A stretch of DNA of 63,886 nt, counting the filler, from Craspedostauros australis (lineage: Eukaryota): the NCBI GenBank assembly GCA_030167865.1. It is 10 parts of 10 records of this genome, joined end to end, with 100 filler letters (N's around TTAATTAATTAA, not from the genome) between each part and the next. Parts side by side here need not be neighbours in the genome. Positions count along the whole stretch, not along the records: positions 19,912 to 42,404 come from JALAGF010001115.1; 9 more parts are not named here. One strand, written 5' to 3'. The notes under the pieces were generated by a model. The model saw only the letters and a list, made by a program, of their open reading frames with translations. It searched no databases and was not told the DNA's origin. The translations under genes were made by a program, and so were the position numbers. Within the stretch, counting starts at the first letter, position 1; every line of letters begins with the position of its first letter. Positions 1 to 63,886 of this stretch are shown in pieces.

Positions 1-265
1 CAAGTCTCCAACCATCACATTCTGCGACAATAAGGCTGTGATCTCGAACACGACGATCGCGGACAGCCTGCTACAAAAGAAACATGTGGCAATATCGTTC
101 CACAGAGTGCGCGAGTCTGTTGGAGCCGGGATATTGGTCCCAATATACATTCCTTCGAAGCTCAACTTCGCGGATATGCTCACAAAGGCACTGGCACGGC
201 CAGATCTAACCACTTTTGTCACAGCCCTGTTCTACGGAGGTCATCCTCAAGATCAAGGGGCGTGA
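1..265 (+). mobile_element. Ty1/copia LTR retrotransposon pol, RNase H C-terminus (5'-partial)
   Basis: Translation FCDNKAVISNTT...LQKKHVAISFHRVRESV...SKLNFADMLTKAL matches the copia RNase H tail. Purine run CAAGGGGCG (254-262) followed by TG at 263 may be the PPT and 3' LTR start; the LTR end was not found. Confidence 0.88.
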
Positions 266-1714
266 CAGCTTTCACTGTACTTCTTACCTCTTTACTAATC
301 GTATTAATCAAATACTGGTCGGAGATTGTCCTCGGACAACTCACAATAAAACAACAAGAGCTCCGACCAGGGCACGCAACAACGGGCCAATCAGTCTCAG
401 TAGTTACTTGCATGTTTGACAGTTCCTCTGGCTGGACCTTTCGTATCGGCCGTGCTCGTGTGAGGAGGTGGTACTAATGCGACCTGAGACACATCAGCAG
501 AGTACTATGCTCTCTTAACACTCTCCAGAGTGCTCCATGCAACTGGCAACAACCTGGAGAATGAGGTGCGGTAGGAGAAAGAGGACACATTGGACAATCT
601 CTGCATCCATGGAGCAAACAAGCATGGCAAGGAGGTCACTTTCTGCGAGAGGGAGATACCATAGCTCGTACAATCCCGACCATCTCAAGCACAAGGAGGG
701 TTCCTCCACAAGAGGAGCATCATGCAGCTGCATACCGCAAGGGGCCTCGTGGGTCTTCGCCTCTCCATTCGTATAGTACGTAAGCCTGGATTGCATTCTT
801 TGCCACGCGCAGCAGGGCCGAGTTCTTTGATGGACGAAAGTCGGGTTGCGCCAAAATTGTCCGCACGGGTGAGATTGCCTGTACTGTGATGGGTTGAGCC
901 AGGTTGGGTCGAGGTTCGTTGATCCAATCATTCGTTCGCCAACAAAGACCTGATCTTGCTCACTCTGGAGAGTGGGGAATCCAATCGAGATGGAGGATGC
1001 TACGTGTACGTTCGCTTGCTTCGCTCCTCATGAAGGGCAGGTGATTGCGATCATCCCATGTGATGTGATCTGTTTGGCTCGTGGTTTCCAACAAGCACGA
1101 CGACGACGAGCTCCGTGTTTTATGATCTATTCTATTATATTCTATTTACTGTACATCATAGAATATAGTAGAATAGTAGATTGTACACGATCGATTCATG
1201 TTCTGAGCGCAGTGGCGCTGCGATGACATCTGTGCTTGTGTTTCGTGGAGTGTCTCCTCATGCAACAATACGCCATGCAACGCCTCGTGTCTCTACGGCC
1301 ATGCGTCCATGTCATATCATGTGGTGCTGCACTTGTAGGTATGGTGCGAATACATGCAATCTGTGCAGATCATAGTGTTTTGCATGCTCCGAACAGGCAG
1401 GCTCTGAAATGAATAGACATAATGCAACCATATGCTCCGCAGTAGCGAGGAAGATCGTGAGGATGGGATGCAGGTAATATGGCGCAACTGCTACACGCAC
1501 ACATGTGAGACTTTGCACCTGCGCGCGGGCTCTGTGTTGCCGCGGAAGAGTGTGGTGCCATGCCAAGCCCGGACTCTTCTGCGGCAGATACTCGACACCG
1601 TACCTATTCTTCCGACTATTATATATGCTAAGTACATGGAATACGAGTATGTTCGAAGAGTGCAACTATGCCATGCGCAGTTTAGTATTGCGCTTGCTTT
1701 ACTATTGTTTTTGC

Positions 1715-4123
1715 TTAGAATCCGAATGCGCCCATACCTTCTCTCTGCTCCTTGATGAAGGCTTCGTAGAACTGGAAGATGATGGTGACAGAGAGGAGGA
1801 TACCTGTTCCGGTTCCGATGGCTCCCATGAAGTCAGCGATGACGGAGAGGGCACCGATGCACATACCTCCGAATGCGGCTGCTGTTGGGATGTATCTGTT
1901 GAGGACGTGGATGAGAGCGGTGTCGCGGTGTCCCTTCATGACCATCTGGTTGTCGCGAAGCTGCTTGGCGACGTCGCGGGCGGAGGCTCCGGACACCTCG
2001 ATCCAGGTCTTACTGAAGAGAGCGCAGGCGGTCAGGATGAAGACGAGGTAGAAGACGGCGTGGAATGGATCGTAAATGATCTCCGCGAAGGAAGTTGGCG
2101 GGGAGATGTAGTAAGCGATTCCTCCGACTGGGATCTTCTGGCCAGCGCTTCCCTCGACGTCCTGCCACTTTCCAAGCAGACGAACCAAGATGTTCGTTGG
2201 GGCGCGGTTGTAGAGGAGCTGGGAGACGAAGTAAAGGTTGGAAACCAAAGCGGTTTGAAGGATGATGGGCATGTTGGAGGTGTAGAACAGCTTGATTGGG
2301 TAGTTGCCCTGCTGTCCGCGGTACTTCTGGTACTTGACCGGGAGATCGACGCGCCATCCCTGGAAGTAGATGACGATGACGAAGATCAGCACGGTGGCCA
2401 TGAGGTTGGTGAGGTTTGGAAGGTTCTGACGGTAGAGAGCCTCGCGGAGGGCGCGGACCTTGTCGTTACGGGTGATGAGCAAGTGGAAGAGGGCGATGAT
2501 GGCGCCTTCGAACTCGGTTCCACGTCCAGTGTTGATGGTGGTAGGGCTGAATGCCTTCCATACGATGGTCTCGCAAATGTTGGTCGCGATGAAGAGAGAG
2601 ATACCGGATCCAAGACCGTACCCCTTTTGCAACAGCTCGTCCAAAGTCAAAACGATCAATCCTGCGCAGAACAGCTGGGCGATGATCAGAATGGCGTTAC
2701 CGGCTCCGATGGATCCAAGGTCTCCGTACATTCCGCTGACGACGTAGGCAATGGCCTCACCGGTGGTGATGAGGATACCGAAAAGCTTCTGAGCTCCGCT
2801 GAAGAGGGCCCGATCTTCCTTGACGTTGTAGTCGACCTCGATAATGCGAGAACCGGCCAAGAGCTGCATGACAAGTCCAGATGTTACGATGGGGCTGATG
2901 CCCAGCTCCATGAGCGTTCCACGGTTGGATGCGAGGATGACGCGCATCCAGTAGAATGGATCAGATGACTTCGCGCTTTGCACTCCATAGATGGGGATTT
3001 GGCAGCAGACAAGGAAAATGAACAGCGTGATGGTTGTCCAGAGAAGCTTTTCTCGGAACGGAATCTGCGATCATCCAAGGCGTGCGGTGTTCGATCAGAG
3101 AGTGTGAGCCATCGTAATCGTCGAACGGGGTGACGCACCGATACATAGATGTACAGATGCACCAATGTAATGTATTGGAGGAATTGATCGGATTGTTGTG
3201 TTGATTTGACGCCAAGGCATGGCATGGCGTAGTGCGGCATAGGTATGACGGTGATGATCGTCAAGTCATGGTCACATCACGGCCATGCAGTTTCAGTGAC
3301 GCCGGTAAGCCATGACGACAGTTGTTGATGTCGATGTTGCGTCGCGTAGTGCCACGTCGCACCAGCCATCGCAGGCGGTTGGAATGGAAGCAATGGAATG
3401 GAATCGGTTTGGTGAGTCGGTGGATGCATTTGAGACAGAGAAGAGTATGAATGGAACCATGTGCGCAGTTGTTCACTGGGGCCAGGCTCGCGCGATGGAA
3501 TAGGACGACGGTGGTTGTGGCAGGCAATGAAATGCAATTCGATGCCACGCTATGTGAGCCACGTATCCCACTCAGCCGCTGGCAACCAAGGGCGGACAGG
3601 AGTTGGGAGAGACCATTGCACACGGCCGATCCTTCATTTCGTTCCGAAAACAGTCGCAATCAGACGGATATTGGCGATTGTACATGATGAAACCACCTGC
3701 AGCCCTGCATTCTTCGTGGACCCTGCTCCTTCCACGCTTCAACCCACTTCCTGCAATTCCAGTCGCAGTCGCAGTTGCCATTGCACCTGCAGTTACAAGC
3801 ACAGGATGTGGATGCAGGAGTGCATGAATGCGTGTGCGGACGTAGATGTGGACGGAGGGTGGCTGTGTGGCGTGGGTCATTGTTTTTTGGGTCCTTGTGA
3901 TGAGTCGGGTCACGAGTCACGGTACAAGTTGTACGCAATCCTGAACGTGCGGCTGAGCGAAGTCGGCATTTCGCGTGACCGTTCCGGGCAAGATCGTCGT
4001 CATCATCGTCATCGTGGCTGCAACACTGCTGCTGTTGCGCTTGCGGGTGCATACCTTGCGGTCCGGGCTGGCGACCTCAGGGAGGACGCACATGACCGGG
4101 CGGATCAGGTGAAGGAACCTCAT
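1715..4123 (-). CDS. SEC61A: Protein transport protein Sec61 subunit alpha; exons 4123-4055 and 3064-1715 (472 aa)
   Basis: Exon 1 [23 protein letters not shown], donor GTATG at 4054, acceptor CAG ending 3065, then [10 protein letters not shown]...[29 protein letters not shown]...[16 protein letters not shown]...GTGTGILL, all Sec61/SecY hallmarks. Confidence 0.97.
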
Positions 4124-5025
4124 GGTGGAAGCGTTGTCGGTGGGTAGTTGATTTGTGGAGCCAACGACCTTTGTTGATGTGTTGCTGTTGCTTCTGCTGT
4201 CGTGGCTGCTGTTTGTTTGGTTTTTCTGCGCCCGTTGTTGGCGTTGGTGTTGCCGTTCCCCTCGTGTGTCACTGTGCCTCTGTGCTCTGCGCACACTGCC
4301 GCGAGTGGTTTGGGTTTCGCGCGGTGCGGTTTGTTGTCGTGGAGTTTCGCGAGAACATTGCGTGTTTGTGTGTTGTGACCAACAGATGCCGTCTGTCCGC
4401 CCACTCTTCTGAGCTGTCCAGATGATGTTGGAAGCATCGAGTTGAATCATGGATAAAGCGTGAATCACGATCATTCCCGAACTGCCCGTGGTCCGATCGC
4501 CGACCGTCCTGATCTGTTCCAGTGAAAGACGACCAAAAACGATGCCTCCCAACCAAGCAAGATCTCGTCTCTTGAAACCGAACAACAAGAACGACAACAA
4601 CGACAACAACATCACCACACACAAAGAAGCGACGGAAGATACGACCACACACCATCTTCTCCCTTCACCTGTTATTTCCACATCTTGACTGATCGGTGCC
4701 GTGCACATGCCATACCAATACGACTACGACTACATGCGTGGCTGGAGTTGATCACAAGTGCAAGTTCTGCAACATTGACAGCCGTGGCATCCATACTATT
4801 ATCTGAGTTGCATACGACGAGAGTACTCATATAATACCATCCTCTACCATTCTCTGCATACCGTGCTGTTCGCAGTACACTGACGATTAAGAGTACCATA
4901 ACTCGTGTAGTGCAGTCAGTTCGGAGCCGCACAAGAGACAGAAGCATTCAATCAGCCACAAAAAGTGGACAACTGCAAGCACAAGCACAAGCACGAGCTC
5001 CTCGCACAACCAACAGAGAAGCACC

Positions 5026-6656
5026 ATGACGGAGCCCAAAGCAGAGCCAACGGCAGAAGGGGCGACAGGAACGCCACCGCCATTCGCCAACACGTCGGGC
5101 AACGATGAGATCCCGTCGTTCAACGGCGATGCCAAGGCCAAGGCCACCGACTTTGCCAACTACTTCTGCTCTTACGCGCAGCTCTACCACCAAAAGCAGA
5201 TGCTTGCGGATCACAACCGCATGGCGGCCTACCATGCAGCCATTCTGGGCAACTCGGATGCCTTCAAGGACAAGGTCGTCATGGACGTCGGTACGGGTTC
5301 GGGCATCTTGGCGGTCTGGGCTGCTCAGGCTGGTGCCAGGAAGGTTTACGCAAGTGAGTTGCCCATTGCCTTCGTTGCTTCTGCTGCTGCTGCTGCTGGC
5401 ATCTGTTGTATTGATCGTAATGTACCATTATATAACATTATATATTGTATTTTATATTAGTATATATCGTATTGTGTTATACGTCACCGTCTCGCATTTG
5501 CTTCATCCCGTAAAATACTCACCGCAAAATCTCTCCCAACTCAACATGTGTACATACCACACGTCTCTCCTGCATTCATGTATCTCTCTCATCCATCTTC
5601 TTCTCTGTGACGCCACCACAATTTTCTCCATTCCTCTCTCTCTCTCTGGCTCTTGCGTTGTCTACCACACCCTCAGTCGAGTACACTGACATGGCAAAGC
5701 ATGCGGAGAAGGTCATGGAGGCCAACGGAGTTGGGGACATCGTCACCGTCATCCAAGGGGCCGTCGAAGAAATCGAGCTGCCCATGGAGAAGGACTCCTT
5801 GGAATCCGACAGCCCCGAAGATCACCCGCACCGCTGCGTCGATATCATCATCAGCGAATGGATGGGATACTTCCTCCTCCGCGAGAGCATGATGGACTCT
5901 CTCCTTCGTGCGAGAGACAAATTCTTGAAGCCGGCAACCGGCCTCATGTTCCCGTCACACACCACCATGTACATTGCGCCAGTACAAGATGACGAGGAGC
6001 GTCGAACGAACGGCACCGAATATGCCAACGCCATGTCCGACTGGAATGACTTCCAGGAAACCACCAAGCAGGTCTACGGCGTCGACATGTCCATCCTTCA
6101 AAAGGGCTTCGACAAGGAGCAGAAGGATTTCTACCTGTGGAGCTCAAGATGGACGGAGCTGCCACCGGAGGCCGTCCTGGCAGAACCAAAGGCCATCAAG
6201 CGGTACGACATGATGACATGCACCCTGCAGGAGGCCCGCGGCATCCCCGCCGATGACGGCCACAACGACTTCGATTTCTCCATCGATGGATCGACTACGG
6301 CCGGTCCAATCTCGGGGCTGGCCGGTTGGTTCACAGCGGACTTCCAAAGCCGCACGGATGAGGCCGGAGCAGCTGCGCCCAAGTTGTTGCAACCGGCCTT
6401 CCTGTCCACGGGGCCAGAAAATGGATACACACATTGGGGTCAGCAGACGTTTTACTTCCAATCCAGCATCCCCCTTCTCAAGGGCCAGACGACCCGCCTG
6501 AAGGGCGAGGTGGAGATGATGAGAACGAAGGAGAACTCGCGACTGTACAACTGCCGCATCGCCTACACCTCCTCGCGAAAGAAGAATGAAGCGGACAAGG
6601 ATGCGCCACCCTTGATGCAGAGCGAGCTGACGGAGCAAGTGTATCAGATCCCGTAA
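5026..6656 (+). CDS. Protein arginine N-methyltransferase, PRMT10-like; exons 5026-5353 and 5677-6656
   Basis: YFCSYAQLYHQKQML, motif I VMDVGTGSGILA, double-E loop VDIIISEWMGYFLLRESM and THW loop. Intron GTGAG(5354)...CAG(5676) restores YA-I-EY. The N-terminus resembles plant PRMT10. Confidence 0.93.
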
Positions 6657-7778
6657 ATGAATGGCATCAGCGTGGCATCACAGGATATCGAATGGCACAG
6701 AAATGACATGGTGTGAAGAATTTGGTAGAATATCACATTGCTCGTGTGTCATGGGCTGCTGTGGTACCTGCCCTTCTTCTCTGATTCTGGCACGGCACTG
6801 TCATCGAAATTGACACGGATTACCAAATAATGGCAAACTCCTCTACTCAACAAGTACTAGTACTAGGACGAGCACAACTATGGTGTAATACTCTCGCAAC
6901 CAGTCTGGGTACCCAACAAACAAATTGAACGTACCGTACTTTGATGCAGTTGTGACACGGGAGAACAGTCGACCATGTTTTGTTTTTTCCACCAAATGTA
7001 CCATGCGACTACAAAGGGTTGTATACGGGCTACCCACAATTGCGTAGGAATCATTGGGCTGTGAGTTTCATCCGAGAGATAGATAGGCGTTGGAAGGGAA
7101 TGACTACATGGTGTTTCTGGTCTCTTGTGTTGCTGCGAAGTGAGCCGGTGACAGCCCTGCTGCCACTGAAAAATGTGAATGAACATACGCTTCCGCATAC
7201 GCGACACCACATACGAGTACTGCCATCGTCATGTCAAGATCACAGTGCAGGATAGAGCACGAGGCAGAGTACTAAACTTGCTTGCTTACTTGTATGTTTG
7301 TTGTTTGTGCTTGCCAAGTGCTGATACGTTGTCTGTGACGAAACGTGGGCACTTCGCTGTGCTATGTCCAAGCAGACCGTGGTTGTTGCGTTCCTATCAA
7401 TAAGCGTTGCAACTTTCCGCGCCGCTGCTGCAGCTGCTATTGTTAGTGTTGATGATGGCCACGGCGGTGATTTGATAGATTCTTGCATTGTGTTGTATTG
7501 CATTGCACTGCAAGGACCCGAAAGTGTACTCGTGTGCTGGTGGGCGGTAGGTTGAACGGAGACGTTGAACGGAGACAATAACATTGAGGACATGGAGGAT
7601 GATACTCGGTCAAATCCTGAAAGATGTGGTGGCATGGTGGGTAAGGCTCGGTTGAATTGGAAGCAGGCTGGAAGGATTGAAAGATGGAAGGAAGGAGCGA
7701 ACGAAGGCAGAGGAGCAACCGGTCTAGTCGCACGAAAGAAAGGGCAGTGCGCAAGTCCTCTCATCTTGCTCATTCTGC

Positions 7779-10512
7779 TCATGGACGCGACCTCGGCCTG
7801 GACGAAGAGCGCTCGGCCTCTTCTTCCTGATCGATTGGCTGCGATGCCGCTGGTTCTGCCGACTGTGGCCGTGGTCGGCCAGATGGCTGAGGCCATTGTG
7901 GTCGTTCCCTGGAGTAATCCGCTTGGCTTCGCGAATGCGGGAGCGGCGGCATAGGGAAATGAGCCTCTGGCTGGATGTTCATCCTCTGATCTGACATTCC
8001 CGGCGGGGTGAACCCATGCGGCGAAGAAAACAATGACGATGGCATGCCGAAACTGCTGTTCGGTGACTGCAACGGCATGGACAGCAACGCCTGTTGGTGT
8101 GCGCCCGGCGAAGGAGGACGGTCGCGAGAGGGTTGGATCGTCCTATTCTCCGCGTGAGACTGGCCACCTTGCGCGCCTTGATCGCGCGGTGGCTGGAATG
8201 GATTCCCATCGGCACTTCTGGTCCGGAAAGGGGATTGAGTTCTATCACCCGGAGATCGGTGAGGTTCTCGGCCTCGAGAGTGTTCTCGATGACGCTGACC
8301 TTCATGGTGCGATGGAGGGTACGGCTCGGTACGTCTGTCATCCATGGGCGGAGGATGAGAGTACCCCTCGGGTCCATGATGCTCATGTTCACGGCCTGGT
8401 GTCGGCGGTGGTGGGTTATGAGCCTTGTCATGCGGTGGATGTCCACCATGCGGAGGCTGAGCACCATGCGGCGGCTGCGCATGATGGCGTGGATGGTGCG
8501 AATGATGATGTGACGGCGGTGGCGGGTAGTATCCCGAAGTTGGCGGTGGCGGCTGTGTTCCTCTGTATCCCGACGGTCCAGGTGGAGGTGGCGGTTGACC
8601 CCAGGCCGAGTCCTGGTAGTACGGATACCCCGGAGGTGGTGGTGGCGGCATGGATGGCGGTGGCCCGCCATGATCCCGTCCGTATGCTCTTGGCTTCTCG
8701 GATGGTCGGAACGAAGGTGAAGGTCGGCCGCCACCATACCCCGGCCCCCATTCGGGCGCATGCGGTGGTGGCGGTGACCGTTGCGGCATGCCCTCGAAGC
8801 GAGAATGCGGGTTCTGCATGTGCTGCTGCTGCTGCTGCTCTTCGTCGGCCCTTGGTCGTTGGCGACCGTGATGCGGATCGGCACGAGGGTAGCGGTGCGG
8901 AATTTCCCCTCCGGACCTTCCCTTGCCACCCTGACTGTCATCCTTCGGTTTGCCTTGCCCATGTTCGGGTGGTGCCGACGATGGCTTCGACGTGAACTCG
9001 CCTTGCTCCCTGCCGTGCCCGGCTGCCATGCGCTTCTCGTCAGCTGTTGGCTGGACAAGGTAGACATCAATTGGTTCGCCCTTGTTTGATCCACCGGATC
9101 CCCTGCCCGATGGATGTGCTCGTTCGCTGCCCTTGCTGCTGAGCGACATCTCGAACTTCTGCTGGCTCTCGACCCCTTGGACGCTGGGCACCTCCAGCGA
9201 GGTGCCCGATGGCGCGCGGATCCCGATCACGGTGTCCCTCCTGTAATCTGGCATGCCCGTGATGTCGTTGAACTTGATGTACATGTGATCAGCCACGTTT
9301 CCATGCATGCCCGGTGGCAAGTACGCGGCGCTGCTGCCTGTGGCTGGCTGCTTGCCACTGAACACCTCAGCTTGTTGCGAAAGATACTTGAGGTAGTTGT
9401 CAAGCTGCTTCTCTTCCTCCTTGAGCTTGGCCAGATGTGTCTGCATCTTCTTGTACTCTTCCTCGTTGGAGATATTGGTCGTCTTGTTGATACGTGGAGG
9501 GCTCCCAATCCCGTCGCTGCCCTTCTCCCTTCCCTTCACGGGTGTCGCCGGTGGACGAGTGATCGTTTCTGGTGGATCATCGTTCCATGACACATGGTTC
9601 TTCCCCTTCTTTACTAGCAACCCAATTCCCTCCAGCACATTCTGTCGCGGTGGTTGGGTTTGTGAACGGCGGTGAAGCCAATATACAAGTCGGTGTTGAT
9701 TGGCGGAACACAAGATGGATCAGAAAGGCACCGCGAGAGACGAAGCACAAAGCAGCGCGTTCACTTGTGACGAGTCACAACGTCGTTGGTGCCATGGATA
9801 CAACCAGGCCTGCAACAGGCGAAAACGCAAGCACAAGTCCAGCAAGACTGCAGATGCACGCGAATACGCCGACGTGCACAGGACAGTAAGAACTCACCGT
9901 GATATCGTAGATTCTGCGCTTCTGAACTCCCAAGGCCTTGGCGGCCTGGTTCAGATCGAGCGTGTTATCGACGGATGCTCGAAGTATTTGCACAAACTTC
10001 TTCGTCAAGATCCCCAAAGACGAATCGTATCTTGATTGGCTCGTCGTAGACGATGGCGTTCCCGATAGCCCAGCAGCCCCAGACTGTTTCGAACTCGCTG
10101 ACAGCGGAGGCGATCCTCGTGGGGAAGGTGCGAACATCGACCGTGGACCCCCTGTCGTTGGTGCAATAGGAGGCGGTGTTGCAAAGTGCCCATTCATGAA
10201 TAGGTTGCGTGGTGAGACATAGTTGCCGGGAGACATGGTCAAGAGCGATGAGTCCGAACCCGACATTGGCATTGATACGTGGATCGTTTTCAATGGCGTT
10301 TGATAGATCGATTCATTCGTCCCATCAACGTTCGCATGATGATGATCATCATGAAGGTCGATGTCGCCATGGTTGTGGTTGTGGTTGTGGTTGTGTTCAT
10401 GTTGGATATCATCATCGTCATTGGCAATGGCAATGGCAATTGCGTCCATGGTAACATCAGCGTCAGTTTCAGGGTCGTTACCAAAGTTAGAGATGCAACC
10501 GTCGTTTTCCAT
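7779..10512 (-). CDS. E2F: E2F transcription factor (winged-helix DBD, coiled coil, marked box, long P/H/Q-rich C-terminus); intron 9642-9897; start uncertain
   Basis: [14 protein letters not shown]...[21 protein letters not shown]...KNHVSW is joined by a GTGAG...CAG intron. Marked-box [13 protein letters not shown]...PIDVYLV. The start could be 10833, 10512 or an upstream exon at 12596. Confidence 0.92.
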
Positions 10513-11965
10513 GGTAAGGTTGGAGTCGGAATGATGCACGGGATGATGATTCGGAACGTTTGGGTTTTGGTTTTCGTTGGTTTCGTTGGTGGAGTAGGGT
10601 GACACGAGCGGAAGAGCCACATCAACACCATCAGCGCGATCAAGGTTGTGATTGTGGGGGTGGAGTCCATGGGAGATTGTGTCATCACGGCCATTCAATG
10701 GATGGAATGCAGGATTGATGTATCGTAGCGTGGGTGTGATCATGAAGCATGGTTGAGCATTGTATTGGAGTTGTTTTTGACGATACCATTTTGAGACAAA
10801 ATAGTCACGTCCGATGGGTGCCGATGAGTCCATTGATCAAGGATTGATTGAGAGGTAGCAAGATGTTATGGATGGATGGATGGATGAATAGGCGGCGATG
10901 ATGATTTGAGGAAGGAGACGGCGATGTTGTGGCATTCGCGACGGGCGGAATCACCAGATTCGATCAACATTGATGATTCGATTTGTGGATGCAACCAAAG
11001 ATCGATGTAGCATTTTCGTGGGATCGTGGGGTACGCCATATGACGCAATGATGAAGTGCATGATGCATGTTCCAATGATTGGGAACAAGCAGCGGTGTGC
11101 AATTATTGGTGAAAAAAGAGACGGAGTTGTGGGGAGAAGGAAGGAGGACTTTCGGTTAGTTCTGATGCAATCGATACATTAGCTGCGAGACTGCGAGATG
11201 GAGCAACAGCAAGCACAGCCTGACGAGCAAGATAGGCCGCCAGACCTTCAGGTGTCCGTGGATGAGGGTCGTCAAAGAGCGTCAACGGTAGAGGCGGCCG
11301 CATGGTCGAGTCGGCAAAGCTCGAACACGAGCTGGTTGTCTGTGCTCATCGCGCCTCAACGCTGTGGATGTCAGGCACCACCCGTTGCCGATGTCTTCAC
11401 GAGCACGCTGACGATGAATGGATGGGCTGTGGGCATTCGCTGCTTGGCGTTGGAGATTGCTGGCCGAGCGTTGGATGTGAGGAAGTGGGGATAGACCGTT
11501 GGGTTTGCCTCTGGGTGGATACTGGCAGACGCCGACGTGTGTGTTCTTGGCAGTTTGCCGAATTGTGTTGGTGTCGCGGATGAAGTTTTTGGCGCGAAAC
11601 CGCCCCGCTCGATGCTGCTTCCAAGAATTGTATAGGAATTTAACGGTCATCATAACGTCTCCGGACACATATAAGACCCGGAACCGAAACTGATGATGAA
11701 AGATCTTGGGCCCCGAATGCCTTGCTCCGGAATGTAAATCTTCAGCCATGAGGATCTGTATCGGCCTTGCCTCTCGTCACTTAGTGGTGAAGTCGTCGAA
11801 AAATTCGGTACTTAGGGCCCATCTCGTTTCCTTCATAGGGGCTCGGGAGATACCGCCAACTGATGCCATCTTCGGACATGAAGATGTGCACAACAAACAA
11901 CCGTTGGCGCAACGACACAGATTGCAAGTCAAAACACTGGGTGGAGATGCAGTTTGTGGGCTTAC

Positions 11966-12596
11966 CTGATGCTGTTCTTGCTGTAGCTGTAGCAGCTGAT
12001 CCCATCACCCCTGTAGCTGGTCGTCCACGTTTGCTGGGGGAGATGGCACTCCCTGGCGTGATAGCGCGCCGTTTGGATCCCGATGGTGGGCTCATGAACT
12101 CCGCGGGTGGCATATGGAGGCTGGATGCCTCTGGCGTGACAGCGCTTCTCGAACCGTATCGCATATGCGGTGGAGGGAAACCCCGAGCTCCCTCCATCGG
12201 TGGAGATGCTGTCGGATCCATGCCTGGTGGCTGATGATGTGCGTACCTCGAGGCGTACGGAGGGGGCTGGGGGTGCCCGTACGGACCTCTCGCATGGTGG
12301 GGCGGATGCGATGGATGCTGAGGGTAAGGCGGCATTTGCGATTGCGAATGAGGCAGTGGAGGCGGCTGCGTGTGGGACAGATGATGCGGGTATTGCTGAT
12401 GCTGCTGCGGTTGTTGATGATGCTGCTGCTGCGATGGATGCGGAGGAGGATGGTGCGAAGGAGGATGGTGTGGCGGATAGTGGTGACGCGATGGGTAGTG
12501 CGGATGCTGCTGTTGATGCGGGTGAAACTGCTGACTCTCGTGGTGCCCTTCGTCTGGGTCTCGATTGGGCACCGCTCGTTGCTTCTGATCCGACAT
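11966..12596 (-). CDS. His/Pro/Gln-rich coding exon ending in a splice donor; probable first exon of the E2F gene
   Basis: ATG at 12596 opens an H/P/Q-rich frame with SP/TP motifs and a basic SPSKRGR patch, ending TCAG|GTAAG at 11965 (phase 1). Composition resembles the E2F tail on the same strand. Confidence 0.55.
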
Positions 12597-15291
12597 GTGG
12601 AGCTAGCGACTTTGTGTTAGCAATCGATCCGTTCGTTCTCTCCCATGAGCAACTGATGACCGTGGCTTGAAACTGCTGTTTTACGGTGCTATGTGACGTT
12701 TGATGAGAGGTGAACGGCAACGAAGCGTTTACTCTTGCTACTCCTTCTTAAGAGGCTGCCCGTGATGACCTTCCCAACGTCTCTCGTGTGGTCTCTCGTG
12801 AGGTCTCTTGTGAGGTTTGTGACACACTTGTTGTTGATGCCGATGCCCTCACTGGTCCTGCAGGTGATGGTGATGATGCCGCTGCGAATGCTATGGACGA
12901 TGTTAGCCTTGATGCTGGGTGCGTCTTGGTCCTTGTCTATGGTACCCACGAGCACGAGTATGTATGATGCGATGGCGGGTGCTTGGGGTCCTCCTTGTCT
13001 TTGTTCTCCTTCTTGCCCTTCTCGCCATGGAGCCAGGCGATGGGTACAACCAAAACAGACCGCCTTGGACGCAACCGATTTGTGGATGCGTGACAATTTT
13101 CGTCCAACAAGCCTTGCTGTGGGTGCACCTGGCTGGCCGGCTCCCCAAACTTTCGTCGAGTCTTTCCAGACATTAGCGTGCGGGACAACGGAGAGTGCTT
13201 TTATATGCATATTCAACGCGCAATATTATTATACAAATTGTGACCACCTAAGTAAACCAAAGCACATGTACGGAAAAGACCGTTCATGTCACACACACAT
13301 CCTTTTGTTGGAACGGTGATTTACTTACACACGTGTTGCCTCGCGGTGAGGCGGCAGTGAGTTTGGGCGCCCTCCAACAGAAACAAAACCGAATTGGTCA
13401 TCTCTTTCGCTTGTGTGCCAGCTCAATCACAACCCTCTGTTGGTGCGGATCGTGCTCTCTCCGTGAGACGATCCAGGCGCCACGGATTGTCGATTCGAAC
13501 GTTACGAATCCTTGAGGAGAGTGATCTTGCTATACTATATTCTGGAGAGAGAGAGAGAGAGGCATCGTGTTGCTTCGATTCTTTGATGGGCATCAGTTTC
13601 GAACGACCGCAAAATATGAGTGGATCTGAGGTGCACACAGCGCTAATTTTGAATTTAAACTGTCGCCAAAGTTGTGGATGTTTGGATTGCATTGGTGCAG
13701 CAATTTTGGCAACCCGTTGCATTCATTCGGGTGTCGCCATGGTATGTTGGCGTTGTCCAAGGTTGCGTTGTTGCCATTGGTTCAGGATGACGGGACATAG
13801 AGAGTACATGCAAGTGGTGGAATGCGTTGATATGCGTTGAAATGCTTTGAAATGAGGAACTCCCACACCACGATCGATTTCAAACCTGGTTTGGGTCGAC
13901 GAGCTGCATGTGCCGCGACTCCATTGTCGTCAAGGCAATCCAACATCTTCAAGGACATGAACAGCGCGTATGGTACGATAGGCTATTGCGTATTAACGTA
14001 GGTTTACGCATTAACGCAAGTACTGGTGAGAGATTGCAAGCAAGACTATGGGAGAAAAAGTCGAAGAATCGCCTTCACATCAACCATCGGCGAAGTCCGT
14101 CACACGAGGAGACCAACACGGTGATGGAAGAGCATCGCTTCCAATTTGTGGGGTTCTTCACATCAACGGTGTGATCGGCATAAGCAAACGGTAAAGATGA
14201 GACAGCAATCGTGTAGATCCCGACAAAGTGAGGGATTTCCCAAGAGTTCCTGCAACGGATCTATTTTGACCGGGCGGCTCGTCTCAACTGAAAACCAGCG
14301 TGTCGGAAGGACAAGCAAATGCCAATCATCAACCATCCCACACATACCGTGTTCCATCATGTCCACATCCAACACCGAGAGAAGAGGATGTCCAGTGGCA
14401 GGCACAAGCTCCAACCACCGCCGCGAGTTCTGCCTCTCTTCTCTGTCTTCGCCATCCCCTGGTTTCACTCTACACGGATAGCGCCAACTTGATGGCGATG
14501 GTTGATGGCCAGGAGGAAAAGATACTTTCCACTTCAGCAAACGACGTACGTGTGCGAAGTAAGACGCAGCGGATCATCATCGGCGTTTTTGGACTGTGTG
14601 GGAGCCCAATGGAAGGGAATTTGTCTGGACAATGAGCGGTGGGACAATCGCCCAGAGAGGCAATCGAAGCAGGGGATGCCCAAGCAGCAAGTCCTCTTGC
14701 TCACACTCTGATGCGCATGTCGCACACAGTACTCTGCGGACTGTGCACCACATGTCTTGAATGTCGTCTCTGTTCCACATTCCTGGTCGCCACCATTTTG
14801 TGAGGATCTTCTTCGTTTTCCCACAACCGAGACAACAACGTTGACGAAGGCTGAGAGTGAATAACGCCAAGTAACTGTCATATTTTGTGGTTGTCTCTCC
14901 ACGACAAAGAGAACGGACAGAGGACACCGAAAGGAAGACCATCTGTTGGGACATGATTCTCTGTGGTGGTGGTTGCAGTTGGTGATGCCAACAGAAGGCT
15001 GCCGATGCCTCTCCGCTCGAGGAAATGCGATGGTGAAGACACAAAGCAAAAATCAGAAACAGCACCAACAACGGCAACAGCATCAGCAACAGCAGCGACA
15101 ACTACAGAGCTGACGAGTGGAACAAGCAGCCATAAGCAAGAGCTCATCATCTCTCTTGTCGTACAACCCACAGCACCAACAGAACACAATACTCAACGAT
15201 TATATTATATTGTTGTACCTATACTCGTATCATATTCTATAATAGAATAGAATATCATATAATATTCTACAAAGCACAAGCAACGCAAACC

Positions 15292-15681
15292 ATGAACGTG
15301 AACACGACAAGCACCGAAGCCGCGGCCACAAAGCCGGCAGCCGACAAATCGGCCCAGCCACCACCGCAAAAGGAGATCGCCGACTCGGAACTGGCCACGG
15401 CGCTGATCAGCATCACGGGTCCATGCCGCGCTCTGGGCGACCTTTACCTCTCCTGCGTCGCGACGGCCGGTCTGGGAATGTGCCGCACGTTGCGATATGA
15501 CTTCACTCAGTGCGCGAATGCCGCGGTGCCTCAATCGCAAGCGGCTCTGGCCGTGCTGGGCGACGAGTGGTGCGGTGACATGGGCGAGTCGGCCACGACG
15601 GAAGAGAAGATGGATTGCGCTGCCAAGAAGATCAACCAGCAATTGGTGAAGGCGTTGCGGCAGTCTGCCACTCGCGAATGA
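15292..15681 (+). CDS. Small twin CX9C (CHCH-like) protein, 129 aa
   Basis: C-RALGDLYLS-C, 8-residue spacer, C-RTLRYDFTQ-C, plus two further Cys. GC-rich codons, ACCATG start after an AT-rich stretch. Confidence 0.7.
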   Translation: MNVNTTSTEAAATKPAADKSAQPPPQKEIADSELATALISITGPCRALGDLYLSCVATAGLGMCRTLRYDFTQCANAAVPQSQAALAVLGDEWCGDMGESATTEEKMDCAAKKINQQLVKALRQSATRE

Positions 15682-16860
15682 GAGTCGTAGGGTGGGCGAA
15701 GAATGGAAAGAGCAATCATTCTGACCGGATGCGAGTACCTCAAGGGTGGACGTTCCACTCTGTCATATTCTGCATTATTCCCTTCCACGATGTCAGAGAC
15801 AGCGGCGACGGCAACTACTGCATCCCATACAAGATCGCATGAGTTGCGTCTGGCCATTCATGATTGCGCACGAGACCGCTCCTTGCAGGCATGAGGCCAT
15901 CATGCTTCGCTCTACTGAGCATTCCGATCAAACTGGAAACCATGAGACTCTGCGATTGGACAAACAAGTTGCGAGGTCGAATGACTGCGTGTCTCGCACA
16001 ACATTATCATGCACGAAAGCATCTTCACAACACGACGCGATTGCACTGTCGGAAGCGCAAAGCTCTACAATGTGAACGATGGTGACAACAAACCTTTGCG
16101 CATTTCTTAAGAGCAAACGGAGCAAGCTACCGCAACACGCATACTACAGTGATCTATTGTAAATAGTAACCTCGGGATCTGGACGTCAAATAACTCAACA
16201 TGCGTCCCAACATCTTCCTCTCTCCTCGCAGAGAGTCCAATGGTATTATTGTCGAAGCTGATGCCAAGCAGAAGTTGCCTCCACCAAGTCCGATAGTGTC
16301 ACGAGGTCTCACATGACAACAAATTGAGAGCTCGTTTGTGCCGAAGGACCCGCACAACGAAACAACGCGCCATTTCTCAACGCGAACACGAACAACAACA
16401 AAAACAAAGATGAAACCCGAACGAGAGACATCATGTCCCACAAGCCAACAACACTGTTGTGGATACTCCCCCGCCATTGATCCTCGAAGATCTGTTGCTG
16501 AAGGCGTACATGTATCATCATTATTGCAGAGGCGAACAGACCACCACAGGTCCGAACATCATTCTCAAATTTAGTTGCAGAGCAGCTGGAAAAGTGGTCA
16601 ACGCTGCCTGGAGTCGAGCAACCCCTCGCTTCGACAAGACTGAGCAAGGTGCAAACGACGACACAGAGACCATCTTGGTGAAGGCGAAGATTCGACACGC
16701 ACGCAAGCCACTACTAGTAATGCATCGCTCGCACGTGTACTATTATAACATATCGTAGTCCAGAGACAGAGTCGCATCATTGCTCCCCAAGTCTCTCGCC
16801 AATCTTCCATCATCTTGTTTGGAGGGAGACAATCAGAGACTCATCACGGCTAGCACCATC

Positions 16861-17142
16861 ATGTTGGTTCAAAGCATCCGGGCAAGCATGGGCGTACAGC
16901 GCACTATCATCAGTCTCCACCATGGACGTGTTGGACGTGTTGGACGTGTTGGGCGTGTTGGACGTGTTGGATTGGGTGCGTGCATGCGCACAAAAGCGAG
17001 GCGAGAATCTATGCACAGATCCCGATCGGCTGTCTCCACGATTTACTCCAACAACGCCCCAGCAACGTCACACGAGCGCAACCTTCCTGCGCTGATACGG
17101 CCACCGTTGTCCAAAACAACAAGCGTTCCATCGAACTACCAG

Positions 17143-17176
<34 letters not shown>

Positions 17177-19038
17177 TGGAATGCCATCAGCCGCTCCATC
17201 TCAACGTCGACCATGGCTGTGCTCTCTTGCTACCGCATCTGCAGCCGAATCCTCACCCATCAGCACATGCAAGCGATGTCCATGTCACCAAACCCGCGCC
17301 TTCCGACCTCTCCACATCCATGCGCGCGATCAGCGTGGACGCTCAACTCAAAACGAAGCTTGTCACTCTTGCAAATGGCCTTCTTGCGCACCATCGAGGG
17401 GACTACGGAAGACTTCGGCGCTTCTCAACAGGCGGTGACAAAGCCTCTTCCTCACGCTCATCATTGCAATCACCATCGCAACCACCATCGAAGTCAAGGC
17501 AGTCGCTTGGTGCCATGGCACCTGCGGCCAACCAATCCATTGACGATAAAAACAACGGCCAGGAGCCAGCTGGCACCGACAGCACCACCGACAAGGTGAA
17601 CCCAAACTCACAACTACGAAGAACCAAGACCATCACTGTGCTCAACAGTTCAGCTTCCAAAGAGAGGATCAAGAGACAAGTCAGGGCCAACCGAAAGAAC
17701 AAGATCTCGGTGCCCAACTACGGCCCCGATGCCGACCGCGCATTCCAATCGCTGCAGAACGCGCGCAAGGAACGGGCCAGGGCAAAGACGGCCGCCAACG
17801 TCCGCAGGGCGCTCTACGGCAACGCCTTCATCTGCGCTGCCAAGCTAGGCGCGTGGCTCTCGTCCGGCAGTTCCAGCATGATGTCGGAGTTCGTGCACAG
17901 CGTCGTGGACTGCGGTAACCAATCCCTCCTTCTCATGGGCCTCAGGGATTCGCGCAACGCTGCCGATCGGTTGCATCCCTACGGATACGGAAAGTCCATC
18001 TACTTCTGGGCCTTGGTCAGCGCCTTGGGCACCTTCTTCCTCGGCGCCGGCGTTTCCATGAGCCATTCCATCCAGGCGCTCATGGCTCCGACCTTGGAAG
18101 ACATCTCGTGGCATATCTGGGGCGTCCTCGGCGTCAGCTTCGCCGTCGATGGATACGTCCTTGCCAAGACGGTGTCCGAGATCTCGGAGGAAAAGCCGCC
18201 GCACATCAGCCTCATGGACCACATCTGGAAGATACGAGATCCCGCAACGCTGGCGATCCTTCTGGAGGACGGAGCAGCGTGCCTGGGGATCCTCATCGCG
18301 ATCGGAGGCATCTCGGCTTCCCACGTCACCAGCATGCCCATATTCGATGGCATCGCGGGCGTCGGCATCTCCTGTCTCCTGGGTGCCATGGGCCTCATGC
18401 TGGTCCGCGTCAACCACAGCTTCCTGCTGGGCCAAGGCGTCGACAAGGAGATCCGCGACGGCATCGAGAAGATCATCCTGGATCGACGCAGCATCGACAA
18501 CGTCTACTCCATCCAGTCCCAGTGGACCGGCCCCGAAACCTTCTCCTTCAAGGCCGAGGTCGACTTTGACGGGACCTTCCTGGCCGCCCAGCTCATGTCG
18601 CGGTACCAGGGAGAATTCAGCCGCGCGCACAAGGAGCTCGATCAGGAACTCGAGGTCCTGCTGTGCTGGTACGCCGAGGACGTCATGCGCGCCGTCGAAC
18701 GCGAAGTGCGCCACATCGAGGCCAAGATCCGCCAGAAGTATCCCGGCGCGGAGTACATCGAGCTGGAGCCCATGAGCAAGGATGCCGACAAGTTCGCGAT
18801 CGACGATTCCTTCGAGGAGAAGCTGCAGGCCATTGAACGCAAGGAGATGCAGAGCTTGGTGCGCGTGCTGTACGAGAACGCGGGCAAGACGAGCCTCGAT
18901 GACCCGCAGACGGTGCCCATGGAATCCGAGGGCGTGCCCATGCCCACATCCGTGATCGATTTTGAAAAGTCCGTCAAGGAGGCGTCGTCGTTGCCGTCAT
19001 CGTTGTCGCCCAATCCAAAAGATGTCAAGAAAAAATGA
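16861..19038 (+). CDS. Cation diffusion facilitator, ZnT9/SLC30A9/MTP7-like metal transporter (start codon uncertain)
   Basis: RALYGNAFICAAKLGAW...SEFVHSVVDCGNQ...HPYGYGK...LLEDGAA...FKAEVDFDG...YIELEP. Long low-complexity N-terminus with (GRV)4 and polyQ. Confidence 0.9.
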
Positions 19039-19364
19039 ATGAACTCATGCATAACCGTACTCAATTCTGTGTCAACTTCATTCATTCGCACATATCGTTG
19101 CGCTGTAGTTCAGAGTATGAACTCTACTCTATTGAAAGTTACGTTCGAATGTGCATATCTTCTATGCACCAAGTATAATACGATATAAGAATGTCTTTGA
19201 ACGTGATTACCGACTGTTGTGGATGTTGCTGTTGTGCCGTCGTTACGTTATCAGTTCATAATGGAATGGTATGTGTGGTATGGAAAGAGTATGAAGGGCA
19301 TTCAGATACTCAAATCCAAATGACAATCAAGCCATGTTGTTGCGATGTGCGATGATGCGACAAT

Positions 19365-19811
19365 TTACTTTGGGATTCCGTTGATCACGTTGAAGAAGTC
19401 TGCCTTCAAGGAGGCACCACCAATCAATCCACCATCGATGTCTGGCTGAGACAACAGACCCTCAGCATTCGCACCCTTCATCGATCCTCCGTACTGAATA
19501 CGGACCGCATTCGCGACAGACTCGGACACGTTTGCGCTCATCCACTTGCGGATGTTGGCGTGTGTCTCCTGTGCCATCTCTGGTGTGGCGGTCAGTCCAG
19601 TACCAATGGCCCACACTGGCTCATACGCGATGGCCACGTTTGCCCACTCTTCTGGCTTGAGGAGCTTGGCGAGAGGCTCGAGCTGCTTGGCGCACACATC
19701 CATGGTGACACCCGATTCTCTCTCTTCCTTCTTCTCACCGATGGCGAACATGACCTTGAGTCCGTTGTCAAGGGCGACCTTGCACTTGTCGGCACAGAGC
19801 TTCTCTGGCTC
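19365..19811 (-). CDS. TPI: Triosephosphate isomerase, C-terminal part (cut by contig end)
   Basis: AIAYEPVWAIGTG, RIQYGGS and DIDGGLIGGASL motifs; stop at 19365. Confidence 0.96.
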   Translation of the reverse strand, partial: EPEKLCADKCKVALDNGLKVMFAIGEKKEERESGVTMDVCAKQLEPLAKLLKPEEWANVAIAYEPVWAIGTGLTATPEMAQETHANIRKWMSANVSESVANAVRIQYGGSMKGANAEGLLSQPDIDGGLIGGASLKADFFNVINGIPK

Positions 19812-19911
19812 NNNNNNNNNNNNNNNNNNNNNNNNNNNNNNNNNNNNNNNNNNNNTTAATTAATTAANNNNNNNNNNNNNNNNNNNNNNNNNNNNNNNNN
19901 NNNNNNNNNNN
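19812..19911. other. Artificial contig linker N44-TTAATTAATTAA-N44 (also at 42405-42504, 43748-43847, 45659-45758, 52508-52607, 54391-54490, 55926-56025, 58333-58432, 62537-62636)
   Basis: Nine identical 100-nt blocks with stop codons in all six frames. Confidence 0.99.
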
Positions 19912-21862
19912 GCCAGCATGAAATGCGGCCTTGATGGTCGTGTTGATTCCACTCACATGTTCGCAGTCCATGGCTGCTCTCATCAGTAGTTCCTCGTTTG
20001 CGTGTCCCAGATGTGTGTAGGCATAGGATTTACCATGCCAGGCCTTCATGAACCATGCCTGCAAAGCTGTTGTTGCAAGCCGTTGCTGCAGTTCCAGAAA
20101 CTGGGGTGATGCGGTGCCATCACTTCCTTTGCTGGGCACATCATTTTCGTTGCATTCTCCTTGTGTATCAGTCTTGAGACTGGAGCTACTGTTCCTTGTT
20201 GCTGCCGTGGCTTCTTCTGCATTGATGGACAGGGATGACAGAGTGCTGTGCTCTGAGCTACCTCTATTTTTGCGAGCAGCTGTGCTATCATCTGGTAGGC
20301 ATGCGTCAGTGAATGCTGATGTGTCTGCAGCCTCTGCTCTACTGGAAGCACCTGCATTCGACACGGATGTGGCAGTAGTGGGTGGACCAGAGGCAGATGT
20401 GCTCGGTGCTACAGTGTTGGAAGCTGGCGTGCCTGATGTGCAAGGGGTTGGTGTGTTGAATGTGGACGATGTAGATTGTGAGGCAGGTGAGTCCGAAGTC
20501 TTGGGTGCAGATGCCGCAGCTGCGACTGTTTCAGTGGGGTGTGCGTTGCATGCCAAAGTTTGAAGATATGGAGGATTGAGCTGGAGATGAAGGGAGAGCG
20601 AAAGTGCTGGCGACTGAGGTTGTAGATGTTCAAGTCTGCCGAGCAGACAAAGATTGTCCTTGATGGCAGTGGACGGACTTTGCGCGCCTTGATGCTGGTG
20701 TGAGTCGAGATGGCCTCGTCCATCTAGAAGTAGATGACCTTGTGCTGTGCGTTGTAGATGTGGATGGAGGAGGAGCTGATACGACAGACATCAGTGCGGA
20801 CGATGTGAATGAAGGGGAGGCACAACAACTGCATGTACTAGGTGCAATTGTATACCTGCCAGAGTCGCGGTTGATGCTGGCTGCAGCATCACTTGACTGC
20901 TGGGTTGCAGCAGCCTGGGCAACACTGACTCCCTTCTCACGGGCGATGCCGTGCGGGTCCTGCAGTTGTTTGTCGTCTGGCTAGGAGATGGGATGGAATG
21001 GTTTGCATTGGTCGAAGCATCCATCATTGCAGTCTTGTAGAGGATGTCCATGTCCTTTGAAAGCTGCTTCATGCACAGCCATTGAAAACGGTTTGGCGGC
21101 ATTGTGCAGTGCTTGCAATTTTCCTTCCCATGGGTGCTCAGGGTGAGGCTGAGCTTGTTTTGCAACGTCTTGGCTGGACGCTTGTTTCCGTTGTGCGAGC
21201 ACAGACAGGTGCAGACTTTCTGCTGAGCAGTCATCCTCTGACCATTGCGCAACAGAGGCTTGTAGGTTGGCCTCCAATTTCGATGAGTTGTCTTGTTCAT
21301 TTGTGAGCTGCTTGTAGTGCACCTTTGCATCAAGCAAGGCCTTTCCCACAGCAACACAAACTCTGTCATGTTGGGATCCAGCATCATTGGGGATGATGAT
21401 GTTGGCGGCAGCAACAATGGCAGCAATCAGCATGGCTGCTGGTGCATCGTTGGCCACATGACCATTGCCAACAGGGTAGACTCCAGTATCGACGTTGTTG
21501 GCATCAACATTGCTTTCATTGTGGACACCAAGGATGTCATCAGTGTTGTCACTGTCAAGATCGATTGGGGTATCAATAACCTAGTCTTCGTATGAACTGT
21601 TGGTGTCATTATCGCTGTGGTTGGTGGCGTCTGCTATGTGCTCGATGAGAGATGCGATGTCAGGCAAAGTACTCACAATGAAACAAGCTTCTTGAAGCTG
21701 GTGGGAACCTAAACAGTGTTATATTAGAGGAACATTTGATGATGAAAGACGTTGATGGTACTGAAGGGGACGGCAATTACGATAAAAAGCTTGTGGTTAC
21801 ACGCAAAGTTGTTGTGTTACCGTTTACAAGTCTATTGAAGTCCAAGGATGCGGTTGACAACA
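19912..21862 (-). mobile_element. Degenerate Ty1/copia element 5' half (candidate 146-bp LTR 21862-21717, decayed gag/protease, GAG-pre-integrase start)
   Basis: HLGHANEELL (pre-integrase His motif) near the contig edge. The upstream frame is broken by stops and frameshifts, and the region looks TG/CA-rich and CG-poor. On the minus strand TGTTG(21862)...TAACA(21717) gives LTR-like inverted ends. Confidence 0.6.
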
Positions 21863-21999
21863 CGTAAATCAACGCGACAAAATACGAAGCCAGCATCACA
21901 ACCAGAACGCAACCGAGAGAAACAGGGAATTTGGAGGAGGTGGAGTGGTCAAAGTAGTCTTTTCTCAGATGAGCAAAATTCGACTACTTTTTTTGTGGT

Positions 22000-22105
22000 C
22001 GTAAGTGGACTGAGGAGTCCACTTACGGTAACTGGATTGAGGAGTCCACTTACGAAGCCCAAAAATGCAAGGGGGTCGTAAGTGGACTGGTGAGTCCACT
22101 TACGA
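22000..22105. repeat. Three palindromic units CGTAAGTGGACT-N4-AGTCCACTTACG
   Basis: Hairpins at 22000-22027 (12-bp stem), 22028-22053 (imperfect) and 22076-22105 (13-bp stem). Confidence 0.9.
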
Positions 22106-22131
22106 AAACGCCCACACAAAAAATTCCTTAC

Positions 22132-22569
22132 GGATATGCCAGGCGTGTCATCCTGGCTGGCTGTGCACCCTGCCCCACCACGAAAGCCCATTGTGTGGGG
22201 ACAATCGGCAAGCAGCCCATCCCACACTCCGAGGCACTTGGCATCGTTGCAGTTGGGATCCTTTCCGATGGTCTCGGCGGCCTTGACCGTTGCAGGATTG
22301 GCAATTGCGATCGCCGCAACGACGCCGGCATGGAGAAAGCTGCGCCGAGCATTGAGCTGACCTTGTGGGATCGCGGAGTGCTGCACTTGATGGCGAGCAC
22401 GATGGTCGCAAGTTGACTTCGGCTGCGAGTCAGTGATACTCCAACCGAAGGCTGTGGGGCTGATGATCGACGAAAGCACGCCAAGTAGCAACACGTGCTG
22501 GGTGCTTCTGCGACGAAATCGCGCCCCACTTCTCCGTTGCAGTGTCGTCATCGTCGTCGTCATCGTCAT
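22132..22569 (-). CDS. 5' part of a DUF1499-like thylakoid-lumen protein gene, interrupted at about 22131
   Basis: Signal peptide VLLLGVLSSIISPTAFG-W, twin-Arg ARRSFL plus hydrophobic stretch and VKA-A (Tat lumen signal), then CLGVWDGLLADCPH...GCTASQDDTPGI (DUF1499-like from recollection). Protein-like sequence ends at TCC|GTAAG. Confidence 0.62.
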
Positions 22570-23969
22570 TGTGATGGTGATCGATCCTTCTACTCCAAAC
22601 CAACGCTGCACTCCAATGCTATTCCGTTGCGTCGTTGCGTCTGTCTCTCCTGTCGATGCTCGTTGGTGACCGTAACGATCTACTTCATGCTCTGGATTCT
22701 GGGAAACCTCCGGACTCAGAACGATCACCAACACCACCAACGCCACCAACGCCAGACAGTATCCGCGGCACATCCTCACCACCGAATCCTTGATGTTGTT
22801 GGATGGGTTGTGTTGGTGTCATTCGTATCTTTTCAATATCTTCTTGCGTTCGTTAGTCTTGATGTTGAAGGACGAACCTGTCCGTCAACGTGACATTCCG
22901 TGTTGAATTGGTGCAGAATGAGTTTTCGAACACTTTACGAACGACAGAGAACTCCTTCGAACGAAAAGAACAATCATGATTGGAAAACTCGTGATTCGAC
23001 GGTCGACTCGATTGGTTGTGAGAAAGGAACTTCAACCTCGACTGTGGGAAGGAATTTCGCTTTCGTTTGGATGGTGCGACATGCGTAGATTTTTGTACTA
23101 AGTATACTGAGATTCACTCCGCTTCAACAGGAACAGAGATTCCTTGAGCCGGCTTGATTCGATGAACCATGACGTACTTTTTCTTGCAGTTGTTTGGTTT
23201 GCTGATTGGTGTCTGAGTTGTGATTGACTCATGATGTCGATGGGGGTTGAGCTTCGGTGACACGATACGATTCAGTGGCTGTGGGGAATCTTCGTCCATC
23301 AGAGCGCGTTTCGTTTGCGGTGGAGGAGTTCGTTTCTCTTCGTGTCTGTGTTGCGCCGTTTTTTTCTCGGAGAGTCCGGGTTTCAGCTGTTCATCGTGGT
23401 GGATTCATCGCGCTAAATGTTCGATTGATCACGTAAGAGGTCCGTCTCGCGATACGCCGTGCTGTATCGTGTTGGATGCAAACCTGGTTGAAGTCAGCAA
23501 AACGTGAAAAGTGAACCATTTGCTGTGCCGCGAACCGTGCAAGTACAGACAGCAGTACCTGTGCGTAGCAAGTATACGTGAAGCAACTGCACTGCCCACC
23601 ACCCACCCACCAACAAACACAAAATCCCAATCAACCACACAAGATCAACGCCCACATCCACGCAAGCCGCAGCATCAGCATCAGCATAAAACAACCAGAG
23701 CGGTTGCGATCAAGATCGGCATCAACATCAACAAGGACACCCAACGCCCATAAAACCAACAGCATCAACAACATCGGCAACACCAAAGAAGAAAGGAAAG
23801 GAGAGACACGTCGCAAGTGAGATCCAAAGCAATCCAATTCAAAGGAAAGCAAAGGAAAGCAAAGGAAACGAACAAACGGAGAGAAAGATCCGAGAACGGC
23901 AGAACACAAACGCACGAACACAGACAGGAACATCAGAACCCAAATCAAAGCCAAATATCATCCCTCACC

Positions 23970-24995
23970 ATGACGACCATCATGCAACCGCAGATCACGC
24001 CGATTGCGTTCACCTCACAGATCCTCAGCCAAGACACAAGCGCAGTGACTGCACCGGTGGGCATGACTTCGATGGAAGCAAGAAACCGCAGCTGTGACAT
24101 CATGTTGACTCAGCACAACGACGCAACAAGCACCGCCACGACAGCACCAGTAGTCGTGCCAGACAGCGCTGCTTCGTGCACAACTTCGCCTACTGCCACC
24201 ACCATCACCACAGCAGCCACAGCAGCCACAACAGTCACAGCAGCCACAACAGTCACAACCACCACCACTACTGCCACCGCAACAACCACCACAGCTGGAC
24301 CAGCACGAAAACGCACGAAAACTTCAGGATCGAGCGCGGCAACCAGCAAGAAAGCCAAGAAGCCGCAGATGAGATACGACCCCGACGTGCCGATGACCAA
24401 GGAGCAGGCCGCCGTCTGGCGTCGCGAACAGCGCAGGAAGCGCAACCGGGAGAGCGCGGCCGCGTCCCGCCAGAAGCAGCGCGATCGCATCACCGAACTC
24501 GAAGTCGAGATCAACGGTTACCAGACCAAGCACTCCTCCATCATGGCCAGGATTCAAGAATTGGAGCGCATCGCCGCCGCCAAGCAGATCACCATCACAT
24601 CCACCACCGAGACTCCGGCTGCCACAGACACCGACACCACTCCTTCCATCACTGTCATGCAGCCAGAATGCGTCACTGATGACGAAGCATCCCGTGCTGG
24701 TCGACACTCTGACGCCAGCAGCATCTCCGCCGATGCCACCGCATGTCCGCACACGACCGCACCAGCTTCGCCTGGACCGGCGTTCGTGCCTTCCTCGCTT
24801 CCCGTTGCAGTCTCACCCATTCCGTCTAACGTTGACTTTCTTGATTTCTCCCACACGCACATGCCACAGACACAGACACAACAAGAGCAGAAGCTCAGCC
24901 TTCTGGATGAGGTCAACGTTGCCATCCCAAGCACACACCAATTGAACATGGATCAGCCACCACTAAGGATTATCTCACGACAAGCTACGTCATGA
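23970..24995 (+). CDS. bZIP transcription factor, unspliced form (341 aa); HAC1/XBP1/bZIP60-like candidate
   Basis: Basic region and zipper WRREQRRKRNRESAAASRQKQRDRITELEVEINGYQTKHSSIMARIQEL. ACCATG start at 23970 after an A/C-rich leader. Confidence 0.92.
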   Translation: MTTIMQPQITPIAFTSQILSQDTSAVTAPVGMTSMEARNRSCDIMLTQHNDATSTATTAPVVVPDSAASCTTSPTATTITTAATAATTVTAATTVTTTTTTATATTTTAGPARKRTKTSGSSAATSKKAKKPQMRYDPDVPMTKEQAAVWRREQRRKRNRESAAASRQKQRDRITELEVEINGYQTKHSSIMARIQELERIAAAKQITITSTTETPAATDTDTTPSITVMQPECVTDDEASRAGRHSDASSISADATACPHTTAPASPGPAFVPSSLPVAVSPIPSNVDFLDFSHTHMPQTQTQQEQKLSLLDEVNVAIPSTHQLNMDQPPLRIISRQATS

Positions 24996-25539
24996 ATCAA
25001 CCAATCAACCATTCAAACAAACACACATACACACACACCAATCCAAACCAGTCAGCACCCACCATCCAACAAAGCCTGACTGCCGTACCCATCGTCGTCG
25101 ATGATTGGGTGAGATCGAGGTCACAAACCGACGAGACTTGGTCGCCGCCGCGCCCAATGGACATTTGATGCCAAGAGAGTACTCAGCAGCAGCTTCAACG
25201 CTCTGCGGTCTCTCGCTATTGGCTTCTCCCCCCGCAACACTGTCGGTGGCATGCATGCACACGCACGCATGCCACCATCGCACAGTTTGCTCTAATTACG
25301 TTCCGGTTCTAGCGATAGAATGACAGCGACGTCCCGTCCATCCGGCATCAAACCCGGCCGCGCCAAGTCCAGTCGCCTTTGTCCGACCAACCATCGAGCA
25401 CAATCATCGACGACAACAAACCGTCCAGATGACGAAACGAAAGTCGCTGCATCATGCGCTCCATCATTCAAAGATGGAGCAATCGATTGCTCGGCAACTC
25501 GTGTCATCGCTTCAACGACATTTAAGATCACCATTCCAG
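24985..25539 (+). other. Putative non-spliceosomal (IRE1-type) intron, 555 nt, highly structured
   Basis: Both junctions lie in 7-nt hairpin loops (AAG|CTAC and CAG|CAGT). No phase-compatible GT/GC donor near the end of the bZIP ORF. Nested internal inverted repeats; removal joins the frames. Confidence 0.65.
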
Positions 25540-25814
25540 CAGTGAAGATCAACGGTGCTGTTTCCACTAGTTCAATCGGTGTCTCGGACCCACAAGCGCA
25601 ACTACAACTGAGCAGTCAGTTGTCCGTCCTCAACCAGCCAGAGCCCTGCCTGTCGTCGTCATCGTCGCCGGCCGTGCAAACGGATATCAAGTTGGAACCT
25701 CTGGACACATCCCTCTTCCAGCCCAAGGTCGAGCCACTCCCGTCCCTCCTCGCGGATGTGGAATCGGAGGATGACTTCGGTGAGTTCCTGTTGGACGCCG
25801 TTCAATGGTTGTAA
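25540..25814 (+). CDS. Second coding exon of the bZIP gene (acidic/hydrophobic activation-like tail); spliced product 429 aa
   Basis: Same frame as the bZIP ORF. Reads AVKINGAVSTSS...IKLEPLD...KVEPLP...VESEDDFGEFLLDAVQWL*. Confidence 0.7.
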
Positions 25815-26506
25815 GCCATCAACGGCTTGCGTGCATTTGCATGCAATCGCAGAGCTGCACGCGCAGAAGAAGTCGCGTACGGTACATACCATAGTACACA
25901 GCATAGCACGGGGTCTACCGCCGTTATGAGTGCGACAGACCACACAGTTGCGCAGCTGTGCACTTTACTCATCCGATCGGCACGACCAATGGCCGGATGC
26001 AGGGCAGAGAACTCCATTTTGGATCACCACGTCCGCCGTGCCACATGTTGCCCACAAGGGAACACGTACACATCAGGAGACGGCAGCAGCTGCAGCAGTA
26101 CTTCTCTACGAGTACATCTGCTCCACTGCTCAGCCGACAACTCCTTCCATTCATTTCAGTAAAAGCTATTGTAGGAACTCAAACAGTATTAGGGAAAACG
26201 TATCATCATTCATCGCTAAAAGACCTGTTGTGGACTTGTGGAAGTCTATGCTTGAGAGTGTAGAGATCATCAAGTTTGAATTTTGGCGCGAAATTTGTGC
26301 GTTCGCGGAACTCGAGTTTCGGCCATGGATCATGAGGATTTTGTCGCCCCACAACATGCCGACAACACAAACACTCTTGTTCGTCCATTGCGTCCCACTG
26401 ATCTGTTGAAAGCAACACCATACTCGCAATCGTATCATACACCAATAATCGTGGGACAATCACCGCATCCTTGATCTCAACCGCTACGCCCGTCGAGCAC
26501 AGGACG

Positions 26507-29335
26507 ATGCCAACATCCACATCTACATCGACATCAACTTGCGATCGCCGACGGAAACGCGCACGAACAGGCGGTGGTGCCAACAGACATGGTGGTGATG
26601 TTCGTGGTGACGAGGCATCCATACAAAACCGCAGTCGCAATGACAATGGCAATGGCAATGGCAATGGCAGGAGCAGAAGGAAGAAGGCACCGGTCACCAC
26701 AAGCATCGCATCACAATCGGCGTCAACCAGCAACGGCAGCATATCGATACCACAATCGAGGACCGTTGCTGCTCATCCGAAGTATGGCGATGGCAATGAC
26801 GACTACGAATTTTCATTCCGACAAAACCGCACAGCAAAGACGAAGATCATCAACAACCATCGAGCAGGAGGATCATATCGCGATAGAAAGCCACTGAGGA
26901 TGCTGGCAGCCAAGAACATCGCCTTCAATCTCATGCAACGCGAGTATTCTGGCAGAGTCAATCGCAATGGACGGCAGAGGCGTAGTGCCATTGCGGCCAG
27001 GCGTGACATGTTCATTGTAACGAAAACTACGAGCAAACCCAAAGCTGCAAACAGACCTGCAGACAGGAACATGCAGAACATCCATCCATCCAATGGCGGC
27101 AACAGCAGCAGCAGCAGGAACGCTTCACAAGCATGCTCCATGCTCCAGCGTCAGTGGAAGAAATGCATGCTGCGACAGATCCCATTCACCATGCTGGGAA
27201 CGCCGATGGGTGATGCCGTGCTGGCCATGGACCGCTCCGCATCCTACCTGGTTTGTTTGGGTGGCAAGAGCAATCGGGACAATCCAGATCTTGCCCTTGC
27301 TATTAACTTTTACGGTGAGGGGACACGCGGCAGTGCTCCGACGTATATTGAATATACCGCTGTGCTCGTTGAGTCTTCGAAAGGAACAGCAACGCATCGG
27401 GGCATGGGCTCCTACCAAATCCAATTCCGTATACGATACTCGGGTATGATGCAATACTTCCATCCGTGCTCGAAACAACCATGTCGCAAATATTTTATCT
27501 CACTCTGTATTCATCTTCTTCATGCCGTGTGCTCCTTCTGCGTACCATTCGATATTCGTGATCGAACAGCTCTTCCTTCGCCGTCGCAGTCTCAACAACG
27601 CCTTCAACATCAACAGAACCAACAGCAGCACGAGCAAGTAGATCTGAATAGGATGTCTGCCGGTGATCGTCTCTCTTTGTCGCCACCTTCATCGCCATCT
27701 TGCAACCGCAACAACGCGAGTGTTGATGCCAATCTCATCCGCACGATCCCGCTCTTTCGCAATTCTGACCTCGAGGACAACACAGACTCTTACGTCAGCT
27801 CCATGGACGATTTCGAACGACGCAGTATCTCGCCAACAACAACACCCGTCCGAATGCTGTTTTCAAGTGACTGGAGGATTGGAATTGCGCTGCTCATCCC
27901 AAAGGCGACATGGAATGTAAGTGGTTTGACGACTAGAGTGCTCATACTCTGCGCTGCATGCGTTCCATACGCTCCATTCTGCTTCGGGGCTTTGCTGGCC
28001 GACCACAATCCCCACTCTTCCTCTTTGTCTCTGCTGGGAGCATCTGGAATCTCACCATGACGATCAAGCAGAGAAGGCCCGGCATTATCGTTCCATCGTA
28101 GCCATCGTCACCGTCGCTGTGATACTCACCTTCACTTCGACATCCACGTCCACGTCCACATTCGCTTCATGGTCATACTCGCATGCATTCAAAACTGAAA
28201 TCGCAATCACTAACTACAGGACAGCGCGCCGCCCGGAACCATACTGCTGTTTTCAACACCGCACCATACAACGAGCAAGACGCTCTCGCAGGATTCCAAC
28301 GATGCTCTGTCATCGACCTGGGCATGCCGCAACGTCAAGATCGCATGCAAGAATGCCTTCACCCTCCGCAACATGCTCTGGAAGGTCAGCATCATGCCGG
28401 ATGCAACTTTCGGAACCAACAAGTTTGCATCGCCAAGCGAGCGGTTTGCGTGTGACACGGTACTCAGCGTCCCAGGATATCTGTTTCTGAACGACGAAGC
28501 CGATGGATTCCGGATGACGTGGGTCGCGGATGAATGGAATCTTGATGAGCTGGGTTGCCGTCAAAACCTGGCCGATTTGGATGGCCGTTCGAAAGGAGAT
28601 ACCTTCCGCGACTTCGAACCTTTCGACTCCCCTGTGATCACGCGTGATGAAACATGGGAAGAGTACGTCACCACCAACTTGTCTGGAAAGTACGAGTATG
28701 ACGCAGCCTCCAAACTCAGCATCCTCGGTCTCAACATCGTCTGCGAAGCCTTCTTGCACATCGATGATCTGCTGAATGTCATCGTGATGAAACGCAAAAA
28801 CCTGTCAGAACGGCACCCGGAGTTCCAGTACAACCTCATTTCAACATCCGCCGGTGGTCGTGTCCTGGATCTGGTCATCACATTCCTTTGCGCACGTCGC
28901 AATCGATCTCTGGGCGTGTTTGTCAGCGTCGACATCATCGGCGGGGCCTACAAGGAGCACGACTGGATTCAACGACCCGGCAGATGCGGCGGCGAAGATC
29001 AGAGAGACTGGTGCAACCGTCTAGCATTGAACAGACGCATGCTGCACACCCGTGTTGGACCGTGCTCGGTGGAATCTCACAACCGCACCAAGAATTGGGG
29101 ACAGCTCTGTCAGGAGACAAACTTTGACATGGATGCTGAAGACGACCTCGACCCCCAGCTGTGGAAGCCTTGCGTTGCCGGGAAGGGAAAGCCACCGAAG
29201 AAGATCTCCATGTCCACAGTGTATCCCGACTGTGATGTCGTAACGAATGAGACCGTCATATCCAGCATCCCAGTGTGTTGCTTGGCGTGCCGTGACGCAC
29301 CGGTCCGATTGATGTACGATCGCACGGTGCTGTAG
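26507..29335 (+). CDS. Uncharacterised protein; exons 26507-27314, 27570-27916, 28220-29335; weak resemblance to DCAF15/DET1-type DDB1-binding proteins
   Basis: GTGAG...CAG and GTAAG...CAG introns join three frames cleanly. NIAFNLMQREYSG and VLAMDRSASYLVCL only loosely recall DET1/DCAF15 N-termini. Confidence 0.7.
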
Positions 29336-29651
29336 GTAAGCGTAACATTTCGAACACATCATCGAGTTAGTGAATGAGTGAGTGGGTGCCGGAGCAGTTC
29401 GGTGGAAGTCGGTACGTCCATGGTACGATTGGTGGAACAATCTCGGCCATGATTGTGATGTGCGCACTTGTTCTGCAGAAGCAATGATGTGCAGTGGCAC
29501 GACGAAAGGAGGTATTCATACAAGCAGGAGAGCAGTATGTATCTAAAACGGTAGAATCTACTTTGGTATGATGCCATACGAACACGTCCATACACCACAC
29601 TTGCAGCGCAAGTTTGTAAGTATTGATGTACTCGTGAGGCGCCGAACGGAG

Positions 29652-30911
29652 CTATGGGTATGCGAACTTCGTTTCGCCCTCCAATGTCTCCTTCAATTGG
29701 CCTTCTCCAAGCTCGGACAAGGCGGCAATCCTCTCCGCGTACCATCCGGCCCCGCTGGCCTTGACAGTCGACCCGTCGGACAATTCCAAATCCACAACGT
29801 CGTCCGCGCTGCCTTGTGCAGAGGCCTTGCTCTCAATCAACGACACGCGTTCGATGAGGAAGGCCGGAACAGGCGCCTTGCGCTGGTAATCCATCAGCTT
29901 GTCATCGAGGCTGTCGGTACTTGCCCCTGCAGCAGCAGACAGCATCGGTCGCAGCCACGAAGTCGGTGGCAAATGACCAGGTGCAGGGGTCTCCCTTGGA
30001 TGCACGACATCGCGCTCGTACGATGGGTGCAAGTACAGCACCTCGAAGGTTTCTTCGGTGCGGAACAGGTACATCAATCGGCTGACGACCTCGCAGGCCG
30101 CGGCGAACTCTTCGAAGGACTCAGCGGCATTCGGAACCATCGCAACGATGCCAGATTGCTGCTCGTCGGTGGTGGACATGAGCTCACATACGCTGGTCCA
30201 AAAGATGGAGAGCATGTCGCACATGTTGGCCTTTGACAGGCGGAACGCCACGGTGTTCATGTCCAAACAACCGTCGCCATCGTTGTTGCAATGCTCCGTT
30301 CCCAAAGCCATGCGTTTCATGAATGACTGCTGCGCTCCGATGGTTTGCAAGGAGTTGAACGGCTGCAGATCCTCCATCGTTTCCATCATTTCCGTAGCTT
30401 CCTCTTCAGGCTGTGCAACTTCGACCAGAATGGCAGGTCCCACACCTTTGCCAACAAGCGACACACTGACGCGGTCCAATTCTGGCAGAACATCGGACAG
30501 TCGTTGGACGCTCTTGAGCACGAGGAAGTCATCAACGAACTTTCGCAATGCATCCACGGAGATGTTCTCCAAAACCAAGCATGCCTTGGCGACCTTGCTT
30601 TCTTCCTCTTCCTTCTTTTTCTTCTCGTCATCGTCGTCATTGTCGTCGTCGTTGTTGTCATCGGTATTGTTCTCGCTGGCGTTTGCATCGTCGTCGCTTT
30701 CATCGCCATCGTCATCGTCGTCCAGAGCTTGCTCCTGTTGCTCGCACATGTCGGCAATGGTCGTCCAAAGTGCCGCCTGGAAGGTGTGGACCTGATCGGC
30801 ATCACATTCCAACAATGGCACGCCCTCGATCTCCAAATCTCGCAGCAAGTACATGAATAGATTCTGCTTGCGCTCATCGTCGAATTCTTCCAGCGGATCG
30901 GGGAGTGAAGA

Positions 30912-30957
<46 letters not shown>

Positions 30958-31178
30958 TCGGCATATAGAACGTGAAGGCTTGTGCGCTGGTGTTGTGTCT
31001 TCATCATGTTGCTGAGCTGAAGGCACGGCGCCTGCTGCTGGATGCTGAAGCATGTTGCAATCGGAATCAGCAGCAACAAAACCGCCACCACACGATGGCC
31101 AAAGCTGCTGCTGCTGCTGCCGCTGTTGGTGGTGGTTGCGGTCGCAATGGAAGCACCACGTTGCGCTGTCTCCTTCAT
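29652..31178 (-). CDS. Uncharacterised, probably plastid-targeted protein (508 aa)
   Basis: Hydrophobic signal VVAVLLLLIPIATC-FSI (ASAFAP-like Phe), then a transit-like region, polySer and an acidic tract. Long intronless ORF. Confidence 0.75.
30913..30954. repeat. (GAC)n microsatellite encoding polySer on the minus strand
   Basis: About 14 perfect GAC units. Confidence 0.95.
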
Positions 31179-31863
31179 GATGTCAATCGAAATTCAATGT
31201 ATGAATGGATTCTATTATATTATAATGGTATAGTACGAGTTATGTATCCTACTATATTCCCTTGCTCTGTGTACCATACGATCTATGGGAGAGGTGGAGA
31301 GTACGGACTGTGCACCGTGCACCGTGTGCTGTGCTCATTGGTGATTGGCGTTCGTGGAACTTGGTGATGGATTGGTTGGTGTTTACGATCTTTTGGAGAT
31401 TTCGGTGGACGAACTGAATGATTGGCTGATTCGACTCAAAGGACTCATACTCCCTTGCGAACAACAACAACCACGACTGCTCCGGCGCCAACAAAATGAG
31501 AAATCCAAATACCAAGCCCCAAAACGCAACACAACAAGAGAGGGAGGAAGGAACATCTTCGGCCACCAACGATCTGCGCGGATGCATCACTGTTGTTCAT
31601 TCATGTGATGGCCACAATCCCTCGCAGAAGTTGCACTCTCCACGACCTTCCAACCACTTCTTCTGCCTTGCGAGTACCCAAACACCAACACCCACACCAA
31701 CACCCACACTCGTACTTCTATTCAAAGCATACGAGGAGTCGTCCTGTTGTCTTCTCTCCTCTGCTCAACACTACATCAAGTACTCTAACTTGAGTATACG
31801 CATGCTCGTGTACTCACAGACCACGCACCACGAAGACGCACCTTCGTACAGAGCCTCAGCATC

Positions 31864-33504
31864 ATGGAACAGTTACTGGACGAGGCGGACGCGTTGGTTC
31901 TGACGGGCGGAGAGGAGATGCAGCCCAAACGACCCGACTTTGACATTCCGGAAGAGTTTGCCAGATTCACGGAACCGCACGATCTGCTGGTGTTGCAGGA
32001 CAGCCGGAGTGGAGGCAAGGGGTGGCATGCCAAGCGCAACGTGCCAGCGGGATCCATGCTCATGATCGCCAAACCCCTCACGTTGGCCTTGGATTGGGAA
32101 TGGGATCCGGACATAGAAGACCCCATCATCAGCAACAACGGAATGGATGAAGAGTACGGTGAAGCTGAAGCTGAGGTCGGCGAAGGTCACGATGATGGAA
32201 ATGATGCGAGCGAGAATTCCGAAGATTCCATGCCGGAACCAGCGGAATCGCAGATCAATGAACTTCTGGTGCTGCAGCTGCTGCAGGACATCTCCGTGGA
32301 CCCATCGATATGGACGGACAAGGTCACCAACCTGTACCCTCGGGATCCTGCCGACATCCAGGCATCACCGGTTTGGGTATCGAAGGACGATGAGATATTC
32401 ACGCAGTTCGAAGCGCTGGTGAAGCAATGCGAGCAACATCCTGCGCTGAGGGGCAAGGCGAAGGAAATATCTCAGCGCCTGCCGCTCATCGTTCGCTACA
32501 ACGTGCTTTCCATTGAGACATGTCCCGAGATGCTCAGCTACCCCGGCCCCACCGGTCATAGTGGCTTGCAGGGCGTTGGCCTGTACCACCTGCCCTCCTT
32601 CTTCAATCACAATGCGCGTCCCAATGTGTCGCGGTACGCCATCGGCGATGTTATGTGGTTCGTGGCCAATCAGGACATACCGGCAGGGACGGAGACGTGC
32701 ATCAGCTACCTCGAGCACGACATCCTTTGCGAGTCGGCCTACCGGCGCAACCTCGTCCTCACGTTGGACTTCAAGGAAGATGAAGCGCAGGATCAAATGC
32801 GCATGGCGGATGGTACGATTGGCAGCGCTCCGAAAGGTGGGCCTGACATGCCAGTCGTGGACAGCGATGTGCAGAACGAGCTCATGATGATGTCGCCCTT
32901 CGAGCGTCTGGAATCCATCGAGCAGCTGATGGCGCAGGCCTCAGGTGAGGCGCTTCCGGAAGACGAAGCGAACGCTGCTGGCACTGATGCTGATGCTGAT
33001 GGGATGGAGATCATGGACGGTGATGCGCAAGGAGGGGCACATACACAGGCGACCACGAGTAGTCAGATTTCACCGCTTCAGCCGGCTTGGTTTCAGTGCG
33101 ATTTGCAAAACCTTCGTATCCTCAAGGCAATCACCCTGGACGCGATGGGCCTGTCACACCGCGCCATCGAGCTTTGGAACCAGTGCATCGCATTCACCGA
33201 AGCCAAGATGCCACCCAACGACGAGGCCTCGATCGTCATGAGAGTCCAAGGCGCACTCTGCGCTCTGCACATGAAGGACGAGGCACAGGCAAGGCAGCAC
33301 GCCACAGTGGCATTGCAGCGGCATCACTTGATGTTCGGTGGCGGGATCCGACGGTTCCGCAGGCGTTTCCAGACAGAATTCTGCCTCGCCCTGAGGCCAT
33401 CGCCGGTTGCAGGAAGCGGTGGTAGCAGCGACAATCCTTTGACGAACCAGAATGGCGAGGCCGTCACGCCCCACGACTTCTTGTGGCCACTTGGTTCAGA
33501 GTGA
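31864..33504 (+). CDS. SET-domain lysine methyltransferase, split-SET (SMYD-like) with helical C-terminal region
   Basis: GGKGWHAKRNVPAGSMLMIAKP (S-sequence), GLYHLPSFFNHNARPNV and ANQDIPAGTETCISYL. Confidence 0.88.
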   Translation: MEQLLDEADALVLTGGEEMQPKRPDFDIPEEFARFTEPHDLLVLQDSRSGGKGWHAKRNVPAGSMLMIAKPLTLALDWEWDPDIEDPIISNNGMDEEYGEAEAEVGEGHDDGNDASENSEDSMPEPAESQINELLVLQLLQDISVDPSIWTDKVTNLYPRDPADIQASPVWVSKDDEIFTQFEALVKQCEQHPALRGKAKEISQRLPLIVRYNVLSIETCPEMLSYPGPTGHSGLQGVGLYHLPSFFNHNARPNVSRYAIGDVMWFVANQDIPAGTETCISYLEHDILCESAYRRNLVLTLDFKEDEAQDQMRMADGTIGSAPKGGPDMPVVDSDVQNELMMMSPFERLESIEQLMAQASGEALPEDEANAAGTDADADGMEIMDGDAQGGAHTQATTSSQISPLQPAWFQCDLQNLRILKAITLDAMGLSHRAIELWNQCIAFTEAKMPPNDEASIVMRVQGALCALHMKDEAQARQHATVALQRHHLMFGGGIRRFRRRFQTEFCLALRPSPVAGSGGSSDNPLTNQNGEAVTPHDFLWPLGSE

Positions 33505-34312
33505 AGTAATCGGAGCGTCAATTAGTAGAGTTGATTGCAGTCCGGGAAAGTCACTTGTAGTCCTAATGGTGTGCAACAAACCAGGCGATTGTCGCAACAA
33601 ATACTGTCGAGGAGAGTGTACTCGACTAATGCAGCGTCTCCTACATTGCTGCGTGTGAGGTGGAGAGTGTAGAATGGAGAGTGCAGAGCGCTGAGTGCAG
33701 ATGAAAAGTGCTCGCATACCGACCTCCGATTGAAGCCTGTCATAGTATTCGCGTAGGAATAGGGAAAGAGAATAAATAGAATGGTCAATATATTGTCTGG
33801 CAAACCACCGTTTCGCAATACCATGTCACAGCCCCATCAGTGGTACCTGGAAGGTACCAAGAAACGTGTTTGCGCTTGTCGAAGTACTTTATTCGTATCG
33901 GTCGACACATTTTTATCTGGTTTATATTGATTTTCCGCAACTTATTAAATTGTATGTCACCGTCCTGGTCGTACACATGCCAGACGTAAGTTGAACATTA
34001 TTCTTTATCGCAAGGATTGAGTCGATTCCTTGCTAACCCCACTCAGATACTTGCGATGAGCGCAGGTGGCATGTCGATGGAGTGGAGCGCTCTACGAATG
34101 TTACCATACATCAGAAGCACATCGAATGCTCTACACGTAGTCCGCTCTGCTCTGCTCTCCTCTACTCTCCGGTCTCATCTACTTGGACCTGCACACTTGC
34201 AATGTCGCTGGGTCAGTTCAGGTCTCGATTCTTCGTCTCCTTCTCTCGCCCTCTACAGTAGGTGGAGAAAGTAACACATAGCACAAATACAAGTTACTTA
34301 GAGTACTCTATA

Positions 34313-35704
34313 TTATCTTGCCTCATCAGGATGACGTTGCCTGATCTCAAAGAACCGTTTCTTCGTCTCCTGAAGATACCTGCGCTTTGGGATTGGTATT
34401 GGCAGAAAGGAAGGCACGATGTTCGGTGGGCACATGCGCACATGCAACGTTTCCAACGGGCATTCCGATTGGATTTCAACGAGAGATTGTTGCTTCTGAT
34501 GTGCATCAAGATTGTCGGCCGCCTCGAGAAATCGCTTGTAAAATTGGATCTCGTCGCAAAGTCCCAAGCACAGTGCGTGCCGACCATGCGTCGTCAAGGC
34601 ATTGATTGAACTGACTTGGTCGGATTTTGGAACTTGCGGTGGTGGCTGCTTCGATGCTGTCTCCTCCAACTGGATATCGTGGGGAGGACCATCAGAACCA
34701 TGGGCACGATCCTGCATCTGATCTTTGCGTGGGCCGCGGTTCACATGGCGAAAAACGGGTTGCGACGAAATCGTGCCCCAGTCGGCATCCATGTGCTCTG
34801 ACCGCAGCACCTTGATGGATGCATTGCCACGCATTTGTTTGACGGCATTCCAGTAGTGTTCGTAGTTGTACCACTCGTGGTACGAGATTGGCCTCGCGCC
34901 GACCAACGCCGCCCATGCTCGTTGGGGACATGCCATATCGGCTAAAGCAGGCCCAGTGATCTGAGTAGAATCAGTAGCAGCAGCAGTTGGTGCCGGGATG
35001 TTGGGACGGCGCAGTCCCAGCATGTCGCACAATCCATCTTCGACGAAGGACGTGAAGTTGGAATAGCACTCACTGAAGAGGTACCCACGTTGCCGACGCA
35101 CGGCATCCTGCTCCTTTTGGTTCTTGCGCGTTGGGACGATATCCTTTTCGAAGTCGAACCAAGAGCGGATGCGAGTCAGAGGGTTGCGCAAAGTGACGAT
35201 GAATGTCCTCATCGGCTCGTCGTGCTGGCGCTGATCAGCGCACATGTTTCGCTTCATGTGGAAGAAGTGCGTTTTTGGAACATGCTCCCGTGGCATGCCT
35301 TCGCAGTCGGCATACGCAAACCCCAATCCGCACGACACGCTGGAACCTGCCGCCTTGCCGATGTGAACGAGACACATTGGCAGTGTAATGTTGCGCAAGG
35401 GACTGCCCGTGATATCGTCCTTCTGCGCAGCAATTGCATTGGCACCGCCAAGTCGTTGAGTCGGAATGTATTGGTAGAGATGTTCCGTGTGCGGCACGTC
35501 GTCTCTGCCGACTGGGCGAACATCACGGTCGCCACCAACGTCACCGTCAACGCCAGCACCAGCAGCGACGACGGCTGTGTCTCCTTCCCGTGCGAGCGCC
35601 AGCAGATGCATTGATGAGAACCAAGTCGTGCCAACCACGGCCGCTGTCAGGATTAGAAGCAATCGCGATAGCAGGTCAACGCGGCGGCAGCTTCCCGAAA
35701 GCAT
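34313..35704 (-). CDS. Type II membrane sulfotransferase-family protein (463 aa)
   Basis: N-terminal TM anchor, 5'-PSB-like LVHIGKAAGSSV and 3'-PB-like TLRNPLTRIRSWFDF. Confidence 0.72.
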   Translation of the reverse strand: MLSGSCRRVDLLSRLLLILTAAVVGTTWFSSMHLLALAREGDTAVVAAGAGVDGDVGGDRDVRPVGRDDVPHTEHLYQYIPTQRLGGANAIAAQKDDITGSPLRNITLPMCLVHIGKAAGSSVSCGLGFAYADCEGMPREHVPKTHFFHMKRNMCADQRQHDEPMRTFIVTLRNPLTRIRSWFDFEKDIVPTRKNQKEQDAVRRQRGYLFSECYSNFTSFVEDGLCDMLGLRRPNIPAPTAAATDSTQITGPALADMACPQRAWAALVGARPISYHEWYNYEHYWNAVKQMRGNASIKVLRSEHMDADWGTISSQPVFRHVNRGPRKDQMQDRAHGSDGPPHDIQLEETASKQPPPQVPKSDQVSSINALTTHGRHALCLGLCDEIQFYKRFLEAADNLDAHQKQQSLVEIQSECPLETLHVRMCPPNIVPSFLPIPIPKRRYLQETKKRFFEIRQRHPDEAR

Positions 35705-35944
35705 CGCCGCTGCTCATCCTCTCTGAACACAACCAAATGACGCTCTGTATTGAAACGTAGGCGTGTGCGAGTGGACGAGCAGATGACTGTCTGCACCCAG
35801 GCGCGCCTCTTGGCTGCGTCCTTGCAGGAGTGCGTCAATGCCGACACAAACACATATGCTTGCGTCAATACGTATGGTAGGTATGAGTACGAGCACGGAC
35901 AGGCGTGTTGATGTGGAAGCGCTGATGTGGGCAGCCGCGCAGTT

Positions 35945-36075
35945 GCGCTGTCGTGAACCAAGACGTGGGTGTGTGTTGCGTGATTGTGTTGCGTGATTGC
36001 GCTGTCGTGAACCAACACGCGGGTGTGTGTTGCGTGATTGTGCTGCGTGATTGTGCTGCGTGATTGTGCTGCGTG
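35945..36075. repeat. Tandem repeats (TGCGTGATTGTGY units, with a duplicated TTGCGCTGTCGTGAACCAA block)
   Basis: 13-bp unit repeated about five times, upstream of the sulfotransferase. Confidence 0.85.
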
Positions 36076-37195
36076 TCTCTTGTGGAATGGGTTGTGTTTG
36101 TTCGCATGGTGACGATCTTGTCACCTTTTGTGCGTTGCGTGATGGATTCGGTCATTCTCGTCTTGTGGCCTTTTGAGTCAGGGACAACCACAGCTGCAAT
36201 GAGTCTTGTTGATGAAATGACCCAGGTTAATTGTGAGAAAGGAGCTATCTCAGTCCTAATATGAATGAGGGACATTTGCGTGATGAATTTCGGCGTCAGG
36301 ACAGAAAATCCAAAAACAGCCGCAAGAAGCGACACGCGCACGAGTAGTTGGTCAGAATTGGGGAGGGAGTGTGATCGTAACATCGCGCAACCAGCGTGGT
36401 GGAGCGACGATGATAACAGCCCTCGAAACGGCGCAGATCGCACTCGCACGAGCTGGATGCAGCGAAGAAACGCAGAACAGCACACGCGGCAGCAAGAAAG
36501 GGGGAAAGAGAGGCATGTCTGCGCGCTGGATACGGCTCTCAGGGCAAGCGGCGAAACCAGCAAGAGCAACATCAATTGCAAACGCAGCAGAAGCAACAGT
36601 AGCGGCCATTTGACGAGTACCTCCAGCAAACTCATCACCAACATCGCCATTGTCAGAAGCATAAGAGGCCGTGCCAGTCTCAGAGTGTTACCACCAGTTC
36701 TACAAGGAAGCAAGAAGCTAGAGCTTGACAACAGCGTCACAAGAGCTCCACAACAGCTTGGCAAGAGGACGTGACACCCAAGGAAACAAGCAAAGCCAAA
36801 GCAGAACAAAAGGAGCACAGCACCTGTGTTCGACCATCCTCTTCCACCGAACCAAAAAGGAGATCTTTTCCGTGGCACTGCTCGCATCAGTATCAGCAAC
36901 AACTGCGTCCAAATCATCAGAGAACAAAGACGGAAGACTATCTGTCACCTGCAAGGGAACTGCCGGCACAACAAATCTCGCAGATCGGCCTGCTCATCCA
37001 CCCTCTCATTCACCCTCTCATTCGCGGACCATCGCAGGCACAAGCACAGCGTGCCACTCTGGAGCGGTACCACTCAATATATTACGACCTGCTCCACATA
37101 GATCGCACCATTGGAAGTACAATTGCACTACGGATAGAATAGAGCAGAAGCCCCCGCTGCACAACGCTCACAAATCAGCATAGAACCAATAGCAA

Positions 37196-37292
37196 AAGCA
37201 CAAGCACAAGCACGAGTGTAAACACAAGCACGAGTGCAAGCACAAGCACGAGTGCAAGCACAAGCACGAGTGCAAGCACAAGCGAAACACAA
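37196..37292. repeat. Minisatellite, 18-bp unit AAGCACAAGCACGAGTGC, in the kinase 5' leader
   Basis: About four to five units directly visible. Confidence 0.88.
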
Positions 37293-37334
37293 GTGAAACA
37301 CCAACAGAAGCTCGACCGAAACACTGACGCTGAG

Positions 37335-40300
37335 ATGACCCGCGATCAGCAGCCATCGTCGGGGGCGGCCCGTCGCAACAGGAACCGCCAGAATGGCAAC
37401 GGTGGAGGACGCAGCAACGGCCGCAACAATGGCAACAACGAGGATTACTACGATGATGCGCAGAGCGTCCGTTCGCGATCGACCCGCCCCAACGTGATGG
37501 ACGACGATGACTTCTCCGTGGCGCCGTCCATGGAGCAGGATGTCAGGGCGGTCCGCTCCGTCAAATTCGACGATGTGTACAAACGAGGACGGAAGGTGCG
37601 TCGTATACCTGCATATCCGTGTCCATGTGCATGTTGGACATGCGCATGTTGAACATGTACGATTCCGTGGCATGTTGCAATGATCTCGACAGTGCTGGGA
37701 ATGACTGACAATGCATGGCACAGCATCGTCGAATCTACAGCGTGGGTTCTGTGCCGTCCATGAAACGCATCAGCATTCCGATGCAAGCCTTCTTCGGAAT
37801 CTGAATCCGCTGCTTGATTGCCCGCCGTTGAGTTGTCGTGCAACTTGCATCTCATTTGTTGGCGCATCCTTACCGTGACGGTGCTGCATCGACCTCCCAT
37901 GACCACATCACAAGCTTACCACCTGCCACTTGCCTCATTTGTATTCGTATCCGTATCCGTATCCGTATTCGTGTTGGGGATTGAATACGATGACGGCCGA
38001 TCGAACGCCGTCACCATCAACAACCGCAACAAACGACGACAAACAATGACAACAACCCGTCACCGTTCCCAGCTTGGATTGGGTGCATTCGCAGTTGTGT
38101 TCATCGGAACGCATCGGCCCACAAACTCAGAGTACGCGGTGAAGCAGATCGACCGCTCCACGATGTACTGGAATGATCGCGATGCCTTGCAGGATGAGAT
38201 TGCCAATCTCAAGCTCACCAGAGAGGGACCCAACATCGTGCAGCTCTACGAAGTGTACGAAGAGAAGGCGTTTTGCTACCTCGTCATGGAACTCATGGAG
38301 GGCGGCGAGCTCATGGAGTACATCGTCGAGAAGAAGGCTTTCACAGAGCGCGAGGCCCGCGACTGCTCGCGCTGCGTCCTCAGCGCTCTCAAGTACATGC
38401 ACGAAAAGCACGTGGCGCATCGTGACATCAAACCAGAAAATCTTCTGTTGTCGGAGCAGAACAACCTCAGCAGCATCAAGCTGGCTGATTTCAGTTTCGC
38501 AAAGTTCGTCAGCGAGCGCAACGGATGCCGAACACTCTGCGGAACCCCAGGATACCTCGCGCCGGAGATGCTGGAAGATTTCCCAGCCTACGATGTCAAA
38601 TGCGACGTCTGGTCCGTCGGTTGTCTCCTGTACCTCCTGCTCTGTGGATACCTCCCGTTCGACGATGGTGACGACGACGTGATCTTCGAGCAGACGCGGA
38701 ATGGTCAGTTCGACTTCCCTCAAGAATTCTGGCAAGGCGTCAGCAAGGGTGCGAAGGACTTGATCATCAAAATGCTCACCATCAACGCCAAGAAGCGTAT
38801 CTCGGCATCCGTGGCCTTGCGCTCCAACTGGGTGCAGCACGGTGACAAGGTATCGGAAGAACGCCAAGTCAGACAGAAGAAGCTTAAACTCATCATCGAA
38901 GCCAAGACCAAGATGAAGAGGGCCATCACGACGGTGCGTACAATAGCAGCGACACTATTTCCTGCAATCGCACCCTGGTTTGGCTCTGATTTGTACGGCA
39001 TGCCATGTTCTACGCCATTGCGTAGGAATCGATGCTCCACGTATCTGTCCCCAAACACTCATCTCTCTTTTCTCGCTCTGCCTTGTTGTCTCTCTTTTCT
39101 TTTCCATCCTATCCTATTTGTTCTGTTGATGCAAATGTGTACCTACTTGCCCATCGAACCAACGCTCGGACGCTCCTTCATTTGTGGCGATGCGTGCGCA
39201 GGTGATCACGGCCAATCGAGTCACAGCACTGAACCAAGCCTTCAGCGAGTTCGCAAGCAAGAAAAAGGACGAATCCGTCAGCCAGAAGCTGAAGAAGAAG
39301 GAGAAGGAGCGTTTTGTGGAGGACAGTCTAACTGGAGCTCCCTTCGACGAGTTTTACGAAATCGGTGCAGAGCTCGGCGAGGGTGGTTATGCCTTTGTGT
39401 ACCAGTGCACGCACAAGAGAACCCAAAAGTCGTACGCCGTCAAGGAGGTCATCTTGTCACGCCTGGAGAATGGTGGCGAATCCACGCTGAAGGATGAAAT
39501 CGATGCGCTGAAGATGCTCAGAGGTGGTCCCCACATTGTGCGTCTCTACGATGTCTTCATGGAGGCCGACCACTGCTTCATGGTGATGGAGGAAATGAAG
39601 GGAGGCGATCTCCTCTCGCGTATCGTCGACAAGGAAGTGTATACGGAGCGCGAGGCCAGATCCGTGTGCAAGATCCTCTTCCAGGCCGTGGACTACTGTC
39701 ACCAAAAGCACATCGCGCATCGAGACATCAAACCAGAAAATCTCCTCCTTGTGCACGCCGACGATGACACGAGCATCAAGATTGCTGACTTTGGTTTCGC
39801 AAAGAAGGTCACCGGCGTGAATTCTCTGAGCACACTGTGCGGTACGGCCCAGTACGTCGCTCCCGAAGTTCTGGATTGCCAGGTGGATGGGTACGATCAG
39901 ATGTGCGACATGTGGTCTGTCGGTGTCGTGACCTACATTTTGCTTGGAGGTTACGCGCCGTTCGAAGGACCTCCAGACGAGCTGGCCCAGTTCATCATCC
40001 GTGGAGATTACGAGTTCCATGAAAGGTACTGGAGCGAGATCACGCAAGCCGCCAAGGACATGATCACGGCTATGCTGCAAGTGGATCCAGGCCGACGTCT
40101 CAGTGCCGAAGAGGCCCTCCACTGCGAATGGATGGCGCTGGATGCCGGCGCCTTGGCCGCCACCGACCTGAGAGGAACCAGAGACCAGATGCGCGACTCG
40201 ATTGCCGATCCGGAGGCCGCCAAGAAGACGAAGAACGCCATCATCGCCACCAACAAGTTCTTCTCGCTCGGCGCAATGACGAGCGGACTGCTGGTTGGCA

Positions 40301-41558
40301 ACAGACAAAGCAGCACCGGGCACGAAGAGCCAGAATTCGACTTTGAGGATCTGTACGACTGGGGCAAGCAAATTGGCATCGGCACATTCTCCGTTATTCA
40401 CAGATCCGTCCATCGAGAAACCAACGAAGTGTCCGCCGTCAAGCGTGTGGCGCGTGTCGATCTGTGGGAAGAGGACGCCATGGCGCTTCAGAACGAAATC
40501 TCCTCTCTGCGTTTGGTCGCAGATTGCGAATACGTCGTGAGACTGCACGAGGTGTTCGAGGAACCTGACTTCACCTACATGGTGCTCGAAGAACTGATGG
40601 GCGGATACCTGATCGACAAGATCATCGAGAAGGAGCATTACGACGAAGACGAAGGACGAGAAGTGTGCTTCCGTCTCATTTCAGGATTGGCACACTGTCA
40701 TAAGAAACGGATTGCGATCCGTGACTTGAAGCCGGAGAACATCCTGTTGGTAAGTGGATGAATGCTTGTGCAGTGTGTGATGCTGAATGCATGTATGCCT
40801 CTGTTCGGTCTGCGTGGAATGCATGCGCAAACCAAACGGGTTGAGTTGATTGCTCCTTGTCGCGCACTCTGCCGTGCATTGCCATGCATTGGACGACCGG
40901 AGCCATATGAATGGCTGTTGATGAATAGCATTCCATTTCACACTGTGTGGCTAACACTGTGGCCCTTCCCTCCATCCATCTTCCTTTTTTCCTTGCTTTC
41001 TGGATTTGCACGCATGTTTATTTCCAACCATTGCTGGGATGTATCATCGGCACGGATTCTCCTGCGTCGATGCCCACAAAACGTATCGAAATGTATCGAA
41101 ACGAAACGAAACGGAATGAGCAGATGAAGAACAGCTACATAGACGTCAAGATCAGCGATTTCGGGTACGCCAAGAAGGTGCACAATCCAAATACGCTGAC
41201 CACGGTCTGTGGTACCGAAGGTTTCGTCGCGCCAGAAATCATCGAGCACAGTCCGGAGTACGACATCGAGTGCGATATGTGGAGTTTGGGAGTTGTCATT
41301 TTCATCATCCTCGGTGGCTACAGACCGTTCCGTGGAGAAGGCGAGGCCTGTTTGGAGAATATCCGATACGGAAAGTATAAGTTCCACAAGAGGTACTGGT
41401 CGGATGTTTCGGAGGAGGCCAAGGACTTGATCCGCAATATGCTTGTCGTCGACCCTGCCAGCCGAATCAAGGCAGAGGAGGCGTTGCAGGCACCATGGAT
41501 CACGATGTCAGAGTCCGAAGAGGAGTACCAAGCACCACCGAGAAATCGAAGGCGTTAA
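37335..41558 (+). CDS. CaMK-group Ser/Thr kinase with three tandem kinase domains; exons 37335-37595, 38073-38933, 39202-40749, 41124-41558 (1034 aa)
   Basis: Three motif sets: LGLGAFA/AVK/HRDIKPEN/DFS/APE, LGEGGYA/AVK/HRDIKPEN/DFG/APE and IGIGTFS/AVK/IRDLKPEN/DFG/APE. Three phase-0 GT-AG introns join them. Confidence 0.9.
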
Positions 41559-41930
41559 TCCGCTGGGAGCTGGCATTGCCCGCAGCGTGCGCAGCTGAAA
41601 CTACCGGGTAGCATGTTGACGGCTTCGTGGAACATGGGCGAGGCAGTCATGCCCCCTCATTCCTTCGACGCGCTGCAAATGCGTAGCTTGTCGGAGATGC
41701 CGAAACGCCCAGGAAGCGACCTCGATTTTTCACACTTCCAAGTTCTGAACGAAACATATCAGTGCTTTGCTCTAGTATATACTCGTATTATACTAAGTAG
41801 TACTCTGCTCCTTGTTTGTCTCCCAGCCGTGTCGCTGCAGTGTGGTACAAAGGGGGGAATGGGACGTATGCTTGCTAGTCGAAGCGATGAGCCCAACGCT
41901 GTTGTGTTGTTTGTCGATCGCGGGGATTGT

Positions 41931-42157
41931 GAGCCCGATCAGTGAGTCACCTGCACTTTGTTATGGGACTCGACACCTATTTTCTTGGATGTCCAAACCA
42001 ATCACATATTCGTAATCCTCATAGTATATTTACAAATGTTGGTACAAATTTCTTTTCAGTTAGGAGCCCCCCGAGTGAGTCGACCTGCACTTTGTCCTGG
42101 GACTCAACACCTTTTTTCTCAGATATCCAAACCAACCACATATTCATAATCCCCATA
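41931..42157. repeat. Diverged direct repeat (about 93 bp, at 41931-42023 and 42064-42157) in an AT-richer contig end
   Basis: Shared GTGAGTC(G)ACCTGCACTTTGT...GGGACTC.ACACCT...TCCAAACCAA.CACATATTC.TAATCC.CATA. Confidence 0.85.
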
Positions 42158-42601
42158 TTCTAAAACCAAATAATGATTCAAATTACTTTCCGGTTAGACC
42201 TTATTTTAAGTTTTATGAGCCCATCAAGGCATTTTTGAGTCGTATGGGTCGAACCCCATGAAACTCCTACTTGTTTCTCAGAAGGTTCTGTGATGTTCTT
42301 GATTATTTATCGGATGGTACTCAGTCACGAAGACGGTGTCGAAGATGTCGTTCGGTTGGTACGCGTTAAATACACGTTAGCATGTGGCGCATGATCTCAC
42401 ATTTNNNNNNNNNNNNNNNNNNNNNNNNNNNNNNNNNNNNNNNNNNNNTTAATTAATTAANNNNNNNNNNNNNNNNNNNNNNNNNNNNNNNNNNNNNNNN
42501 NNNNCAATCAATCAATCAATCAATCAATCAATGCATGAACAACACAGTTCGACCCCAACTGCGCCACAAACCCATACCAAGAGCCAACCACACCCGTCAA
42601 G

Positions 42602-43454
42602 GCAGGAGTCATCGCTGGATTCACCATCGGCAGCGTCCTCTTCTTCCTCATCGCAGTCGCCATCGCAGTCTACATCTACAACAAACAACAGGCAAAGAGA
42701 TACCGCACCGCATTCGCCGCACGTGTTGCACAGACCATGAGCATCCACGTACCGGCCAGACGCATGGATGCCGCAGCATTGGCCCGCGAGTTCCAGAAGA
42801 TCGACGCCCAATCCACGGCCGACAAGAGTGGTCGACGTGCAAGCTCCGTTGGCAACATCACGAAGGAGGGAATGTGGGAGTTCTTGAGCTCTGGAAAGGC
42901 GGTCGAGATGAACCGTCATGACTTCGAAGCGTTGTGGGCGGTGATGGATGCCGATGGCAGCGGATATGTTGACTTCCTTGAGTTCTGTGCTTTCATGGGT
43001 CAGGTGAGTGTGCTTCCTGTTCTGTGGGGTGGCGTCGTGTGTTTCACTTGGTATGTGTGGGTGGTTTGCGTGGATAGTATGCGCAGCTGCCATGATGGTG
43101 CGCGTGCATGGTGTATCTATGTTGCCAACCATCCATTCATTCATTCNTTCATTCCTTCNTTCATTCGTCACGCTATCGTACTCGCATCTGACCTGATGTC
43201 TTTGTTCCGAAACCATCCATCCCTTTCCGCNACGATCTTTGGTTGCTTCTTCGACTGCGCAGTGCCATGAGGAATANGACNATGCTCGCGACAATCGCAC
43301 GTTGATGGCGGAGCGNTTGTCCCGTCGCTTCTCCATGCGCCTGTCGCAGATCGAGGAAGACGCNGCAGGCCAAGCTGCCGATGCTGCAGCGACAGCCGAT
43401 CCTGAGAATCCTGGAGGAGAAGAGGAGGAAGACGATGTGCCAAGTAGTACTTAA
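42602..43454 (+). CDS. 3' part of a single-pass membrane protein with cytosolic EF-hands; exons 42602-43003 and 43263-43454
   Basis: TM AGVIAGFTIGSVLFFLIAVAIAVYIY, then EFQKID...GNITKEGM and MDADGSGYVDFLEF. Intron GTGAG...CAG rejoins MGQ|CHEE. Confidence 0.8.
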
Positions 43455-43847
43455 TCGCCAGCTGAGGAGCGCGCCATCGTGGGTCAACTGGAGATGCCAC
43501 CGCTCGCCAGTTTGGCAATGATCAAGTTTGGAGTCGGTGAAGAGAACACCGGCTGGTTGCAAGGAGTGATGGCAAGATGTCGTGTCATGGCCGCACCTTG
43601 GACAAAAGTGCAGGCGCAGCTGAATGCGCTCACATTCCGCAATGTGAAGTTCTTGGAATACAATAATGGAATAGACTAGTCAAGTCGAGGCATTGAATCT
43701 GCACCATTATACTATACTACAACTATGCAACACCATGTCTTCGATGTNNNNNNNNNNNNNNNNNNNNNNNNNNNNNNNNNNNNNNNNNNNNTTAATTAAT
43801 TAANNNNNNNNNNNNNNNNNNNNNNNNNNNNNNNNNNNNNNNNNNNN

Positions 43848-45658
43848 GTACACATTGCGAGCCACGTCGAGTGCGCTCCGCACGCCAATCTCATGCATCA
43901 TGTAGTGCAACCCGTGTGGGTGCACTCATCTGCACAGTCGACTCTCGAATTCGTCGATCGCTTCGTAGCAGATCATCGAAAGCTCGACGCGCACATTGGT
44001 GGCAGACGCCATGCTGCTCAACGAGTATCGAGCCAAGAGGCAGATCGGACCTGCATTCATGTGCAGTCCTCTGCGCTCCTCATCACTCGTTTCGCCTTCA
44101 TTGTAGTTGGCGTTGCCGTCTTCCTCTTCATTCTCGGATGAAAAGGGTTGTCTGTTGATCCACTCCATCGTGATCGTTCGTAGACCCGTAGTAGCTATAC
44201 ACTCCTGGAGTGTACTCAGCTATCTCCTCCCTGGTCCACTCGTAGTCATTGACTGGTGTTCCGCTGTCGAAGTCGGAAACCTCAGCATTGTTGATTGTTA
44301 CAAGTGCCATGTTGTTCGTGATCGCGTTGTCGTCGCGCATCATCGTGTAGTTTCACATGGTCACATTTTGGTCGTTGTTCGCGATTTCGGTGATGGCCAC
44401 GAATTTCGTGTTGGTCACAATTTTGATGCCGACCACATTTTCGTTGATGGGCATGGGCATCGGCTCGTCGGTTGTGATGAGAGCGATGTCATCCATCCCG
44501 TCCATCCCGTCCATCCCGTCTGTCGCGACCTTGGCCGACCAAGCTTCCTTCATCTTGCTGTCGTGGGCATCGCGGTTAGGACGTCTGCTCCTGAACCGAC
44601 CGATCCGTTGTCAGTGTCATCTATCTATCTCACTCTCTCACTGCCATTGCCTCGTGCGCACTTACAACCGTGTTTGATACGGTGGCGGTCGTAGATGAGG
44701 CTCATGGTTCCGTGGATGTCTGAAATCATCGTCTTCTCCGATGGCGAGGACACCTCCTGTTCCTCGTCTTTCGTATTGAGCCTGGGATCGAAGCGCGGAA
44801 GGACCTCCCGTCCAGCCTGTTCCAGCGCTTTCCCTTCTCGTCGAAGCACACACTTCCTGTGTTGCTGTTCTCGTTGTTGTCGCCAATTCATGGCTGGCAG
44901 ATTGCACTCTTACCTTCTCGATCATCTCACAGTAGGAATCGCAGCCAGCACTCGAGCCTGTATCACACGATGATAATCAATGCCATGTGATCATCTCGAT
45001 GCTTTCCGTTGCTGCTCCATGCCCATTCCTGCGTAGATCTTGATCTCTCTTCACCTTATCATCCCTGCCTGCATGCTCGTGCTCGATTGCGTCGCGCGCC
45101 ATGCGCACAGACGTTTAGCATCGGCGATCTGTGTTGCTCCTCGTCCATCTCGGCTTCTATATTGACCGAGTGGTTGCGAGGCAGCTCCATTCTTGCAGGG
45201 TAGGTAGGAAGCTCTCATTGCTTCCTCAATTGCATCTCATTGAGCTCCATCAGCTGTCTCGCCCTTATGGCACAGTCTGCTGAATCCGATGCATCCGAGA
45301 GCGTGGCCTGCTGTGTCCGAATCTCTTCTCTTGCGTACAGCTCGCTCTCGTACTCCAACACAGCCATGAAGGTCTCCATGCCTTCCTTGACTTCATGGTC
45401 CCATGACCATGGACAGTTCTTCCAATGCGCGTGTTCCGAGCGCCTCCTTGCTTCAGCAATACGTGTAGTGTCTGTACTTGCCTCAGCTGCGGTCTCCACT
45501 CTGCTGGTGGACTCGCGGTGGTGCTCGATTCGATCATCATCATCGTCTTGATATCGTTGTTCGTGTGGGGGTTACCATGCCGATCTTGGCGTTCATTGGC
45601 AAGGAGCATCATGCTCCAGAGCGGCTTGCTCTCCTCTCTCTTCACACAGGGGACCATT
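43848..45658 (-). pseudogene. Decayed coding-like sequence, possibly a transposon relic (family not recognised)
   Basis: Successive short protein-like minus-strand ORFs (45499-45215, 44553-44353, 44343-44128, 44168-43926) separated by stops or frame changes. Confidence 0.3.
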
Positions 45659-48600
45659 NNNNNNNNNNNNNNNNNNNNNNNNNNNNNNNNNNNNNNNNNN
45701 NNTTAATTAATTAANNNNNNNNNNNNNNNNNNNNNNNNNNNNNNNNNNNNNNNNNNNNATTCGTGTCCTCCGCAATGGGGGAGCGGAGAGTGATGGTACT
45801 GATGATGAGTACAGTCATATGTCCATGATGGACCTGTACAAGGTTGTTGATGAGGACAAGGGTACAGTAGAAGGGGATTCATACATGGATCGGGTGACAT
45901 TGGTGGACTTCGTCCGCTCTATGACTACCAAATCATCCAAAATGATTGAGACGGACGGTGCTGCTGGAGAAGAGGAGTGAAGCGCCACACCAGACCATGC
46001 CATACCAGAAGTTTTCAAGAATTGGACGCACGACGGAATTGAGTTGATGGATAAAAATAGTCGTCAGAATAGTCATTAGGATAGAATCTGTGAAAGGAGC
46101 TGGAGCAACTTGAGATCCAATCATTGAATGGTGCGTCCGGCATGCCTTCACCGTCGCCTTTGGTGATCCATGCGGCATGCTGCTCTATCCACTCCCGTAT
46201 CGTTCGCAGCACGGTCTGGCTAAACCGCGAGATACGCATGATCTTCTGTGCATGAATTGCAGATGATCCCGGTTGGCGTACGGCACGTTGCTGTGCAGCA
46301 TCATTGGTCAATGTGACATGAAGAAGACAGTCCAGCCACTGCTGTTGTCATGGTGGTCGTCGATGCTGATCCTATGGTTTCCGCGTCCGTTGGTGTCGAT
46401 GATGTGGAAGGAGTTGTGTGAGAAACGATGGCGGACCTCGCAGGCATCATGCACGCTTTGTAGGACTCAAATCCAACTTGATGAAGTGAAGCGTATTGTG
46501 ACAGTTAGCTTCTTGTTGTTGGTGCTGCTGCTGCAGTTCATGCATGATGTCGCGCAGTGCACAAGCGCATTCCAGCTGCTGCATGGTTTTCGATATGGCC
46601 AACAAAGATGACGAGCAATGGGAGAAGTTTCCGACGTAATTGCACACAATTTCTTTCATTTGTCGATCTGAAAAGACAGTGCCTCTGTCTCATCGTTTGC
46701 GGTTTGTGGTGGCGACGTATCGCTTCGAGCATTGGTATGAACAGGCGTGGCTGGTTATGGTGTGTGTAGTGGGGACTGAGGAACATCTCCGAACTGATGG
46801 CTCTGTTGGTCTCGGGAAAAGTCGCTGCGTCCAATCTCACAGATGCATCCGTCCAAAATGTGCTGAATCTCCGTTTCAGACAGTGCATTGGACGTTTATG
46901 TGCGTGCGCGCGGCTGCTGATGACTTGAATCCAGACCGCACCATGGGCCATGACATGTCTTGCCGTTGTCGTTCGCACTGTCGTTCGCACTGTTGTTGGC
47001 GCTGCCATTTCCCATGCCCCAAGATCTTCTCTAATCCGGAGCAGTTTGTGTGATATCTTCCTTTCTGATGTCGCTGAGTGATGCGACAAGTTTGAGATCG
47101 CTGTTCATCACTGCTCGTCATTCATCATCGGCATCATCGTCTCTTGCCATGGTCGCCTTCGTTGATTCTGGTTGGCGTGCCATATTTGCGCAGCCGCCGC
47201 TTGCTTGATTACTTCATTACTTCATTGGAGGATGTCTCAGTGTTGGCTGATACCTCCATCAATGCAAACATAGTCATGCCATTTCATCACTCTTGCTCTC
47301 TCTCTCTCTTGTTGTGTTGATGTTGTTGGATGGATCATTGTGCAAAATCGAAGATTCGTTGTTTCGGGTGCTGTCGAGAATTTTTGGCGCGTTTGGTGGG
47401 CACTCGTCTGTTTGCCGTCCGTAGTTCAATCAACTGATGACACACACACGCACTCACGACCAACATCACCAATGCGTTATCTTCGTGCAACGCAACTCTG
47501 TTCGACGATGGCGATGGCGATGGCGACCCCTCCAATGACGCCGCATCCCTTCACATTGGTACCACCACCACCAACACAAACAATCAGACAAACAATCAGA
47601 CAAGCAATCAGACAAACAATCAGACAAGATGATGAGTCGTCGACATCCAAGAGGAACTGTGGGAAGGCCCGCCAGTTGCTCCGCACCTTGACCCACCCAT
47701 CGTACGACTATGAGTATGGAACCTTCCATGAGCACGATCTACTCTGGGAGATGCCACAGCAAAGCGTCCAGCCTGGTGCTCTGTTCGAACCTTCGTGCGG
47801 CCATGACGATTGAAGTTGCTGGAAGAGGACGGTATCAGACCGCAGAGTCCGTACGCTGCCGTGGAAGGCACACATCCACGCACATGCACACACGTGCACA
47901 CACATCGTCAGCATGCCATAATCAGAATACCGGCAGAACACAGCAGTCGCAAACCCGGCATCGCTCAGTGCAGCGACAGACTTTGAGGATCGCAACATCC
48001 TGCGCGTGAGCATCAAGGTTGCGAAGTTGCTGAAACAAGTGTTGCCGATGACATACGACGCCGCATTTCGCAGCATATATTGCATCGACCAACTGCAACA
48101 ACGGGTCCGGCGTGAATCAAGCCAGTGCCACTGAATCCCTCATGTATCAAAGCCCAACTGCCACAGACGAAGCTGGCGCCAGCGCCGATGGCAGGGTGGG
48201 AATCCAGTGGTGGAATGAAGAAGAACCCGATGCGGGAAGTGCGCCAAAGGCGCCTTGAGGTATAATACGTACGGCCTAGTCGTATGGTGGTTGGCAGAGG
48301 AGACCGAGACGTTCCCGTGAGGCTTGCTTCTGCATCCCACGAACAACGCGTGGTCAATCGCAATGCTGTGCTCACAAACCGCACGATGAATGAGAGTACT
48401 GCACGCGTACCAGCGTGGTGTTCACTGATCCTGTTAGAGCACACAAGTGTGATAGAGCAGTATTGTATTGTATTGTATGATACTATGCCATGCTACGCTA
48501 TCCTGTGCTACATAGTACGATACTATGCCACCTTCTGTTGCAGAGCATACTTATACATATTGCAGATCGCATGGTGTCCGTAAACAGTGTATCTCGTGAC

Positions 48601-49009
48601 CTCTCCCCAATCGCCGTGGCGCCGTGTATTTGTGTTGCTTCCTTTTTCGGTGCGGGTTTGTGTCCGTTCATCCATTCTGTGCGATCTCATGACGGAAATT
48701 TTGGATGCTTGCGAAGATTGCTGACCTTCGTCAGCAAATCGGAGACAGAGGCTTCGCTCTCTCTCTCTCTCTGACGAGAGGAATGAACTGGGGTGCGAGT
48801 TCCACGTGCATCAGAGAGTGGTTCCACTAGAGCAGTTCATTTCTTTCTGCAGGATCAAAGAAAAATGAAACTTCTCTGTGTGGTACTCCCTGCCAACAGA
48901 GAGAGAGTCATTCGTCGCGCGTCGATCGTCGAGGAGAGATGCGTGACTGTACGAGAACAATTTGGCGCCGTCAAGCGTTGGTAAAATTGTGCGTTGGTGC
49001 AAAAGGAGG

Positions 49010-49082
49010 TGCTTTGACCGTGAATCGAACACGGGGCCTCAAGATCTTCAGTCTTGCGCTCTCCCAACTGAGCTATCAAAGC
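49010..49082 (-). tRNA. tRNA-Phe (GAA)
   Basis: Reverse complement of GCTTTGATAGCTCAGTTGGGAGAGCGCAAGACTGAAGATCTTGAGGCCCCGTGTTCGATTCACGGTCAAAGCA; full cloverleaf, followed by a T4 run. Confidence 0.97.
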
Positions 49083-49688
49083 GGTGGGTGCTTTGTTGCG
49101 GTTACCGTAGTCAAACTGGGTGTCTGAACCCTTCGAAACAAGTGTTTCCGTCTCAACATTCACCTTGCCGTGTGTGTTTATCTGCATTGTTCCATCGCGA
49201 CACGAGATCACATGGTGTTTTTACTTTGCCGCAGCATGACTTCGTGCTGCGCATTTCTAATCTTCCTCTGACGACATCGGTTGATTTCACATCGTCATCT
49301 CGCTGCTTTCCATACAATCGCACATGTAATTGCGCCCCTTGCTTCTTGGGAGACTATGCCTCGTTGTCACTGGCATTGATTAATCTTGAGTCGGCGAACT
49401 GCTTCGCACGATATCCTGGAGGCAACAAAGTCCCGCACTGCATCGTGTCTGTGCTACGTATGCGTTCGCCACGGCACAAGCAATTGCAGGTGTGACATGC
49501 ACATGTAATTCATGGTGCAATGTTTAATGTGGCTCTGATTGCGGAGAGTAGTAAGAAGCAACAAACGAGCCACAAAGATGAGACATGGCAGAGCGCAGCA
49601 CAACAAGTTGGAAATGGAACAGCCGAAACCATTTTGGAAAGTAAAAATAAATTCAGTCTATCGGCAAAATCTCATCAAAGCGCGCAAC

Positions 49689-49761
49689 GCTTTGATAGCT
49701 CAGTTGGGAGAGCGCAAGACTGAAGATCTTGAGGCCCCGTGTTCGATTCACGGTCAAAGCA
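49689..49761 (+). tRNA. tRNA-Phe (GAA)
   Basis: Identical 73-nt sequence; acceptor stem GCTTTGA/TCAAAGC, anticodon loop CTGAAGA, T loop TTCGATT, T5 terminator. Confidence 0.97.
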
Positions 49762-50412
49762 TGACTTTTTCCATCAACAAGCAATTTCACCGGCGCTTGA
49801 TGAGTCCAACAAACAGTGAGCTTCGAGGACCCCAGTTCCCTCCGCATCAATCTCACTTGCGCAGCACTTTGTTTTGCTCTTCTGTGTATCTCCATGTCTC
49901 CGTCCAGAGGGATACAAAGTATATTATTATTTTTGCACGAAATCTGCATCTCGTTGTCATCTAATGCTAGATCACAACGAACAATCCAACATCGTATTCG
50001 ATATTCCCATGACCACATGCGCTGACTCGCTGTTGTTGCAAGTACATCCGCTCATGTCGCATTGGGACGCATGCACAGATCGTCGATGGTTCTGCCTGAT
50101 CCTCCATCACATACCATAGCTTCTCTCTCGAGACGGGCTCAGCTCAGAGAGTGATCGCGATGGAACAATTTATTTCCTCAGGATCAAAGAAAAATGAAAC
50201 AATTCCGCACTCTCTGCCAATAGAGAGAGGGGGGGGGGGGGGAATGAAGGGGGGGGCGTGTGTGGCGGGTGTTTGTGTGTGGTGGGTGGTGGACGTGGAA
50301 ACAAGAGGGGGAGTGTTTGGTCCGTTGTTTGCAGAGGATGGATGCGGAACTGCACGAGAACACGTTGGCGTTGTCAAGCGCCTGAAACATTGCTCGTTGG
50401 TGTAAAAAGTCA

Positions 50413-50485
50413 TGCTTTGACCGTGAATCGAACACGGGGCCTCAAGATCTTCAGTCTTGCGCTCTCCCAACTGAGCTATCAAAGC
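50413..50485 (-). tRNA. tRNA-Phe (GAA)
   Basis: Third identical copy, with a T5 terminator on the minus strand. Confidence 0.97.
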
Positions 50486-51030
50486 GAGAGATGCCGTACC
50501 TGGCCGCAGTCAGAGCTTATTTAATATCTGCTCAATTCTCTCAACTTGGAGTATTGTTTTTTGTGTTGTATCACATCTAAGCCCACCTGCTCGCACGCAC
50601 CACACCTCTCTCTGTAGGGAGATATCTGGACTCTCTCCAGATCGTTTTTGCGTCGAGGTATTGTTCGACGAGTACTCTATCAGCACTGACACCAAGGGTG
50701 TCGGCACGACAGTTCACCCTACATCTCGTCCATTCTGCGCACCGAGTTATCGTGGAGGGAGTGGAGTCGAGCGGGCGCACGGACGGACGACAGAAAATGG
50801 CGCCAACGCTGTTCGCGCAAAAGACCGAAAACACACCGAATCAAACCCGAAACCAAAATCCAAATCTTCCAGATTCCACACACTCTTTCTGTGCGAACTG
50901 CTCCATCATCACCAACACTTGCATCCACCCTTCTTTCGGTTGCAACTTCGCGTGTTCGATCTCACTTACAGCACAACATCGACAACCACGCAAAGGACTA
51001 CACCAACGCCATCGCAGAATCCAACGCAAC

Positions 51031-52507
51031 ATGTCATCAAGACGCAAGCGCGGCCGCTCGGCAGACACCGGCAAAGGCCGCAAACGAGCACCCGTCGCGA
51101 TCGCCAAGGACATCGACTAGGTGCTGCAACCATGTCGCAAGCTGAAGATGGAGCTGATAAAGAAGAAGGAGAACGCCATCCGCCACGACGATCTGTCCGC
51201 AGCCCCCAACGACGGCATCCTGGACGGCATCGTCGAAGTCCAGGAGCTCACCTACCACGAGGTGCTGGACGGCATCGAGAACGTCGCGATCCGCATCACG
51301 CAGCAGGTCCTCAGCAAGCAGGGATTCACCATGAGCGTGCCGAGTCGCACGGCCACGAACCAGATCTACGTCAAGGAGTGGGATCGCATCGTGCTGGGGC
51401 GGCAAACGATCCACGCGCACCTTCATCAACGTCAAGGAATCGCGCAAGTCGGCCATCACGCTGCGCGTCATGCAGCTGCTGCACCAGGTGCTGCGCAAGA
51501 GCATCCACATCACCAAGCGCGATCTCTTTTACACTGACGTCAAGCTCTTTGTGGATCAGACGGAGTCCGACAACGTGCTGGACGACGTCGCCACCATGAT
51601 CGGCTGCACGCGCAGCAATTTGCACGTCGTGGCCAGCGACAAGGGGTTGGTGGTGGGGCGCATCCAGTTCGAGGAAGATGGCGATCCCATCGACTGCACG
51701 CGCATGGGGGTGGGCGGCAAGGCGATTCCGCCGTACATCGATAAGATTGAGAACATCCGCAGCGACGCCGAGTTCGTGCTGCTGGTCGAGAAGGAAGCCG
51801 CTTACATGCGATTGGCGGGACGTTCGAGGGGGTGGGGATAATGTATCGCTCTCTCTCTCTCTCCAGAAGCGCGGGACTGCCTGTGTTATCGTGCCTGTGC
51901 GTACTCGCGTTGCGGGAGATGTTCACAGTTGTGTTCACGGCAGTGCTCATGACAGTGTTGAATCATTCATTTGGAGTTGCGTAGAAGGAGGAAAGCAAAG
52001 TCTGTCCATTGATTGGATCTCAATGTGCTACATTCCATACATCCACTCACACCATTCCTCCGCGCACTCTGTGCATGCATGTCCTACACCGTGTACACTG
52101 CGCCTCCTACCAAACCGCATGCTGCTCTTGAGGAGGACCGCTTTTACAACAAGTACCCGTGCATCGTCATCACGGCTAAGGGACAGCCCGATGTTGCGAC
52201 GCGCATGTTCCTTTCCAGGATCACCACGGAGTTGAAAATCCCTGTGTTGGGATTGGTGGATTCGGATCCGTACGGATTGAAGATTCTTTCCATCTACATG
52301 TCCGGAAGCAAGAACATGAGCTACGACAGCGCGAGCCTCACGACACCGGACATCATGTGGCTGGGACAGCGGCCGTCCGATATCAACAAGCACGATCTGC
52401 CGGATCAGTGCCGTTTGAACGTGACGGCGAACGATATCAAGACCGGAGAGGAGCTCATGAAGGAGGATTTCATCATGAAGAATCCCAAGTGGCTCAAGGA
52501 GTTGCAA
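51031..52507 (+). pseudogene. SPO11-3: SPO11-3/TOP6A (topoisomerase VI subunit A), disrupted and 3'-truncated by the contig end
   Basis: [12 protein letters not shown]...[43 protein letters not shown] and LVDSDPYG. Lesions: TAG at 51118-51120, +1 G at 51396-51399, and intron 51818-52132 starting GG rather than GT. Confidence 0.85.
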
Positions 52508-52607
52508 NNNNNNNNNNNNNNNNNNNNNNNNNNNNNNNNNNNNNNNNNNNNTTAATTAATTAANNNNNNNNNNNNNNNNNNNNNNNNNNNNNNNNNNNNN
52601 NNNNNNN

Positions 52608-54390
52608 GCTATGTGCGGCATGCCAATTCGGCAAACAACACCGCAGACCTACGCCAGGCACAACACAGCACGCAATACTGGACCGACAGGGAGTGATCAA
52701 AACGGATCATCTCTTCCCTGGCCAACAGGTCTCCGTGGATCACTTCGTGGGACGCACGCTGGGCCGCCTGTTCACTGGAAGGGGCAAATCCGACGCCTCG
52801 GAGATGTACAAGGGCGGAGCGATGTTTGTGGACCATGCATCAGGNTACATTCACGTCGAACCTGTTGCGTCCCTCACCACTCATGCAACCCTCGAAGCCA
52901 AGACACGATTTGAGTCCATGTGCCGCGATGTGGGAGTGCCAGTGCGCTCCTATCTCTCGGACAATGCCACCACCTTCACATCTCCAGACTACACCAAACA
53001 CCTTGAGCGCTTCCACCAGGTGCATCGTTTCGCTGGAGTCGGTGCTCACCATCACAACGGAGTGGCTGAGCGGAGCATCCGTACCATCATTTCAATGGCG
53101 CGCACAATGATGATGCATCAGAGCATTCACTGGCCGACGATGTTTGACGCACAGCATTGGCCCATGGCAGTCGTGCATGCAGCGTACATCCATAATCGAG
53201 TCCCCAACGCAGCCACCGGATTGACACCAATGGACATCCTGTCGCGTACTCGCATCCCGCTGAAGCAGCTCCACAACCTTCATGTGTGGGGCAGCCCAGT
53301 GTACGTGTTGAACAAAGCTCTCGGCGATGGTCGCAAGATCCCACGATGGGAACCACGCGGAGAACGGTACGTCAACATGGGTCTCTCCACCCGTCACGCA
53401 TCAACGGTCCCCCTTGTGTTGTCACCACGGACAGGATCAATCACTCCGCAATTTCACGTTGTTTTTGACGATTGGTTCGCAACCATCGCAACAAACCCAA
53501 GCGACCTTCCCGACTACAACACCAGTGAGTGGACCCACATGTTCGGCGATACAACCTACCAAATCCCTTTTGACGACGAAGACATCATCGCCATGGAAGA
53601 AAGAGACATCGAACGTGAAGAAGCAAACGATCACCAACGGTTCCACTCCACAAACGATGCGCCGATGCCCCCGCCATCATCAGGCGCGCCACCGGTATTC
53701 ACGCGAACTCCGATCAACACAGATTCACCAGCTCACATTTTGAAACAGCCGTCGGAACCGGAAATGAACAGCGACACAACACCGGTCGATCAAGTGCAAC
53801 CACCTCAACCAACCTCCCAACCAGCGGATACTGTTGAAGATCACACACGCACACCACCAGTGCCACCGACAGAGGGAGGCGAGGAGCCGAAAGAACGTGC
53901 CGTCACAGCTCCGCCAAACCTGTTGCCACCAACAGAGGGAGCGACAAACGATGACGAAAGTGGTGCAATGCCGATCGCAAGTGATTCCCCCCCAGCTTCG
54001 CCACCTCGTGAACCCATTCACGCGCCAACGAAAAGAGACAAGGCAAAATCATCCAGGCCGCCTCCACTTCGCCGCTCGGAGCGTATCAACAAACGAGAGC
54101 CACGAGAACGCAAAACCGTCGAGCGACTCACCTACAACAAGTTAGGGGGCAAAGTCGTGTGGGCAGATGACGACACGCTACCCATCGAAGCTAGCGCCAA
54201 CGTGACAACTCAACACACAGGTAACCACAGCAAGACCCAAGCGGTACAGAGCATGAAGAAGGTCCTGCAGGAGTGCCGCCAGTCGCTAATGGAGTTCACG
54301 GAGCATCCTGACGACCAGGTAACACAAAAAGCCAAGGTCCTGGTCCGTGACGCGGAATCCATGCTCCGAAATTTGAAAACCATCGATACC
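52608..54390 (+). mobile_element. Ty1/copia (CoDi-type) pol fragment: integrase
   Basis: CAACQFGKQ zinc finger end, PGQQVSVDHF, SDN, HHHNGVAERSIR, WGSPVYVL, and SITPQFHVVFDDWF. Frame is open across the whole contig. Confidence 0.95.
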
Positions 54391-54490
54391 NNNNNNNNNN
54401 NNNNNNNNNNNNNNNNNNNNNNNNNNNNNNNNNNTTAATTAATTAANNNNNNNNNNNNNNNNNNNNNNNNNNNNNNNNNNNNNNNNNNNN

Positions 54491-55586
54491 AGCACCTTCC
54501 TGATCCCATGAAAATCTCTCGTGTGAAGGGTAAACTGTACTTCCAAGCGCTGGAGATCACAGGCAGCAAGGAATAGTTGGTGCGCCTGATAAGCCCAAGC
54601 CGAAGTATAGCCTCAAGAAATCCTTCCGCGAAAAAGAAATCCCCGCACTGGATTCGCTCGCCAACAAAATCAAGGCCGAAACGGGCAAGAACGTGGTGAT
54701 TCGGTACCAGATGGATGGNNNNNNNNNNNNNNNNNNNNNNNNNNNNNNNNNNNNNNNNNNNNNNNNNNNNGACAGTCGCGGATGGCACTTACGACTGCAA
54801 CCACCAAATTCTCCCATCACGAATGTGAAAGACGATGCGATATTCCCAGCGATGTCGAAACACGTGTCAGCGTATCAAGGTGAGCACCACGGAAGCCGAT
54901 TGCTTACCACCGATGCGTTGTGGGGTGCTTGCAAAACCTGTTGGGATCAATTTGGGCTGGACAAGCTGGCTCACGCGTATGTTCGCCACCATCAGATTGC
55001 CTACGCAATTTGTGCTGCGGAAGGAGGTGACGAATTTGTGACGGAGAACAAGGGACTGCACATGAACGTGCGGAAACAAACGTCCACTGAATTCGACAAG
55101 GACGGCAACGAGATCGGCGTTACCGTGTCTCACATGGACTTCGCGTTGGAAAAGGATGACGCATCCAACACGACCACCAAGAAACCAGCTGCAACAGGCA
55201 ACAAAGGCAAATCAGGTGGCTTCAAATACGCCAAGCCCGACATCAAAGGTATGTACGATGATGCGCTCAAGGTGATGGCTATCAGTGGACTGCAGTGCCT
55301 GAAAATGAACCTGCCAACAACCAGCAGCCTCATTCCGTTGCTGGAGAAGCAAATCGTTGAGACCATCAAGTGCAACAAGGAGACTGAACAACAGAATAAA
55401 GGCAAGAAGAGAAAGAAGCAACCCAGCAAGAGCAAAGCCGACATCATTGAGCCTCGCAACAACAACAACAACAACAGCAAGACCGAAGCAGCACCCACCA
55501 TGAATACATTCGAAGTGGCCTGTCTGGCTGGCAAGGCCGAGCATCACAGCGAAGCAGAGGAGGATACCAACACAGCAGAGGTGTAG
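54491..55586 (+). mobile_element. Tc1/mariner-superfamily transposase fragment (C-terminal catalytic region), probably degenerate
   Basis: VVIRYQMDG [gap] ...LQPPNSPITNVKD matches the QxDxAxPH...QPPNSPDxNxxD pattern, followed by the ...AAEGGD helix. Upstream RVKGKLYFQALEITG is broken by a stop. Confidence 0.75.
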
Positions 55587-56075
55587 CTGCAAATCGAAGT
55601 AGTAGTAGTAGTATATGTTATAGGCACATCTGTGATTGAAGTGCCTGTGTGCGCATCGTCTGCTTGATGGCATGGAGGATTGTGATGTGCGCATCGTCTG
55701 TTTGATGGTATGGAGGATTGTGATGTGATGTGTGGTGTGTGATGTTTGTTTTGTGTTTTGTGTTTTGTGATGAGTGATGTGATTTTTGTGACGCAGACCG
55801 TTATTTTTGTGTCGTGAATGGTGTGCGTCGTGGAGCCATCACGTTGTGTCGTTCCACTCTGGTCGGAAAAATTCCAGCCGAACCACACACAAAAAACGCT
55901 CCAAGGCCTCAACTGCGTCGATCGGNNNNNNNNNNNNNNNNNNNNNNNNNNNNNNNNNNNNNNNNNNNNTTAATTAATTAANNNNNNNNNNNNNNNNNNN
56001 NNNNNNNNNNNNNNNNNNNNNNNNNCTCTTTCTGTCGTCCAATCGGCTGCGAACAGCGACATGTGGGTGAGGGAG

Positions 56076-56222
56076 AAAAGGTGCCCTATTTAGGGCACGT
56101 TTTGAAAAGATGCCCTATTCAGGGCACGTTTTGAAAAGGTGCCCTATATAAGGCACGTTTTGAAAAGATGCCCTAATTTAAGGCACGTTTTGAAAAGGTG
56201 CCCTATTTTAGGGCATCTTTTG
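56076..56222. repeat. Five tandem 29-30-bp palindromic units AAAAG(G/A)TGCCCTA..T(T)AGGGCACGTTTTG
   Basis: Units at 56076, 56105, 56134, 56163 and 56193. Each is self-complementary, and there are no unique spacers. Confidence 0.93.
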
Positions 56223-56614
56223 ACATCGCACAGATACGAGTCGCGAGTGGCGACGACAATGTCTGAAGGACATGGCAATCAAGACTAATAAAATCTCATT
56301 CACGACTAACAGTGTTCGTAAGTCCGTTAAAATGCACCCGAACCACCATGTCCGGCAGTTTACCGGAAGCCCCAGAGGTGTGCGTCTGGTATCACAATCA
56401 ACGATACCACGACACAGAAATATTACATGAGGAATTGAGGTTTGGAATCGGAAGCCGCACCAGCAGAGTGAGAAAGTGAACTTCCCACTCTATTACTCTG
56501 CTCAACGACAATTGACATCATATCGTCATAGTACTATACCACCTTTACGGCCAATACTGCCAATACTCTGCACGCTCCAAGAGACAGCAGCGCGTTGATC
56601 CACACCACACAGGC

Positions 56615-58332
56615 ATGCACACCGCCATGGCGTCAGCGCAAACACCACAAGACGACGTCCCCGTCGCTCGTCAACGACGCGCTTCGTCCTCCGACGTGCG
56701 CTTCCTGACGCAGGTGACCGGACCCACGTATCGACGACGTTCCGCTTCGGCGCTCATGACGGACGTGTGCCGCTGGTCCAGCTGCGAGATGCAGCATCTG
56801 CTGCGTCGGCAGGATGACTCGTCCTTCAGCAACTCGACAGGGTCCGTCAATTCGTTCGGCGATGATCGCGACGAGCAGGTCAATGAAGACGGCGATGGCA
56901 ATGGCGGTCATCATGATTACCATGATGGTGTTGATGATGTTGTTGATGATGATGGACCACGCCCTGACAGTATCGACATTAGTCATGTCATTGCCAGCGA
57001 TACTGCAGCTCATGCCGTTGCCAAAACCAGAACCATCATCATCAACACCACCACAAACGCTGCCATCAACAACGATGAGCCTGCGCAGCGTCGCATTCAT
57101 GACACCGAACTGCAGATACCGATACGAAAGGCCGACTACCATCTCGAGAATGCAGCGAATCGACGAGCGCTGATGCGCAAGGCCAGATCGCATGGTGATC
57201 TCAACGTGGGTCCGTCCTCACCGTCACACAGACCTGTCTCCAGGAGGCGTTCCAGCAACCGGCGCTCGCGCAATGCACAGCTCATGTCGTCTTCCGATCA
57301 TAATGTCACCGTTGGTGCGACACGCAGCAGGAGGAAGGCCCGGAATCATAGCTATATCAGTAGTCGCAGCGTCAGTCACAGCAGCAGTCGCAGCATCAGT
57401 CACAGCATCGGCAATACAACTGCTGCCGAGACGAGCAGCAAACGAAGGAGGAGCAGGACGAGACGCGATTCGATAAGGGTCAACACGTATGTTGCAAGAC
57501 GCCGCCACAGCGCGGATCATTCGCAACATCATGCACATCAGGATCAGCAGCCAAGGGAAAGAGTCCGACGGCGTCGCAGCAGTTCCAGAACTCTTCACCA
57601 CAATGACGACGACGATGACGACGACAATAGTGATAACCTGTGGCAAGCCTCATCACGCGATCGCGCTCTGCTCAACGAATCGCTCCAATCCGTGTTGTCC
57701 ACAGCAACTGCCGCATCACGTCGCAAGAAGAAGGTTGACCCGCTTGCTACACGATCGTATCACGGCGAAACGGAATGGGGCAAGGAACGCACGCGGCGGT
57801 ATCGCAGAAAGTCCTCTCGCAGACAATCCACCGAGCCACTGTCGGCATCATCGGCGCATGCCGTGCTGCAGCAGCGCAAACCGCGGCGGGGACGCAGCAT
57901 CCATGACAAACCCAGGAGAACGCGCCGATCGCGATCCAACATCATGGACGTGGCACCCGTCAGTCCCAAACGCAAGCCATCGACGCAGGCCGAACCCGGC
58001 TGGACTCCCGAAGCGTTGTGTCCGCCATTTCTTTCGCCGCAAAAAGGCAATGCGCCGGAATGGGTGCCGCTGCGCGATGGATCGTCCGCATCGAAGGAGC
58101 CGAAGGCCGTACGACAAGCCAATCGACGGCGGTCAAGGCATGCTGCCGAAACCACGTCTCGCATGTCGAGAAGCACGTCCGATGATGATCTCCTCACGAC
58201 CAAACGCAAGCAGCTGCTGTCCAAATTGTATCACGAAGATTTCGCGTCGCCCAATTCGGATGGCTACGCGTCATCGGATACCGACACTGTGCCGGTCAAC
58301 CAGTGTGCGGTCGATGACTCGAGCGAGACATT
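56615..58332 (+). CDS. Arg/Ser-rich low-complexity protein (3'-partial)
   Basis: Open frame of more than 570 codons from an ATG to the contig end; many RRxS motifs; no recognised domain. Confidence 0.6.
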
Positions 58333-59169
58333 NNNNNNNNNNNNNNNNNNNNNNNNNNNNNNNNNNNNNNNNNNNNTTAATTAATTAANNNNNNNNNNNN
58401 NNNNNNNNNNNNNNNNNNNNNNNNNNNNNNNNAACGACAACAACACAGCCCCATCGCACTATTCCTCTCTGTGTGTCTCACTGCACGTGCACTTGTGTTC
58501 TCATCTGCGACGATCACTTCCTTGGCAACACACCATCCACACAGCATCTGGCAACAAAATACAATCAACGAACAGATTGTACTCCGAAGCACAGCATCAC
58601 CACACAGCAATCGACAAGCGTTGCCAGGTGTTCACAAACCTCTCTCCGGCCGAAGCCAGATACAAACCAAAGGTACGTTCCGCTCATCAATCAATTGCAG
58701 ACGCAGATTTGCAACATGAATGAATGTCTGTATGGCCAAGAGTGAATGATGGGAAGATTCGTTCGCAACTCTCGTCCTACCCGACGCAGCGTGATGCCTC
58801 AAGTTGGAGCACACATCGAGAGCATCGGCATCACCGGCAGCATCTGGGGAGGATGCTCCCTCCGGATCAGCTGCCATCGTCATGGGAGGTGTGATGCGTA
58901 ATTATGCCACGCGTCCCCCACACTTGTCGTTCCGATCACATGCTTGCCTTTGCATGTTGGTTGCATACGGTGTCATCGCCGCCGACTCCGCTCTAATCTG
59001 TTCTGCCCAACTCAACTCAACCCCACACGTTTCGTACCCCACCGGTACGAGTACTTCTGTTCCCGCACTTCGCAATGCGCTGCGCTACACTACTCCATCC
59101 GTGTCAATCACGTACATGAATCGCAGTACACAATCCAAGCAACCGACAAGCAGCAACCACCAAGCAACC

Positions 59170-61854
59170 ATGATCCACACCAAGGCAGCCTTGGTCGCCT
59201 TTCTCGCTCTCGCCAACACGGCGACGGTCGACGCCGTGCTCCGCGGCAACAGGACTCCCGTGGATCCAACCGAGGAACTCCACATGATGATGGCGAAGAC
59301 CCGCATTCTCAAGCAGGCCATCGGCGACACGAAGACCAACAAGAACAACCCCACTGAGAACCCGACTGATCCAGAAACAACTGCGCCAACCGCATTGCCT
59401 ACGGGGCCGCCGACTACCTCGCCAACCCAGATGCCCTCCATGACGCCTGTCGCTCCGCCAACCGCGTCGCCAACGTCTCAACCAACTCTCCTGCCAACAT
59501 CCAAGCCATCAGCTGCCCCAATCGCAATCACCTTCGACTCCACCATCGAAGTCATTTGCAGGCCGGATAGTATGACCGCCCTCTCACAGCAAGAGGTAAG
59601 CGCCAAGACCATCATCTGCAACTCTGCCAAGGCATCCTGCCGTGTGGCAGTGGCCGCCGTCAAGGAATCCGAGCAGCTGCAGAACTTCTTCGCGTGCGCA
59701 GGAGACCTGGGAGAAGCGGCGGCACGCAAGCTCTTCAACAAATACGCATCCAGCGACATCCTTGCTGGCCAATTGGCGTTGATCGCTGCCACCAACCCGC
59801 TCCTCGTCACTGAACGTCCGGATGCAATGAAGACAGCATGCGCGGCCATGGCGGCGATGCAATCGCCTGCCGTCGCAGACCCATGCTGCCAAGGATCTTC
59901 GGGATGCACCTCAGTCACCGGTTCCGCCTCCAACTCCCCTCCATTCATGACCATCGCAATCACGGCATGCACTGGCGACAGCGCCTGCAAGGATATGGGC
60001 CCCAATCCCCTCATTCTCGATTCCTCCTGCACTGGCACGAGTGCATGCGAGTTGATGAACGAAAATGAAATCAACCCGTCCATCACGGGAGTCACCTTCG
60101 TCGGTGAGATGGCATGCACCACCCCTCAATCTTGCGAGGGAGTGGGACGCCGCTCCCATGGTGATGTCATCATCCAGACCGGTGCATGCGTTGGGTCAGA
60201 GGCATGCAACTCCGCTGCCCGCCGCGTCGCGCAGAAGGGCACCATTCGCATCCGCAGCCATATCGACATCGGGGCGAATGCGTGCGTTGGCATCAATGCC
60301 TGCAAGGATGCCCATTCCACTGTCAACTATGGTACTGCTGGTAAGCCGGCAGGCAGCTTGACCATTGGTGCTGGCAGTTGCGCTGCCAATGGGTCATGCG
60401 AGAAGATGGGCCTCAATGACAGGATGAGGACCGACCTCGTCGTCCCTCCTGGTGGATGTGACACCGTCAAAGGCTGCAGAGGATGCATGACGAAGGATGA
60501 GTGCAGCCCTGATGAATTCTACTTCATCAGCGATATCGATGGAGCCTGCCCAAAGGGAGGCATCAGCTCCGGGGGCAATCCCACTGGTGACAAAGTGGAG
60601 GAGTACTGTACTGGCAAGGACACCTTGCCCACAGACTCTCCGACTTTTTCTCCCACTCCTTTCCCCACACCTCTCACGTCCAGTCCAACCAGCGCCCCAT
60701 CCAACTTGCTGTCTCAGACGCCCTCCGACCTTCCGTCCACCCATCCATCTGGCATACCGTCAGCACTCCCAAGCTCACAGCCTTCGCAAGAGCCTACAAG
60801 AACAAGCAGCCCAACCCTCCCCCCTGCATCCATCACTGTTGGATGTCTCTCAACACCGGGTGACGTCACACAAACGTTCAATCCCATCACTGATGACGTC
60901 TTGTGCGATGGAGCAACAGGCACATGCGCTGAATTTGTCTCTGCGGTCGACGCCCTTGGTGAGAACGGGAAGATGATCAAGAGCATCTTTGGATGCAACG
61001 ATGAAGACCCTCCAGGGCTCGTGACGTTCCAGGTGGCGCAGGAACGCTTTGACAAGATCAAGAACGACAAAAGCGTGACCGGCGCATTGTTGGCGATCGT
61101 GAATGAGAACAAGAAGCTCTTCACTGGCAGCGCGACTGTGGTGACGAGTGCGTGCAGCGACTGCTGCGACGATGTTTTGTCTTGTGGCATTGACCCTTCT
61201 AGTGGCAGTGTCATGACGGTGAGCTCAGGATCGTGTACCGGGGGTGGCGCTTGCAGATTCACATCTCCCAACGCAATCATACTTGACAGTTGCAAGGGCG
61301 GAAATTCCTGCTTTCGGTTGGGAAATTTCTTCGGAGCTCAGCCAGCTGCTGGTGTCGAAGTCGGATTCAACGTGATCGGGCCAGGAGCTTGTGTTGCACC
61401 GAGCGCCTGCAGTGGTGTTGGAGTTAACATCTTTGGTACTGTACGAGTGGAAGAAGGAGCATGCGATGGAACCACTGCATGCTTTGACTTTGCACGACGA
61501 ACCAACCAAGGGTCTACAACCACACCGGTCGTGGCAAATGTCTTCATCGGAAAGAATGCTTGCAAAGGGGAGGGCGCTTGTAAAGATTTGCATCGTTTCT
61601 CATCGACCAAAATTGCAGGAGACGCGATCATTGAAGCCGATGCCTGCTCGGGTGCGGACACGTGCAATGGGCTTGGCAACAGTGACAGTGCAACCAATGA
61701 CATCATCGTCAAAGGAGGAGTGTGCACAACAGCCACCCCCTGCCAAGATTGCGCCCAAGGATCACTGTGTACGCCAGCAACAAAAACGTACGTAATCGAC
61801 GACGCAACCGCGGATTGCCCTGGACCATCCCCATCTGCCTGTCAAGAACTCTAG
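59170..61854 (+). CDS. Secreted Cys/Gly-rich protein with Pro/Thr/Ser linkers and an internal duplication (894 aa)
   Basis: Signal peptide MIHTKAALVAFLALANTATVDA, VLRG and RIL motifs, PT/PS repeats and recurring (G/A/S)C-x-G-xx-(A/S)C units in two homologous halves. Confidence 0.85.
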   Translation: MIHTKAALVAFLALANTATVDAVLRGNRTPVDPTEELHMMMAKTRILKQAIGDTKTNKNNPTENPTDPETTAPTALPTGPPTTSPTQMPSMTPVAPPTASPTSQPTLLPTSKPSAAPIAITFDSTIEVICRPDSMTALSQQEVSAKTIICNSAKASCRVAVAAVKESEQLQNFFACAGDLGEAAARKLFNKYASSDILAGQLALIAATNPLLVTERPDAMKTACAAMAAMQSPAVADPCCQGSSGCTSVTGSASNSPPFMTIAITACTGDSACKDMGPNPLILDSSCTGTSACELMNENEINPSITGVTFVGEMACTTPQSCEGVGRRSHGDVIIQTGACVGSEACNSAARRVAQKGTIRIRSHIDIGANACVGINACKDAHSTVNYGTAGKPAGSLTIGAGSCAANGSCEKMGLNDRMRTDLVVPPGGCDTVKGCRGCMTKDECSPDEFYFISDIDGACPKGGISSGGNPTGDKVEEYCTGKDTLPTDSPTFSPTPFPTPLTSSPTSAPSNLLSQTPSDLPSTHPSGIPSALPSSQPSQEPTRTSSPTLPPASITVGCLSTPGDVTQTFNPITDDVLCDGATGTCAEFVSAVDALGENGKMIKSIFGCNDEDPPGLVTFQVAQERFDKIKNDKSVTGALLAIVNENKKLFTGSATVVTSACSDCCDDVLSCGIDPSSGSVMTVSSGSCTGGGACRFTSPNAIILDSCKGGNSCFRLGNFFGAQPAAGVEVGFNVIGPGACVAPSACSGVGVNIFGTVRVEEGACDGTTACFDFARRTNQGSTTTPVVANVFIGKNACKGEGACKDLHRFSSTKIAGDAIIEADACSGADTCNGLGNSDSATNDIIVKGGVCTTATPCQDCAQGSLCTPATKTYVIDDATADCPGPSPSACQEL

Positions 61855-62636
61855 TTACCGCATACATAGTCACACATACTACCATGCTCTTGCTTGTACG
61901 CCGCCAGCATTTTCCTCTTTTTTGTTGTCAAAGCCAGGCACTCAATGACGTACGCTCTAGCTTCGCTTGTCTCTTCTACACAATCTGAGTCACTAATCGA
62001 GTCAAGAATACTGCTGTGTTGCCAAATGTCTCATTGTTGTTGTTGTTGTTGTCATTAGAGCCTAAACGGAATGGCTGTGGTCTTTGTTGGCTGTGTGAGC
62101 TGTATGGCAGAGGCTTGATTGCAAGCTGTCTGAACAAGTATCTTCTGTTCCACAAGTACTATGCTCCTCAGATCCAACTGACTGCAACTCGTCTCGATTC
62201 CCTCATTGGCTATGACAACCACATTGTTGTCATGGTCATAGCGTGGATATCCGACCCACTTCAAATCAAGTAAGGTAATTCGATGGTGACTTCCAACCAC
62301 AGCCGCTGTTGTATTCTCAACTCCAATAAAGTGATGAGCTGCTATGTTCTATGCTACAATGCAACAACACCAAGAGAGATGAACAAGAGCAAGGAGCAAT
62401 GTCTGCCCTCAACACTGAACCATGTGGATCAGTGCAGAGCCGCATTAACTGTGTGGCATCATTTCTTCATCCTACCAAGACTACTAACTAATTCATAACA
62501 TACAAACTGAGTTTAGCACAAATCACTACTCTACTCNNNNNNNNNNNNNNNNNNNNNNNNNNNNNNNNNNNNNNNNNNNNTTAATTAATTAANNNNNNNN
62601 NNNNNNNNNNNNNNNNNNNNNNNNNNNNNNNNNNNN

Positions 62637-63886
62637 TGCTGTCTCCGTCCACGTTGCACCCCTGAGGTACTTGCATGAAGATGTCGCATTCCACATCCGC
62701 TTGCGGGAACGCCAGAACGAAGTCGATTTGGCGAGTGTGCCANNNNNNNNNNNNNNNNNNNNNNNNNNNNNNNNNNNNNNNNNNNNNNNNNNNNNNNNNN
62801 NNNNNNNNNNNNNNNNNNNNGACACCATATTGTTGCTCTCCTCCATGCACGCATAGCCGTGCTTTCCACTTGTAGATTTCGCCGGTTGCGAGTCTGCGTT
62901 TGCGCTTGAATGACCAGACGGCTTTCAGGATCTTGTGCCCTTTTGGCACTTGATTGCGTTGCACGACCTCCCAATGCTGTCTGGACTGGTGGTCTTCGAT
63001 CTCCTTGTGCATTGCCTCGATGAATTTGTCACGGTCGTTCTGCTTCTGCATTTGCCCCCAGTACATGGTGTCGTCGTCTGCGAGTGTTGCCGCGAATGAC
63101 ATGGGGTGCAGGTCGCCGGAGTTCATGTTGAGGATGTCGGATGCATGGAAGGATCGAGCTGTGTGCGTGTGGTATGATTGGAGTTGGAGTGTAAGCTGGT
63201 TGGTCTCTGCACGTTCTGTTGCGGATGGAGCGGATCGTGATGCGTTCTGTGTGGCGATGGCGTGTGTAGGTGTAGCTCCCTCTGAAGGTGAGCTTGCTGG
63301 TTGTCTCGGAAGACTTTGCCTTGGAAGGCTGTGCCCCGGAAGGCTGGACCTCGGAAGGCTGTGCCTCGGAAGGCTGTGCCCCGGAAGGCTGGACCTCGGA
63401 AGGCTTTGCAACTTGTGCTGCATGTCAAGCTGGAATGGCTTGGCGTCAGGTGCAGCGTGTGTGATCCCCGGAGGACGTGTGCTTGCGGAAAGCTGGTGCT
63501 GAACAGCATGTGTGATGCGTTCGGAGCGCATCTGCTGTGAGGGCTTGGCTGGTTCGTCGATGTGCGTGAGACGCTGCCACTGTGATGCGCCAGGACGCAT
63601 TAGCGGGTTGGTCTTGACTGTTTGGAACCTGTCGTCGAAGTTCAGATGGAACTGTGGCGATATGTACCCTGTGTCGATCTTGAGAACGATAGGTACGCTG
63701 CTCGCATGTTCAGCTGACATGCCAAGGAAGATGGCAATGTTGGCGCGGCTGCTCCACTTGGGAACCTGAGATCCCTGTTGGAGTGCGGCCTTGAGGATGT
63801 AGACAGGGCATCCAAATGTGTGAAAGTGTTGCATTGAGGGTCGGACCTCGATCTGCGCGAATCGCTGGAGTGGCGATATACCTCCC
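62637..63886 (-). mobile_element. Ty1/copia (CoDi-type) pol fragment: integrase C-terminus and reverse transcriptase N-terminus
   Basis: HTFGCPVYIL...ISPQFHLNFDDRF, then AVWSFKRKR...YKWKARLCVHGG and TRQIDFVLAFPQA...IFMQVPQG. Confidence 0.95.

Follow-up and report, generated by a model that had tools for sequence, protein, structure and literature searches.

The window, the whole stretch of 63,886 nucleotides (filler included) that was analysed from Craspedostauros australis, encodes a bZIP protein whose reading frame is followed by a second, separate stretch of coding potential. The bZIP ORF extends from an ATG at 23970 to a TGA at 24993-24995 and specifies 341 aa ending in ...ISRQATS. Residues 150-200 match the Pfam bZIP_1 model above the gathering score (E 7.1e-7), and the basic region is almost invariant among 24 aligned homologues. 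Downstream, a stop-to-stop frame (25296-25814), in the same frame as the bZIP ORF and opened by an ATG at 25320, terminates in DDFGEFLLDAVQWL and a stop codon. Deletion of 24985-25539 (555 nt) joins the two into a frame of 429 aa with no internal stops, reading ...IISRQAVKIN... across the join. The ends of both frames, the sequences of both hairpins listed below, the 555-nt removal, and the in-frame extension from 341 to 429 aa through an ISRQA|VKI junction are all as the original prediction placed them. The relevant features, with vertical bars marking cuts or junctions, are:

23970..24984, + strand: exon 1, which opens with the start codon and closes on the G of codon Ala-339; alignable in homologues
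24417..24569, + strand: bZIP basic region and leucine zipper (aa 150-200; bZIP_1 E 7.1e-7, bZIP_2 E 2.2e-5)
24821..24961, + strand: exon-1 strand of a predicted exon-exon helix, closing the intron at its base (window MFE pairing)
24975..24995, + strand: 5' cleavage hairpin, stem TCAcGAC/GTCaTGA, 7-nt loop AAG|CTAC at 24982-24988, proposed cut 24984|24985
24985..25539, + strand: non-spliceosomal intron of 555 nt, with stops in all three frames; the longest among 45 unique introns compared
25526..25550, + strand: 3' cleavage element, GATC-ACCA-TTC [CAG|CAGT] GAA-GATC, loop at 25537-25543, proposed cut 25539|25540
25540..25814, + strand: exon 2, the (A)VKI... tail of 90 aa plus stop codon, readable only once the intron is removed
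25554..25696, + strand: exon-2 strand of the predicted exon-exon helix (window MFE pairing)
25770..25811, + strand: acidic-hydrophobic C-terminal motif DDFGEFLLDAVQWL, a candidate activation domain, conserved in all spliced forms seen
25815..26198, + strand: probable 3' UTR, its end placed from the length of one 661-nt contig of run X1 (type guessed RNA)

Exon 1 comprises an N-terminal region, the bZIP domain, and an acidic linker that terminates in ...RIISRQ(A). The stop codon of the unspliced form (TGA, 24993-24995) sits within the 3' arm of the 5' hairpin. Four equivalent registers describe the join (AG..CC, GC..CA, CT..AG, and TA..GC), none of which is GT-AG, GC-AG, or AT-AC. We also considered the nearby GT at 24989 as a donor; read from the sequence, it gives frameshifts or stops with either adjacent CAG acceptor, as had been claimed. 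An Rfam E-value scan of 23700-26300 returned nothing beyond seven chance matches below threshold, none of them to a family of introns or of HAC1/XBP1-like type, and a PDB profile search with the homologue alignment gave no matches at E <= 0.01. The sole contig from run X1 (type guessed RNA; 0.18 of sampled words matched) is the 661-nt contig, which covers 25538-26000 and beyond. It contains neither a joint nor a loose end, leaves everything upstream of 25538 uncovered, and starts exactly at that position, the first base common to the spliced and unspliced forms.

Both forms of the gene occur in relatives. Among the 120 protein matches listed, the chain ends 0-2 residues past the motif in 87, and nine combine the bZIP part with [SF]R[PQH]A|VKI and a C-terminus in ...EFGEFLLDAVQWL; one of these nine is a Synedropsis transcriptome protein. 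The original prediction expected SR[PQ]A|VK at the junction of orthologues, and [SF]R[PQH]A|VKI is found in all nine tail-bearing listed homologues and in 21 spliced contigs. At the level of metagenome loci, 21 of 80 are spliced, every one on contigs of 1033-1579 nt and none with a poly(A) tail, and contigs longer than 2.1 kb are unspliced in 24 of 24 cases. Three isoform pairs, each from the same assembly and 99.9-100% identical, each differ by one exact deletion (344, 457, and 341 nt), which confirms the intron boundaries. Clusters formed at 90% identity tell the same story at the protein level. One holds Chaetoceros tenuissimus GFH59276.1 (283 aa) alongside 360-aa members that read ...NSLPAVKI...EFDEFLMDAAEWL, another holds MMETSP Transcript_6740 (275 aa) and Transcript_6741 (368 aa), and further same-cluster pairs measure 281 versus 384 aa and 224 versus 295 aa. 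Spliced and unspliced RNAs thus coexist in relatives, as seen in the same-assembly pairs, the MMETSP pair, and the Chaetoceros cluster. The three named public gene models seen (Seminavis robusta, Nitzschia inconspicua, and Chaetoceros tenuissimus) all finish where the unspliced form does, leaving the presumed active isoform without annotation.

The introns themselves range from 217 to 555 nt, with remainders of 0, 1, and 2 after division by three in 15, 16, and 14 of the 45 unique introns; in 30, therefore, the length is not a multiple of three and the frame of the tail differs from that of exon 1. The unspliced ORF ends 0-2 codons past the 5' site in 34 of 45. Alternatively, the spliceosome or an unknown nuclear activity might act here at non-canonical sites, in which case the unspliced forms would be plain intron retention and have nothing to do with IRE1 or ER stress. 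Retained introns do appear together with spliced isoforms in assemblies, as these two forms do, and TTCCAG|, present at 34 of the 45 3' sites, resembles a pyrimidine tract followed by YAG. We nonetheless consider nuclear splicing improbable. GT-AG, GC-AG, or AT-AC termini are found in none of the 45 introns in any equivalent register, the window included. At the G|C cut, 11 of 45 introns end in CG, GG, or TG, yet spliced forms occur in those lineages: loci L023 and L030 form such a pair at 93% identity, L074 and L078 form another, and both forms sit in the Chaetoceros cluster. Finally, the intron bases C-3 and G-1 never vary, whereas any base can occupy -2; this is the pattern of IRE1 sites and unlike that of a splice acceptor.

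The cleavage sites can be compared with the rules reported for IRE1. The consensus for Ire1 cleavage in PMC8104961 is CNG|(C/A)NGN; according to the same source, S. cerevisiae Ire1 requires C-3 and G+3, and only relaxed Ire1 enzymes take a bare G|C. As described in PMC2952871, IRE1alpha needs a CUGCAG consensus inside a stem-loop, and PMC4891664 assigns three conserved bases to each of the twin loops of bZIP60-type mRNAs. Conservation of the hairpins in orthologues had been predicted, and it is borne out in different ways at the two sites. At the 5' site, G-1 and C+1 are invariant (45/45) and occupy loop positions 3|4. The hairpin with its 7-nt loop has a closing-pair probability above 0.5 at 39 of 41 unique sites, compared with 5 of 410 windows taken at random and 6 of 410 whose centre is a random GC; it is predicted in full context in 40 of 45, and for the C. 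australis site the probability reaches 0.97 in the local fold and 0.93 in full context. Within the stem, 68.9% of cells are paired versus 28-40% when the partners are slid, and pair 22-34 is GC in 32 sequences and UA in 4, amounting to four compensatory G-C to U-A changes. The 7-nt hairpin at the 5' site is therefore well supported, but its sequence fits the relaxed G|C motif alone. Position -3 is occupied by C in 24 sequences and by A in the other 21, the window among them, and position +3 is T in 20, A in 17, G in only 5 of 45, and C in 3, so that the deviation from consensus flagged earlier for this one loop applies to the whole family.

The 3' site shows the reverse, with a strict sequence and a minimal stem. 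Its loop reads C-N-G|C-A-G-U in 45 of 45, in agreement with the expected CNG|CNGN; N is A in 34, C in 7, T in 2, and G in 2, and the literal CUGCAG is present at loci L056 and L078. The layout GATC...TTC[loop]GAA-GATC, with a bulge of 0-5 nt, is found at 40 of 42 unique sites, and the motif is unique within the window. Folding models disfavour the TTC/GAA hairpin with a 7-nt loop: it exceeds a probability of 0.5 in 4 of 42 local folds and in 0 of 45 in context, and its median energy of -1.2 kcal/mol lies some 7.5 kcal/mol above that of the local MFE. Since GAA-GATC is invariant coding sequence, this stem offers no covariation to score. In the C. australis window the 3' hairpin is absent from the MFE structure; the 5' hairpin is the local MFE with a z-score of -0.8, and 37 of 200 shuffles fold equally well. 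Taken alone, the hairpins of the window are within chance; the case for more than chance rests on the relatives. Pairing between an intronic AAGATCA box and TGATCT in exon 1 was rejected as a general feature, given that lineages such as L008, L027, and L038 keep the box without an exon-1 GATCT.

A larger structure encloses both sites. The window MFE (24800-25730) includes 82 pairs between 24821-24961 and 25554-25696, and the region 24880-25650 folds with a z-score of -10.3. RNAalifold applied to an ungapped alignment of 20 spliced junctions recovered only an invariant inner GAUCU/AGAUC helix with no compensatory pairs. Because the register of the outer helix varies from lineage to lineage, that helix was tested by comparing duplex energies of cognate and non-cognate exons. 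The median is -43.4 kcal/mol for cognate versus -24.0 kcal/mol for non-cognate combinations, with the cognate partner ranked first in 33 of 59; across 35 thinned lineages, the counts of cognate partners at rank 1 drop from 20 through 13, 8, and 6 to 1 with distance from the splice sites. On these duplex models, the exons flanking the intron are predicted to form a long, lineage-specific, co-varying helix. Pairing between the 5' UTR and the intron, of the kind known from HAC1, was also sought in the window; the best candidate is 13 nt with 85% complementarity (23626-23638 with 25097-25109) and is unconvincing.

Long exon-exon helices are typical of endonuclease substrates in which the paired exons present two cut sites, and the helix described here resembles them. 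Together with a 5' loop that misses the stringent IRE1 consensus and a weak 3' stem, this might point to a different endonuclease and ligase, for example the tRNA-splicing endonuclease with a bulge-helix-bulge as its substrate, or to some unknown enzyme. However, the 5' cut lies in a hairpin loop built from the end of exon 1 and the start of the intron and not in a 3-nt bulge, and each of the two cuts matches G|C at positions 3|4 in a 7-nt loop. In addition, the host is a bZIP gene with a swapped C-terminus, a signature that PMC4891664 attributes to every known IRE1 splicing target. The chance that such an enzyme is responsible is, in our estimation, slim.

The tail provides a further line of evidence. 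Its last 42 aa in C. australis are 71% identical to those of homologue P0032, and besides the nine tail-bearing listed homologues it is present in P0123, P0124, P0131, and P0159. A query with the tail alone against longer proteins gave at least four matches. The C-terminus follows [ED][ED][FL][GD][EDA]F[LM][LM]DA[AV].WL in all spliced forms seen, and the conserved tail probably supplies transactivation. Short direct repeats combined with a long helix are conditions that favour template switching, and the junction lies in such a repeat while the helix brings its two sides close together. Spliced sequences might thus be artefacts of a reverse transcriptase or assembler that jumped across the base of a stable helix at 3-6 nt of microhomology (GCA or CCAGCA). 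This is very improbable, since the identical junction recurs in independent assemblies and transcriptomes, and since the tail is conserved as protein in centric and pennate diatoms yet is out of frame with exon 1 in 30 of 45 introns, so it must be translated after a precise join. We give almost no credence to the idea that 25320-25814 is a separate transcript with its own start and that the bZIP protein truly ends at 24995: the ATG at 25320 and an X1 contig without coverage upstream of 25538 would suit it, but relatives are homologous only from VKI onward, with no counterpart to the part of the frame upstream of AVKI, intron lengths are distributed over all three phases, the tail has no in-frame Met downstream of 25538, and relatives have the tail fused to the bZIP part.

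We conclude that 23970-25814 is very likely a diatom bZIP factor whose mRNA is switched by cytoplasmic splicing of the IRE1 type, like HAC1, XBP1, and bZIP60, which is the reading that the original prediction proposed. We infer that IRE1 is the nuclease and ER stress the trigger. The primary mRNA would yield the 341-aa form, with its stop two codons past the 5' site. At least 100 nt of the end of exon 1 would pair with at least 100 nt of the start of exon 2, placing both cut sites atop one long stem, the 5' site in the 7-nt hairpin loop AAG|CUAC and the 3' site at CAG|CAGU. Activated IRE1 RNase would then cleave 3' of the G in both loops to free the 555-nt intron, while the exon-exon helix could keep the halves together until an RNA ligase (RtcB- or Trl1-type) seals them. 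The spliced mRNA would encode the 429-aa protein, with ...ISRQA-VKI... at the join and the acidic-hydrophobic, probably transactivating tail DDFGEFLLDAVQWL.

IRE1-driven splicing of bZIP mRNAs is the oldest branch of the unfolded-protein response. We found no description of an IRE1-spliced bZIP mRNA from a diatom or any other stramenopile in the full-text literature searched. IRE1 mRNA targets are described in PMC12781897, PMC13545648, and PMC4891664 only from fungi, animals, land plants, and one green alga. We lean toward the view that diatoms, and perhaps stramenopiles at large, possess an IRE1-bZIP switch with an architecture of its own: an intron of 217-555 nt, a 5' site for which G|C in a 7-nt loop suffices, a 3' site of canonical sequence (CNG|CAGU) whose stem is minimal, and exon-exon pairing over about 100 bp in a co-evolving helix that clamps both coding exons and has shaped their amino-acid composition. 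The composition in question is an acidic exon 1 opposite a Pro/Ser/Leu-rich exon 2. If this is true, unconventional bZIP splicing would be present in the SAR supergroup besides opisthokonts and plants, which would argue for an origin that predates their divergence, and the diatom case would let one test whether the splicing switch is older than the separation of the major eukaryotic groups. In the clamp, cells would have a new way of holding exons across long IRE1 introns, possibly one that gates translation, and the long co-varying helix makes exon retention across such introns a testable idea. In practical terms, one RT-PCR over the size shift of 217-555 nt could serve as a read-out of ER stress in diatoms, and a defined target would give a handle on secretory capacity in biotechnology species.

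Among characterized systems, HAC1 of S. cerevisiae is likewise a bZIP mRNA with a long non-spliceosomal intron (252 nt, within the diatom range of 217-555 nt), its unspliced ORF halts just past the 5' site, and splicing brings in a C-terminal tail. We know of no HAC1 counterpart of so large an exon-exon helix as the predicted co-varying one that closes the diatom intron, about 110-140 nt on each side, and the sequence of the diatom tail is unrelated to that of HAC1. The HAC1 cuts lie in 7-nt loops, as do those proposed for the diatom; by the requirements in PMC8104961 the diatom 3' loop fits CNG|(C/A)NGN, whereas the diatom 5' loop retains only G|C and would not be expected to be cleaved by S. 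cerevisiae Ire1.

The metazoan XBP1 intron is 26 nt, far from the lengths of the diatom introns, and the unspliced protein XBP1u has a long alternative C-terminus used for targeting, in contrast to the 34 of 45 diatom unspliced ORFs that finish 0-2 codons past the site. As with XBP1, removal of the intron shifts the frame into an otherwise out-of-frame tail in 30 of 45 diatom introns, and the CUGCAG consensus given for IRE1alpha in PMC2952871 falls within the C[N]GCAG of the diatom 3' loop.

PMC4736632 groups bZIPs of heterokonts with ATF6/OASIS, HAC1, and plant proto-B proteins. Plant bZIP60 and Chlamydomonas bZIP1, the latter part of the CrbZIP1/CrIRE1 splicing pair (PMC13545648), are likewise IRE1-spliced bZIP factors of photosynthetic eukaryotes. 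Their introns are short, that of bZIP60 being 23 nt, and splicing removes the membrane anchor of bZIP60u (PMC12781897); the unspliced diatom form instead simply lacks the tail, and the lineage that carries it belongs to the Stramenopiles.

We identified the following features in the gene under study (23970-25814), a bZIP gene of the window:

23970 (ATG) to 24993-24995 (TGA), + strand: bZIP open reading frame, 341 aa, ending ...RIISRQATS
aa 150-200 of that frame, + strand: bZIP domain (Pfam bZIP_1, E 7e-7)
24975-24995, + strand: 5' hairpin-like element, TCAcGAC/AAGCTAC/GTCaTGA
25296-25814, + strand: stop-to-stop frame, in the same frame as the bZIP open reading frame, ending DDFGEFLLDAVQWL*
25534-25546, + strand: 3' hairpin-like element, TTC/CAGCAGT/GAA

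Both hairpin-like elements lie where the original prediction had placed them, and removal of 24985-25539 (555 nt) gives, as proposed, 429 aa without an internal stop, reading ...IISRQAVKIN... across the join. Four equivalent registers are possible for this join, none with GT-AG, GC-AG, or AT-AC ends. Judged from the window alone, the predicted cut-site structures are within chance: the 5' hairpin is the local minimum free energy (MFE) structure, yet has a z of -0.8, and the 3' hairpin is absent from the MFE structure. Elsewhere in the gene, runs of ACN/GCN codons upstream of the basic region (24175-24295) encode a Thr/Ala-rich low-complexity stretch (TATTITTAATAATTVTAATTVTTTTTTATATTTT) that is missing from aligned relatives, and the leader upstream of the start codon has a purine-rich tract with three tandem copies of GGAAAGCAAA (23843-23872).

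A protein search with the 341-aa query returned 396 matches at E <= 0.001, and all those with species names are from diatoms (Seminavis robusta, Nitzschia inconspicua, Chaetoceros tenuissimus, and Synedropsis). Among the 120 matches listed of these 396, 87 stop 0-2 residues past ...[ISTNF][SFT][RL][PQHL][AV] (typically KMISRPA* or KMISRQAxS*), 22 read on further, 2 have a variant motif, and 9 continue from the bZIP through [SF]R[PQH]A-VKI into a tail ending ...E[FL]G[ED]F[LM][LM]DA[AV].WL*. The RQA|VKI junction foreseen for the window gene is that of these nine tail-bearing relatives, and its final 42 aa share 71% identity with the tail of one homologous protein (P0032). Both forms occur inside single 90%-identity clusters. 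The C. tenuissimus NCBI gene model (283 aa, ...KEKNSLPA*) has 360-aa cluster-mates reading ...KEKNSLPAVKITG...EFDEFLMDAAEWL*, MMETSP transcripts 6740 (275 aa) and 6741 (368 aa) are the two forms in one cluster, and further clusters pair proteins of 281 and 384 aa and of 224 and 295 aa. MMETSP entries are transcriptomes; 3/3 named genome gene models terminate at the unspliced end.

A scan of metagenome contigs yielded 80 homologous loci. Both sites and the segment between them are present in 48, and 21 are spliced (contiguous ...ISR[PQH]AVKI...), each of these being a whole contig with a length between 1033 and 1579 nt. Among the contigs exceeding 2.1 kb, the longest of 43 kb, 24/24 are unspliced. 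Three spliced/unspliced pairs with 99.9-100% identity (L048/L057, L049/L051, and L069/L076) are separated by an exact deletion within a common GCA, of 344, 457, or 341 nt; two further pairs are less similar (spliced L023 and unspliced L030, 93%; L074 and L078, about 85%). That these deletions are artefacts of reverse transcription or assembly seems improbable.

The intron is not spliceosomal. Among 45 unique introns, the window's included, no equivalent register gives canonical ends, and at the G|C cut the intron ends in CG, GG, or TG in 11/45. The median length is 344 nt and the range 217-555 nt, with the window intron at the upper end; division by three leaves remainders of 0, 1, and 2 in 15, 16, and 14 cases. 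The unspliced frame stops 0-2 codons past the Ala codon in 34/45. A nuclear splice of noncanonical type has a low probability. Inside the window's intron are a perfect 14-bp inverted repeat (25094-25107 with 25401-25414) and a GCATGC-rich hairpin (25245-25276), which both contribute to its strong fold.

Counting from each cut (24984|24985 and 25539|25540 in the window), G-1 and C+1 of the 5' site are fixed in 45/45. The 5' loop had been flagged as off consensus at -3 and +3, and this holds across relatives (-3, C24/A21; +3, T20, A17, G5, C3). The pairs closing the 7-nt loop are C-G (40/41), A-U (41/41), and G-C (32), U-A (4), or G-U (1). In per-sequence folding, the closing pair had P > 0.5 in 39/41 unique 57-nt sites and in 40/45 sites in full intron context, versus 5/410 random windows from the same loci and 6/410 windows centred on random GC; the expected conservation of this hairpin is borne out. 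Outer stems vary by lineage and keep complementarity (e.g., GAUGAU/AUCAUU, GAGAA/UUCUC, and GAGAUC/GAUCUU). In the divergent lineage of L013 (and L010), where the protein ends ...KEIPRPAV and the 5' loop is CAG|CAGT, the standard register is not predicted (P 0.00), and a shifted structure may be used. The relaxed loop suggests that IRE1 here may need little beyond G|C in a 7-nt loop at the 5' site; relaxed Ire1 variants with such a minimal need are described in PMC8104961.

The 3' site reads TTC-C-N-G|C-A-G-T-GAA-GATC, with C-3, G-1, C+1, A+2, G+3, and T+4 fixed in 45/45 (-2 is A34, C7, T2, G2), so the anticipated CNG|CNGN pattern is kept throughout. The intron around C-3 and G-1 is otherwise not conserved, which places the constraint at the RNA level. 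In the window, the 17-nt motif has a single occurrence. Conservation of the 3' hairpin stood in part: 40/42 sites keep the layout GAUC-(0-5 nt)-UUC[loop]GAA-GAUC, but TTC/GAA closes the loop at P > 0.5 in only 4/42 local folds and 0/45 in context. The predicted stem is weak, its median energy being -1.2 kcal/mol and the local MFE lying about 7.5 kcal/mol lower; the window MFE has instead CAUU/AGUG pairing with a 5-nt loop and the same GAUC/GAUC helix. An endonuclease other than IRE1 making these cuts is considered unlikely.

An intronic box, (T)AAGATCA, is conserved ~10-16 nt upstream of the 3' cut (25524-25531 in the window) among the loci, its GATC 0 to 5 nt from the TTC stem. It is nearly a direct repeat of exon 2 GAAGATCA and exon 1 AAGATGATC, and would be compatible with a second, GATC/GATC helix in the 3' element, other roles being possible. 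Directly past the cut, many relatives (L001, L003, L006, L023, and others) have a 6-bp hairpin, CAGTGA-AGA-TCACTG, predicted to mask loop bases +1 to +4; the window (CAGTGAAGATCAACGG) has no hairpin of this type. A second 3'-site match in L011 and L012 (TTC TAG|CAGT TAAGAT), downstream of the true site, was left out, being probably a chance match or a degenerate copy.

An unexpected feature is the long helix predicted between the exons. Spliced contigs have complementary stretches on the two sides of the junction (20-45 nt upstream, 15-45 nt downstream), in lineage-specific sequences (e.g., AAAAATCGAATT/AATTCGATTTTT, GAGCAGGAG/CTCCTGCTC, and AAGAGGAAGA/TCTTCCTCTT). For 59 unique exon pairs (exon 1, -79..-19; exon 2, +14..+75), median duplex energy was -43.4 kcal/mol for cognate versus -24.0 kcal/mol for non-cognate pairs, itself sizeable. 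The cognate partner ranked first in 33/59 and in the top five in 52/59, poorer ranks coming from a densely sampled lineage whose close relatives pair equally well; the window pair (-35.1 versus -18.1) ranked first. With 35 lineages thinned at 80% identity and 30-nt exon-1 bins, the cognate ranked first in 20/35 (-49..-20), 13/35 (-79..-50), 8/35 (-109..-80), 6/35 (-139..-110), and 1/35 (-169..-140). Chance expectation is about 1/35, so the helix extends roughly 110-140 nt on each side. Window positions 24880-25650 fold at -258.1 kcal/mol versus -193.3 +/- 6.3 for 20 shuffles (z -10.3), and in the MFE structure of 24800-25730, 82 pairs join 24821-24961 to 25554-25696. This predicted helix would set the 5' hairpin, intron body, and 3' element on one common stem, and it seems to have shaped the protein sequence. 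Upstream of the site, exon 1 is rich in purines and codes for acidic/polar residues; downstream, exon 2 is rich in pyrimidines and codes for Pro/Ser/Leu.

A single sequencing run, which we guess to be RNA, matches part of the stretch. Its only contig (661 nt, depth 27.9) starts exactly at 25538, with no contig upstream. Bases 25538-25539 (AG) are the first common to ...CAAG (exon 1) and ...CCAG (intron), and a de Bruijn graph with both isoforms would break at that point. The start is consistent with the join but no proof of it, since the same break would follow from any contig end or from any donor exon ending [not C]AG. It is very unlikely that the downstream frame is a separate transcript.

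The evidence best supports an IRE1-type switch on the bZIP mRNA, with IRE1 the presumed nuclease. The unspliced mRNA would give a bZIP protein without the tail; IRE1 would cut both loops after G, the exon-exon helix would keep the halves together for ligation, and the spliced mRNA would add the conserved acidic-hydrophobic tail. We found no description of IRE1-type bZIP splicing in diatoms or other stramenopiles in open-access papers and preprints; a report in a subscription journal is possible. A cross-eukaryote IRE1-bZIP study (PMC4891664) contains 0 mentions of diatom, stramenopile, Phaeodactylum, Thalassiosira, Phytophthora, or protist, and Chlamydomonas bZIP1 is the sole example cited in passages of a 2026 microalgal review (PMC13545648).

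The diatom gene would join the known IRE1-spliced bZIP mRNAs. Its 3' site fits CNG|(C/A)NGN, the requirement of S. cerevisiae Ire1 according to PMC8104961, and takes in the CUGCAG consensus of IRE1alpha, as given in PMC2952871. The relaxed 5' loop and very long exon-exon clamp may represent a variant architecture. XBP1 and bZIP60 also carry the loop motif, and yeast HAC1 is architecturally closest, sharing the long intron, the stop right past the 5' site, and the tail swap.

Follow-up and report, generated by a model that had tools for sequence, protein, structure and literature searches.

An exon-exon stem around a probable IRE1-type intron in a diatom-type bZIP mRNA

The end of exon 1 and the beginning of exon 2 of a bZIP gene of Craspedostauros australis pair with each other across an intron of 555 nt, and this exon-exon stem is real and of an already known kind, namely that of S1 and ES1 in XBP1. 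The gene was analysed within a stretch of 63,886 nucleotides, filler included, which is referred to as the window. Very probably, the paired stretches are the central stem, S1, of a bifurcated stem-loop, and the diatom-type bZIP mRNA in which they lie carries an IRE1-type intron at positions 24985-25539. The pairings exist and are thermodynamically predominant, and the two coding arms are conserved and co-evolve across many diatom lineages. An initial annotation of the window had suggested an XBP1/HAC1-style bifurcated stem-loop with zipped exons, and this suggestion is supported by the junctions, by the conservation and by a layout that matches S1, S2, S3 and ES1. The support for the junctions that it had expected independently of the reading frame was also obtained, as the natural spliced contigs of relatives and the co-evolving exon-exon stem agree.

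The bZIP gene and its intron

The gene and its intron are organised as follows.

23970..24984, plus strand: exon 1 of the bZIP gene; its last base is the G before the 5′ cut, and the junction was set by homology with natural spliced contigs
24985..25539, plus strand: non-spliceosomal intron of 555 nt, both of whose sites are homologous to those in 51 unspliced and 21 spliced loci
25094..25414, plus strand: long internal hairpin of the intron body; its outer helix of 14 bp (25094-25107/25401-25414) is 100% complementary
25540..25814, plus strand: exon 2, coding for AVKINGAV... and then for the conserved acidic tail ...EDDFGEFLLDAVQWL, followed by a stop
...CGACAAG|CAGUGAAG..., plus strand: predicted spliced junction of the window, by homology

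Exon 1 is held by an open frame at 23754-24995, in which the first ATG is located at 23970 and the real start is uncertain; the frame of exon 2 spans 25296-25814. The encoded protein matches Pfam bZIP_1 (E 2.2e-06, 28.1 bits, cut-off 27.6) and bZIP_2 (E 7.1e-05), and 545 of 1926 candidates were protein relatives at E <= 0.001, the named ones being the diatoms Seminavis robusta and Nitzschia inconspicua. Judged from its sequence, the gene product is a diatom-type bZIP transcription factor. Among the 16 relatives that were fetched, the protein terminates directly after ...ISR[PQH]A in 9, and in 7 ...ISR[PQ]AVKI... runs on to ...F.EFLLDA..WL. In these 7, as well as in spliced contigs, the bZIP part continues into the acidic tail seen in the window. 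The predicted joined mRNA skips the TGA at 24993 and continues in the frame ending EDDFGEFLLDAVQWL, so that the C-terminus would be replaced; the acidic and hydrophobic make-up of the new tail suggests that it may act as a transcription activator.

Altogether 81 sequences were examined, namely 80 related environmental loci and the window. Both sites were present in 46 unspliced sequences, 6 further unspliced sequences were on contigs without the 3′ site, 21 were spliced, and 8 were unusable (6 without the bZIP core and 2 without the 5′ site). In the natural spliced contigs ...GAC[C/A][A/U]G is joined to CAGUGAAGAUC..., and for the spliced/unspliced pairs L045/L046 and L034/L048 the flanks are 100% identical, L045 being L046 minus 457 nt. 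Introns of this type are removed without spliceosomal boundaries, and both RNA forms are present in relatives; by homology, splicing is to be expected in the window's own organism as well. The G|C at each cut site is invariant in 39 of 39 unique sequences per site, and each cut sits 3′ of the invariant G within a small hairpin.

The intron has a length of 217-512 nt in relatives, which makes the 555 nt of the window the longest. Across the sequences its length modulo 3 is 0 in 11, 1 in 14 and 2 in 11, so that the phase is not fixed. The window's own intron, which starts with CU and ends with AG, is a multiple of 3 and in frame. Its junction was placed by homology at G24984|C25540 and can be slid by 2 nt because AG is common to both sites. 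The intron body is strongly folded in the window (z -8.5) and in all 24 lineage representatives (z < -2, median -7.3), and in the predicted fold the internal hairpin draws both intron ends together.

A single sequencing run, available as contigs and guessed to be RNA, covered neither exon 1 nor the intron and contained no joint, and by this run splicing is neither shown nor excluded. One of its contigs begins at 25538 and was not counted as evidence. Rfam yielded no match at gathering score for positions 23500-26500, where 7 matches at chance level were obtained.

Cut-site hairpins

Each cut site is predicted to lie in the loop of a small hairpin in which an exon end pairs with an intron end.

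24975..24995, plus strand: 5′ splice-site hairpin (S2), with UCA 24975-77 paired to UGA 24993-95 and GAC 24979-81 paired to GUC 24989-91
25526..25550, plus strand: 3′ splice-site hairpin (S3), with GAUC 25526-29 paired to GAUC 25547-50; cut after G25539

The S2 loop of the window is AAGCUAC (7 nt, 24982-88) with the cut after G24984, and the stop of the unspliced frame, TGA 24993-95, falls in the 3′ strand of the hairpin. Pair probabilities are 0.92-0.93 for GAC/GUC and 0.54-0.59 for the extension, where the UCA/UGA of the window stands in place of the common UCU/AGA. For 39 sequences RNAalifold gave S2 as a 3-bp stem with a 7-nt loop and with compensatory change in column 20/32 (GC:31, UA:3). 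Extended to 11 pairs, S2 was paired to 74.6%, compared to 26-42% when slid, with 19 double-change cells and none of 500 shuffles reaching as high. Measured against the usual loop CNG|CNGN, the 5′ loop of the window keeps only G3, C1 and G6 being absent. Most relatives have CAGCAUA, in which C1 and G3 are kept and position 6 is variable, and relatives with A at position 1 of this loop are still found spliced.

The outer GAUC/GAUC helix of S3 has a pair probability of 0.97. Inside it, either UUC 25534-36 pairs with GAA 25544-46 and closes the 7-nt loop CAGCAGU at 25537-43 (probability 0.01), or CAUU 25532-35 pairs with AGUG 25541-44 and closes a 5-nt loop (0.74-0.95). The loop CAGCAGU carries all three conserved bases (C1, G3 and G6). 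In S3, UUCCnGCAGUGAAGAUC is nearly invariant across the 39 sequences, with a spacer of variable length separating GAUC from UUC; due to the invariance of the 3′ site, covariation cannot choose between the two loop forms.

The departure of the window's 5′ loop from the IRE1 consensus and the resemblance of ...UUCCAG|CAG to a 3′ acceptor could point to another machinery, be it the spliceosome at non-canonical sites or a tRNA-splicing endonuclease at a bulge-helix-bulge, for which the stem would be the substrate. This explanation is very improbable. Over the 2 nt by which the window's intron can be slid, its ends cannot be placed as GT-AG, GC-AG or AT-AC, and a spliceosomal reading was rejected for want of a canonical boundary pair; the sole upstream AG|GT donor (24911/24912), when joined to 25540, gives Q and then a stop. 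Moreover, each cut falls within a small hairpin loop, 3′ of a G that is invariant, and a bZIP protein would gain an acidic tail on splicing, as in HAC1, XBP1 and bZIP60. The 3′ loop CAG|CAGU also fits the XBP1 loop C(C/U)G CAGC as given in the accessible part of PMC4687415.

The exon-exon stem

The arms of the stem in the window are given below together with the parts contained in the initial annotation.

24918..24961, plus strand: 5′ arm of the exon-exon stem (S1), from the minimum-energy fold; initially annotated part 24941-24961
25554..25602, plus strand: 3′ arm of the exon-exon stem (S1); initially annotated part 25554-25576, extended to 25582 and 25598-25602

The pairings ATTGAAC 24941-47/GTTCAAT 25570-76, TGGA 24949-52/TCCA 25563-66, CAG 24954-56/CTG 25558-60 and CACC 24958-61/GGTG 25554-57 are present and nested as first described, and the true stem is much longer than had been reported. 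The minimum-energy fold extends the 5′ arm by 24935-39, and longer flanks add 24918-24931 and positions further out; with 70-nt flanks the stem pairs of the window span -67..-24. The inverted repeat 24935-47/25570-82 (13 nt) is 92% complementary. Folding of 24930-25590 with RNAfold gave -222.2 kcal/mol, compared to -162.3 +/- 6.4 kcal/mol for 20 dinucleotide shuffles (z -9.4, none as good), and the outermost stem of this fold consists of the four helices and a fifth at 24935-39/25578-82. In the context 24876-25643 the pair probabilities of the stem are 0.94-1.0, with the exception of 24958:25557 (0.48).

The duplex of 24930-68 with 25551-89 has -29.7 kcal/mol and exceeds the -18.1 +/- 4.6 kcal/mol of 1000 synonymous-codon shuffles, 13 of which were as stable; among equally spaced segment pairs elsewhere in the window, 25 of 2342 were as stable as this duplex. 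The long stem of the window (93 x 96 nt) did not stand out from synonymous-codon shuffles, 156 of 1000 being equally stable (z -1.0). Taken by itself, the window thus provides stability evidence at only about a 1% tail, and it is the comparative data that turn the evidence for the stem decisive.

For each of the 38 unique unspliced loci, folding with 70-nt flanks gave a minimum-energy structure with 26-50 exon-exon pairs. Twelve loci were also folded with 260-nt flanks, and in several of these 12 the same register reaches about -90 to -130. In 34 of 37 loci, none of 100 dinucleotide shuffles matched the stability of the duplex E1[-110..-17] x E2[+8..+105] (median z -5.8; window -3.8), and the stem terminates exactly at both cut-site hairpins in every lineage. 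Alignment of 20 natural spliced contigs with MAFFT and RNAalifold recovered only the invariant 8-bp core and no column-wise covariation for the stem, since the outer stem is in different registers in different clades. A single clade, with 7 sequences, was too conserved (0 double changes among 35 stem pairs), and a fixed-offset count over 58 sequences gave no universal register. An alignment-free partner-swap test was therefore used. Matched arms formed duplexes of -59.2 kcal/mol on average and mismatched arms of -36.1 kcal/mol, the latter being at about the level of dinucleotide shuffles. In 26 of 37 loci the own partner ranked first among the 37, and it was the best in all 24 lineage representatives (clusters at <=70% identity; median identity 0.62), from which it follows that the arms co-evolve.

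The strand test was adverse to the sense RNA: in 31 of 37 loci the antisense duplex was the more stable one, the average margin being 7.3 kcal/mol, with 241 G-U pairs in the antisense duplex compared to 143 in the sense duplex. Therefore, the wobble asymmetry is no proof that the sense RNA is the selected molecule; it probably reflects an A-rich exon-1 arm and a C/U-rich exon-2 arm. This result, like the long inverted repeat that makes up the intron body of the window, would be in line with a complementarity that is the neutral remnant of a DNA-level inverted repeat, for example of a fold-back insertion that brought the intron, and that has no RNA function. Such a repeat would be expected to decay, yet the differing arms fit their own partners best in every lineage representative and mismatched partners fall to about shuffle level. 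Furthermore, both arms are coding and their protein sequence differs between lineages, and the intron, for which an origin as a transposon copy was considered and rejected, has no second copy within the window. A neutral remnant is accordingly given hardly any credence.

More weight is due to the question of whether tethering is the main job of a stem that is real and selected. The stem is wholly coding and far longer than tethering seems to require, and the intron body, too, is strongly folded in 24 of 24 lineages. In addition, the stop codon of the unspliced frame lies within the 5′ hairpin or immediately beyond it (<=3 codons away in 30 of 41 unique 5′ sites), and terminating ribosomes therefore must unwind the exon-1 arm. 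Its principal role might thus be to slow or block ribosomes on the unspliced mRNA, to affect mRNA stability or localisation, or to serve as a dsRNA platform for an RNA-binding protein, with help in splicing being secondary. We consider this unlikely, as in all lineages the stem stops precisely where the cut-site hairpins begin and reaches the junction after splicing, and as its geometry is the one shown to matter for XBP1 splicing in the accessible part of PMC4687415.

Spliced form, proposed mechanism and known systems

For the extension of the stem after cleavage, which resembles ES1, two strands were located.

24968..24978, plus strand: exon-1 strand of the ES1-like extension; partner before cleavage is the intron 5′ end
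25542..25550, plus strand: exon-2 strand of the ES1-like extension (GUGAAGAUC); partner before cleavage is the intron 3′ end

It had been claimed that after intron removal ATCTCAC 24972-78 can pair with GTGAAGAT at 25542-49 and extend the stem toward the ligation point. The complement is present in the sequence with one A bulged, and in the spliced form CAC 24976-78/GUG 25542-44 pairs with a probability of 0.99-1.0, but AUCU 24972-75/AGAU 25546-49 with only 0.09-0.19; the minimum-energy fold of the computationally spliced form contains the competing register GAUU 24968-71/GAUC 25547-50. This form of the window has a z of -4.1 against shuffles (0 of 200 as stable), and an equivalent 8-bp hairpin is the RNAalifold consensus of the 20 natural spliced contigs. 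All extension pairs are invariant and hence show no covariation. A switch is predicted in which 24975-78 lie inside S2 before cleavage and are paired with 25542-45 in the spliced form.

In the mechanism that we propose, exon 1 would contribute its final ~45 to >100 nt and exon 2 its initial ~45 to >100 nt to a paired stem, and the tip of this stem would bear the two small hairpins, each made of an exon end and an intron end with the G|C cut in its loop and with the strongly folded intron body placed between them. An IRE1-like endonuclease, presumably IRE1, would cut after G24984 and after G25539, while the exon-exon stem would hold the exons together across 555 nt. The freed exon ends would then pair mutually through CAC 24976-78/GUG 25542-44 and a GAUC-type helix, thereby displacing the intron and presenting the ends to a tRNA-type ligase, which may be of the RtcB or Trl1 kind. 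The joined mRNA would skip the TGA at 24993 and read ...IISRQ-AVKING... to the acidic tail ...FGEFLLDAVQWL. Splicing may answer ER stress, and the stem may have been selected for tethering and intron ejection.

In XBP1, according to the accessible part of Peschek et al. 2015 (PMC4687415), S1 is an exon-exon pairing extendable to a long bulged stem, S2 and S3 are exon-intron arms, and ES1 forms after cleavage, the exons remaining paired; native gels and reporters were employed in that study. A loop consensus with three conserved bases is given in the portions available of PMC4687415 and PMC4891664. The window resembles XBP1, as described there, in the bZIP mRNA, the two hairpins, the 5′ cut 3′ of the G at loop position 3, and the central exon-exon stem that is extendable to a long bulged stem (PMC4687415). 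The intron-paired exon ends re-pair with each other after cleavage in XBP1 and are predicted to do so in the window, where the restored-junction loop of the predicted spliced form has 8 nt, compared to 5-6 nt in XBP1. Differences consist in the intron, which has 555 nt in the window and 217-512 nt in relatives as opposed to 26 nt (PMC4490496, accessible part) and whose body is a strongly folded rod, and in the relaxed 5′ loop, which reads AAG|CUAC in the window and, for most relatives, CAG|CAUA. The phase of the diatom-type intron is not fixed, and removal of the window's in-frame intron would eliminate a stop without shifting the frame.

As far as the accessible texts describe them, bZIP60 of plants, with twin hairpin loops of three conserved bases each (PMC4891664), and CrbZIP1 of Chlamydomonas, which is spliced by CrIRE1 (PMC13545648), are likewise IRE1-spliced bZIP mRNAs of photosynthetic eukaryotes. 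The intron of bZIP60 has 23 nt (PMC12781897, accessible part) as opposed to the 555 nt of the window, and at the protein level the comparison of these mRNAs with the diatom family covered the bZIP domain. No diatom or stramenopile IRE1 substrate was found in the literature searched, subscription journals and supplements lying outside the search, and the accessible part of PMC4891664 contains no mention of diatom, stramenopile, Thalassiosira, Phytophthora, heterokont or alga.

The HAC1 mRNA of Saccharomyces cerevisiae encodes a bZIP protein and carries a long non-spliceosomal intron just inside which the unspliced frame ends; its splicing adds an activating C-terminal tail, and its best-known long-range pairing, that of the intron with the 5′ UTR, blocks translation. 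The window shares with HAC1 the long non-spliceosomal intron in a bZIP mRNA, the early stop within the intron and the tail that would be added by splicing, whereas the long-range pairing described here is that of exon 1 with exon 2.

More tentatively, and with more doubt than confidence on our side, the unfolded protein response of diatoms might be run via an undescribed IRE1-bZIP switch built as one large folded RNA unit, in which the coding duplex does more than tether. If so, the unit would comprise a co-evolving, wholly coding exon-exon duplex (50 to >100 bp), an intron of 217-555 nt in the shape of a rod, and two cut-site hairpins, of which the 5′ one has a relaxed loop. As a ribosome has to unwind the exon-1 arm and comes to its stop within the 5′ hairpin, the duplex would couple translation of the unspliced mRNA to splicing competence, and two protein segments would be forced to evolve as mirror images.

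Through the exon-exon stem, the proposed IRE1-type splice of a diatom-type bZIP mRNA gains comparative support independent of the reading frame, in a group that includes major marine primary producers. The analysis yields exact junctions and an RNA structure that can be tested, and the ratio of spliced to unspliced contigs would be a ready splicing marker of ER stress for cultures and metatranscriptomes. The S1/ES1 logic of the 26-nt XBP1 intron extends to introns of several hundred bases, and the family presents a clear natural case of two coding segments that co-evolve to keep a long duplex.

Gene context and position of the splice junction

The bZIP domain of the gene (Pfam bZIP_1, E 2.2e-06; bZIP_2, E 7.1e-05) lies within the open frame 23754-24995, which is stopped by TGA 24993; the same frame is open again from 25296 to 25814, ending ...EDDFGEFLLDAVQWL. 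A search with the bZIP part of the gene identified 545 of 1926 candidates as relatives at E ≤ 0.001, and the named bZIP relatives were diatoms (Seminavis robusta and Nitzschia inconspicua). Sixteen relatives were fetched; 9 terminate directly after an ...ISR[PQH]A motif and 7 run on as ...ISR[PQ]AVKI... to a tail ...F.EFLLDA..WL. Window exon 1 codes for ...IISRQATS and a stop, and the downstream part for ...IPAVKING...FGEFLLDAVQWL and a stop. Therefore, both protein halves are present, 555 nt apart.

When alignment A1 was used to scan metagenome contigs, 80 related loci were obtained; they were examined together with the window.

Classes of the 81 sequences examined
Unspliced, both sites present: 46 sequences, the window among them
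Unspliced, 3′ site missing from the contig: 6 sequences
Spliced junction ...GAC[C/A][A/U]G-CAGUGAAGAUC...: 21 sequences
bZIP core absent: 6 sequences
5′ site unrecognisable: 2 sequences

Splicing of this intron in the relatives is real and fixes the position of the junction. The flanks of two spliced/unspliced pairs were 100% identical, over 200+200 nt for L045/L046 and over 200+61 nt for L034/L048, and L046 minus 457 nt equals L045. The contig names within each pair are consecutive numbers from one assembly. Spliced and unspliced forms of one gene are found next to each other in the same assemblies. By homology, the window cuts would be placed after G24984 and after G25539, giving a predicted in-frame intron of 555 nt (24985-25539). 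AG ends both exon 1 and the intron, so the junction has a sliding range of 2 nt; GT-AG, GC-AG and AT-AC boundaries were found at none of the permitted slide positions of the window intron. The unique sequences had a median intron length of 345 nt (range 217-555 nt), with no phase preference (length modulo 3 of 0 in 11, 1 in 14 and 2 in 11).

The window's own organism presumably splices this intron as well. In sequencing run X1, which is available as contigs and whose RNA nature is a guess, no contig lay on exon 1 or the intron. The run has a contig on the gene at 25538-26198 (661 nt, depth 27.9, zero mismatches, no loose end), and its start corresponds to the first base of predicted exon 2 minus the AG common to exon 1 and intron. 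Such a start would be expected of a de Bruijn assembly if spliced and unspliced forms branch there, but this contig comes from a single run of guessed RNA nature and is not counted as evidence of splicing. The contig end at 26198 is possibly a poly(A) site.

Exon-exon stem and co-evolution of its arms

The initial annotation proposed four nested helices between the exon flanks, and all of the pairings it listed are present in that order where it placed them. The region 24930-25590 folded (RNAfold) to -222.2 kcal/mol, compared with -162.3 +/- 6.4 kcal/mol for 20 dinucleotide shuffles (z -9.4; none as stable), and the four pre-splicing helices formed the outermost stem, joined by a fifth helix (24935-24939/25578-25582). 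In the context 24876-25643 the stem pair probabilities were 0.94-1.0, with one terminal pair at 0.48. In the codon-preserving comparison suggested with these helices, the duplex of the arms of about 39 nt reached -29.7 kcal/mol vs -18.1 +/- 4.6 kcal/mol for 1000 synonymous-codon shuffles, 13 of which were as stable. The same stability was reached by 25 of 2342 segment pairs of equal spacing taken from the rest of the window. The window-only tests place these arms in about the 1% tail, which is suggestive and not decisive alone. With 260-nt flanks the window stem register continued to -67/+63 relative to the junction, followed by a shifted register to about -144/+151. The long version of the window stem (93 x 96 nt) was no better than synonymous shuffles (z -1.0), which keep the amino-acid sequences, themselves part of what co-evolved.

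For all 38 unique unspliced loci, a 70-nt exon-1 flank, the intron and a 70-nt exon-2 flank were folded, and each minimum-energy fold contained 26-50 exon-exon pairs. In the common register, exon-1 position -i pairs with about +(i-10) of exon 2, with a shift of a few bases in one clade; among 12 loci folded with 260-nt flanks it reached about -90 to -130 in several. Duplexes of the exon-1 flank [-110..-17] with the exon-2 flank [+8..+105], from which the conserved cores were excluded (L048 was dropped for its short flank), exceeded every one of 100 dinucleotide shuffles in stability at 34 of 37 loci; in L031 and L063 one shuffle each was as stable, and in L033 ten were. The median z was -5.8; the window value was -49.9 vs -33.3 +/- 4.4 (z -3.8). 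When partners were swapped, matched arms averaged -59.2 kcal/mol and mismatched arms -36.1 kcal/mol, which is about the dinucleotide shuffle level. For 26 of the 37 exon-1 arms the exon-2 arm of the same locus outranked the other 36, and after clustering at 70% identity the own partner was best in all 24 lineages, at a median arm identity between representatives of 0.62. By this alignment-free measure the two arms co-evolve: they have diverged in sequence and each still fits its own partner.

Column by column, no covariation could be demonstrated for the outer stem. From 20 natural spliced contigs, MAFFT/RNAalifold recovered only an invariant 8-bp core, no double change occurred in 35 stem pairs of one 7-sequence clade, and a fixed-offset count over 58 sequences showed that the stem register differs by clade. 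The strand test went against the sense strand: in 31 of 37 loci the antisense duplex had the higher stability (241 antisense vs 143 sense G-U pairs). Base composition is the probable cause, since the exon-1 arm is A-rich (A 0.32) and the exon-2 arm opposite it C/U-rich (C 0.31), which makes A-C oppositions frequent in the sense RNA of the 37 loci. That the sense RNA is the molecule that matters is therefore supported by the cut-site loops and the spliced RNAs, and not by wobble asymmetry.

By coordinate arithmetic only (24918-24961/25554-25602), a stem at offset 10 sets codon position 1 against 1, 2 against 3 and 3 against 2. In this register the wobble base of either arm is free to complement the opposite arm.

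Cut-site hairpins and partner exchange

The window 5′ site is GAC[AAG^CUAC]GUC (24979-24991; loop in brackets, ^ marking the cut), and RNAalifold on 39 unique sequences gave exactly a 3-bp stem with a 7-nt loop, one stem pair of which showed a two-sided change in 3 sequences (GC in 31, UA in 3). In an extended 11-pair hairpin, exon 1 pairs with the initial ~17 intron nucleotides; 74.6% of positions were paired, falling to 26-42% when the partner was shifted by 1-3 columns, and its 19 double-change cells were reached by 0 of 500 shuffles. The window has UCA/UGA where UCU/AGA is common, and its loop has neither the C usually found at position 1 nor the G usually found at position 6; spliced relatives with A at loop position 1 do occur.

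The 3′ site UUCCnG^CAGUGAAGAUC is nearly invariant and is preceded, across a spacer of variable length, by a conserved AAGAUC. A fold in which GAUC/GAUC and UUC/GAA enclose the 7-nt loop CAG^CAGU is possible, but in the window a 5-nt-loop variant is thermodynamically favoured, with a pair probability of 0.74-0.95 vs 0.01 for the 7-nt loop. G^C at each cut was invariant (39 of 39 unique sequences per site). In the available part of PMC4687415, the XBP1 loop consensus is C(C/U)G CAGC, with IRE1 cutting 3′ of G at position 3 of the 7-mer loop; the 7-nt form of the window 3′ loop would agree with both.

The unspliced-frame stop (24993-24995) lies inside or just past the 5′ hairpin, and at 30 of 41 unique 5′ sites a stop occurs within 3 codons of the cut, often as UAG across the loop end. 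A ribosome terminating there would cover the cut site, having opened the exon-1 stem arm. The window (24968-24999 and 25526-25550) and the corresponding places in the loci carry four GAUC-like elements able to swap partners. One stands where exon 1 ends and one where exon 2 begins; the other two lie at the 5′ (GAAUC) and 3′ ends of the intron. Since GAUC pairs with itself, their layout is similar to a four-way junction capable of branch migration.

The spliced window form, a computational join of 24876-24984 and 25540-25643, folded to -65.3 kcal/mol (z -4.1; 0 of 200 shuffles as stable) with 53 exon-exon pairs and the junction within an 8-nt loop. The proposed post-splicing extension of the stem held for CAC 24976-24978/GUG 25542-25544 (0.99-1.0) and not for its AUCU/AGAU part (only 0.09-0.19); the minimum-energy fold instead contains a competing register, GAUU 24968-24971/GAUC 25547-25550. 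Until cleavage these exon bases are predicted to pair with the intron, in the 5′ and 3′ cut-site hairpins. For XBP1, the accessible text of PMC4687415 describes formation of a post-cleavage stem extension (ES1) and intron ejection with the exons still base-paired, which the predicted partner exchange in the window matches.

A proposed enlarged XBP1-type element

Strong folding of the intron body was seen in every tested lineage, with z below -2 in all 24 (median -7.3) and a value of -8.5 in the window. There, 25094-25414 forms a hairpin of ~320 nt whose 14-bp outer helix is perfect. Taken together, the element thus makes up a single large folded unit.

The XBP1-type bifurcated stem-loop put forward in the initial annotation is the best-supported reading, at a much larger scale. 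The element would be built from a long central stem of coding sequence and two exon-intron arms that hold the cut sites, and its intron body would be rod-like. IRE1 would be the nuclease at the cuts, a ligase would join the exons, and tethering of the exons may be the selected function of the stem. This kind of feature is already known; the new aspects seem to be lineage and scale. No diatom or stramenopile IRE1 substrate was found in the literature outside subscription journals and supplementary files, nor did checking the words of a survey across eukaryotes (PMC4891664) reveal one, and the nearest algal case found was CrbZIP1 of Chlamydomonas, as described in the available part of PMC13545648. 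Splicing would be induced by ER stress, and the ratio of spliced to unspliced forms in metatranscriptomes could be used in the field to follow ER stress of diatoms.

Follow-up and report, generated by a model that had tools for sequence, protein, structure and literature searches.

HAC1 mRNA is processed by Ire1 and the tRNA ligase Trl1, and metazoan XBP1 mRNA by IRE1alpha and RtcB. In HAC1, pairing between the intron and the 5'UTR blocks translation. The intron of HAC1 far exceeds the 26 nt of XBP1, and the plant bZIP60 mRNA is spliced by IRE1 under ER stress; its intron boundaries are described as strongly conserved among homologues, with intron-less cDNAs in other species (PMC3216516). Cleavage by S. 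cerevisiae Ire1 is reported to occur after G in 7-membered loops of the form CNG|CNGN or CNG|ANGN, and an RNA zipper to keep the XBP1 exons in place until they are ligated (PMC6037481). According to a review, Chlamydomonas CrbZIP1 is also an IRE1-spliced bZIP mRNA under ER stress (PMC13545648). Such targets can be lineage-specific: Hxl1 of Cryptococcus neoformans is presented as a bZIP Ire1 target with no clear HAC1/XBP1 orthology (PMC3154848).

Here we describe a gene of the diatom Craspedostauros australis that is very probably the counterpart of HAC1, XBP1 and bZIP60, with a bZIP mRNA that would be activated through cytoplasmic splicing of the IRE1 type. Diatoms contribute heavily to primary production, and their use as cell factories for secreted proteins is growing. 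[quoted passage not shown] The window analysed is a stretch of 63,886 nt joined from 10 records of assembly GCA_030167865.1, and the gene lies in the part taken from JALAGF010001115.1.

Gene structure and predicted products

A preliminary description of the locus had proposed a bZIP ORF, a downstream open frame and a junction element at each end of a removable segment; all of these were confirmed, and every coordinate proved correct when rechecked on the window sequence (Table 1). The unspliced ORF begins with ATG at 23970, ends with TGA at 24993–24995 and encodes 341 aa. Matches to Pfam bZIP_1 and bZIP_2 both exceed the cut-offs, and hence the gene product is a bZIP transcription factor. No orthology to HAC1, XBP1 or bZIP60 beyond the generic bZIP domain came from the PDB-chain profile search, which returned only Jun, AP-1, BACH1 and GCN4 (E 0.07–0.6), or from the NCBIfam search, which returned nothing relevant. 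Heterokont bZIPs are reported to cluster with HAC1, ATF6-OASIS and plant proto-B proteins (PMC4736632).

The downstream open stretch (25296–25814) is in the same frame as the bZIP ORF and has the C-terminus DDFGEFLLDAVQWL, followed by a stop. Removal of 24985–25539 had been said to give an in-frame protein of 429 aa. The computed join of 23970–24984 to 25540–25814 does so without an internal stop, with the protein junction IISRQAVKINGA and the predicted mRNA junction CGACAAG|CAGTGAAG. Splicing at these sites would swap the C-terminus for a conserved tail and take the protein from 341 aa to 429 aa. In relatives the tail ends ..FLLDAVQWL, and the tail ORF finishes with DA..WL and a stop in 47 of 50 unspliced loci, the remaining three running past the contig end.

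Pfam comparison of 21 large ORFs of the window gave ordinary nuclear genes (PRMT, E2F/DP, cation efflux, SET, two kinases); IRE1 was absent among these 21.

Table 1. Features of the bZIP locus, in window coordinates
Feature	Position	Strand	Basis
Exon 1, bZIP CDS ending with the Ala-codon G before the 5' cut	23970..24984	+	ORF; junction from 21 intron-less relatives and 3 spliced/unspliced pairs
bZIP domain, residues 150–200	24417..24569	+	Pfam bZIP_1 E 7.1e-07, 29.7 bits (cut-off 27.6); bZIP_2 E 2.2e-05
Exon-1 strand of long-range duplex	24927..24961	+	27 bp with 25554–25587 in MFE of 24925–25600
5' hairpin, stem TCAcGAC/GTCaTGA, 7-nt loop AAG|CTAC (24982–24988), cut 24984/24985	24975..24995	+	Folding, RNAalifold, comparison
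Non-spliceosomal intron, 555 nt, in-frame stops, highly structured	24985..25539	+	No canonical ends at any of 4 equivalent placements
3' element GATC...TTC[CAG|CAGT]GAA-GATC, cut 25539/25540	25526..25550	+	Invariant CNG|CAGTGAAGATC, MFE
Exon 2 coding part: CA of Ala codon, VKI...DDFGEFLLDAVQWL, TAA 25812–25814	25540..25814	+	Tail ORF and computed join
Exon-2 strand of long-range duplex	25554..25587	+	Duplex energies, MFE

Precise excision of the intron in relatives

We compared the gene with 80 related metagenome loci, 21 of them intron-less, 55 intron-containing and 4 unclassed. The four unclassed loci (L039 and L073, without the 5' motif in the ORF; L077 and L079, without RRKRNRES) were left out of all counts. 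Counts of introns exclude six unspliced loci (L002, L010, L013, L021, L033 and L053) that have no downstream AVKI, mostly at a contig end. The 42 distinct sequences on which many of the counts are based are not independent, many of them coming from few clades.

All 21 intron-less contigs read CGACNNG|CAGTGAAGATC (ISRxA|VKI). Three of them pair with intron-containing contigs at 99.9–100% identity, with deletions of 344, 457 and 341 nt exactly at these sites. The junction predicted for the window, RQA|VKI with G|C at both sites, recurs in these 21 of the 80 loci. It recurs also in 10 of the 120 homologous proteins listed, which read SRxA-VK... and nine of which end ..FLLDAVQWL, and in 12 of 13 further proteins found by a search with the tail sequence, MMETSP culture transcriptomes included. 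Overall, the G|C junction is used by 22 of 23 tail-bearing proteins. The intron is thus excised precisely in relatives, and by comparison with them the organism of the window would make the same join; identity to these relatives is at most 76% in the best local (bZIP) alignment and lower outside it.

Two further observations bear little on the matter. Poly(A) contig ends (2 of 49 unspliced, 0 of 21 spliced) are uninformative. A 661-nt contig identical to the window starts at 25538, where the sequence shared by the spliced and unspliced forms begins; it comes from run X1 (share 0.12), whose RNA origin is a guess, and we gave it no weight. The contigs of run X1 contain no exon joint and cover neither exon 1 nor the intron.

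The intron of the window has four equivalent placements that yield identical mRNA, with ends AG..CC, GC..CA, CT..AG and TA..GC, none of them canonical. We found GT-AG, GC-AG or AT-AC ends in 0 of 42 distinct introns when all equivalent placements were checked, and a 3' AG is missing in 10 of the 42; the intron is non-spliceosomal in form, as had been claimed. What the junctions have in common is G|C, at both sites. Intron length is 217–555 nt in the 42 distinct loci, the window having the longest, and falls into the three mod-3 classes as 13/15/14. In relatives, the sequence 5' of AVKI lacks conservation, differs in length and frame from locus to locus, and is missing from the 21 intron-less contigs, and conservation starts exactly at the 3' site. 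An Rfam scan of 23600–26300 gave seven matches, all unrelated and far under the gathering scores.

Splice-site elements

The 5' site lies in a hairpin. Both sites had been placed in 7-nt loops, and for the 5' site this holds: the hairpin with a 7-nt loop has a mean pair probability of 0.77 over 42 distinct loci (at least 0.5 in 35) and is also predicted by RNAalifold. In the window the core pairs 24979–24981/24989–24991 reach 0.92 in a 676-nt context, and the stop codon of the unspliced form sits inside the stem. Stem pair 27-39 is GC in 33 and UA in 4 sequences, a compensatory change, and UA/AU/CG changes are also seen. The covariation is modest: 27 of 41 sequences leave pair 26-40 unpaired, and some measures score a slide of +1 just as high.

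At the 3' site the 7-nt register has a probability of 0.01 in the window and 0.035 on average. The sequences are compatible with such a hairpin (TTC/GAA with GATC/GATC; 97.7% of cells paired), yet its upper stem has only 3 bp, A/U-rich, and it is not the MFE structure of a 41-nt window piece. In the MFE structure of 24925–25600 the 3' G|C lies in a loop of 5 nt (CCAG|C) that CAUU/AGUG and GAUC/GAUC close. RNAalifold predicts no pairs here. An alignment of orthologues had been proposed as a check for a conserved SR[PQ]A|VK junction and covarying hairpins; the junction is conserved and the 5' hairpin covaries, modestly as described, but the 3' element shows no covariation because its sequence never varies. 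Indeed, CNG|CAGTGAAGATC is found in 44 of 44 distinct sequences, position -2 (A/C/T/G) being the sole variable one, and the three synonymous sites at the start of exon 2 (GTG AAG ATC) are invariant.

The two sites also differ in their relation to the IRE1 motif CNG|CNGN, to which both had been likened. The 3' site, CNG|CAGT, matches it in 44 of 44 distinct sequences, whereas the 5' loop has the full motif in 4 of 42 loci. Its only invariant positions are G-1 and C+1; position -3 is C in 24 of 42 loci and A in 18, and +3 is G in 5. The window reads AAG|CTAC, and the departure at -3 (A) and +3 (A), previously raised as a caveat, is real and general. The 5' loop of the diatom gene departs from the three-nucleotide rule of HAC1, XBP1 and bZIP60.

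The small hairpins by themselves are not beyond chance. In a 41-nt piece the 5' hairpin is the MFE structure with a z-score of -0.79, equalled or beaten by 37 of 200 shuffles; pieces of 41 and 91 nt, folded locally, were not better than shuffles. It is the wider fold and the comparative data that carry weight: 24925–25600 folds at -224.1 kcal/mol versus -166.8 ± 6.9 for 20 shuffles (z -8.3).

A co-evolving exon–exon duplex

In this wider fold exon 1 pairs with exon 2 across the intron (Table 1). An exon–exon helix placed in fixed columns (-30..-25 paired to +15..+20) is retained unevenly across the alignment; the offset of the clamp differs between clades, and the pairing was therefore tested by duplex energy. 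The cognate duplex of the window has -29.2 kcal/mol versus -10.3 for non-cognate pairs, and 0 of 41 non-cognate partners reach -29.2. Over the loci, cognate pairs average -23.3 kcal/mol, non-cognate pairs about -12 and shuffles -11.6; in 32 of 42 loci every non-cognate partner falls short of the cognate value. Shifted controls from the same locus gave -11.6 and -11.1, with the cognate pairing best in 41 of 41 loci. We conclude that the exon 1–exon 2 duplex co-evolves and clamps the intron. A HAC1-like pairing of the intron with the 5'UTR found no support (-105.5 versus -104.2 ± 6.0 for shuffled UTRs).

Proposed mechanism

We propose that the unspliced mRNA would give the 341-aa bZIP protein, with its stop 3 codons past the 5' site. 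Exons 1 and 2 would each contribute about 35 nt to a duplex that loops out the 555-nt intron and brings the junctions next to each other, both of them in small hairpins. An endonuclease, which we infer to be IRE1 triggered by ER stress, would cut after G24984 (AAG|CTAC) and after G25539 (CAG|CAGT), and the exon halves, kept together by the duplex, would then be joined by an RNA ligase. The spliced mRNA would give the 429-aa protein, in which TS plus the stop is replaced by a 90-residue tail; the acidic-hydrophobic motif at the tail end (EDDFGEFLLDAVQWL) is a presumed activation domain.

Alternative explanations

The intron might instead be removed by tRNA-splicing endonuclease at a bulge-helix-bulge (BHB), or by another structure-specific nuclease, which we consider unlikely. 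In 38 of 42 loci the 5' loop does not fit the consensus for IRE1, and a long helix flanks the splice sites, as is typical of archaeal-type BHB introns. However, the 4-bp central helix that a BHB requires, pairing the intron start with the exon 2 start, can form in only 5 of 42 loci in one geometry, and the remaining eight geometries allow it in no locus. In addition, each cut falls between G and C in a hairpin loop, with the 3' loop fitting CNG|CNGN perfectly. Relaxed 5' loops are within known Ire1 behaviour, since S. pombe Ire1 is reported to need only UG|C in loops of 3–9 nt (PMC6037481).

It is very unlikely that we are dealing with an ordinary spliceosomal intron with unusual sites, or that a nested GT(24989)...AG(25526) is the real intron. 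A GT at +5/+6 is invariant, as is an AAG 10–20 nt 5' of the 3' site; a conserved CT(A/C)TAAG resembles a branch site with a pyrimidine-rich run and CAG after it. Exactly this GT...AG join is used by a Pseudo-nitzschia gene model (P0133, HATSSIPAVKI), the single exception to the G|C junction among tail-bearing proteins, but P0133 is a genome-based model rather than a transcript, and all 21 intron-less contigs and the other 22 tail-bearing proteins have G|C. The GT...AG join is in frame and free of stops in only 14 of 42 loci. Joins from the nearby GT had been predicted to fail in the window, and with the acceptor at 25526, considered here for the first time, the join shifts the frame and runs into a stop (...SRQATSPFQQ and stop). 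None of the 42 loci has GT-AG, GC-AG or AT-AC ends at any placement, and the ten introns without AG stand against this alternative as well. The invariant GT and AAGATC are explained as strands of the two hairpin stems.

That the intron-less contigs arose by reverse-transcriptase template switching, or by misassembly, at a short direct repeat (CCAGCA or AG/C) is extremely improbable. Between 3 and 6 identical bases are common to both junctions (shifts -4 to +3), and a short shared repeat is the typical signature of template switching. Nevertheless, only the exact deletion puts the bZIP frame into the conserved tail, despite intron lengths spread over all three mod-3 classes, and the tail ORF, although conserved to the last residue in nearly all unspliced loci, has no other in-frame route to the bZIP ORF. 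The same junction comes, moreover, from 21 contigs and 22 proteins of several sources, and an artefact would leave the conserved hairpin, like the co-evolving duplex of the exons, without a role. Finally, we give practically no credence to a pair of separate genes, one for a short bZIP protein and the other an independent ORF downstream with its own transcript: 25296–25814 is open with an ATG at 25320, and the contig of one run covers only 25538 onward, but the stretch before AVKI is, as described above, unconserved, variable and missing from the intron-less contigs of relatives, and conservation begins at the 3' site.

Comparison with described systems

Among these readings we keep to IRE1-type splicing and assign the gene to the HAC1/XBP1/bZIP60 class as a new member, in diatoms. 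Like S. cerevisiae HAC1, it has a long intron, an unspliced stop soon past the 5' site and a C-terminal tail that is swapped. Its sites are likewise predicted to be cleaved after G in loops, and the 3' site fits the CNG|CNGN form given for Ire1 (PMC6037481). Unlike HAC1, the diatom 5' loop retains G-1/C+1 only, and there is no sign of intron–5'UTR pairing, with a long exon–exon duplex instead.

With metazoan XBP1 the gene shares twin G|C sites in hairpin loops and a duplex that holds the exons. As in XBP1, splicing shifts the frame, here at roughly two thirds of the loci from diatoms, and by analogy with XBP1 the spliced form may gain an activation tail, a presumed function in diatoms. The differences are an intron of 217–555 nt in the diatom loci versus 26 nt, and an unspliced ORF that mostly stops within 0–3 codons, whereas XBP1u runs on in another frame for many residues.

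The case for the diatom gene is of the same kind as that made for bZIP60, namely boundary conservation and intron-less cDNAs (PMC3216516). Unlike the diatom intron, that of bZIP60 has 23 nt, and its removal causes a frameshift that removes a transmembrane segment. Three essential nucleotides are described as strictly conserved in both plant loops (PMC3216516), and in the diatom loci they are so in the 3' loop only. Like the fungal Hxl1 (PMC3154848), the diatom factor is a probable bZIP splicing target without clear orthology to HAC1 or XBP1.

Taken more broadly, diatoms, and perhaps wider ochrophytes, might run their UPR via an undescribed kind of IRE1 substrate, a generalization that we put forward tentatively. 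It would combine a long intron like that of HAC1, the stop coming right after the 5' site, with an XBP1-like but much longer (~27 bp) co-evolving exon–exon clamp, and a stringent 3' CNG|CAGT with a relaxed 5' NG|C. The gene itself would extend IRE1-type mRNA splicing to a lineage distant from animals, fungi and green plants. The gene is a concrete, testable candidate for the diatom UPR factor, and the 555-nt size shift could serve as a splicing reporter. About 40 natural variants of both cleavage sites and of the exon clamp form a resource on the requirements of IRE1 and the ligase. The locus also poses an annotation problem. Among the 120 homologues listed, SR[PQHL]A is followed by the protein end within 30 aa in 107 and within 3 aa in 89, i.e. 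gene callers stop the protein at ISRxA or, as in P0133, force a wrong GT-AG join.

Gene structure and protein forms in relatives

The window gene is very probably, by its likeness to HAC1, XBP1 and bZIP60, the IRE1-spliced unfolded-protein response (UPR) bZIP mRNA of diatoms. Direct checking confirmed the bZIP ORF, tail frame and two sequence elements that a preliminary description had reported. A scripted join of 23970-24984 to 25540-25814 gives 429 aa without an internal stop, with the junction IISRQAVKINGA. Bases shared at the sites allow four intron placements with identical mRNA (ends AG..CC, GC..CA, CT..AG and TA..GC), and none of the four has GT-AG, GC-AG or AT-AC ends. The downstream open stretch matched no family in a Pfam search.

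Features of the bZIP gene and its predicted splice sites
Feature	Position	Strand	Remarks
bZIP ORF	ATG 23970, TGA 24993-24995	+	341 aa, C-terminal end ...ISRQATS
bZIP domain	residues 150-200 of the 341-aa protein		Pfam bZIP_1, E 7.1e-07, exceeds cut-off
Downstream open stretch	25296-25814		same frame as bZIP ORF, C-terminal end DDFGEFLLDAVQWL, then stop
5' element	24975-24995		TCAcGAC[AAG|CTAC]GTCaTGA
3' element	25534-25546		TTC[CAG|CAGT]GAA

Within the gene, a long low-complexity Thr/Ala-rich run occupies part of the N-terminal half (24120-24300, about residues 50-110 of P0001), and the conserved N-terminal motif of the family, ARKRRREILASQR, is degenerate in the window (EARNRSCDIMLTQH). The intron (24985-25539) has a strong structure of its own, long helices forming in the minimum free energy (MFE) fold, and contains the beginning of the downstream open stretch, with an ATG at 25320; this intronic part lacks conservation in relatives. 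When contigs of one sequencing run were compared with the window, none spanned the predicted junction; one of 661 nt was 100% identical to the window, starting at 25538 and extending into the 3' UTR (window 25538-26000). Position 25538 is the first base common to spliced and unspliced forms; the contig start might be an assembly-graph branch point, to which we give no weight.

Of 8000 candidates scored in a homologue search against the 341-aa protein, 396 had E <= 0.001; the named homologues among the 120 listed are diatoms (Seminavis robusta, Nitzschia inconspicua, Chaetoceros tenuissimus and an MMETSP entry). A short form, ending at most 30 residues past the conserved ...(K)MISR[PQHL]A, accounts for 107 of these 120 (89 of them at most 3 residues past it). 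Ten run uninterrupted through ISRxA-VKI..., nine of them ending ...EFGEFLLDAVQWL, and the remaining three follow neither pattern. A tail-only query scored 38 candidates and yielded 17 proteins, 13 of them new, 12 of which carry the SRxAVK junction; MMETSP culture transcriptomes are among the tail-query proteins with this junction. Relatives thus have at the protein level the very junction, RQA|VKI, that had been predicted from the window alone.

Intron presence and absence in DNA of relatives

Scanning metagenome contigs gave 80 loci, which a script sorted into 21 intron-less, 55 intron-bearing and 4 unclassed. All 21 intron-less contigs contain the junction ...CGAC[C/A][A/T]G|CAGTGAAGATC..., and the downstream [IL]PAVKI frame was located in 49 of the 55 intron-bearing loci. 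Three spliced/unspliced contig pairs (L048/L057, L049/L051 and L069/L076) are 99.9-100% identical outside deletions of 344, 457 and 341 nt, which lie exactly at the predicted sites. The 42 distinct introns, including the window's, are drawn from a limited set of clades and do not count as independent; they span 217-555 nt, the window's being the longest. Their lengths modulo 3 are 0, 1 and 2 in 13, 15 and 14 loci, so that splicing changes the frame in about two-thirds of lineages, though not in the window. The tail frame reaches DA..WL and a stop in 47 of 50 loci, and in the other three it leaves the contig end.

Template switching or assembly error, to which the 3-6 bases common to both sites would lend themselves, is an unlikely source of the intron-less contigs: no deletion but this one links the bZIP frame to a tail conserved through its last residue, though intron phase is random, and RNA structure around the sites is conserved.

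Cleavage sites and hairpins

All 44 of 44 distinct sequences share the 3' site TTC-CNG|CAGT-GAAGATC, which varies at position -2 alone (in the 42 distinct introns A occurs 32 times, C 7 times, T twice and G once), and the three synonymous codon positions of the following GTG AAG ATC do not vary at all. The site fits the Ire1/IRE1 motif CNG|CNGN. CNG|CNGN in a 7-membered loop is the motif of S. cerevisiae Ire1 and CUG|CAG that of mammalian IRE1alpha; for S. pombe Ire1 UG|C suffices, in loops of 3-9 nt (PMC6037481). In the 7-nt loop of the 5' site only G-1 and C+1 are fixed across the 42 loci; at -3, 24 loci have C and 18 have A, at +3 there are 19 with T, 15 with A, 5 with G and 3 with C, and 4 loci carry the full consensus. 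The deviation at -3 and +3, entered earlier as a caveat, is therefore a trait of the whole family and not a defect of this copy. Since S. pombe Ire1 needs UG|C alone, the lax diatom 5' loop lies inside known Ire1 behaviour.

Folded as isolated 41-nt pieces, the 5' element gives its hairpin as the MFE structure (z -0.79), whereas the 3' element does not. The small hairpins alone are thus within chance, and the argument is carried by what relatives show and by the larger fold. When the intron is folded with 60-nt flanks, the three-pair core of the 5' hairpin has a mean probability of 0.77 over 42 loci (>=0.5 in 35 of them, 0.92 in the window). RNAalifold, run on 41 sequences, recovers this very hairpin; at stem pair 27-39, 33 sequences have G-C and 4 have U-A, and at pair 26-40, 14 have U-A, A-U or C-G and 27 are unpaired. 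As a predicted fold, the 5' hairpin with its 7-nt loop is supported. The 7-nt-loop hairpin at the 3' site has a mean probability of 0.035 over the 42 loci and is not favoured by energy, and RNAalifold predicts no pairs there. In the window MFE, a 5-nt loop, CCAG|C, holds the 3' G|C; CAUU/AGUG and GAUC (25526-25529)/GAUC (25547-25550) close this loop in a different register of the same stem. Among relatives the junction is conserved, and some covariation appears at the 5' stem; the 3' hairpin never varies, so covariation is impossible to show there.

Conserved intronic motifs adjoin the hairpins: (A)GAATCATTCAC downstream of the 5' hairpin (columns 41-52 of A2, the 5'-site alignment; window about 24993-25004), kept just partly in the window, and CC(T/A)(C/T)TAAGATCA before the 3' site (columns 30-42 of A3, the 3'-site alignment; window about 25515-25529). 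Each can extend its hairpin by a lower stem, the first motif by pairing with ATGAT in exon 1 and the second by pairing with GATC in exon 2. In the lineage of loci L021, L024, L025 and L026 the unspliced ORF extends about 31 residues beyond the 5' site (...SLPAEYRKQNCIIP...DIQ, then stop), TAC/GTA replaces GAC/GTC in the 5' stem, and GATGATC replaces the intronic AAGATC. A divergent lineage (L013:833-900 and L010:1521-1531; ...KEIPRPAV, then stop) has the 5' site AGACCAG|CAGTATAGTC, apparently with three additional loop bases; a ..DA..WL tail frame was not found within the 1776-nt contig.

An exon-exon duplex across the intron

The window MFE contains 27 pairs between 24927-24961 (exon 1) and 25554-25587 (exon 2), which the preliminary description had missed. 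The 676-nt region folds at -224.1 kcal/mol versus -166.8 +/- 6.9 for shuffles (z -8.3). Over the 42 loci, the cognate duplex of exon 1 (-50..-13) with exon 2 (+12..+50) averages -23.3 kcal/mol, against about -12 kcal/mol with exon-2 segments of dissimilar loci and -11.6 for shuffles; in 32 of the 42 loci the cognate duplex is more stable than that with any non-cognate partner. Control segments taken 60 nt away in the same locus give -11.6 and -11.1, and the cognate pair comes out best in 41 of 41. The helices differ between clades in offset and sequence, indicating that complementarity was maintained while sequences changed.

The diatom mRNA would join the known HAC1/XBP1/bZIP60 kind with traits of its own: its 5' loop is relaxed, its intron long and its exon clamp unusually long. 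As general background, diatoms have IRE1. By likeness to HAC1, XBP1 and bZIP60, we infer an IRE1-type nuclease, stress dependence, a ligase and an activation function of the tail. In XBP1, a zipper keeps the exons together for the ligase (PMC6037481). Full-text literature on diatoms or stramenopiles with IRE1, UPR, bZIP or splicing yielded no description; most subscription journals lie outside this coverage, and a prior report may exist. The nearest items are Chlamydomonas CrbZIP1, in a review (PMC13545648), and the clustering of heterokont bZIPs with HAC1, ATF6 and plant proto-B reported in PMC4736632.

Other routes of removal

Removal by a tRNA-endonuclease through a bulge-helix-bulge is unlikely: in one geometry the central helix needed can form in 5 of 42 loci, and in the other geometries no locus allows it. 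That the downstream ORF is an independent gene is also unlikely, because conservation starts exactly at the 3' site.

Canonical intron ends (GT-AG, GC-AG or AT-AC) occur at any equivalent placement in 0 of 42 distinct loci, and the 3' AG is missing in 10. Spliceosomal removal could draw on a nested GT...AG, formed by the GT at +5/+6 and the AG of the conserved intronic AAGATC, both invariant. P0133, by its source name a Pseudo-nitzschia multiseries gene model, uses it and reads ISRHATSSIPAVKI, with 6 residues beyond the transcripts of its own clade (ISRHAVKI). The nested join keeps the frame without a stop in only 14 of 42 loci, all from two related clades; in 26 it is out of frame or stop-containing, and 2 lack the AAGA motif. 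In the window (24989...25526) the nested join runs into a stop, reading ...SRQATSPFQQ. All transcript-derived sequences have the G|C junction. Because of this, and because the nested join fails in the window and most loci, we reject spliceosomal splicing.

The 14 in-frame loci (+18 nt; L034, L041, L050, L051, L057, L063, L067, L068, L070, L072, L076, L080, L011 and L017) belong to the ISRHA and ISRQASS clades, and no transcript shows a spliceosomal isoform there beside the G|C form. Gene calls other than P0133 mostly stop at ISRxA and the P0133 join is forced; annotation pipelines mis-model this gene.

Neighbouring genes lie at 7779-10833 (-), 37899-40761 (+) and 62581-63834 (-). They include an E2F/DP-type gene, split over two ORFs and so probably containing an intron, two ORFs in overlapping frames that encode protein kinase domains, and, under the Pfam cut-off, a weak fragment of an RVT_2 reverse transcriptase.

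Follow-up and report, generated by a model that had tools for sequence, protein, structure and literature searches.

A Craspedostauros australis bZIP gene with a conserved non-canonical intron, probably spliced in the manner of HAC1, XBP1 and bZIP60

The window analysed here is a stretch of 63,886 nucleotides, filler included, joined from parts of the Craspedostauros australis assembly GCA_030167865.1; positions count along the window, those from 19,912 to 42,404 come from JALAGF010001115.1, and the gene features described lie on its plus strand. An open reading frame (ORF) of 341 amino acids extends from the ATG at 23970 to the TGA at 24993-24995 and ends in ...ISRQATS. The gene codes for a bZIP transcription factor: two Pfam models score above their curated cut-offs, bZIP_1 with E 7.1e-07 and bZIP_2 with E 2.2e-05, and the domain occupies residues 150-200 (about 24417-24569). 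A profile search of the PDB with the bZIP gene product gave 0 matches at E<=0.01, and orthology of the bZIP domain to bZIP60 or CrbZIP1 thus receives no support from the PDB. Downstream, and in the same frame, lies a second frame of 172 amino acids (25296-25814, stop to stop) that ends DDFGEFLLDAVQWL*. Removal of 24985-25539 (555 nt) joins the two frames as RQA|VKI and lengthens the protein from 341 to 429 residues. The ORF scan and the bZIP_1 match confirm the bZIP ORF that a first-pass annotation had placed here, ending ...ISRQATS* at 24995, and the downstream frame and the join that it had proposed proved equally correct.

In the joined form, the coding part of exon 1 (23970-24984) opens with the start codon and closes with the G that begins the Ala-339 codon, and that of exon 2 (25540-25814) reads (A)VKINGAV...EDDFGEFLLDAVQWL up to the stop codon at 25812-25814. 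In two frames that were found separately, both inferred cuts divide a codon behind its first base. A 3' untranslated region follows at 25815-26198, its end set by a contig from X1, the only run for this species (contigs, type guessed as RNA). This contig (depth 27.9, 0 differences) covers exactly 25538-26198 and terminates on the run GGGAAAA where the genome continues with C; 26198 is a likely poly(A) site. Its start at 25538 is the first base common to the spliced and unspliced paths, which lends support to the proposed join; that X1 has no contig over exon 1 or the intron carries no weight.

The intron is given here as 24985-25539, in the G|C register, with its join inferred from spliced homologues and contigs. 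Because AGC is shared at both ends, the registers from 24983-25537 to 24986-25540 are equivalent; the possible ends are AG..CC, GC..CA, CT..AG and TA..GC, none of them canonical. Within the intron, a repeat search found a perfect 14-nt inverted repeat (25094-25107 with 25401-25414, 100% complementary), and pairing of its arms could shorten the distance between the splice sites. No Rfam family came close to its gathering score; the top match, to the unrelated atpB (E 0.11, minus strand), sits on a palindrome inside the intron.

The bZIP ORF has 396 homologues at E<=1e-3, and motif counts cover 120 diatom proteins among the matches listed. The motif [ITMN]S[RL]xA, typically [IT]SR[PQH]A, occurs within the last 60 residues of 107 of these 120, and 88 of the 107 end at the motif or two residues past it; the motif is also where the annotated genome proteins of Seminavis, Nitzschia and Chaetoceros terminate. 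Nine proteins among the matches listed carry the tail ...GEFLLDAVQWL, and the 8 tail-bearing proteins inspected read SR[PQH]A-VKI or FRPA-VKI across the join, in keeping with the SR[PQ]A|VK junction predicted beforehand for diatom orthologues. The tail is conserved as protein, as the tail ORF matches the C-termini of P0104 and P0030 with E about 6e-17 (blastp). In 8 of the 9 tail-bearing matches the alignment begins at residues 77-89 of the 172-residue frame, around the VKI join; the exception, P0098, aligns over residues 2-172 at 32% identity. Among longer proteins the tail search yielded 2 matches at E<=1e-3, both bZIP, which is too weak to describe the distribution of the tail.

Both forms of the gene are found among 80 related metagenome loci, of which 41 are unspliced, with the two ORFs 217-512 nt apart, and 21 are spliced. 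All 21 spliced contigs, which come from diverged genes, read G|CAGTGAAGATC in an uninterrupted ORF through to the tail, so that together with the 8 protein records they show the C-terminus swapped by splicing for a conserved tail joined in frame. In two exact isoform pairs, L049/L051 and L069/L076, the sequences flanking introns of 457 and 341 nt agree at 99.9-100% identity. Three nucleotides are shared at their joins, allowing the registers GC..CA, CA..AG, AT or AA..GC, and TC or AC..CA, and canonical ends (GT-AG, GC-AG or AT-AC) occur in none of the registers of either pair. A further pair, L023/L030, is 93% identical and too divergent to show splicing of a locus ending CCCG|. The unspliced contig L038 bears a non-templated A-run that is missing from the genomic contig L040, which identifies it as unspliced mRNA; of the 28 unspliced contigs shorter than 3 kb, 2 end in an A-run, and of the 21 spliced contigs, 0.

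Site statistics were compiled over 37 distinct loci, with the window intron included in the length range. Introns span 217-555 nt, that of the window being the longest, and their lengths modulo 3 are spread 12/14/11. The introns end in AG in 28 loci, in CG in 5, in TG in 2 and in GG in 2, and intron-side bases are conserved at both the 5' and the 3' site. From these sequences we conclude that the intron is one removed exactly at the proposed place, lacking spliceosomal ends and conserved across diatom-like sequences.

The 5' site lies in a hairpin at 24975-24995, where TCACGAC (24975-24981) pairs with GTCATGA (24989-24995), with one C.A mismatch, around the loop AAGCTAC (24982-24988), with the inferred cut at 24984|24985. 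The hairpin's 3' arm contains the stop codon that ends the unspliced ORF (24993-24995), and across the loci the unspliced ORF stops 0 or 2 codons past the cut in 28 of 37. The hairpin is present in the minimum-energy fold (MFE) of the window, and for 34 of the 37 loci the MFE puts the cut between the third and fourth bases of a 7-nt loop, compared with 7 of 3277 other GC sites. The closing pair of the loop has a median probability of 0.95 over the 37 loci (0.98 in the window), and 71.4% of stem cells are paired vs 26-40% when the stem is slid. Covariation scores 0.132 vs 0.066 in shuffles, a value reached by 0 of 500 shuffles, and in the window's own stem pair 14-30 has changed from T-A to A-T. 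Within the loop, every locus has G|C at the cut, and 35 of 37 have A at +2. PMC8674358 gives the IRE1 motif as CNG|CAGN, carried by a 7-nt loop and cleaved between its third and fourth positions; of the 37 loci, 22 share its C at -3 and 3 share its G at +3. The window's AAG|CTAC is the most deviant loop, with the sole T at +2 among the 37 loci.

The 3' site lies in an element at 25526-25550, in which GATC (25526-25529), a bulged ACCA and TTC (25534-25536) precede the loop CAGCAGT (25537-25543), and GAA (25544-25546) and GATC (25547-25550) follow it; the inferred cut is at 25539|25540. All 37 loci read C-N-G|C-A-G-T here, which is the published IRE1 motif CNG|CAGN. Positions -8 to +11 are nearly invariant, the sole variable position being -2 (A28 C5 T2 G2), and the intronic TTCC is invariant. 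The stem, 3 bp closing the loop plus the bulged GATC/GATC, has 98.2% of its cells paired; as neither of its strands varies, there is no covariation. The hairpin appears in the MFE of 0 of 37 loci, its closing pair has a median probability of 0.01, and forcing the loop costs a median of about 3 kcal, a rough figure since the constraint is partly enforced. In the window alone, the two hairpins do not rise above chance (fold z-scores -0.79 and -1.17), and the 3' hairpin is outside the minimum-energy fold. The first-pass annotation had described two hairpins with 7-nt loops and G|C after position 3, and had looked to diatom relatives for covarying stems; both expectations hold at the 5' site, and at the 3' site the loop sequence stands while the predicted fold and covariation are not seen. 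Its caveat that the 5' loop departs from consensus at -3 and +3 is real and general to the loci.

Taken together, we consider it probable (roughly 0.75) that the gene is a diatom bZIP whose mRNA is spliced without the spliceosome, of the HAC1/XBP1/bZIP60 type, with IRE1 the most likely nuclease. We envisage that the unspliced mRNA would yield the 341-residue bZIP protein, stopping just past the conserved ISRQA peptide. Endonucleolytic cleavage, most likely by IRE1, would follow the G in each of the two 7-nt loops, at 24984|24985 and 25539|25540, with ER stress as the presumed trigger. The 555-nt intron would then be dropped and the exons joined by a putative ligase, and the spliced mRNA would encode the 429-residue protein with a conserved 90-residue tail. 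Judging from its acidic-hydrophobic end, this tail is probably an activation domain. The IRE1 reading was already that of the first-pass annotation, and the intron placement, the non-spliceosomal ends, the tail join, the conservation and the 3' motif speak for it, while the 5' loop consensus and the 3' stem do not. No IRE1 gene was found within the window; among stramenopiles, PMC6742357 lists a kelp transcript with the annotation ERN1/IRE1.

The 3' end of the intron (...CTAAGATC..CATTCCAG|) also reads like a branch point followed by a pyrimidine-rich tract and a CAG acceptor, which raises the possibility, in our view unlikely, of a spliceosomal intron with unusual ends in the CA..AG register, using CTAAG as branch point and CATTCCAG as pyrimidine tract and acceptor. 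The conservation of CTAAGATC roughly 14-20 nt upstream of the 3' cut and the ending ...TTCCAG| in 28 of 37 loci are consistent with this, and polyadenylated intron-retaining RNA is also seen with ordinary introns. Against it, no register of the two exact pairs offers canonical ends, and 9 of the 37 introns end in CG, TG or GG rather than AG. A conserved GT at +5/+6 is incompatible with the observed mRNA; it is not the donor, because the four intervening bases are missing from the spliced contigs. That the Seminavis, Nitzschia and Chaetoceros proteins stop at the motif fits gene models that missed the intron. For the window itself, 651 GT/GC-AG pairs keep a frame open, and the first-pass annotation, whose statements on the nearby canonical sites hold, had missed the pair GT 24989/AG 25312. 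Such a canonical intron (324 nt) would leave the frame open, end at the good-looking acceptor TTCCGGTTCTAG| and give a protein of 506 residues that keeps all of 25313-25814. We regard it as very unlikely, since the tail similarity of 8 of the 9 matches begins around VKI rather than at 25313 (P0098, aligned over 2-172, being the exception), the X1 contig begins at 25538 and not near 25313, and the donor GTCATG is part of the 5' stem that is conserved in every locus.

Removal of the intron by another endonuclease and ligase, whether of tRNA-splicing type or an unknown nuclease, in a non-IRE1 form of mRNA splicing, seems to us unlikely. It would accommodate the weak 3' stem and a 5' loop in which 34 of 37 loci have a base other than the G that the published IRE1 motif shows at +3. 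Against it, each cut separates G from C between the third and fourth bases of a 7-nt loop, the 3' loop is CNG|CAGN throughout, and, as read from the alignments, the cuts lie in hairpin loops, where a bulge-helix-bulge would have them in its two 3-nt bulges. A bZIP gene acquiring a new tail is moreover a known type of IRE1 target. The 3-nt microhomology at the join could instead point to artefactual spliced forms, arising at the shared GCA either during assembly or through a reverse transcriptase that switched template, with the tail a separate gene or a chance frame, and for the window's own gene the X1 contigs include no directly seen spliced read. This is hardly credible given that the same join recurs in 21 spliced contigs of diverged genes and in 8 protein records, that the tail, conserved at the protein level, carries on the bZIP frame in every case despite varying intron length modulo 3, and that the intron-side bases are conserved at both sites.

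Under the preferred reading of IRE1-type splicing, the closest resemblance to known systems is in part to yeast HAC1, whose introns span 19 to about 850 nt in yeasts (PMC6222058). The likeness, known here at the level of sequence, comprises a bZIP gene, a long intron, an in-frame stop soon past the 5' site and a new C-terminal tail gained by splicing. In contrast to HAC1, the window shows no convincing pairing between the intron and the 5' untranslated region (best 16 nt at 75%), the unspliced diatom ORF ends at the cut or two codons past it in 28 of 37 loci, and the 5' loop mostly lacks G at +3. In animals, the XBP1 intron is 26 nt long and acts by frameshift, whereas diatom introns are of 217-555 nt and of any length modulo 3. 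XBP1 has two stem-loops with 7-nt CNG|CAGN loops cut at G|C, a loop sequence that the 3' site of all 37 diatom loci matches, and the same source (PMC8674358) states that XBP1 stems must be energetically stable, unlike the marginal diatom 3' stem. Plant bZIP60 is activated by IRE1-mediated unconventional splicing (PMC3216516 and PMC12781897) and Chlamydomonas CrbZIP1 through unconventional splicing by CrIRE1 (PMC13545648), and both, like the diatom gene, are bZIP factors of photosynthetic eukaryotes. The bZIP60 intron is of 23 nt (PMC12781897), far from the diatom range, and the diatom lineage is stramenopile. Our full-text literature search returned no report of an IRE1-type target mRNA in diatoms or any stramenopile, in agreement with the first-pass annotation, which knew of no such stramenopile branch; PMC4891664 contains 0 occurrences of diatom, stramenopile or alga terms.

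A more speculative and rather improbable extension is that diatom IRE1 acts on two unlike sites, the 5' hairpin being strong but degenerate in its loop and the 3' loop matching the consensus perfectly on a marginal stem. With the unspliced stop codon within the 5' loop or directly beyond it, ribosomes pausing or terminating at KMISR[PQ]A-stop could gate cleavage or bring the mRNA to the ER. If true, it would mean a coupling of translation and splicing unlike that of both HAC1 and XBP1. Should IRE1-type splicing itself hold, it would supply the transcription factor so far missing from the ER-stress response of diatoms, and the relaxed 5' loop would broaden the known substrate range of IRE1. The Seminavis, Nitzschia and Chaetoceros protein records would then represent the unspliced form only, and the exact splice junction would serve as a PCR and RNA-seq marker of ER stress in cultures and ocean metatranscriptomes.

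The bZIP ORF of the window runs from an ATG at 23970 to a TGA at 24993–24995, encodes 341 aa ending in RIISRQATS and carries a Pfam bZIP_1 match on residues 150–200 (E = 7.1e-07). The downstream ORF in the same frame, stop-to-stop at 25296–25814, ends in EDDFGEFLLDAVQWL before its stop. Both agree with the first-pass annotation, which had proposed that removal of 24985–25539 (555 nt) joins them, and the two hairpins that it described at the cuts are present (24975–24995 and 25534–25546). For the window alone, the fold z-scores of these hairpins are weak (-0.79 and -1.17), the minimum-energy fold lacks the 3' hairpin, and 651 GT/GC-AG pairs in the region would keep a frame open; one sequence alone could therefore not decide. 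The annotation's account of nearby splice options overlooked one such pair, GT 24989 with AG 25312. A long Thr/Ala-rich low-complexity run towards the N-terminus of the bZIP protein, within its first half (24180–24300; …TTITTAATAATTVTAATTVTTTTTTATATTTTAG…), is missing from the homologues' consensus, and a short tandem repeat of AAAGGAAAGC-like units lies at 23825–23876, likely in the 5' leader. Neighbouring genes encode PRMT (5514–6653), an E2F/DP factor over two ORFs (E2F_TDP and E2F_CC-MB; 7782–10836, minus strand), probably split by an ordinary intron, a cation-efflux protein (16759–19035), a SET-domain protein (31789–33501) and protein kinase in two overlapping-frame ORFs (37818–40758, plus strand), with a copia-type reverse-transcriptase fragment at the window's end (62584–63885, minus strand).

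A protein search with the 341-aa ORF returned 396 homologues at E ≤ 1e-3, with Seminavis, Nitzschia, Chaetoceros and an MMETSP record 'Syned...' named among the matches listed. The bZIP core is highly conserved, as is a short terminal motif, [KN]M[IT]SR[PQH]A, while the rest of the protein is unconserved. Among the best 120 of the 396, on which the motif and tail counts rest, the motif falls within the final 60 residues of 107 (46 stop right at it and 42 two residues beyond), and 9 of the remaining 13 carry a tail, ...E[FL]GEFLLDAVQWL. The join reads ...SR[PQH]A-VKI... or FRPA-VKI in eight of these nine (all but P0098 inspected), matching the RQA-VKI join predicted for the window. Similarity between the window tail frame and eight of the nine starts at residues 77–89 of 172, around VKI (best E for the tail-bearing proteins, 5.6e-17); P0098 aligns over 2–172 at 32% identity. 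Some protein records, P0052/P0056 and P0088/P0077 among them, pair up as what look like two forms of one gene.

A 20-protein alignment (A1) was used to scan metagenome contigs, and 80 loci were kept: 41 unspliced (two ORFs), 21 spliced and 18 unclassifiable (incomplete or without the motif). Loci were classed by motif patterns, a choice that partly dictates the coding letters but leaves the intron letters free. The join is ...CGAC[CA][AT]G^CAGTGAAGATC in all 21 spliced contigs (^ marks the cut here and below), and their ORF continues uninterrupted into the tail. The same gene was found with and without the intron in L049/L051 (99.9% and 100% identity, intron of 457 nt) and in L069/L076 (100% identity, intron of 341 nt). 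Three nucleotides shared at the join allow four registers in these pairs (GC..CA, CA..AG, AT/AA..GC and TC/AC..CA), none of which has spliceosomal ends, and four more pairs at 87–93% identity agree with the same join. Intron lengths in 37 distinct loci range from 217 to 555 nt, the window's being the longest, and spread 12/14/11 modulo 3; each inferred cut follows a codon's first base, the two frames having been found separately. The stop of the unspliced frame lies 0 or 2 codons past the Ala in 28 of the 37 loci (14 each). Unspliced locus L038 ends in eight bases of non-templated A-run where genomic contig L040 (5200–5280) continues TTTTGAC, so the intron-containing mRNA is polyadenylated.

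The two sites were compared across 37 distinct unspliced sequences, the window counted. At the 5' site the consensus is TCT[C/A/T]GAC-[C/A][A/T]G^CA-N-[A/C]-GTC-N-[A/T]GA, with G^C invariant, A at +2 in 35 of 37, C (22) or A (15) at -3, and T 18, A 13, G 3 and C 3 at +3. In RNAfold models of -30..+30, 34 of 37 loci form a 7-nt hairpin loop with the 5' cut between its third and fourth bases, and the median closing-pair probability is 0.95 (0.98 in the window); among the remaining GC dinucleotides of these loci, 7 of 3277 are so placed. In 33 of the 37 sequences (28 distinct rows), a 12-pair hairpin model is paired in 71.4% of cells, compared with 26–40% when slid, and its covariation score of 0.132 (0.066 shuffled) was reached by 0 of 500 shuffles, although related sequences can outscore shuffles even without structure. 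At one pair the window itself has A-T in place of T-A. In the 28 of 37 loci just counted (from the set L001–L080), the unspliced stop codon lies within or beside the 5' loop, behind the conserved peptide KMISR[PQ]A; this arrangement may reflect a constraint from the RNA stem or a signal in the nascent peptide.

The 3' site has the consensus CATTCC-N-G^CAGTGAAGATC and is invariant or nearly so from -6 to +11 except at -2 (A 28, C 5, T 2, G 2), which defines the loop as C-N-G^C-A-G-T; the published IRE1 motif, CNG^CAGN, fills a 7-nt loop that is cleaved after its third base (PMC8674358). On the intron side, TTCC is conserved, as is GATC further upstream, with a spacer of 0–5 nt between them, which fits a bulged stem of GATC/GATC plus TTC/GAA. 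That stem is paired in 98.2% of cells (33 of 37 sequences) and shows no covariation in them, because nothing varies. None of the 37 loci has the 3' loop in its minimum-energy fold (RNAfold, -30..+30; median probability 0.01), and where the bulge is a single base the loop comes within 0.1–0.6 kcal of the optimum. As the 5' fold is found in 34 of 37 loci and the 3' fold in none, the modelled site pair is asymmetric: at the 5' site a strong stem carries a relaxed loop, whereas at the 3' site the loop is perfect and the stem marginal. Of the conserved junction and covarying hairpins that the first-pass annotation had proposed as a check, these homologues show the junction and a 5' covariation signal and no 3' covariation.

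Other pairing is possible around these sites. One copy of AAGATCA in the intron and another in exon 2 flank the 3' cut (25524–25552; alignments A2 and A3), and TGATCT in the 5' exon of most loci is able to pair with either copy; the window has TTATCT at 24969–24976, one mismatch. Judged from these complementarities, an exon–exon helix adjoining both hairpins is possible. Within the intron, a perfect 14-nt inverted repeat (25094–25107/25401–25414; GTCGTCGATGATTG/CAATCATCGACGAC) could fold its length and draw the splice sites nearer each other. A near-perfect palindrome at 25245–25276 (GGTGGCATGCATGC/GCACGCATGCCACC) underlies a weak, sub-threshold Rfam atpB match on the minus strand (E 0.11).

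One public run of C. australis (X1, RNA type only guessed) covers part of the stretch. A 661-nt contig (depth 27.9, 0 differences) spans exactly 25538–26198. The unspliced (...TTCC^AGCAGTG) and the predicted spliced (...GACA^AGCAGTG) path begin to coincide at 25538, where a de Bruijn contig would break were the two forms to coexist, which is indirect evidence. The contig's far end falls on the final A of GGGAAAA, with C next in the genome, as a poly(A) site would give, again indirectly. X1 gave no contig of this gene over exon 1 or the intron, a gap that carries no weight as evidence. The match of a second contig is confined to the 53-nt bZIP basic region (24355–24407), with 7 differences and unlike flanks, and this contig is probably a paralogous bZIP gene of the same organism.

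The feature is real and conserved, and its best reading, at a probability of roughly 0.75, is cytoplasmic splicing of the IRE1 type, as the first-pass annotation had suggested; the join, its non-canonical ends, the conservation, the 3' motif and the 5' hairpin are established, and the parts of IRE1 and ER stress stay conditional. IRE1 would be the nuclease and ER stress the trigger, whichever ligase acts would join the exons, and the tail may activate transcription. IRE1 is presumably present in diatoms. An odd spliceosomal intron, for which CTAAG and CATTCCAG look like branch point and acceptor, is unlikely given ends that are non-spliceosomal in every register of the two exact pairs, and removal by another nuclease is quite improbable beside a 3' loop of IRE1 type. 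A canonical intron at 24989–25312, used in this window alone, is very improbable, open frame included, given that similarity to eight of the nine tail-bearing homologues starts around VKI, and least probable of all is an artefact.

HAC1 introns measure 19 to about 850 nt with hairpins at both boundaries (PMC6222058), and CrIRE1 splices Chlamydomonas CrbZIP1 (PMC13545648). Full-text searches turned up no precedent in diatoms or elsewhere among stramenopiles, a mention in Hooks and Griffiths-Jones 2011 being possible; PMC4891664 has 0 occurrences of diatom, stramenopile or alga terms. Some heterokont bZIPs have been grouped with the HAC1 and ATF6 families, in excerpts that do not mention splicing (PMC4736632), and a kelp transcript is annotated ERN1/IRE1 (PMC6742357). 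The conserved intron feature described here differs in details from known IRE1-type introns and is directly testable.

Follow-up and report, generated by a model that had tools for sequence, protein, structure and literature searches.

A conserved bulged-C/CUAA element in the unconventional intron of a diatom bZIP gene and its possible role in bringing the message to IRE1

Introduction

IRE1 finds its one splicing substrate differently in yeast and in animals. Saccharomyces cerevisiae HAC1 carries a 252-nt intron processed by Ire1 and Trl1, with intron–5′ UTR pairing for repression and a 3′ bipartite element for targeting (PMC6627864, PMC4279078; all articles are cited from their accessible parts). 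Targeting of HAC1 requires translational repression, and as of PMC4279078, in the part accessible, the reader of the targeting element was unknown. Animal and plant messages are targeted by a hydrophobic nascent peptide (PMC11077094).

A bZIP gene of Craspedostauros australis raises the same question for diatoms. The gene lies in a window of 63,886 nt (the whole stretch of DNA analysed, filler included), and an earlier note had seen four nested helices in its 555-nt intron, reading them as a domain that compacts the intron and could control the unspliced message in the manner of HAC1. What is this fold for? The intron marks what is likely the unfolded protein response (UPR) switch in a major group of phytoplankton, and its short covarying RNA motif makes a testable pair with a candidate RNA-binding domain on IRE1 in a transformable diatom. 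Among the titles and abstract openings surveyed, largely from outside the subscription journals, no paper addresses a diatom IRE1 substrate or such an element. In their accessible parts, PMC5859163 does not mention bZIP, PMC4891664 mentions neither diatoms, stramenopiles nor algae, and PMC6738920 is about another gene.

Results

A bZIP message with a non-spliceosomal intron

Exon 1 (Table 1), whose start is taken as the first ATG in frame, encodes a bZIP domain at about 24417–24569 (Pfam bZIP_1, residues 150–200, E = 7e-07) and finishes on the codons ISRQ-A. The unspliced frame, 23970–24995, closes ISRQA-TS at a TGA (24993–24995) that sits within the 5′ splice-site hairpin. Spliced relatives place the donor cut between 24984 and 24985; the acceptor cut lies between 25539 and 25540. 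The ending of exon 2 is common to spliced-form homologues.

Table 1 Features of the bZIP gene and its intron (positions in the window)
Feature	Position	Strand	Basis
Exon 1, coding part, bZIP gene	23970..24984	+	ORF, Pfam, diatom homologues
5′ splice-site hairpin, GAC/GTC stem, 7-nt loop AAG/CTAC (cut at slash)	24975..24995	+	P 0.95
555-nt unconventional intron, ends CT...AG	24985..25539	+	spliced and unspliced relatives
A/C-rich linker, mostly unpaired	24996..25093	+	80 of 98 nt A or C
Scaffold stem, 5′ arm, long, interrupted	25094..25162	+	P 0.93–1.0 per helix
Multiloop side arm	25167..25226	+	P 0.98
Conserved core	25234..25296	+	strict pattern, covariation, covariance model
Small hairpin 3′ of core, in multiloop	25299..25328	+	P 0.96 for 25306–11/25316–21
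Scaffold stem, 3′ arm	25336..25414	+	pairing probabilities
Second stem, scaffold to 3′ splice site	25428..25508	+	P 0.81–1.0
3′ splice-site hairpin, TTC CAG/CAGT GAA (cut at slash)	25526..25550	+	conservation in relatives
Exon 2, coding part, new acidic C-terminus	25540..25814	+	ends in conserved GEFLLDAVQWL

Eighty related loci divide into 52 with both cut sites and an insert, 17 that are joined, and 11 truncated or variant loci in which one site is missing under our patterns (L003, L006, L007, L020, L023, L025, L053, L056, L064, L078 and L080). Merging the 53 introns (52 loci plus the window) at 90% identity left 44 distinct introns, and none of them, the window's included, allows an equivalent junction reading as GT-AG, GC-AG or AT-AC. 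One joined locus, L029, equals L031 minus its insert, the two being identical at 1,380 of 1,381 nt; because of this pair, we read the 17 joined loci as probable mRNA rather than intron-less genes. Among the 120 homologous proteins in the matches listed (the named ones from diatoms), 107 end no more than 30 residues from the ISRxA motif, nine continue past a VKI/VKT spliced junction and four match neither pattern. An unconventional intron explains such gene models, which end at ISRxA without exon 2.

The 555-nt intron of the window is backed by these relatives, from which its removal in C. australis itself is presumed. None of the sequencing runs containing the locus is recorded as RNA. Run X1, from this organism, yielded two contigs, none over the joint and none covering the intron, and is uninformative either way; one contig starts at 25538, the first base common to the spliced and unspliced forms, which is expected from a graph fork and is a weak hint only. 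The genome encodes IRE1 (one PF06479 match, in a 2,276-aa frame with a kinase domain). Searches for RtcB and for the T4-type tRNA ligase domain PF09511 gave no genome match, blanks that do not show absence.

Splicing swaps the C-terminus, with the spliced tail conserved. The first in-frame stop is intronic in all 44 distinct loci, so the intron serves as 3′ UTR of the unspliced mRNA, just as the earlier note had it; and because that stop comes 2–95 nt into the intron, the conserved element described below always lies in this 3′ UTR. Intron lengths run from 111 to 787 nt and all three frames occur (14/22/8 by remainder mod 3), making the in-frame length of the window's intron incidental. The exon 2 frame is already open within the intron (25296–25814, ATG at 25320, 172 codons), probably also incidentally, since the intron frames of relatives differ.

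The splice sites resemble those of known IRE1 substrates in part. The published consensus is CxGxxG in both loops (PMC11077094). The acceptor loop, CAG/CAG, fits the consensus shared by XBP1 and bZIP60, with CxGxxG in 44 of 44 introns (the exon side set by the search pattern), C at −3 in 44 of 44 and room for a 3-bp stem in 42. The energy model favours the acceptor's 7-nt-loop register only weakly (P 0.01 in the window, above 0.5 in 2 of 38 loci), and the invariance of splice-site columns is partly circular because our patterns preset several of them. The donor hairpin stem forms at P > 0.5 in 29 of 38 loci, and its loop lacks CxGxxG: of the 44 introns, 25 have C at −3 and 5 have G at +3, the window having neither. 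Chlamydomonas CrbZIP1, a published IRE1 substrate, likewise has an incomplete donor-loop consensus (PMC11077094). Membership of the IRE1-spliced HAC1/XBP1/bZIP60 intron class is probable and no stronger than that, since the donor loop departs from the consensus and the dependence on IRE1 is one that we infer.

In 35 of 44 loci the two exons could pair with each other beside the cut sites, like the XBP1 zipper (PMC4687415). A word (C/T)TAAGATCA, conserved in most introns about 15–20 nt upstream of the acceptor (25518–25531 in the window), can pair with exon 2 and is branch-point-like despite the non-spliceosomal intron. The 3′ splice 15-mer has two further genome matches against one control match, neither with a bZIP or a donor-like hairpin nearby.

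The intron folds as a whole on a variable scaffold

All eight arms of the helices first reported are present and complementary as written. The 321 nt of 25094–25414 that they bound fold to −141.1 kcal/mol, against −96.2 ± 5.7 for 100 dinucleotide shuffles (z = −7.89, no shuffle as good), significant as the earlier note had anticipated for a folded RNA domain inside this unconventional intron. Compared with 147 same-length tiles of the window (composition regressed), the segment stands at −4.9 SD; no tile goes below −4.2, a value set by a palindromic repeat at 22001, and the next stands at −2.1. The reverse strand is also stable (z = −6.46).

Pairing probabilities, computed in full context at 37 °C, support three of the four nested helices: the 14-bp helix (P 1.0), 25135–50/25355–69 (P 0.98–1.0) and the central 10-bp hairpin (P 0.98). 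The fourth, the 9-bp helix 25164–72/25344–52, is not predicted to form (P 0.03, or 0.01 at 15 °C); forcing it costs 3.0 kcal/mol and its arms pair elsewhere in the model. The window has three perfect 14-mer inverted repeats within 400 nt, a simple repeat among them, so the 14-bp helix alone is unexceptional; it is the whole fold that is exceptional.

The structured domain exceeds 25094–25414, adding the stem at 25428–25508 (z = −2.23; 3 of 200 shuffles as good) and the hairpins at both splice sites. The linker holds one small hairpin (25049–25082). The 5′ scaffold arm combines the two outermost of the reported helices with 25109–25132 and 25152–25162, and the scaffold as a whole provides 60 enclosing pairs.

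Relatives share this architecture. Intron interiors have a median fold z of −7.5 (42 of 44 below −3), against +1.1 and +0.3 for the flanking exon stretches (below −3 in 1 of 43 and 2 of 42), with 8–12 shuffles each and coding stretches as imperfect controls. Enclosing base pairs range from 25 to 149 over 38 loci and rise with intron length (rho 0.78), making compaction by the fold plausible, in keeping with the earlier proposal.

The sequence that builds the scaffold is not shared. Apart from its final 18–26 nt, the window's intron aligns with no relative, and the 44 introns form 26 groups that cannot be aligned with one another. Support for the window's outer helices, which have no alignable relatives for covariation, is thermodynamic; within two alignable groups, covariation of the outer stem is mixed (12 of 36 pairs; 11 of 47 with an unfavourable covariation term). 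Over the 38 loci the outer stem shows no clear sense-strand excess of G-U (G-U to A-C 138:130, or 72:78 over 22 groups; composition predicts 43% G-U). By computation, the scaffold stem is free in sequence while its pairing is kept. The helices first reported are this species-specific, variable scaffold, and a reading of them as the important part of the intron is not supported: their sequence is without an alignable relative and one of them is not predicted to form.

A short core is conserved inside the scaffold

The earlier note overlooked a conserved core at 25234–25296. It is formed by a 4-bp GCAA/TTGC helix, a bulged C (C25238), an A-U pair, a variable upper stem containing the 10-bp hairpin, and an unpaired TCTAAT tail (25291–25296). 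Of 44 distinct introns, 38 have it, three lack it (L067, L076 and L081) and three carry a degenerate form. A strict core pattern matches 30 of the 43 other introns and nothing in 184,048 bases outside introns; over both strands of the window its one match is 25234–25290.

Alignment A2, which holds only the 38 introns with the core, shows two-sided changes at 8 of 10 core pairs, the window included with G-C to A-U at two positions. Core cells are paired in 91.6% of cases, against 75.4% when shuffled and 28–43% when slid; none of 500 shuffles reaches the observed fraction, a statistic inflated by relatedness and by the selection of rows. Three upper-stem pairs that played no part in selection covary in 17, 17 and 15 of 22 non-alignable groups, where about 10 are expected (p ≤ 0.004). 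In all 38 loci the core forms at P > 0.5 inside no fewer than 25 enclosing pairs, and its tail is unpaired (median 0.97). The bulged C is found in every one of the 38 cores and the tail bases C, U, A and A in 37, 38, 38 and 37; this near-invariance is partly preset by the search pattern, which itself is without matches outside introns.

A covariance model, a check that the earlier note had suggested, finds the core in the introns of relatives. Over the window and the 80 loci it gives 52 matches, all downstream of a donor site: 48 lie inside the 53 complete introns and none in the 17 spliced loci. It recovers the held-out introns L006, L020, L023, L078 and L069, and L047 weakly, and gives no match in L051, L067, L076, L077 or L081. 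The window's own match (E = 4e-04) is that of a training-set member. The Rfam search proposed alongside it reached no family: in Rfam 15 the best window match has E = 0.13 and 18.9 bits against a gathering threshold of 37.4, and 10 related loci gave none at E ≤ 1. An iron-responsive element and an H/ACA snoRNA were considered and rejected (apical loop unconserved, candidate box base-paired, no Rfam match).

On a short-protein tree (43 of 44 loci, L075 being too short, plus four named proteins; 114 columns, deep forks unsettled), core-bearing rows cluster with proteins from Chaetoceros, Nitzschia and Seminavis, and the core therefore occurs in both centric and pennate diatoms. A long separate branch holds L076 and L081. 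As some diatom introns are without the core, the element is not needed everywhere. We are highly confident that the intron structure is a real, selected RNA element.

The tip of the side arm (25186–25206) is a second bulged-C hairpin matching the core helix, without the CUAA tail. Such an extra tail-less copy occurs in only 2 of 44 introns and is perhaps a local duplication or a convergent second site.

No support for intron–5′ UTR pairing and, L067 excepted, no hydrophobic peptide

Pairing of the intron with the 5′ UTR, raised by the earlier comparison with HAC1, finds no support. The best duplex of a 5′ region with its own intron has −19.6 kcal/mol, no better than the −19.7 obtained with other introns; over 32 of 44 loci (start codons inferred) the mean residual z is +0.06 ± 0.18, with the window at +1.2. 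No cause of the translational repression that yeast targeting requires (PMC4279078) was found in this system.

Among unspliced proteins encoded with a full-core or weak-core intron, 41 in all, none has a hydrophobic stretch behind the bZIP, and neither does any of the 111 listed homologous proteins without a spliced junction. The exception is L067, whose intron (749–1007, 258 nt) is long, structured and core-less: its unspliced frame encodes a 31-residue intronic hydrophobic tail resembling XBP1u or bZIP60u. In L081, exon 1 encodes a borderline Ala/Val/Thr stretch. The resulting contrast, 2 of 3 core-less loci against 0 of 41 core-bearing ones, is post hoc with one convincing case. Lineages that lost the core may rely on a hydrophobic tail instead, L067 being the example.

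A conserved CCCH domain lies at the end of diatom IRE1

The C-terminus of IRE1 (L086:8608–9060) holds a conserved domain of about 130 residues behind the RNase domain. All 120 listed relatives of this domain are IRE1 proteins (58–84% identical), and 115 of them carry a C-x10-C-x7-C-x3-H finger. Of the 150 more distant matches listed, 36 were picked for length and scanned with Pfam, and the IRE1 RNase domain is present in every one. The finger itself escapes Pfam; its nearest solved relatives are tristetraprolin-type fingers (E 0.003–0.2), and for the parts flanking it no known family was found. The AlphaFold model of the tail has a pLDDT of 47 and was set aside, and an atlas search, a lead only, returned CCCH clusters at 0.82 or lower.

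The finger occurs across diatoms, including Skeletonema and Cyclotella, and in green algae, and so does not track the element. A CCCH finger on green-algal IRE1 has been suggested to recruit mRNA (PMC11077094); an IRE1–CCCH fusion is hence not new. A cis element matching the finger would be.

Discussion

How might these parts work together? The gene would be the diatom counterpart of HAC1, XBP1 and bZIP60. Its mRNA would be exported with the 555-nt intron in place, and under ER stress IRE1, as we infer, would cut the two hairpin loops; the splice itself is seen in relatives. By computation, the long irregular stem brings the two cut sites closer and closes a multiloop, and covariation supports the conserved hairpin displayed there. 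The core is most likely a protein-binding tag through which unspliced mRNA is brought to, or docked on, IRE1 at the ER; with its place inside the intron, the tag would be erased by splicing and the mature mRNA set free. With neither 5′ UTR pairing nor a hydrophobic stretch, an RNA tag for delivery is the simplest reading, and we hold with about even confidence that delivery of the unspliced mRNA to IRE1 is the core's main job.

A candidate reader of such a tag is the conserved CCCH domain of diatom IRE1 itself, put forward from its sequence. A third route to IRE1, by a self-erasing intronic tag that the CCCH domain reads directly, is possible if doubtful. Should reading be direct, and we propose this tentatively, recognition between sensor and substrate might need neither a nascent peptide nor a separate carrier.

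Each known system shares some of these features. Like S. cerevisiae HAC1, the diatom gene has a long non-spliceosomal intron behind the bZIP, an early intronic stop, a new C-terminus after splicing and a stem-loop RNA signal with no hydrophobic peptide (PMC6627864, PMC4279078). It is set apart from HAC1 by position, since the diatom signal is intronic and removed by splicing whereas the HAC1 3′ bipartite element is kept in the 3′ UTR (same sources); it also differs in having no 5′ UTR pairing, no CxGxxG in the donor loop, and an IRE1 with a C-terminal CCCH domain. The introns of XBP1 and bZIP60 are short, with targeting by a hydrophobic peptide (PMC11077094), whereas those of diatoms measure 111–787 nt and, L067 excepted, come with an unspliced protein that lacks such a peptide. 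Green algae resemble diatoms in the IRE1 finger proposed as mRNA recruiter, but the accessible part of PMC11077094 describes no intronic RNA element in CrbZIP1. HAC1 introns of Candida CTG-Ser1 species are likewise variable, long (up to 848 nt) and bounded by two hairpins (PMC6222058); conserved internal structure goes unreported in the accessible part of that article.

A different role for the same core is as a silencer in the 3′ UTR. A cytosolic RNA-binding protein at the bulge and CUAA would repress translation or set the decay rate of the unspliced mRNA, keeping truncated bZIP scarce until the element is spliced out. This reading accounts for the element's constant place in the unspliced 3′ UTR (44 of 44 loci) and for conserved nucleotides that are unpaired or bulged, and it would supply the repression that 5′ UTR pairing cannot. 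The hydrophobic tail of L067 fits targeting better; by our reckoning, repression or decay of the unspliced mRNA probably explains the conservation about half as well as delivery. We consider a silencer unlikely as the main function, while noting that it is compatible with delivery to IRE1.

Compaction might also be all there is, with folds that join the two cut hairpins and hold a long intron clear of them, and a core that is just a folding nucleus or tertiary contact. The scaling of enclosing pairs with intron length, the free sequence of the outer stem across 26 non-alignable groups and the existence of short introns without the element all agree with this, but the near-invariant unpaired bases, the bulged C and CUAA, are left unexplained, and we judge compaction alone rather improbable.

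Less credit still is due to roles after or apart from delivery, with the core as a dock for a ligase or decay nuclease on the excised intron, a branch-point-like nuclear-retention signal or a released small RNA. CUAA does look like a branch point, and the yeast HAC1 intron holds a look-alike of this kind; that look-alike is, however, dispensable for splicing (PMC6627864, accessible part), the core lies 127–411 nt from the 3′ end of an intron without spliceosomal ends, and no Rfam family reaches threshold. We give such roles little chance.

A MITE, another DNA inverted repeat or a chance fold is very improbable. The perfect 14-bp terminal inverted repeat, the folding of both strands and an outer stem without clear G-U strand bias would suit a mobile element. 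Against this, the earlier note's concern about a multi-copy repeat fell away with a single match in the 65.9-Mb genome, the locus itself (by a search that can skip common words); there is no target-site duplication, the flanks of the terminal repeats differ, and dozens of orthologous introns build the same architecture from arms unrelated in sequence. Single copy, a core confined to introns and covariation of that core rule out a MITE. Block of initiation by yeast-type pairing of intron and 5′ UTR, known for S. cerevisiae HAC1 (PMC6627864), is scarcely credible here given duplexes no better than those with other introns.

The palindromic repeat that gives the lowest tile is a separate feature of the window. 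Positions 22000–22104 hold two full and one partial 28-nt palindromes built on CGTAAGTGGACT, a word with 5 matches against 0.15 expected, and they apparently lie within an intron of a minus-strand gene.
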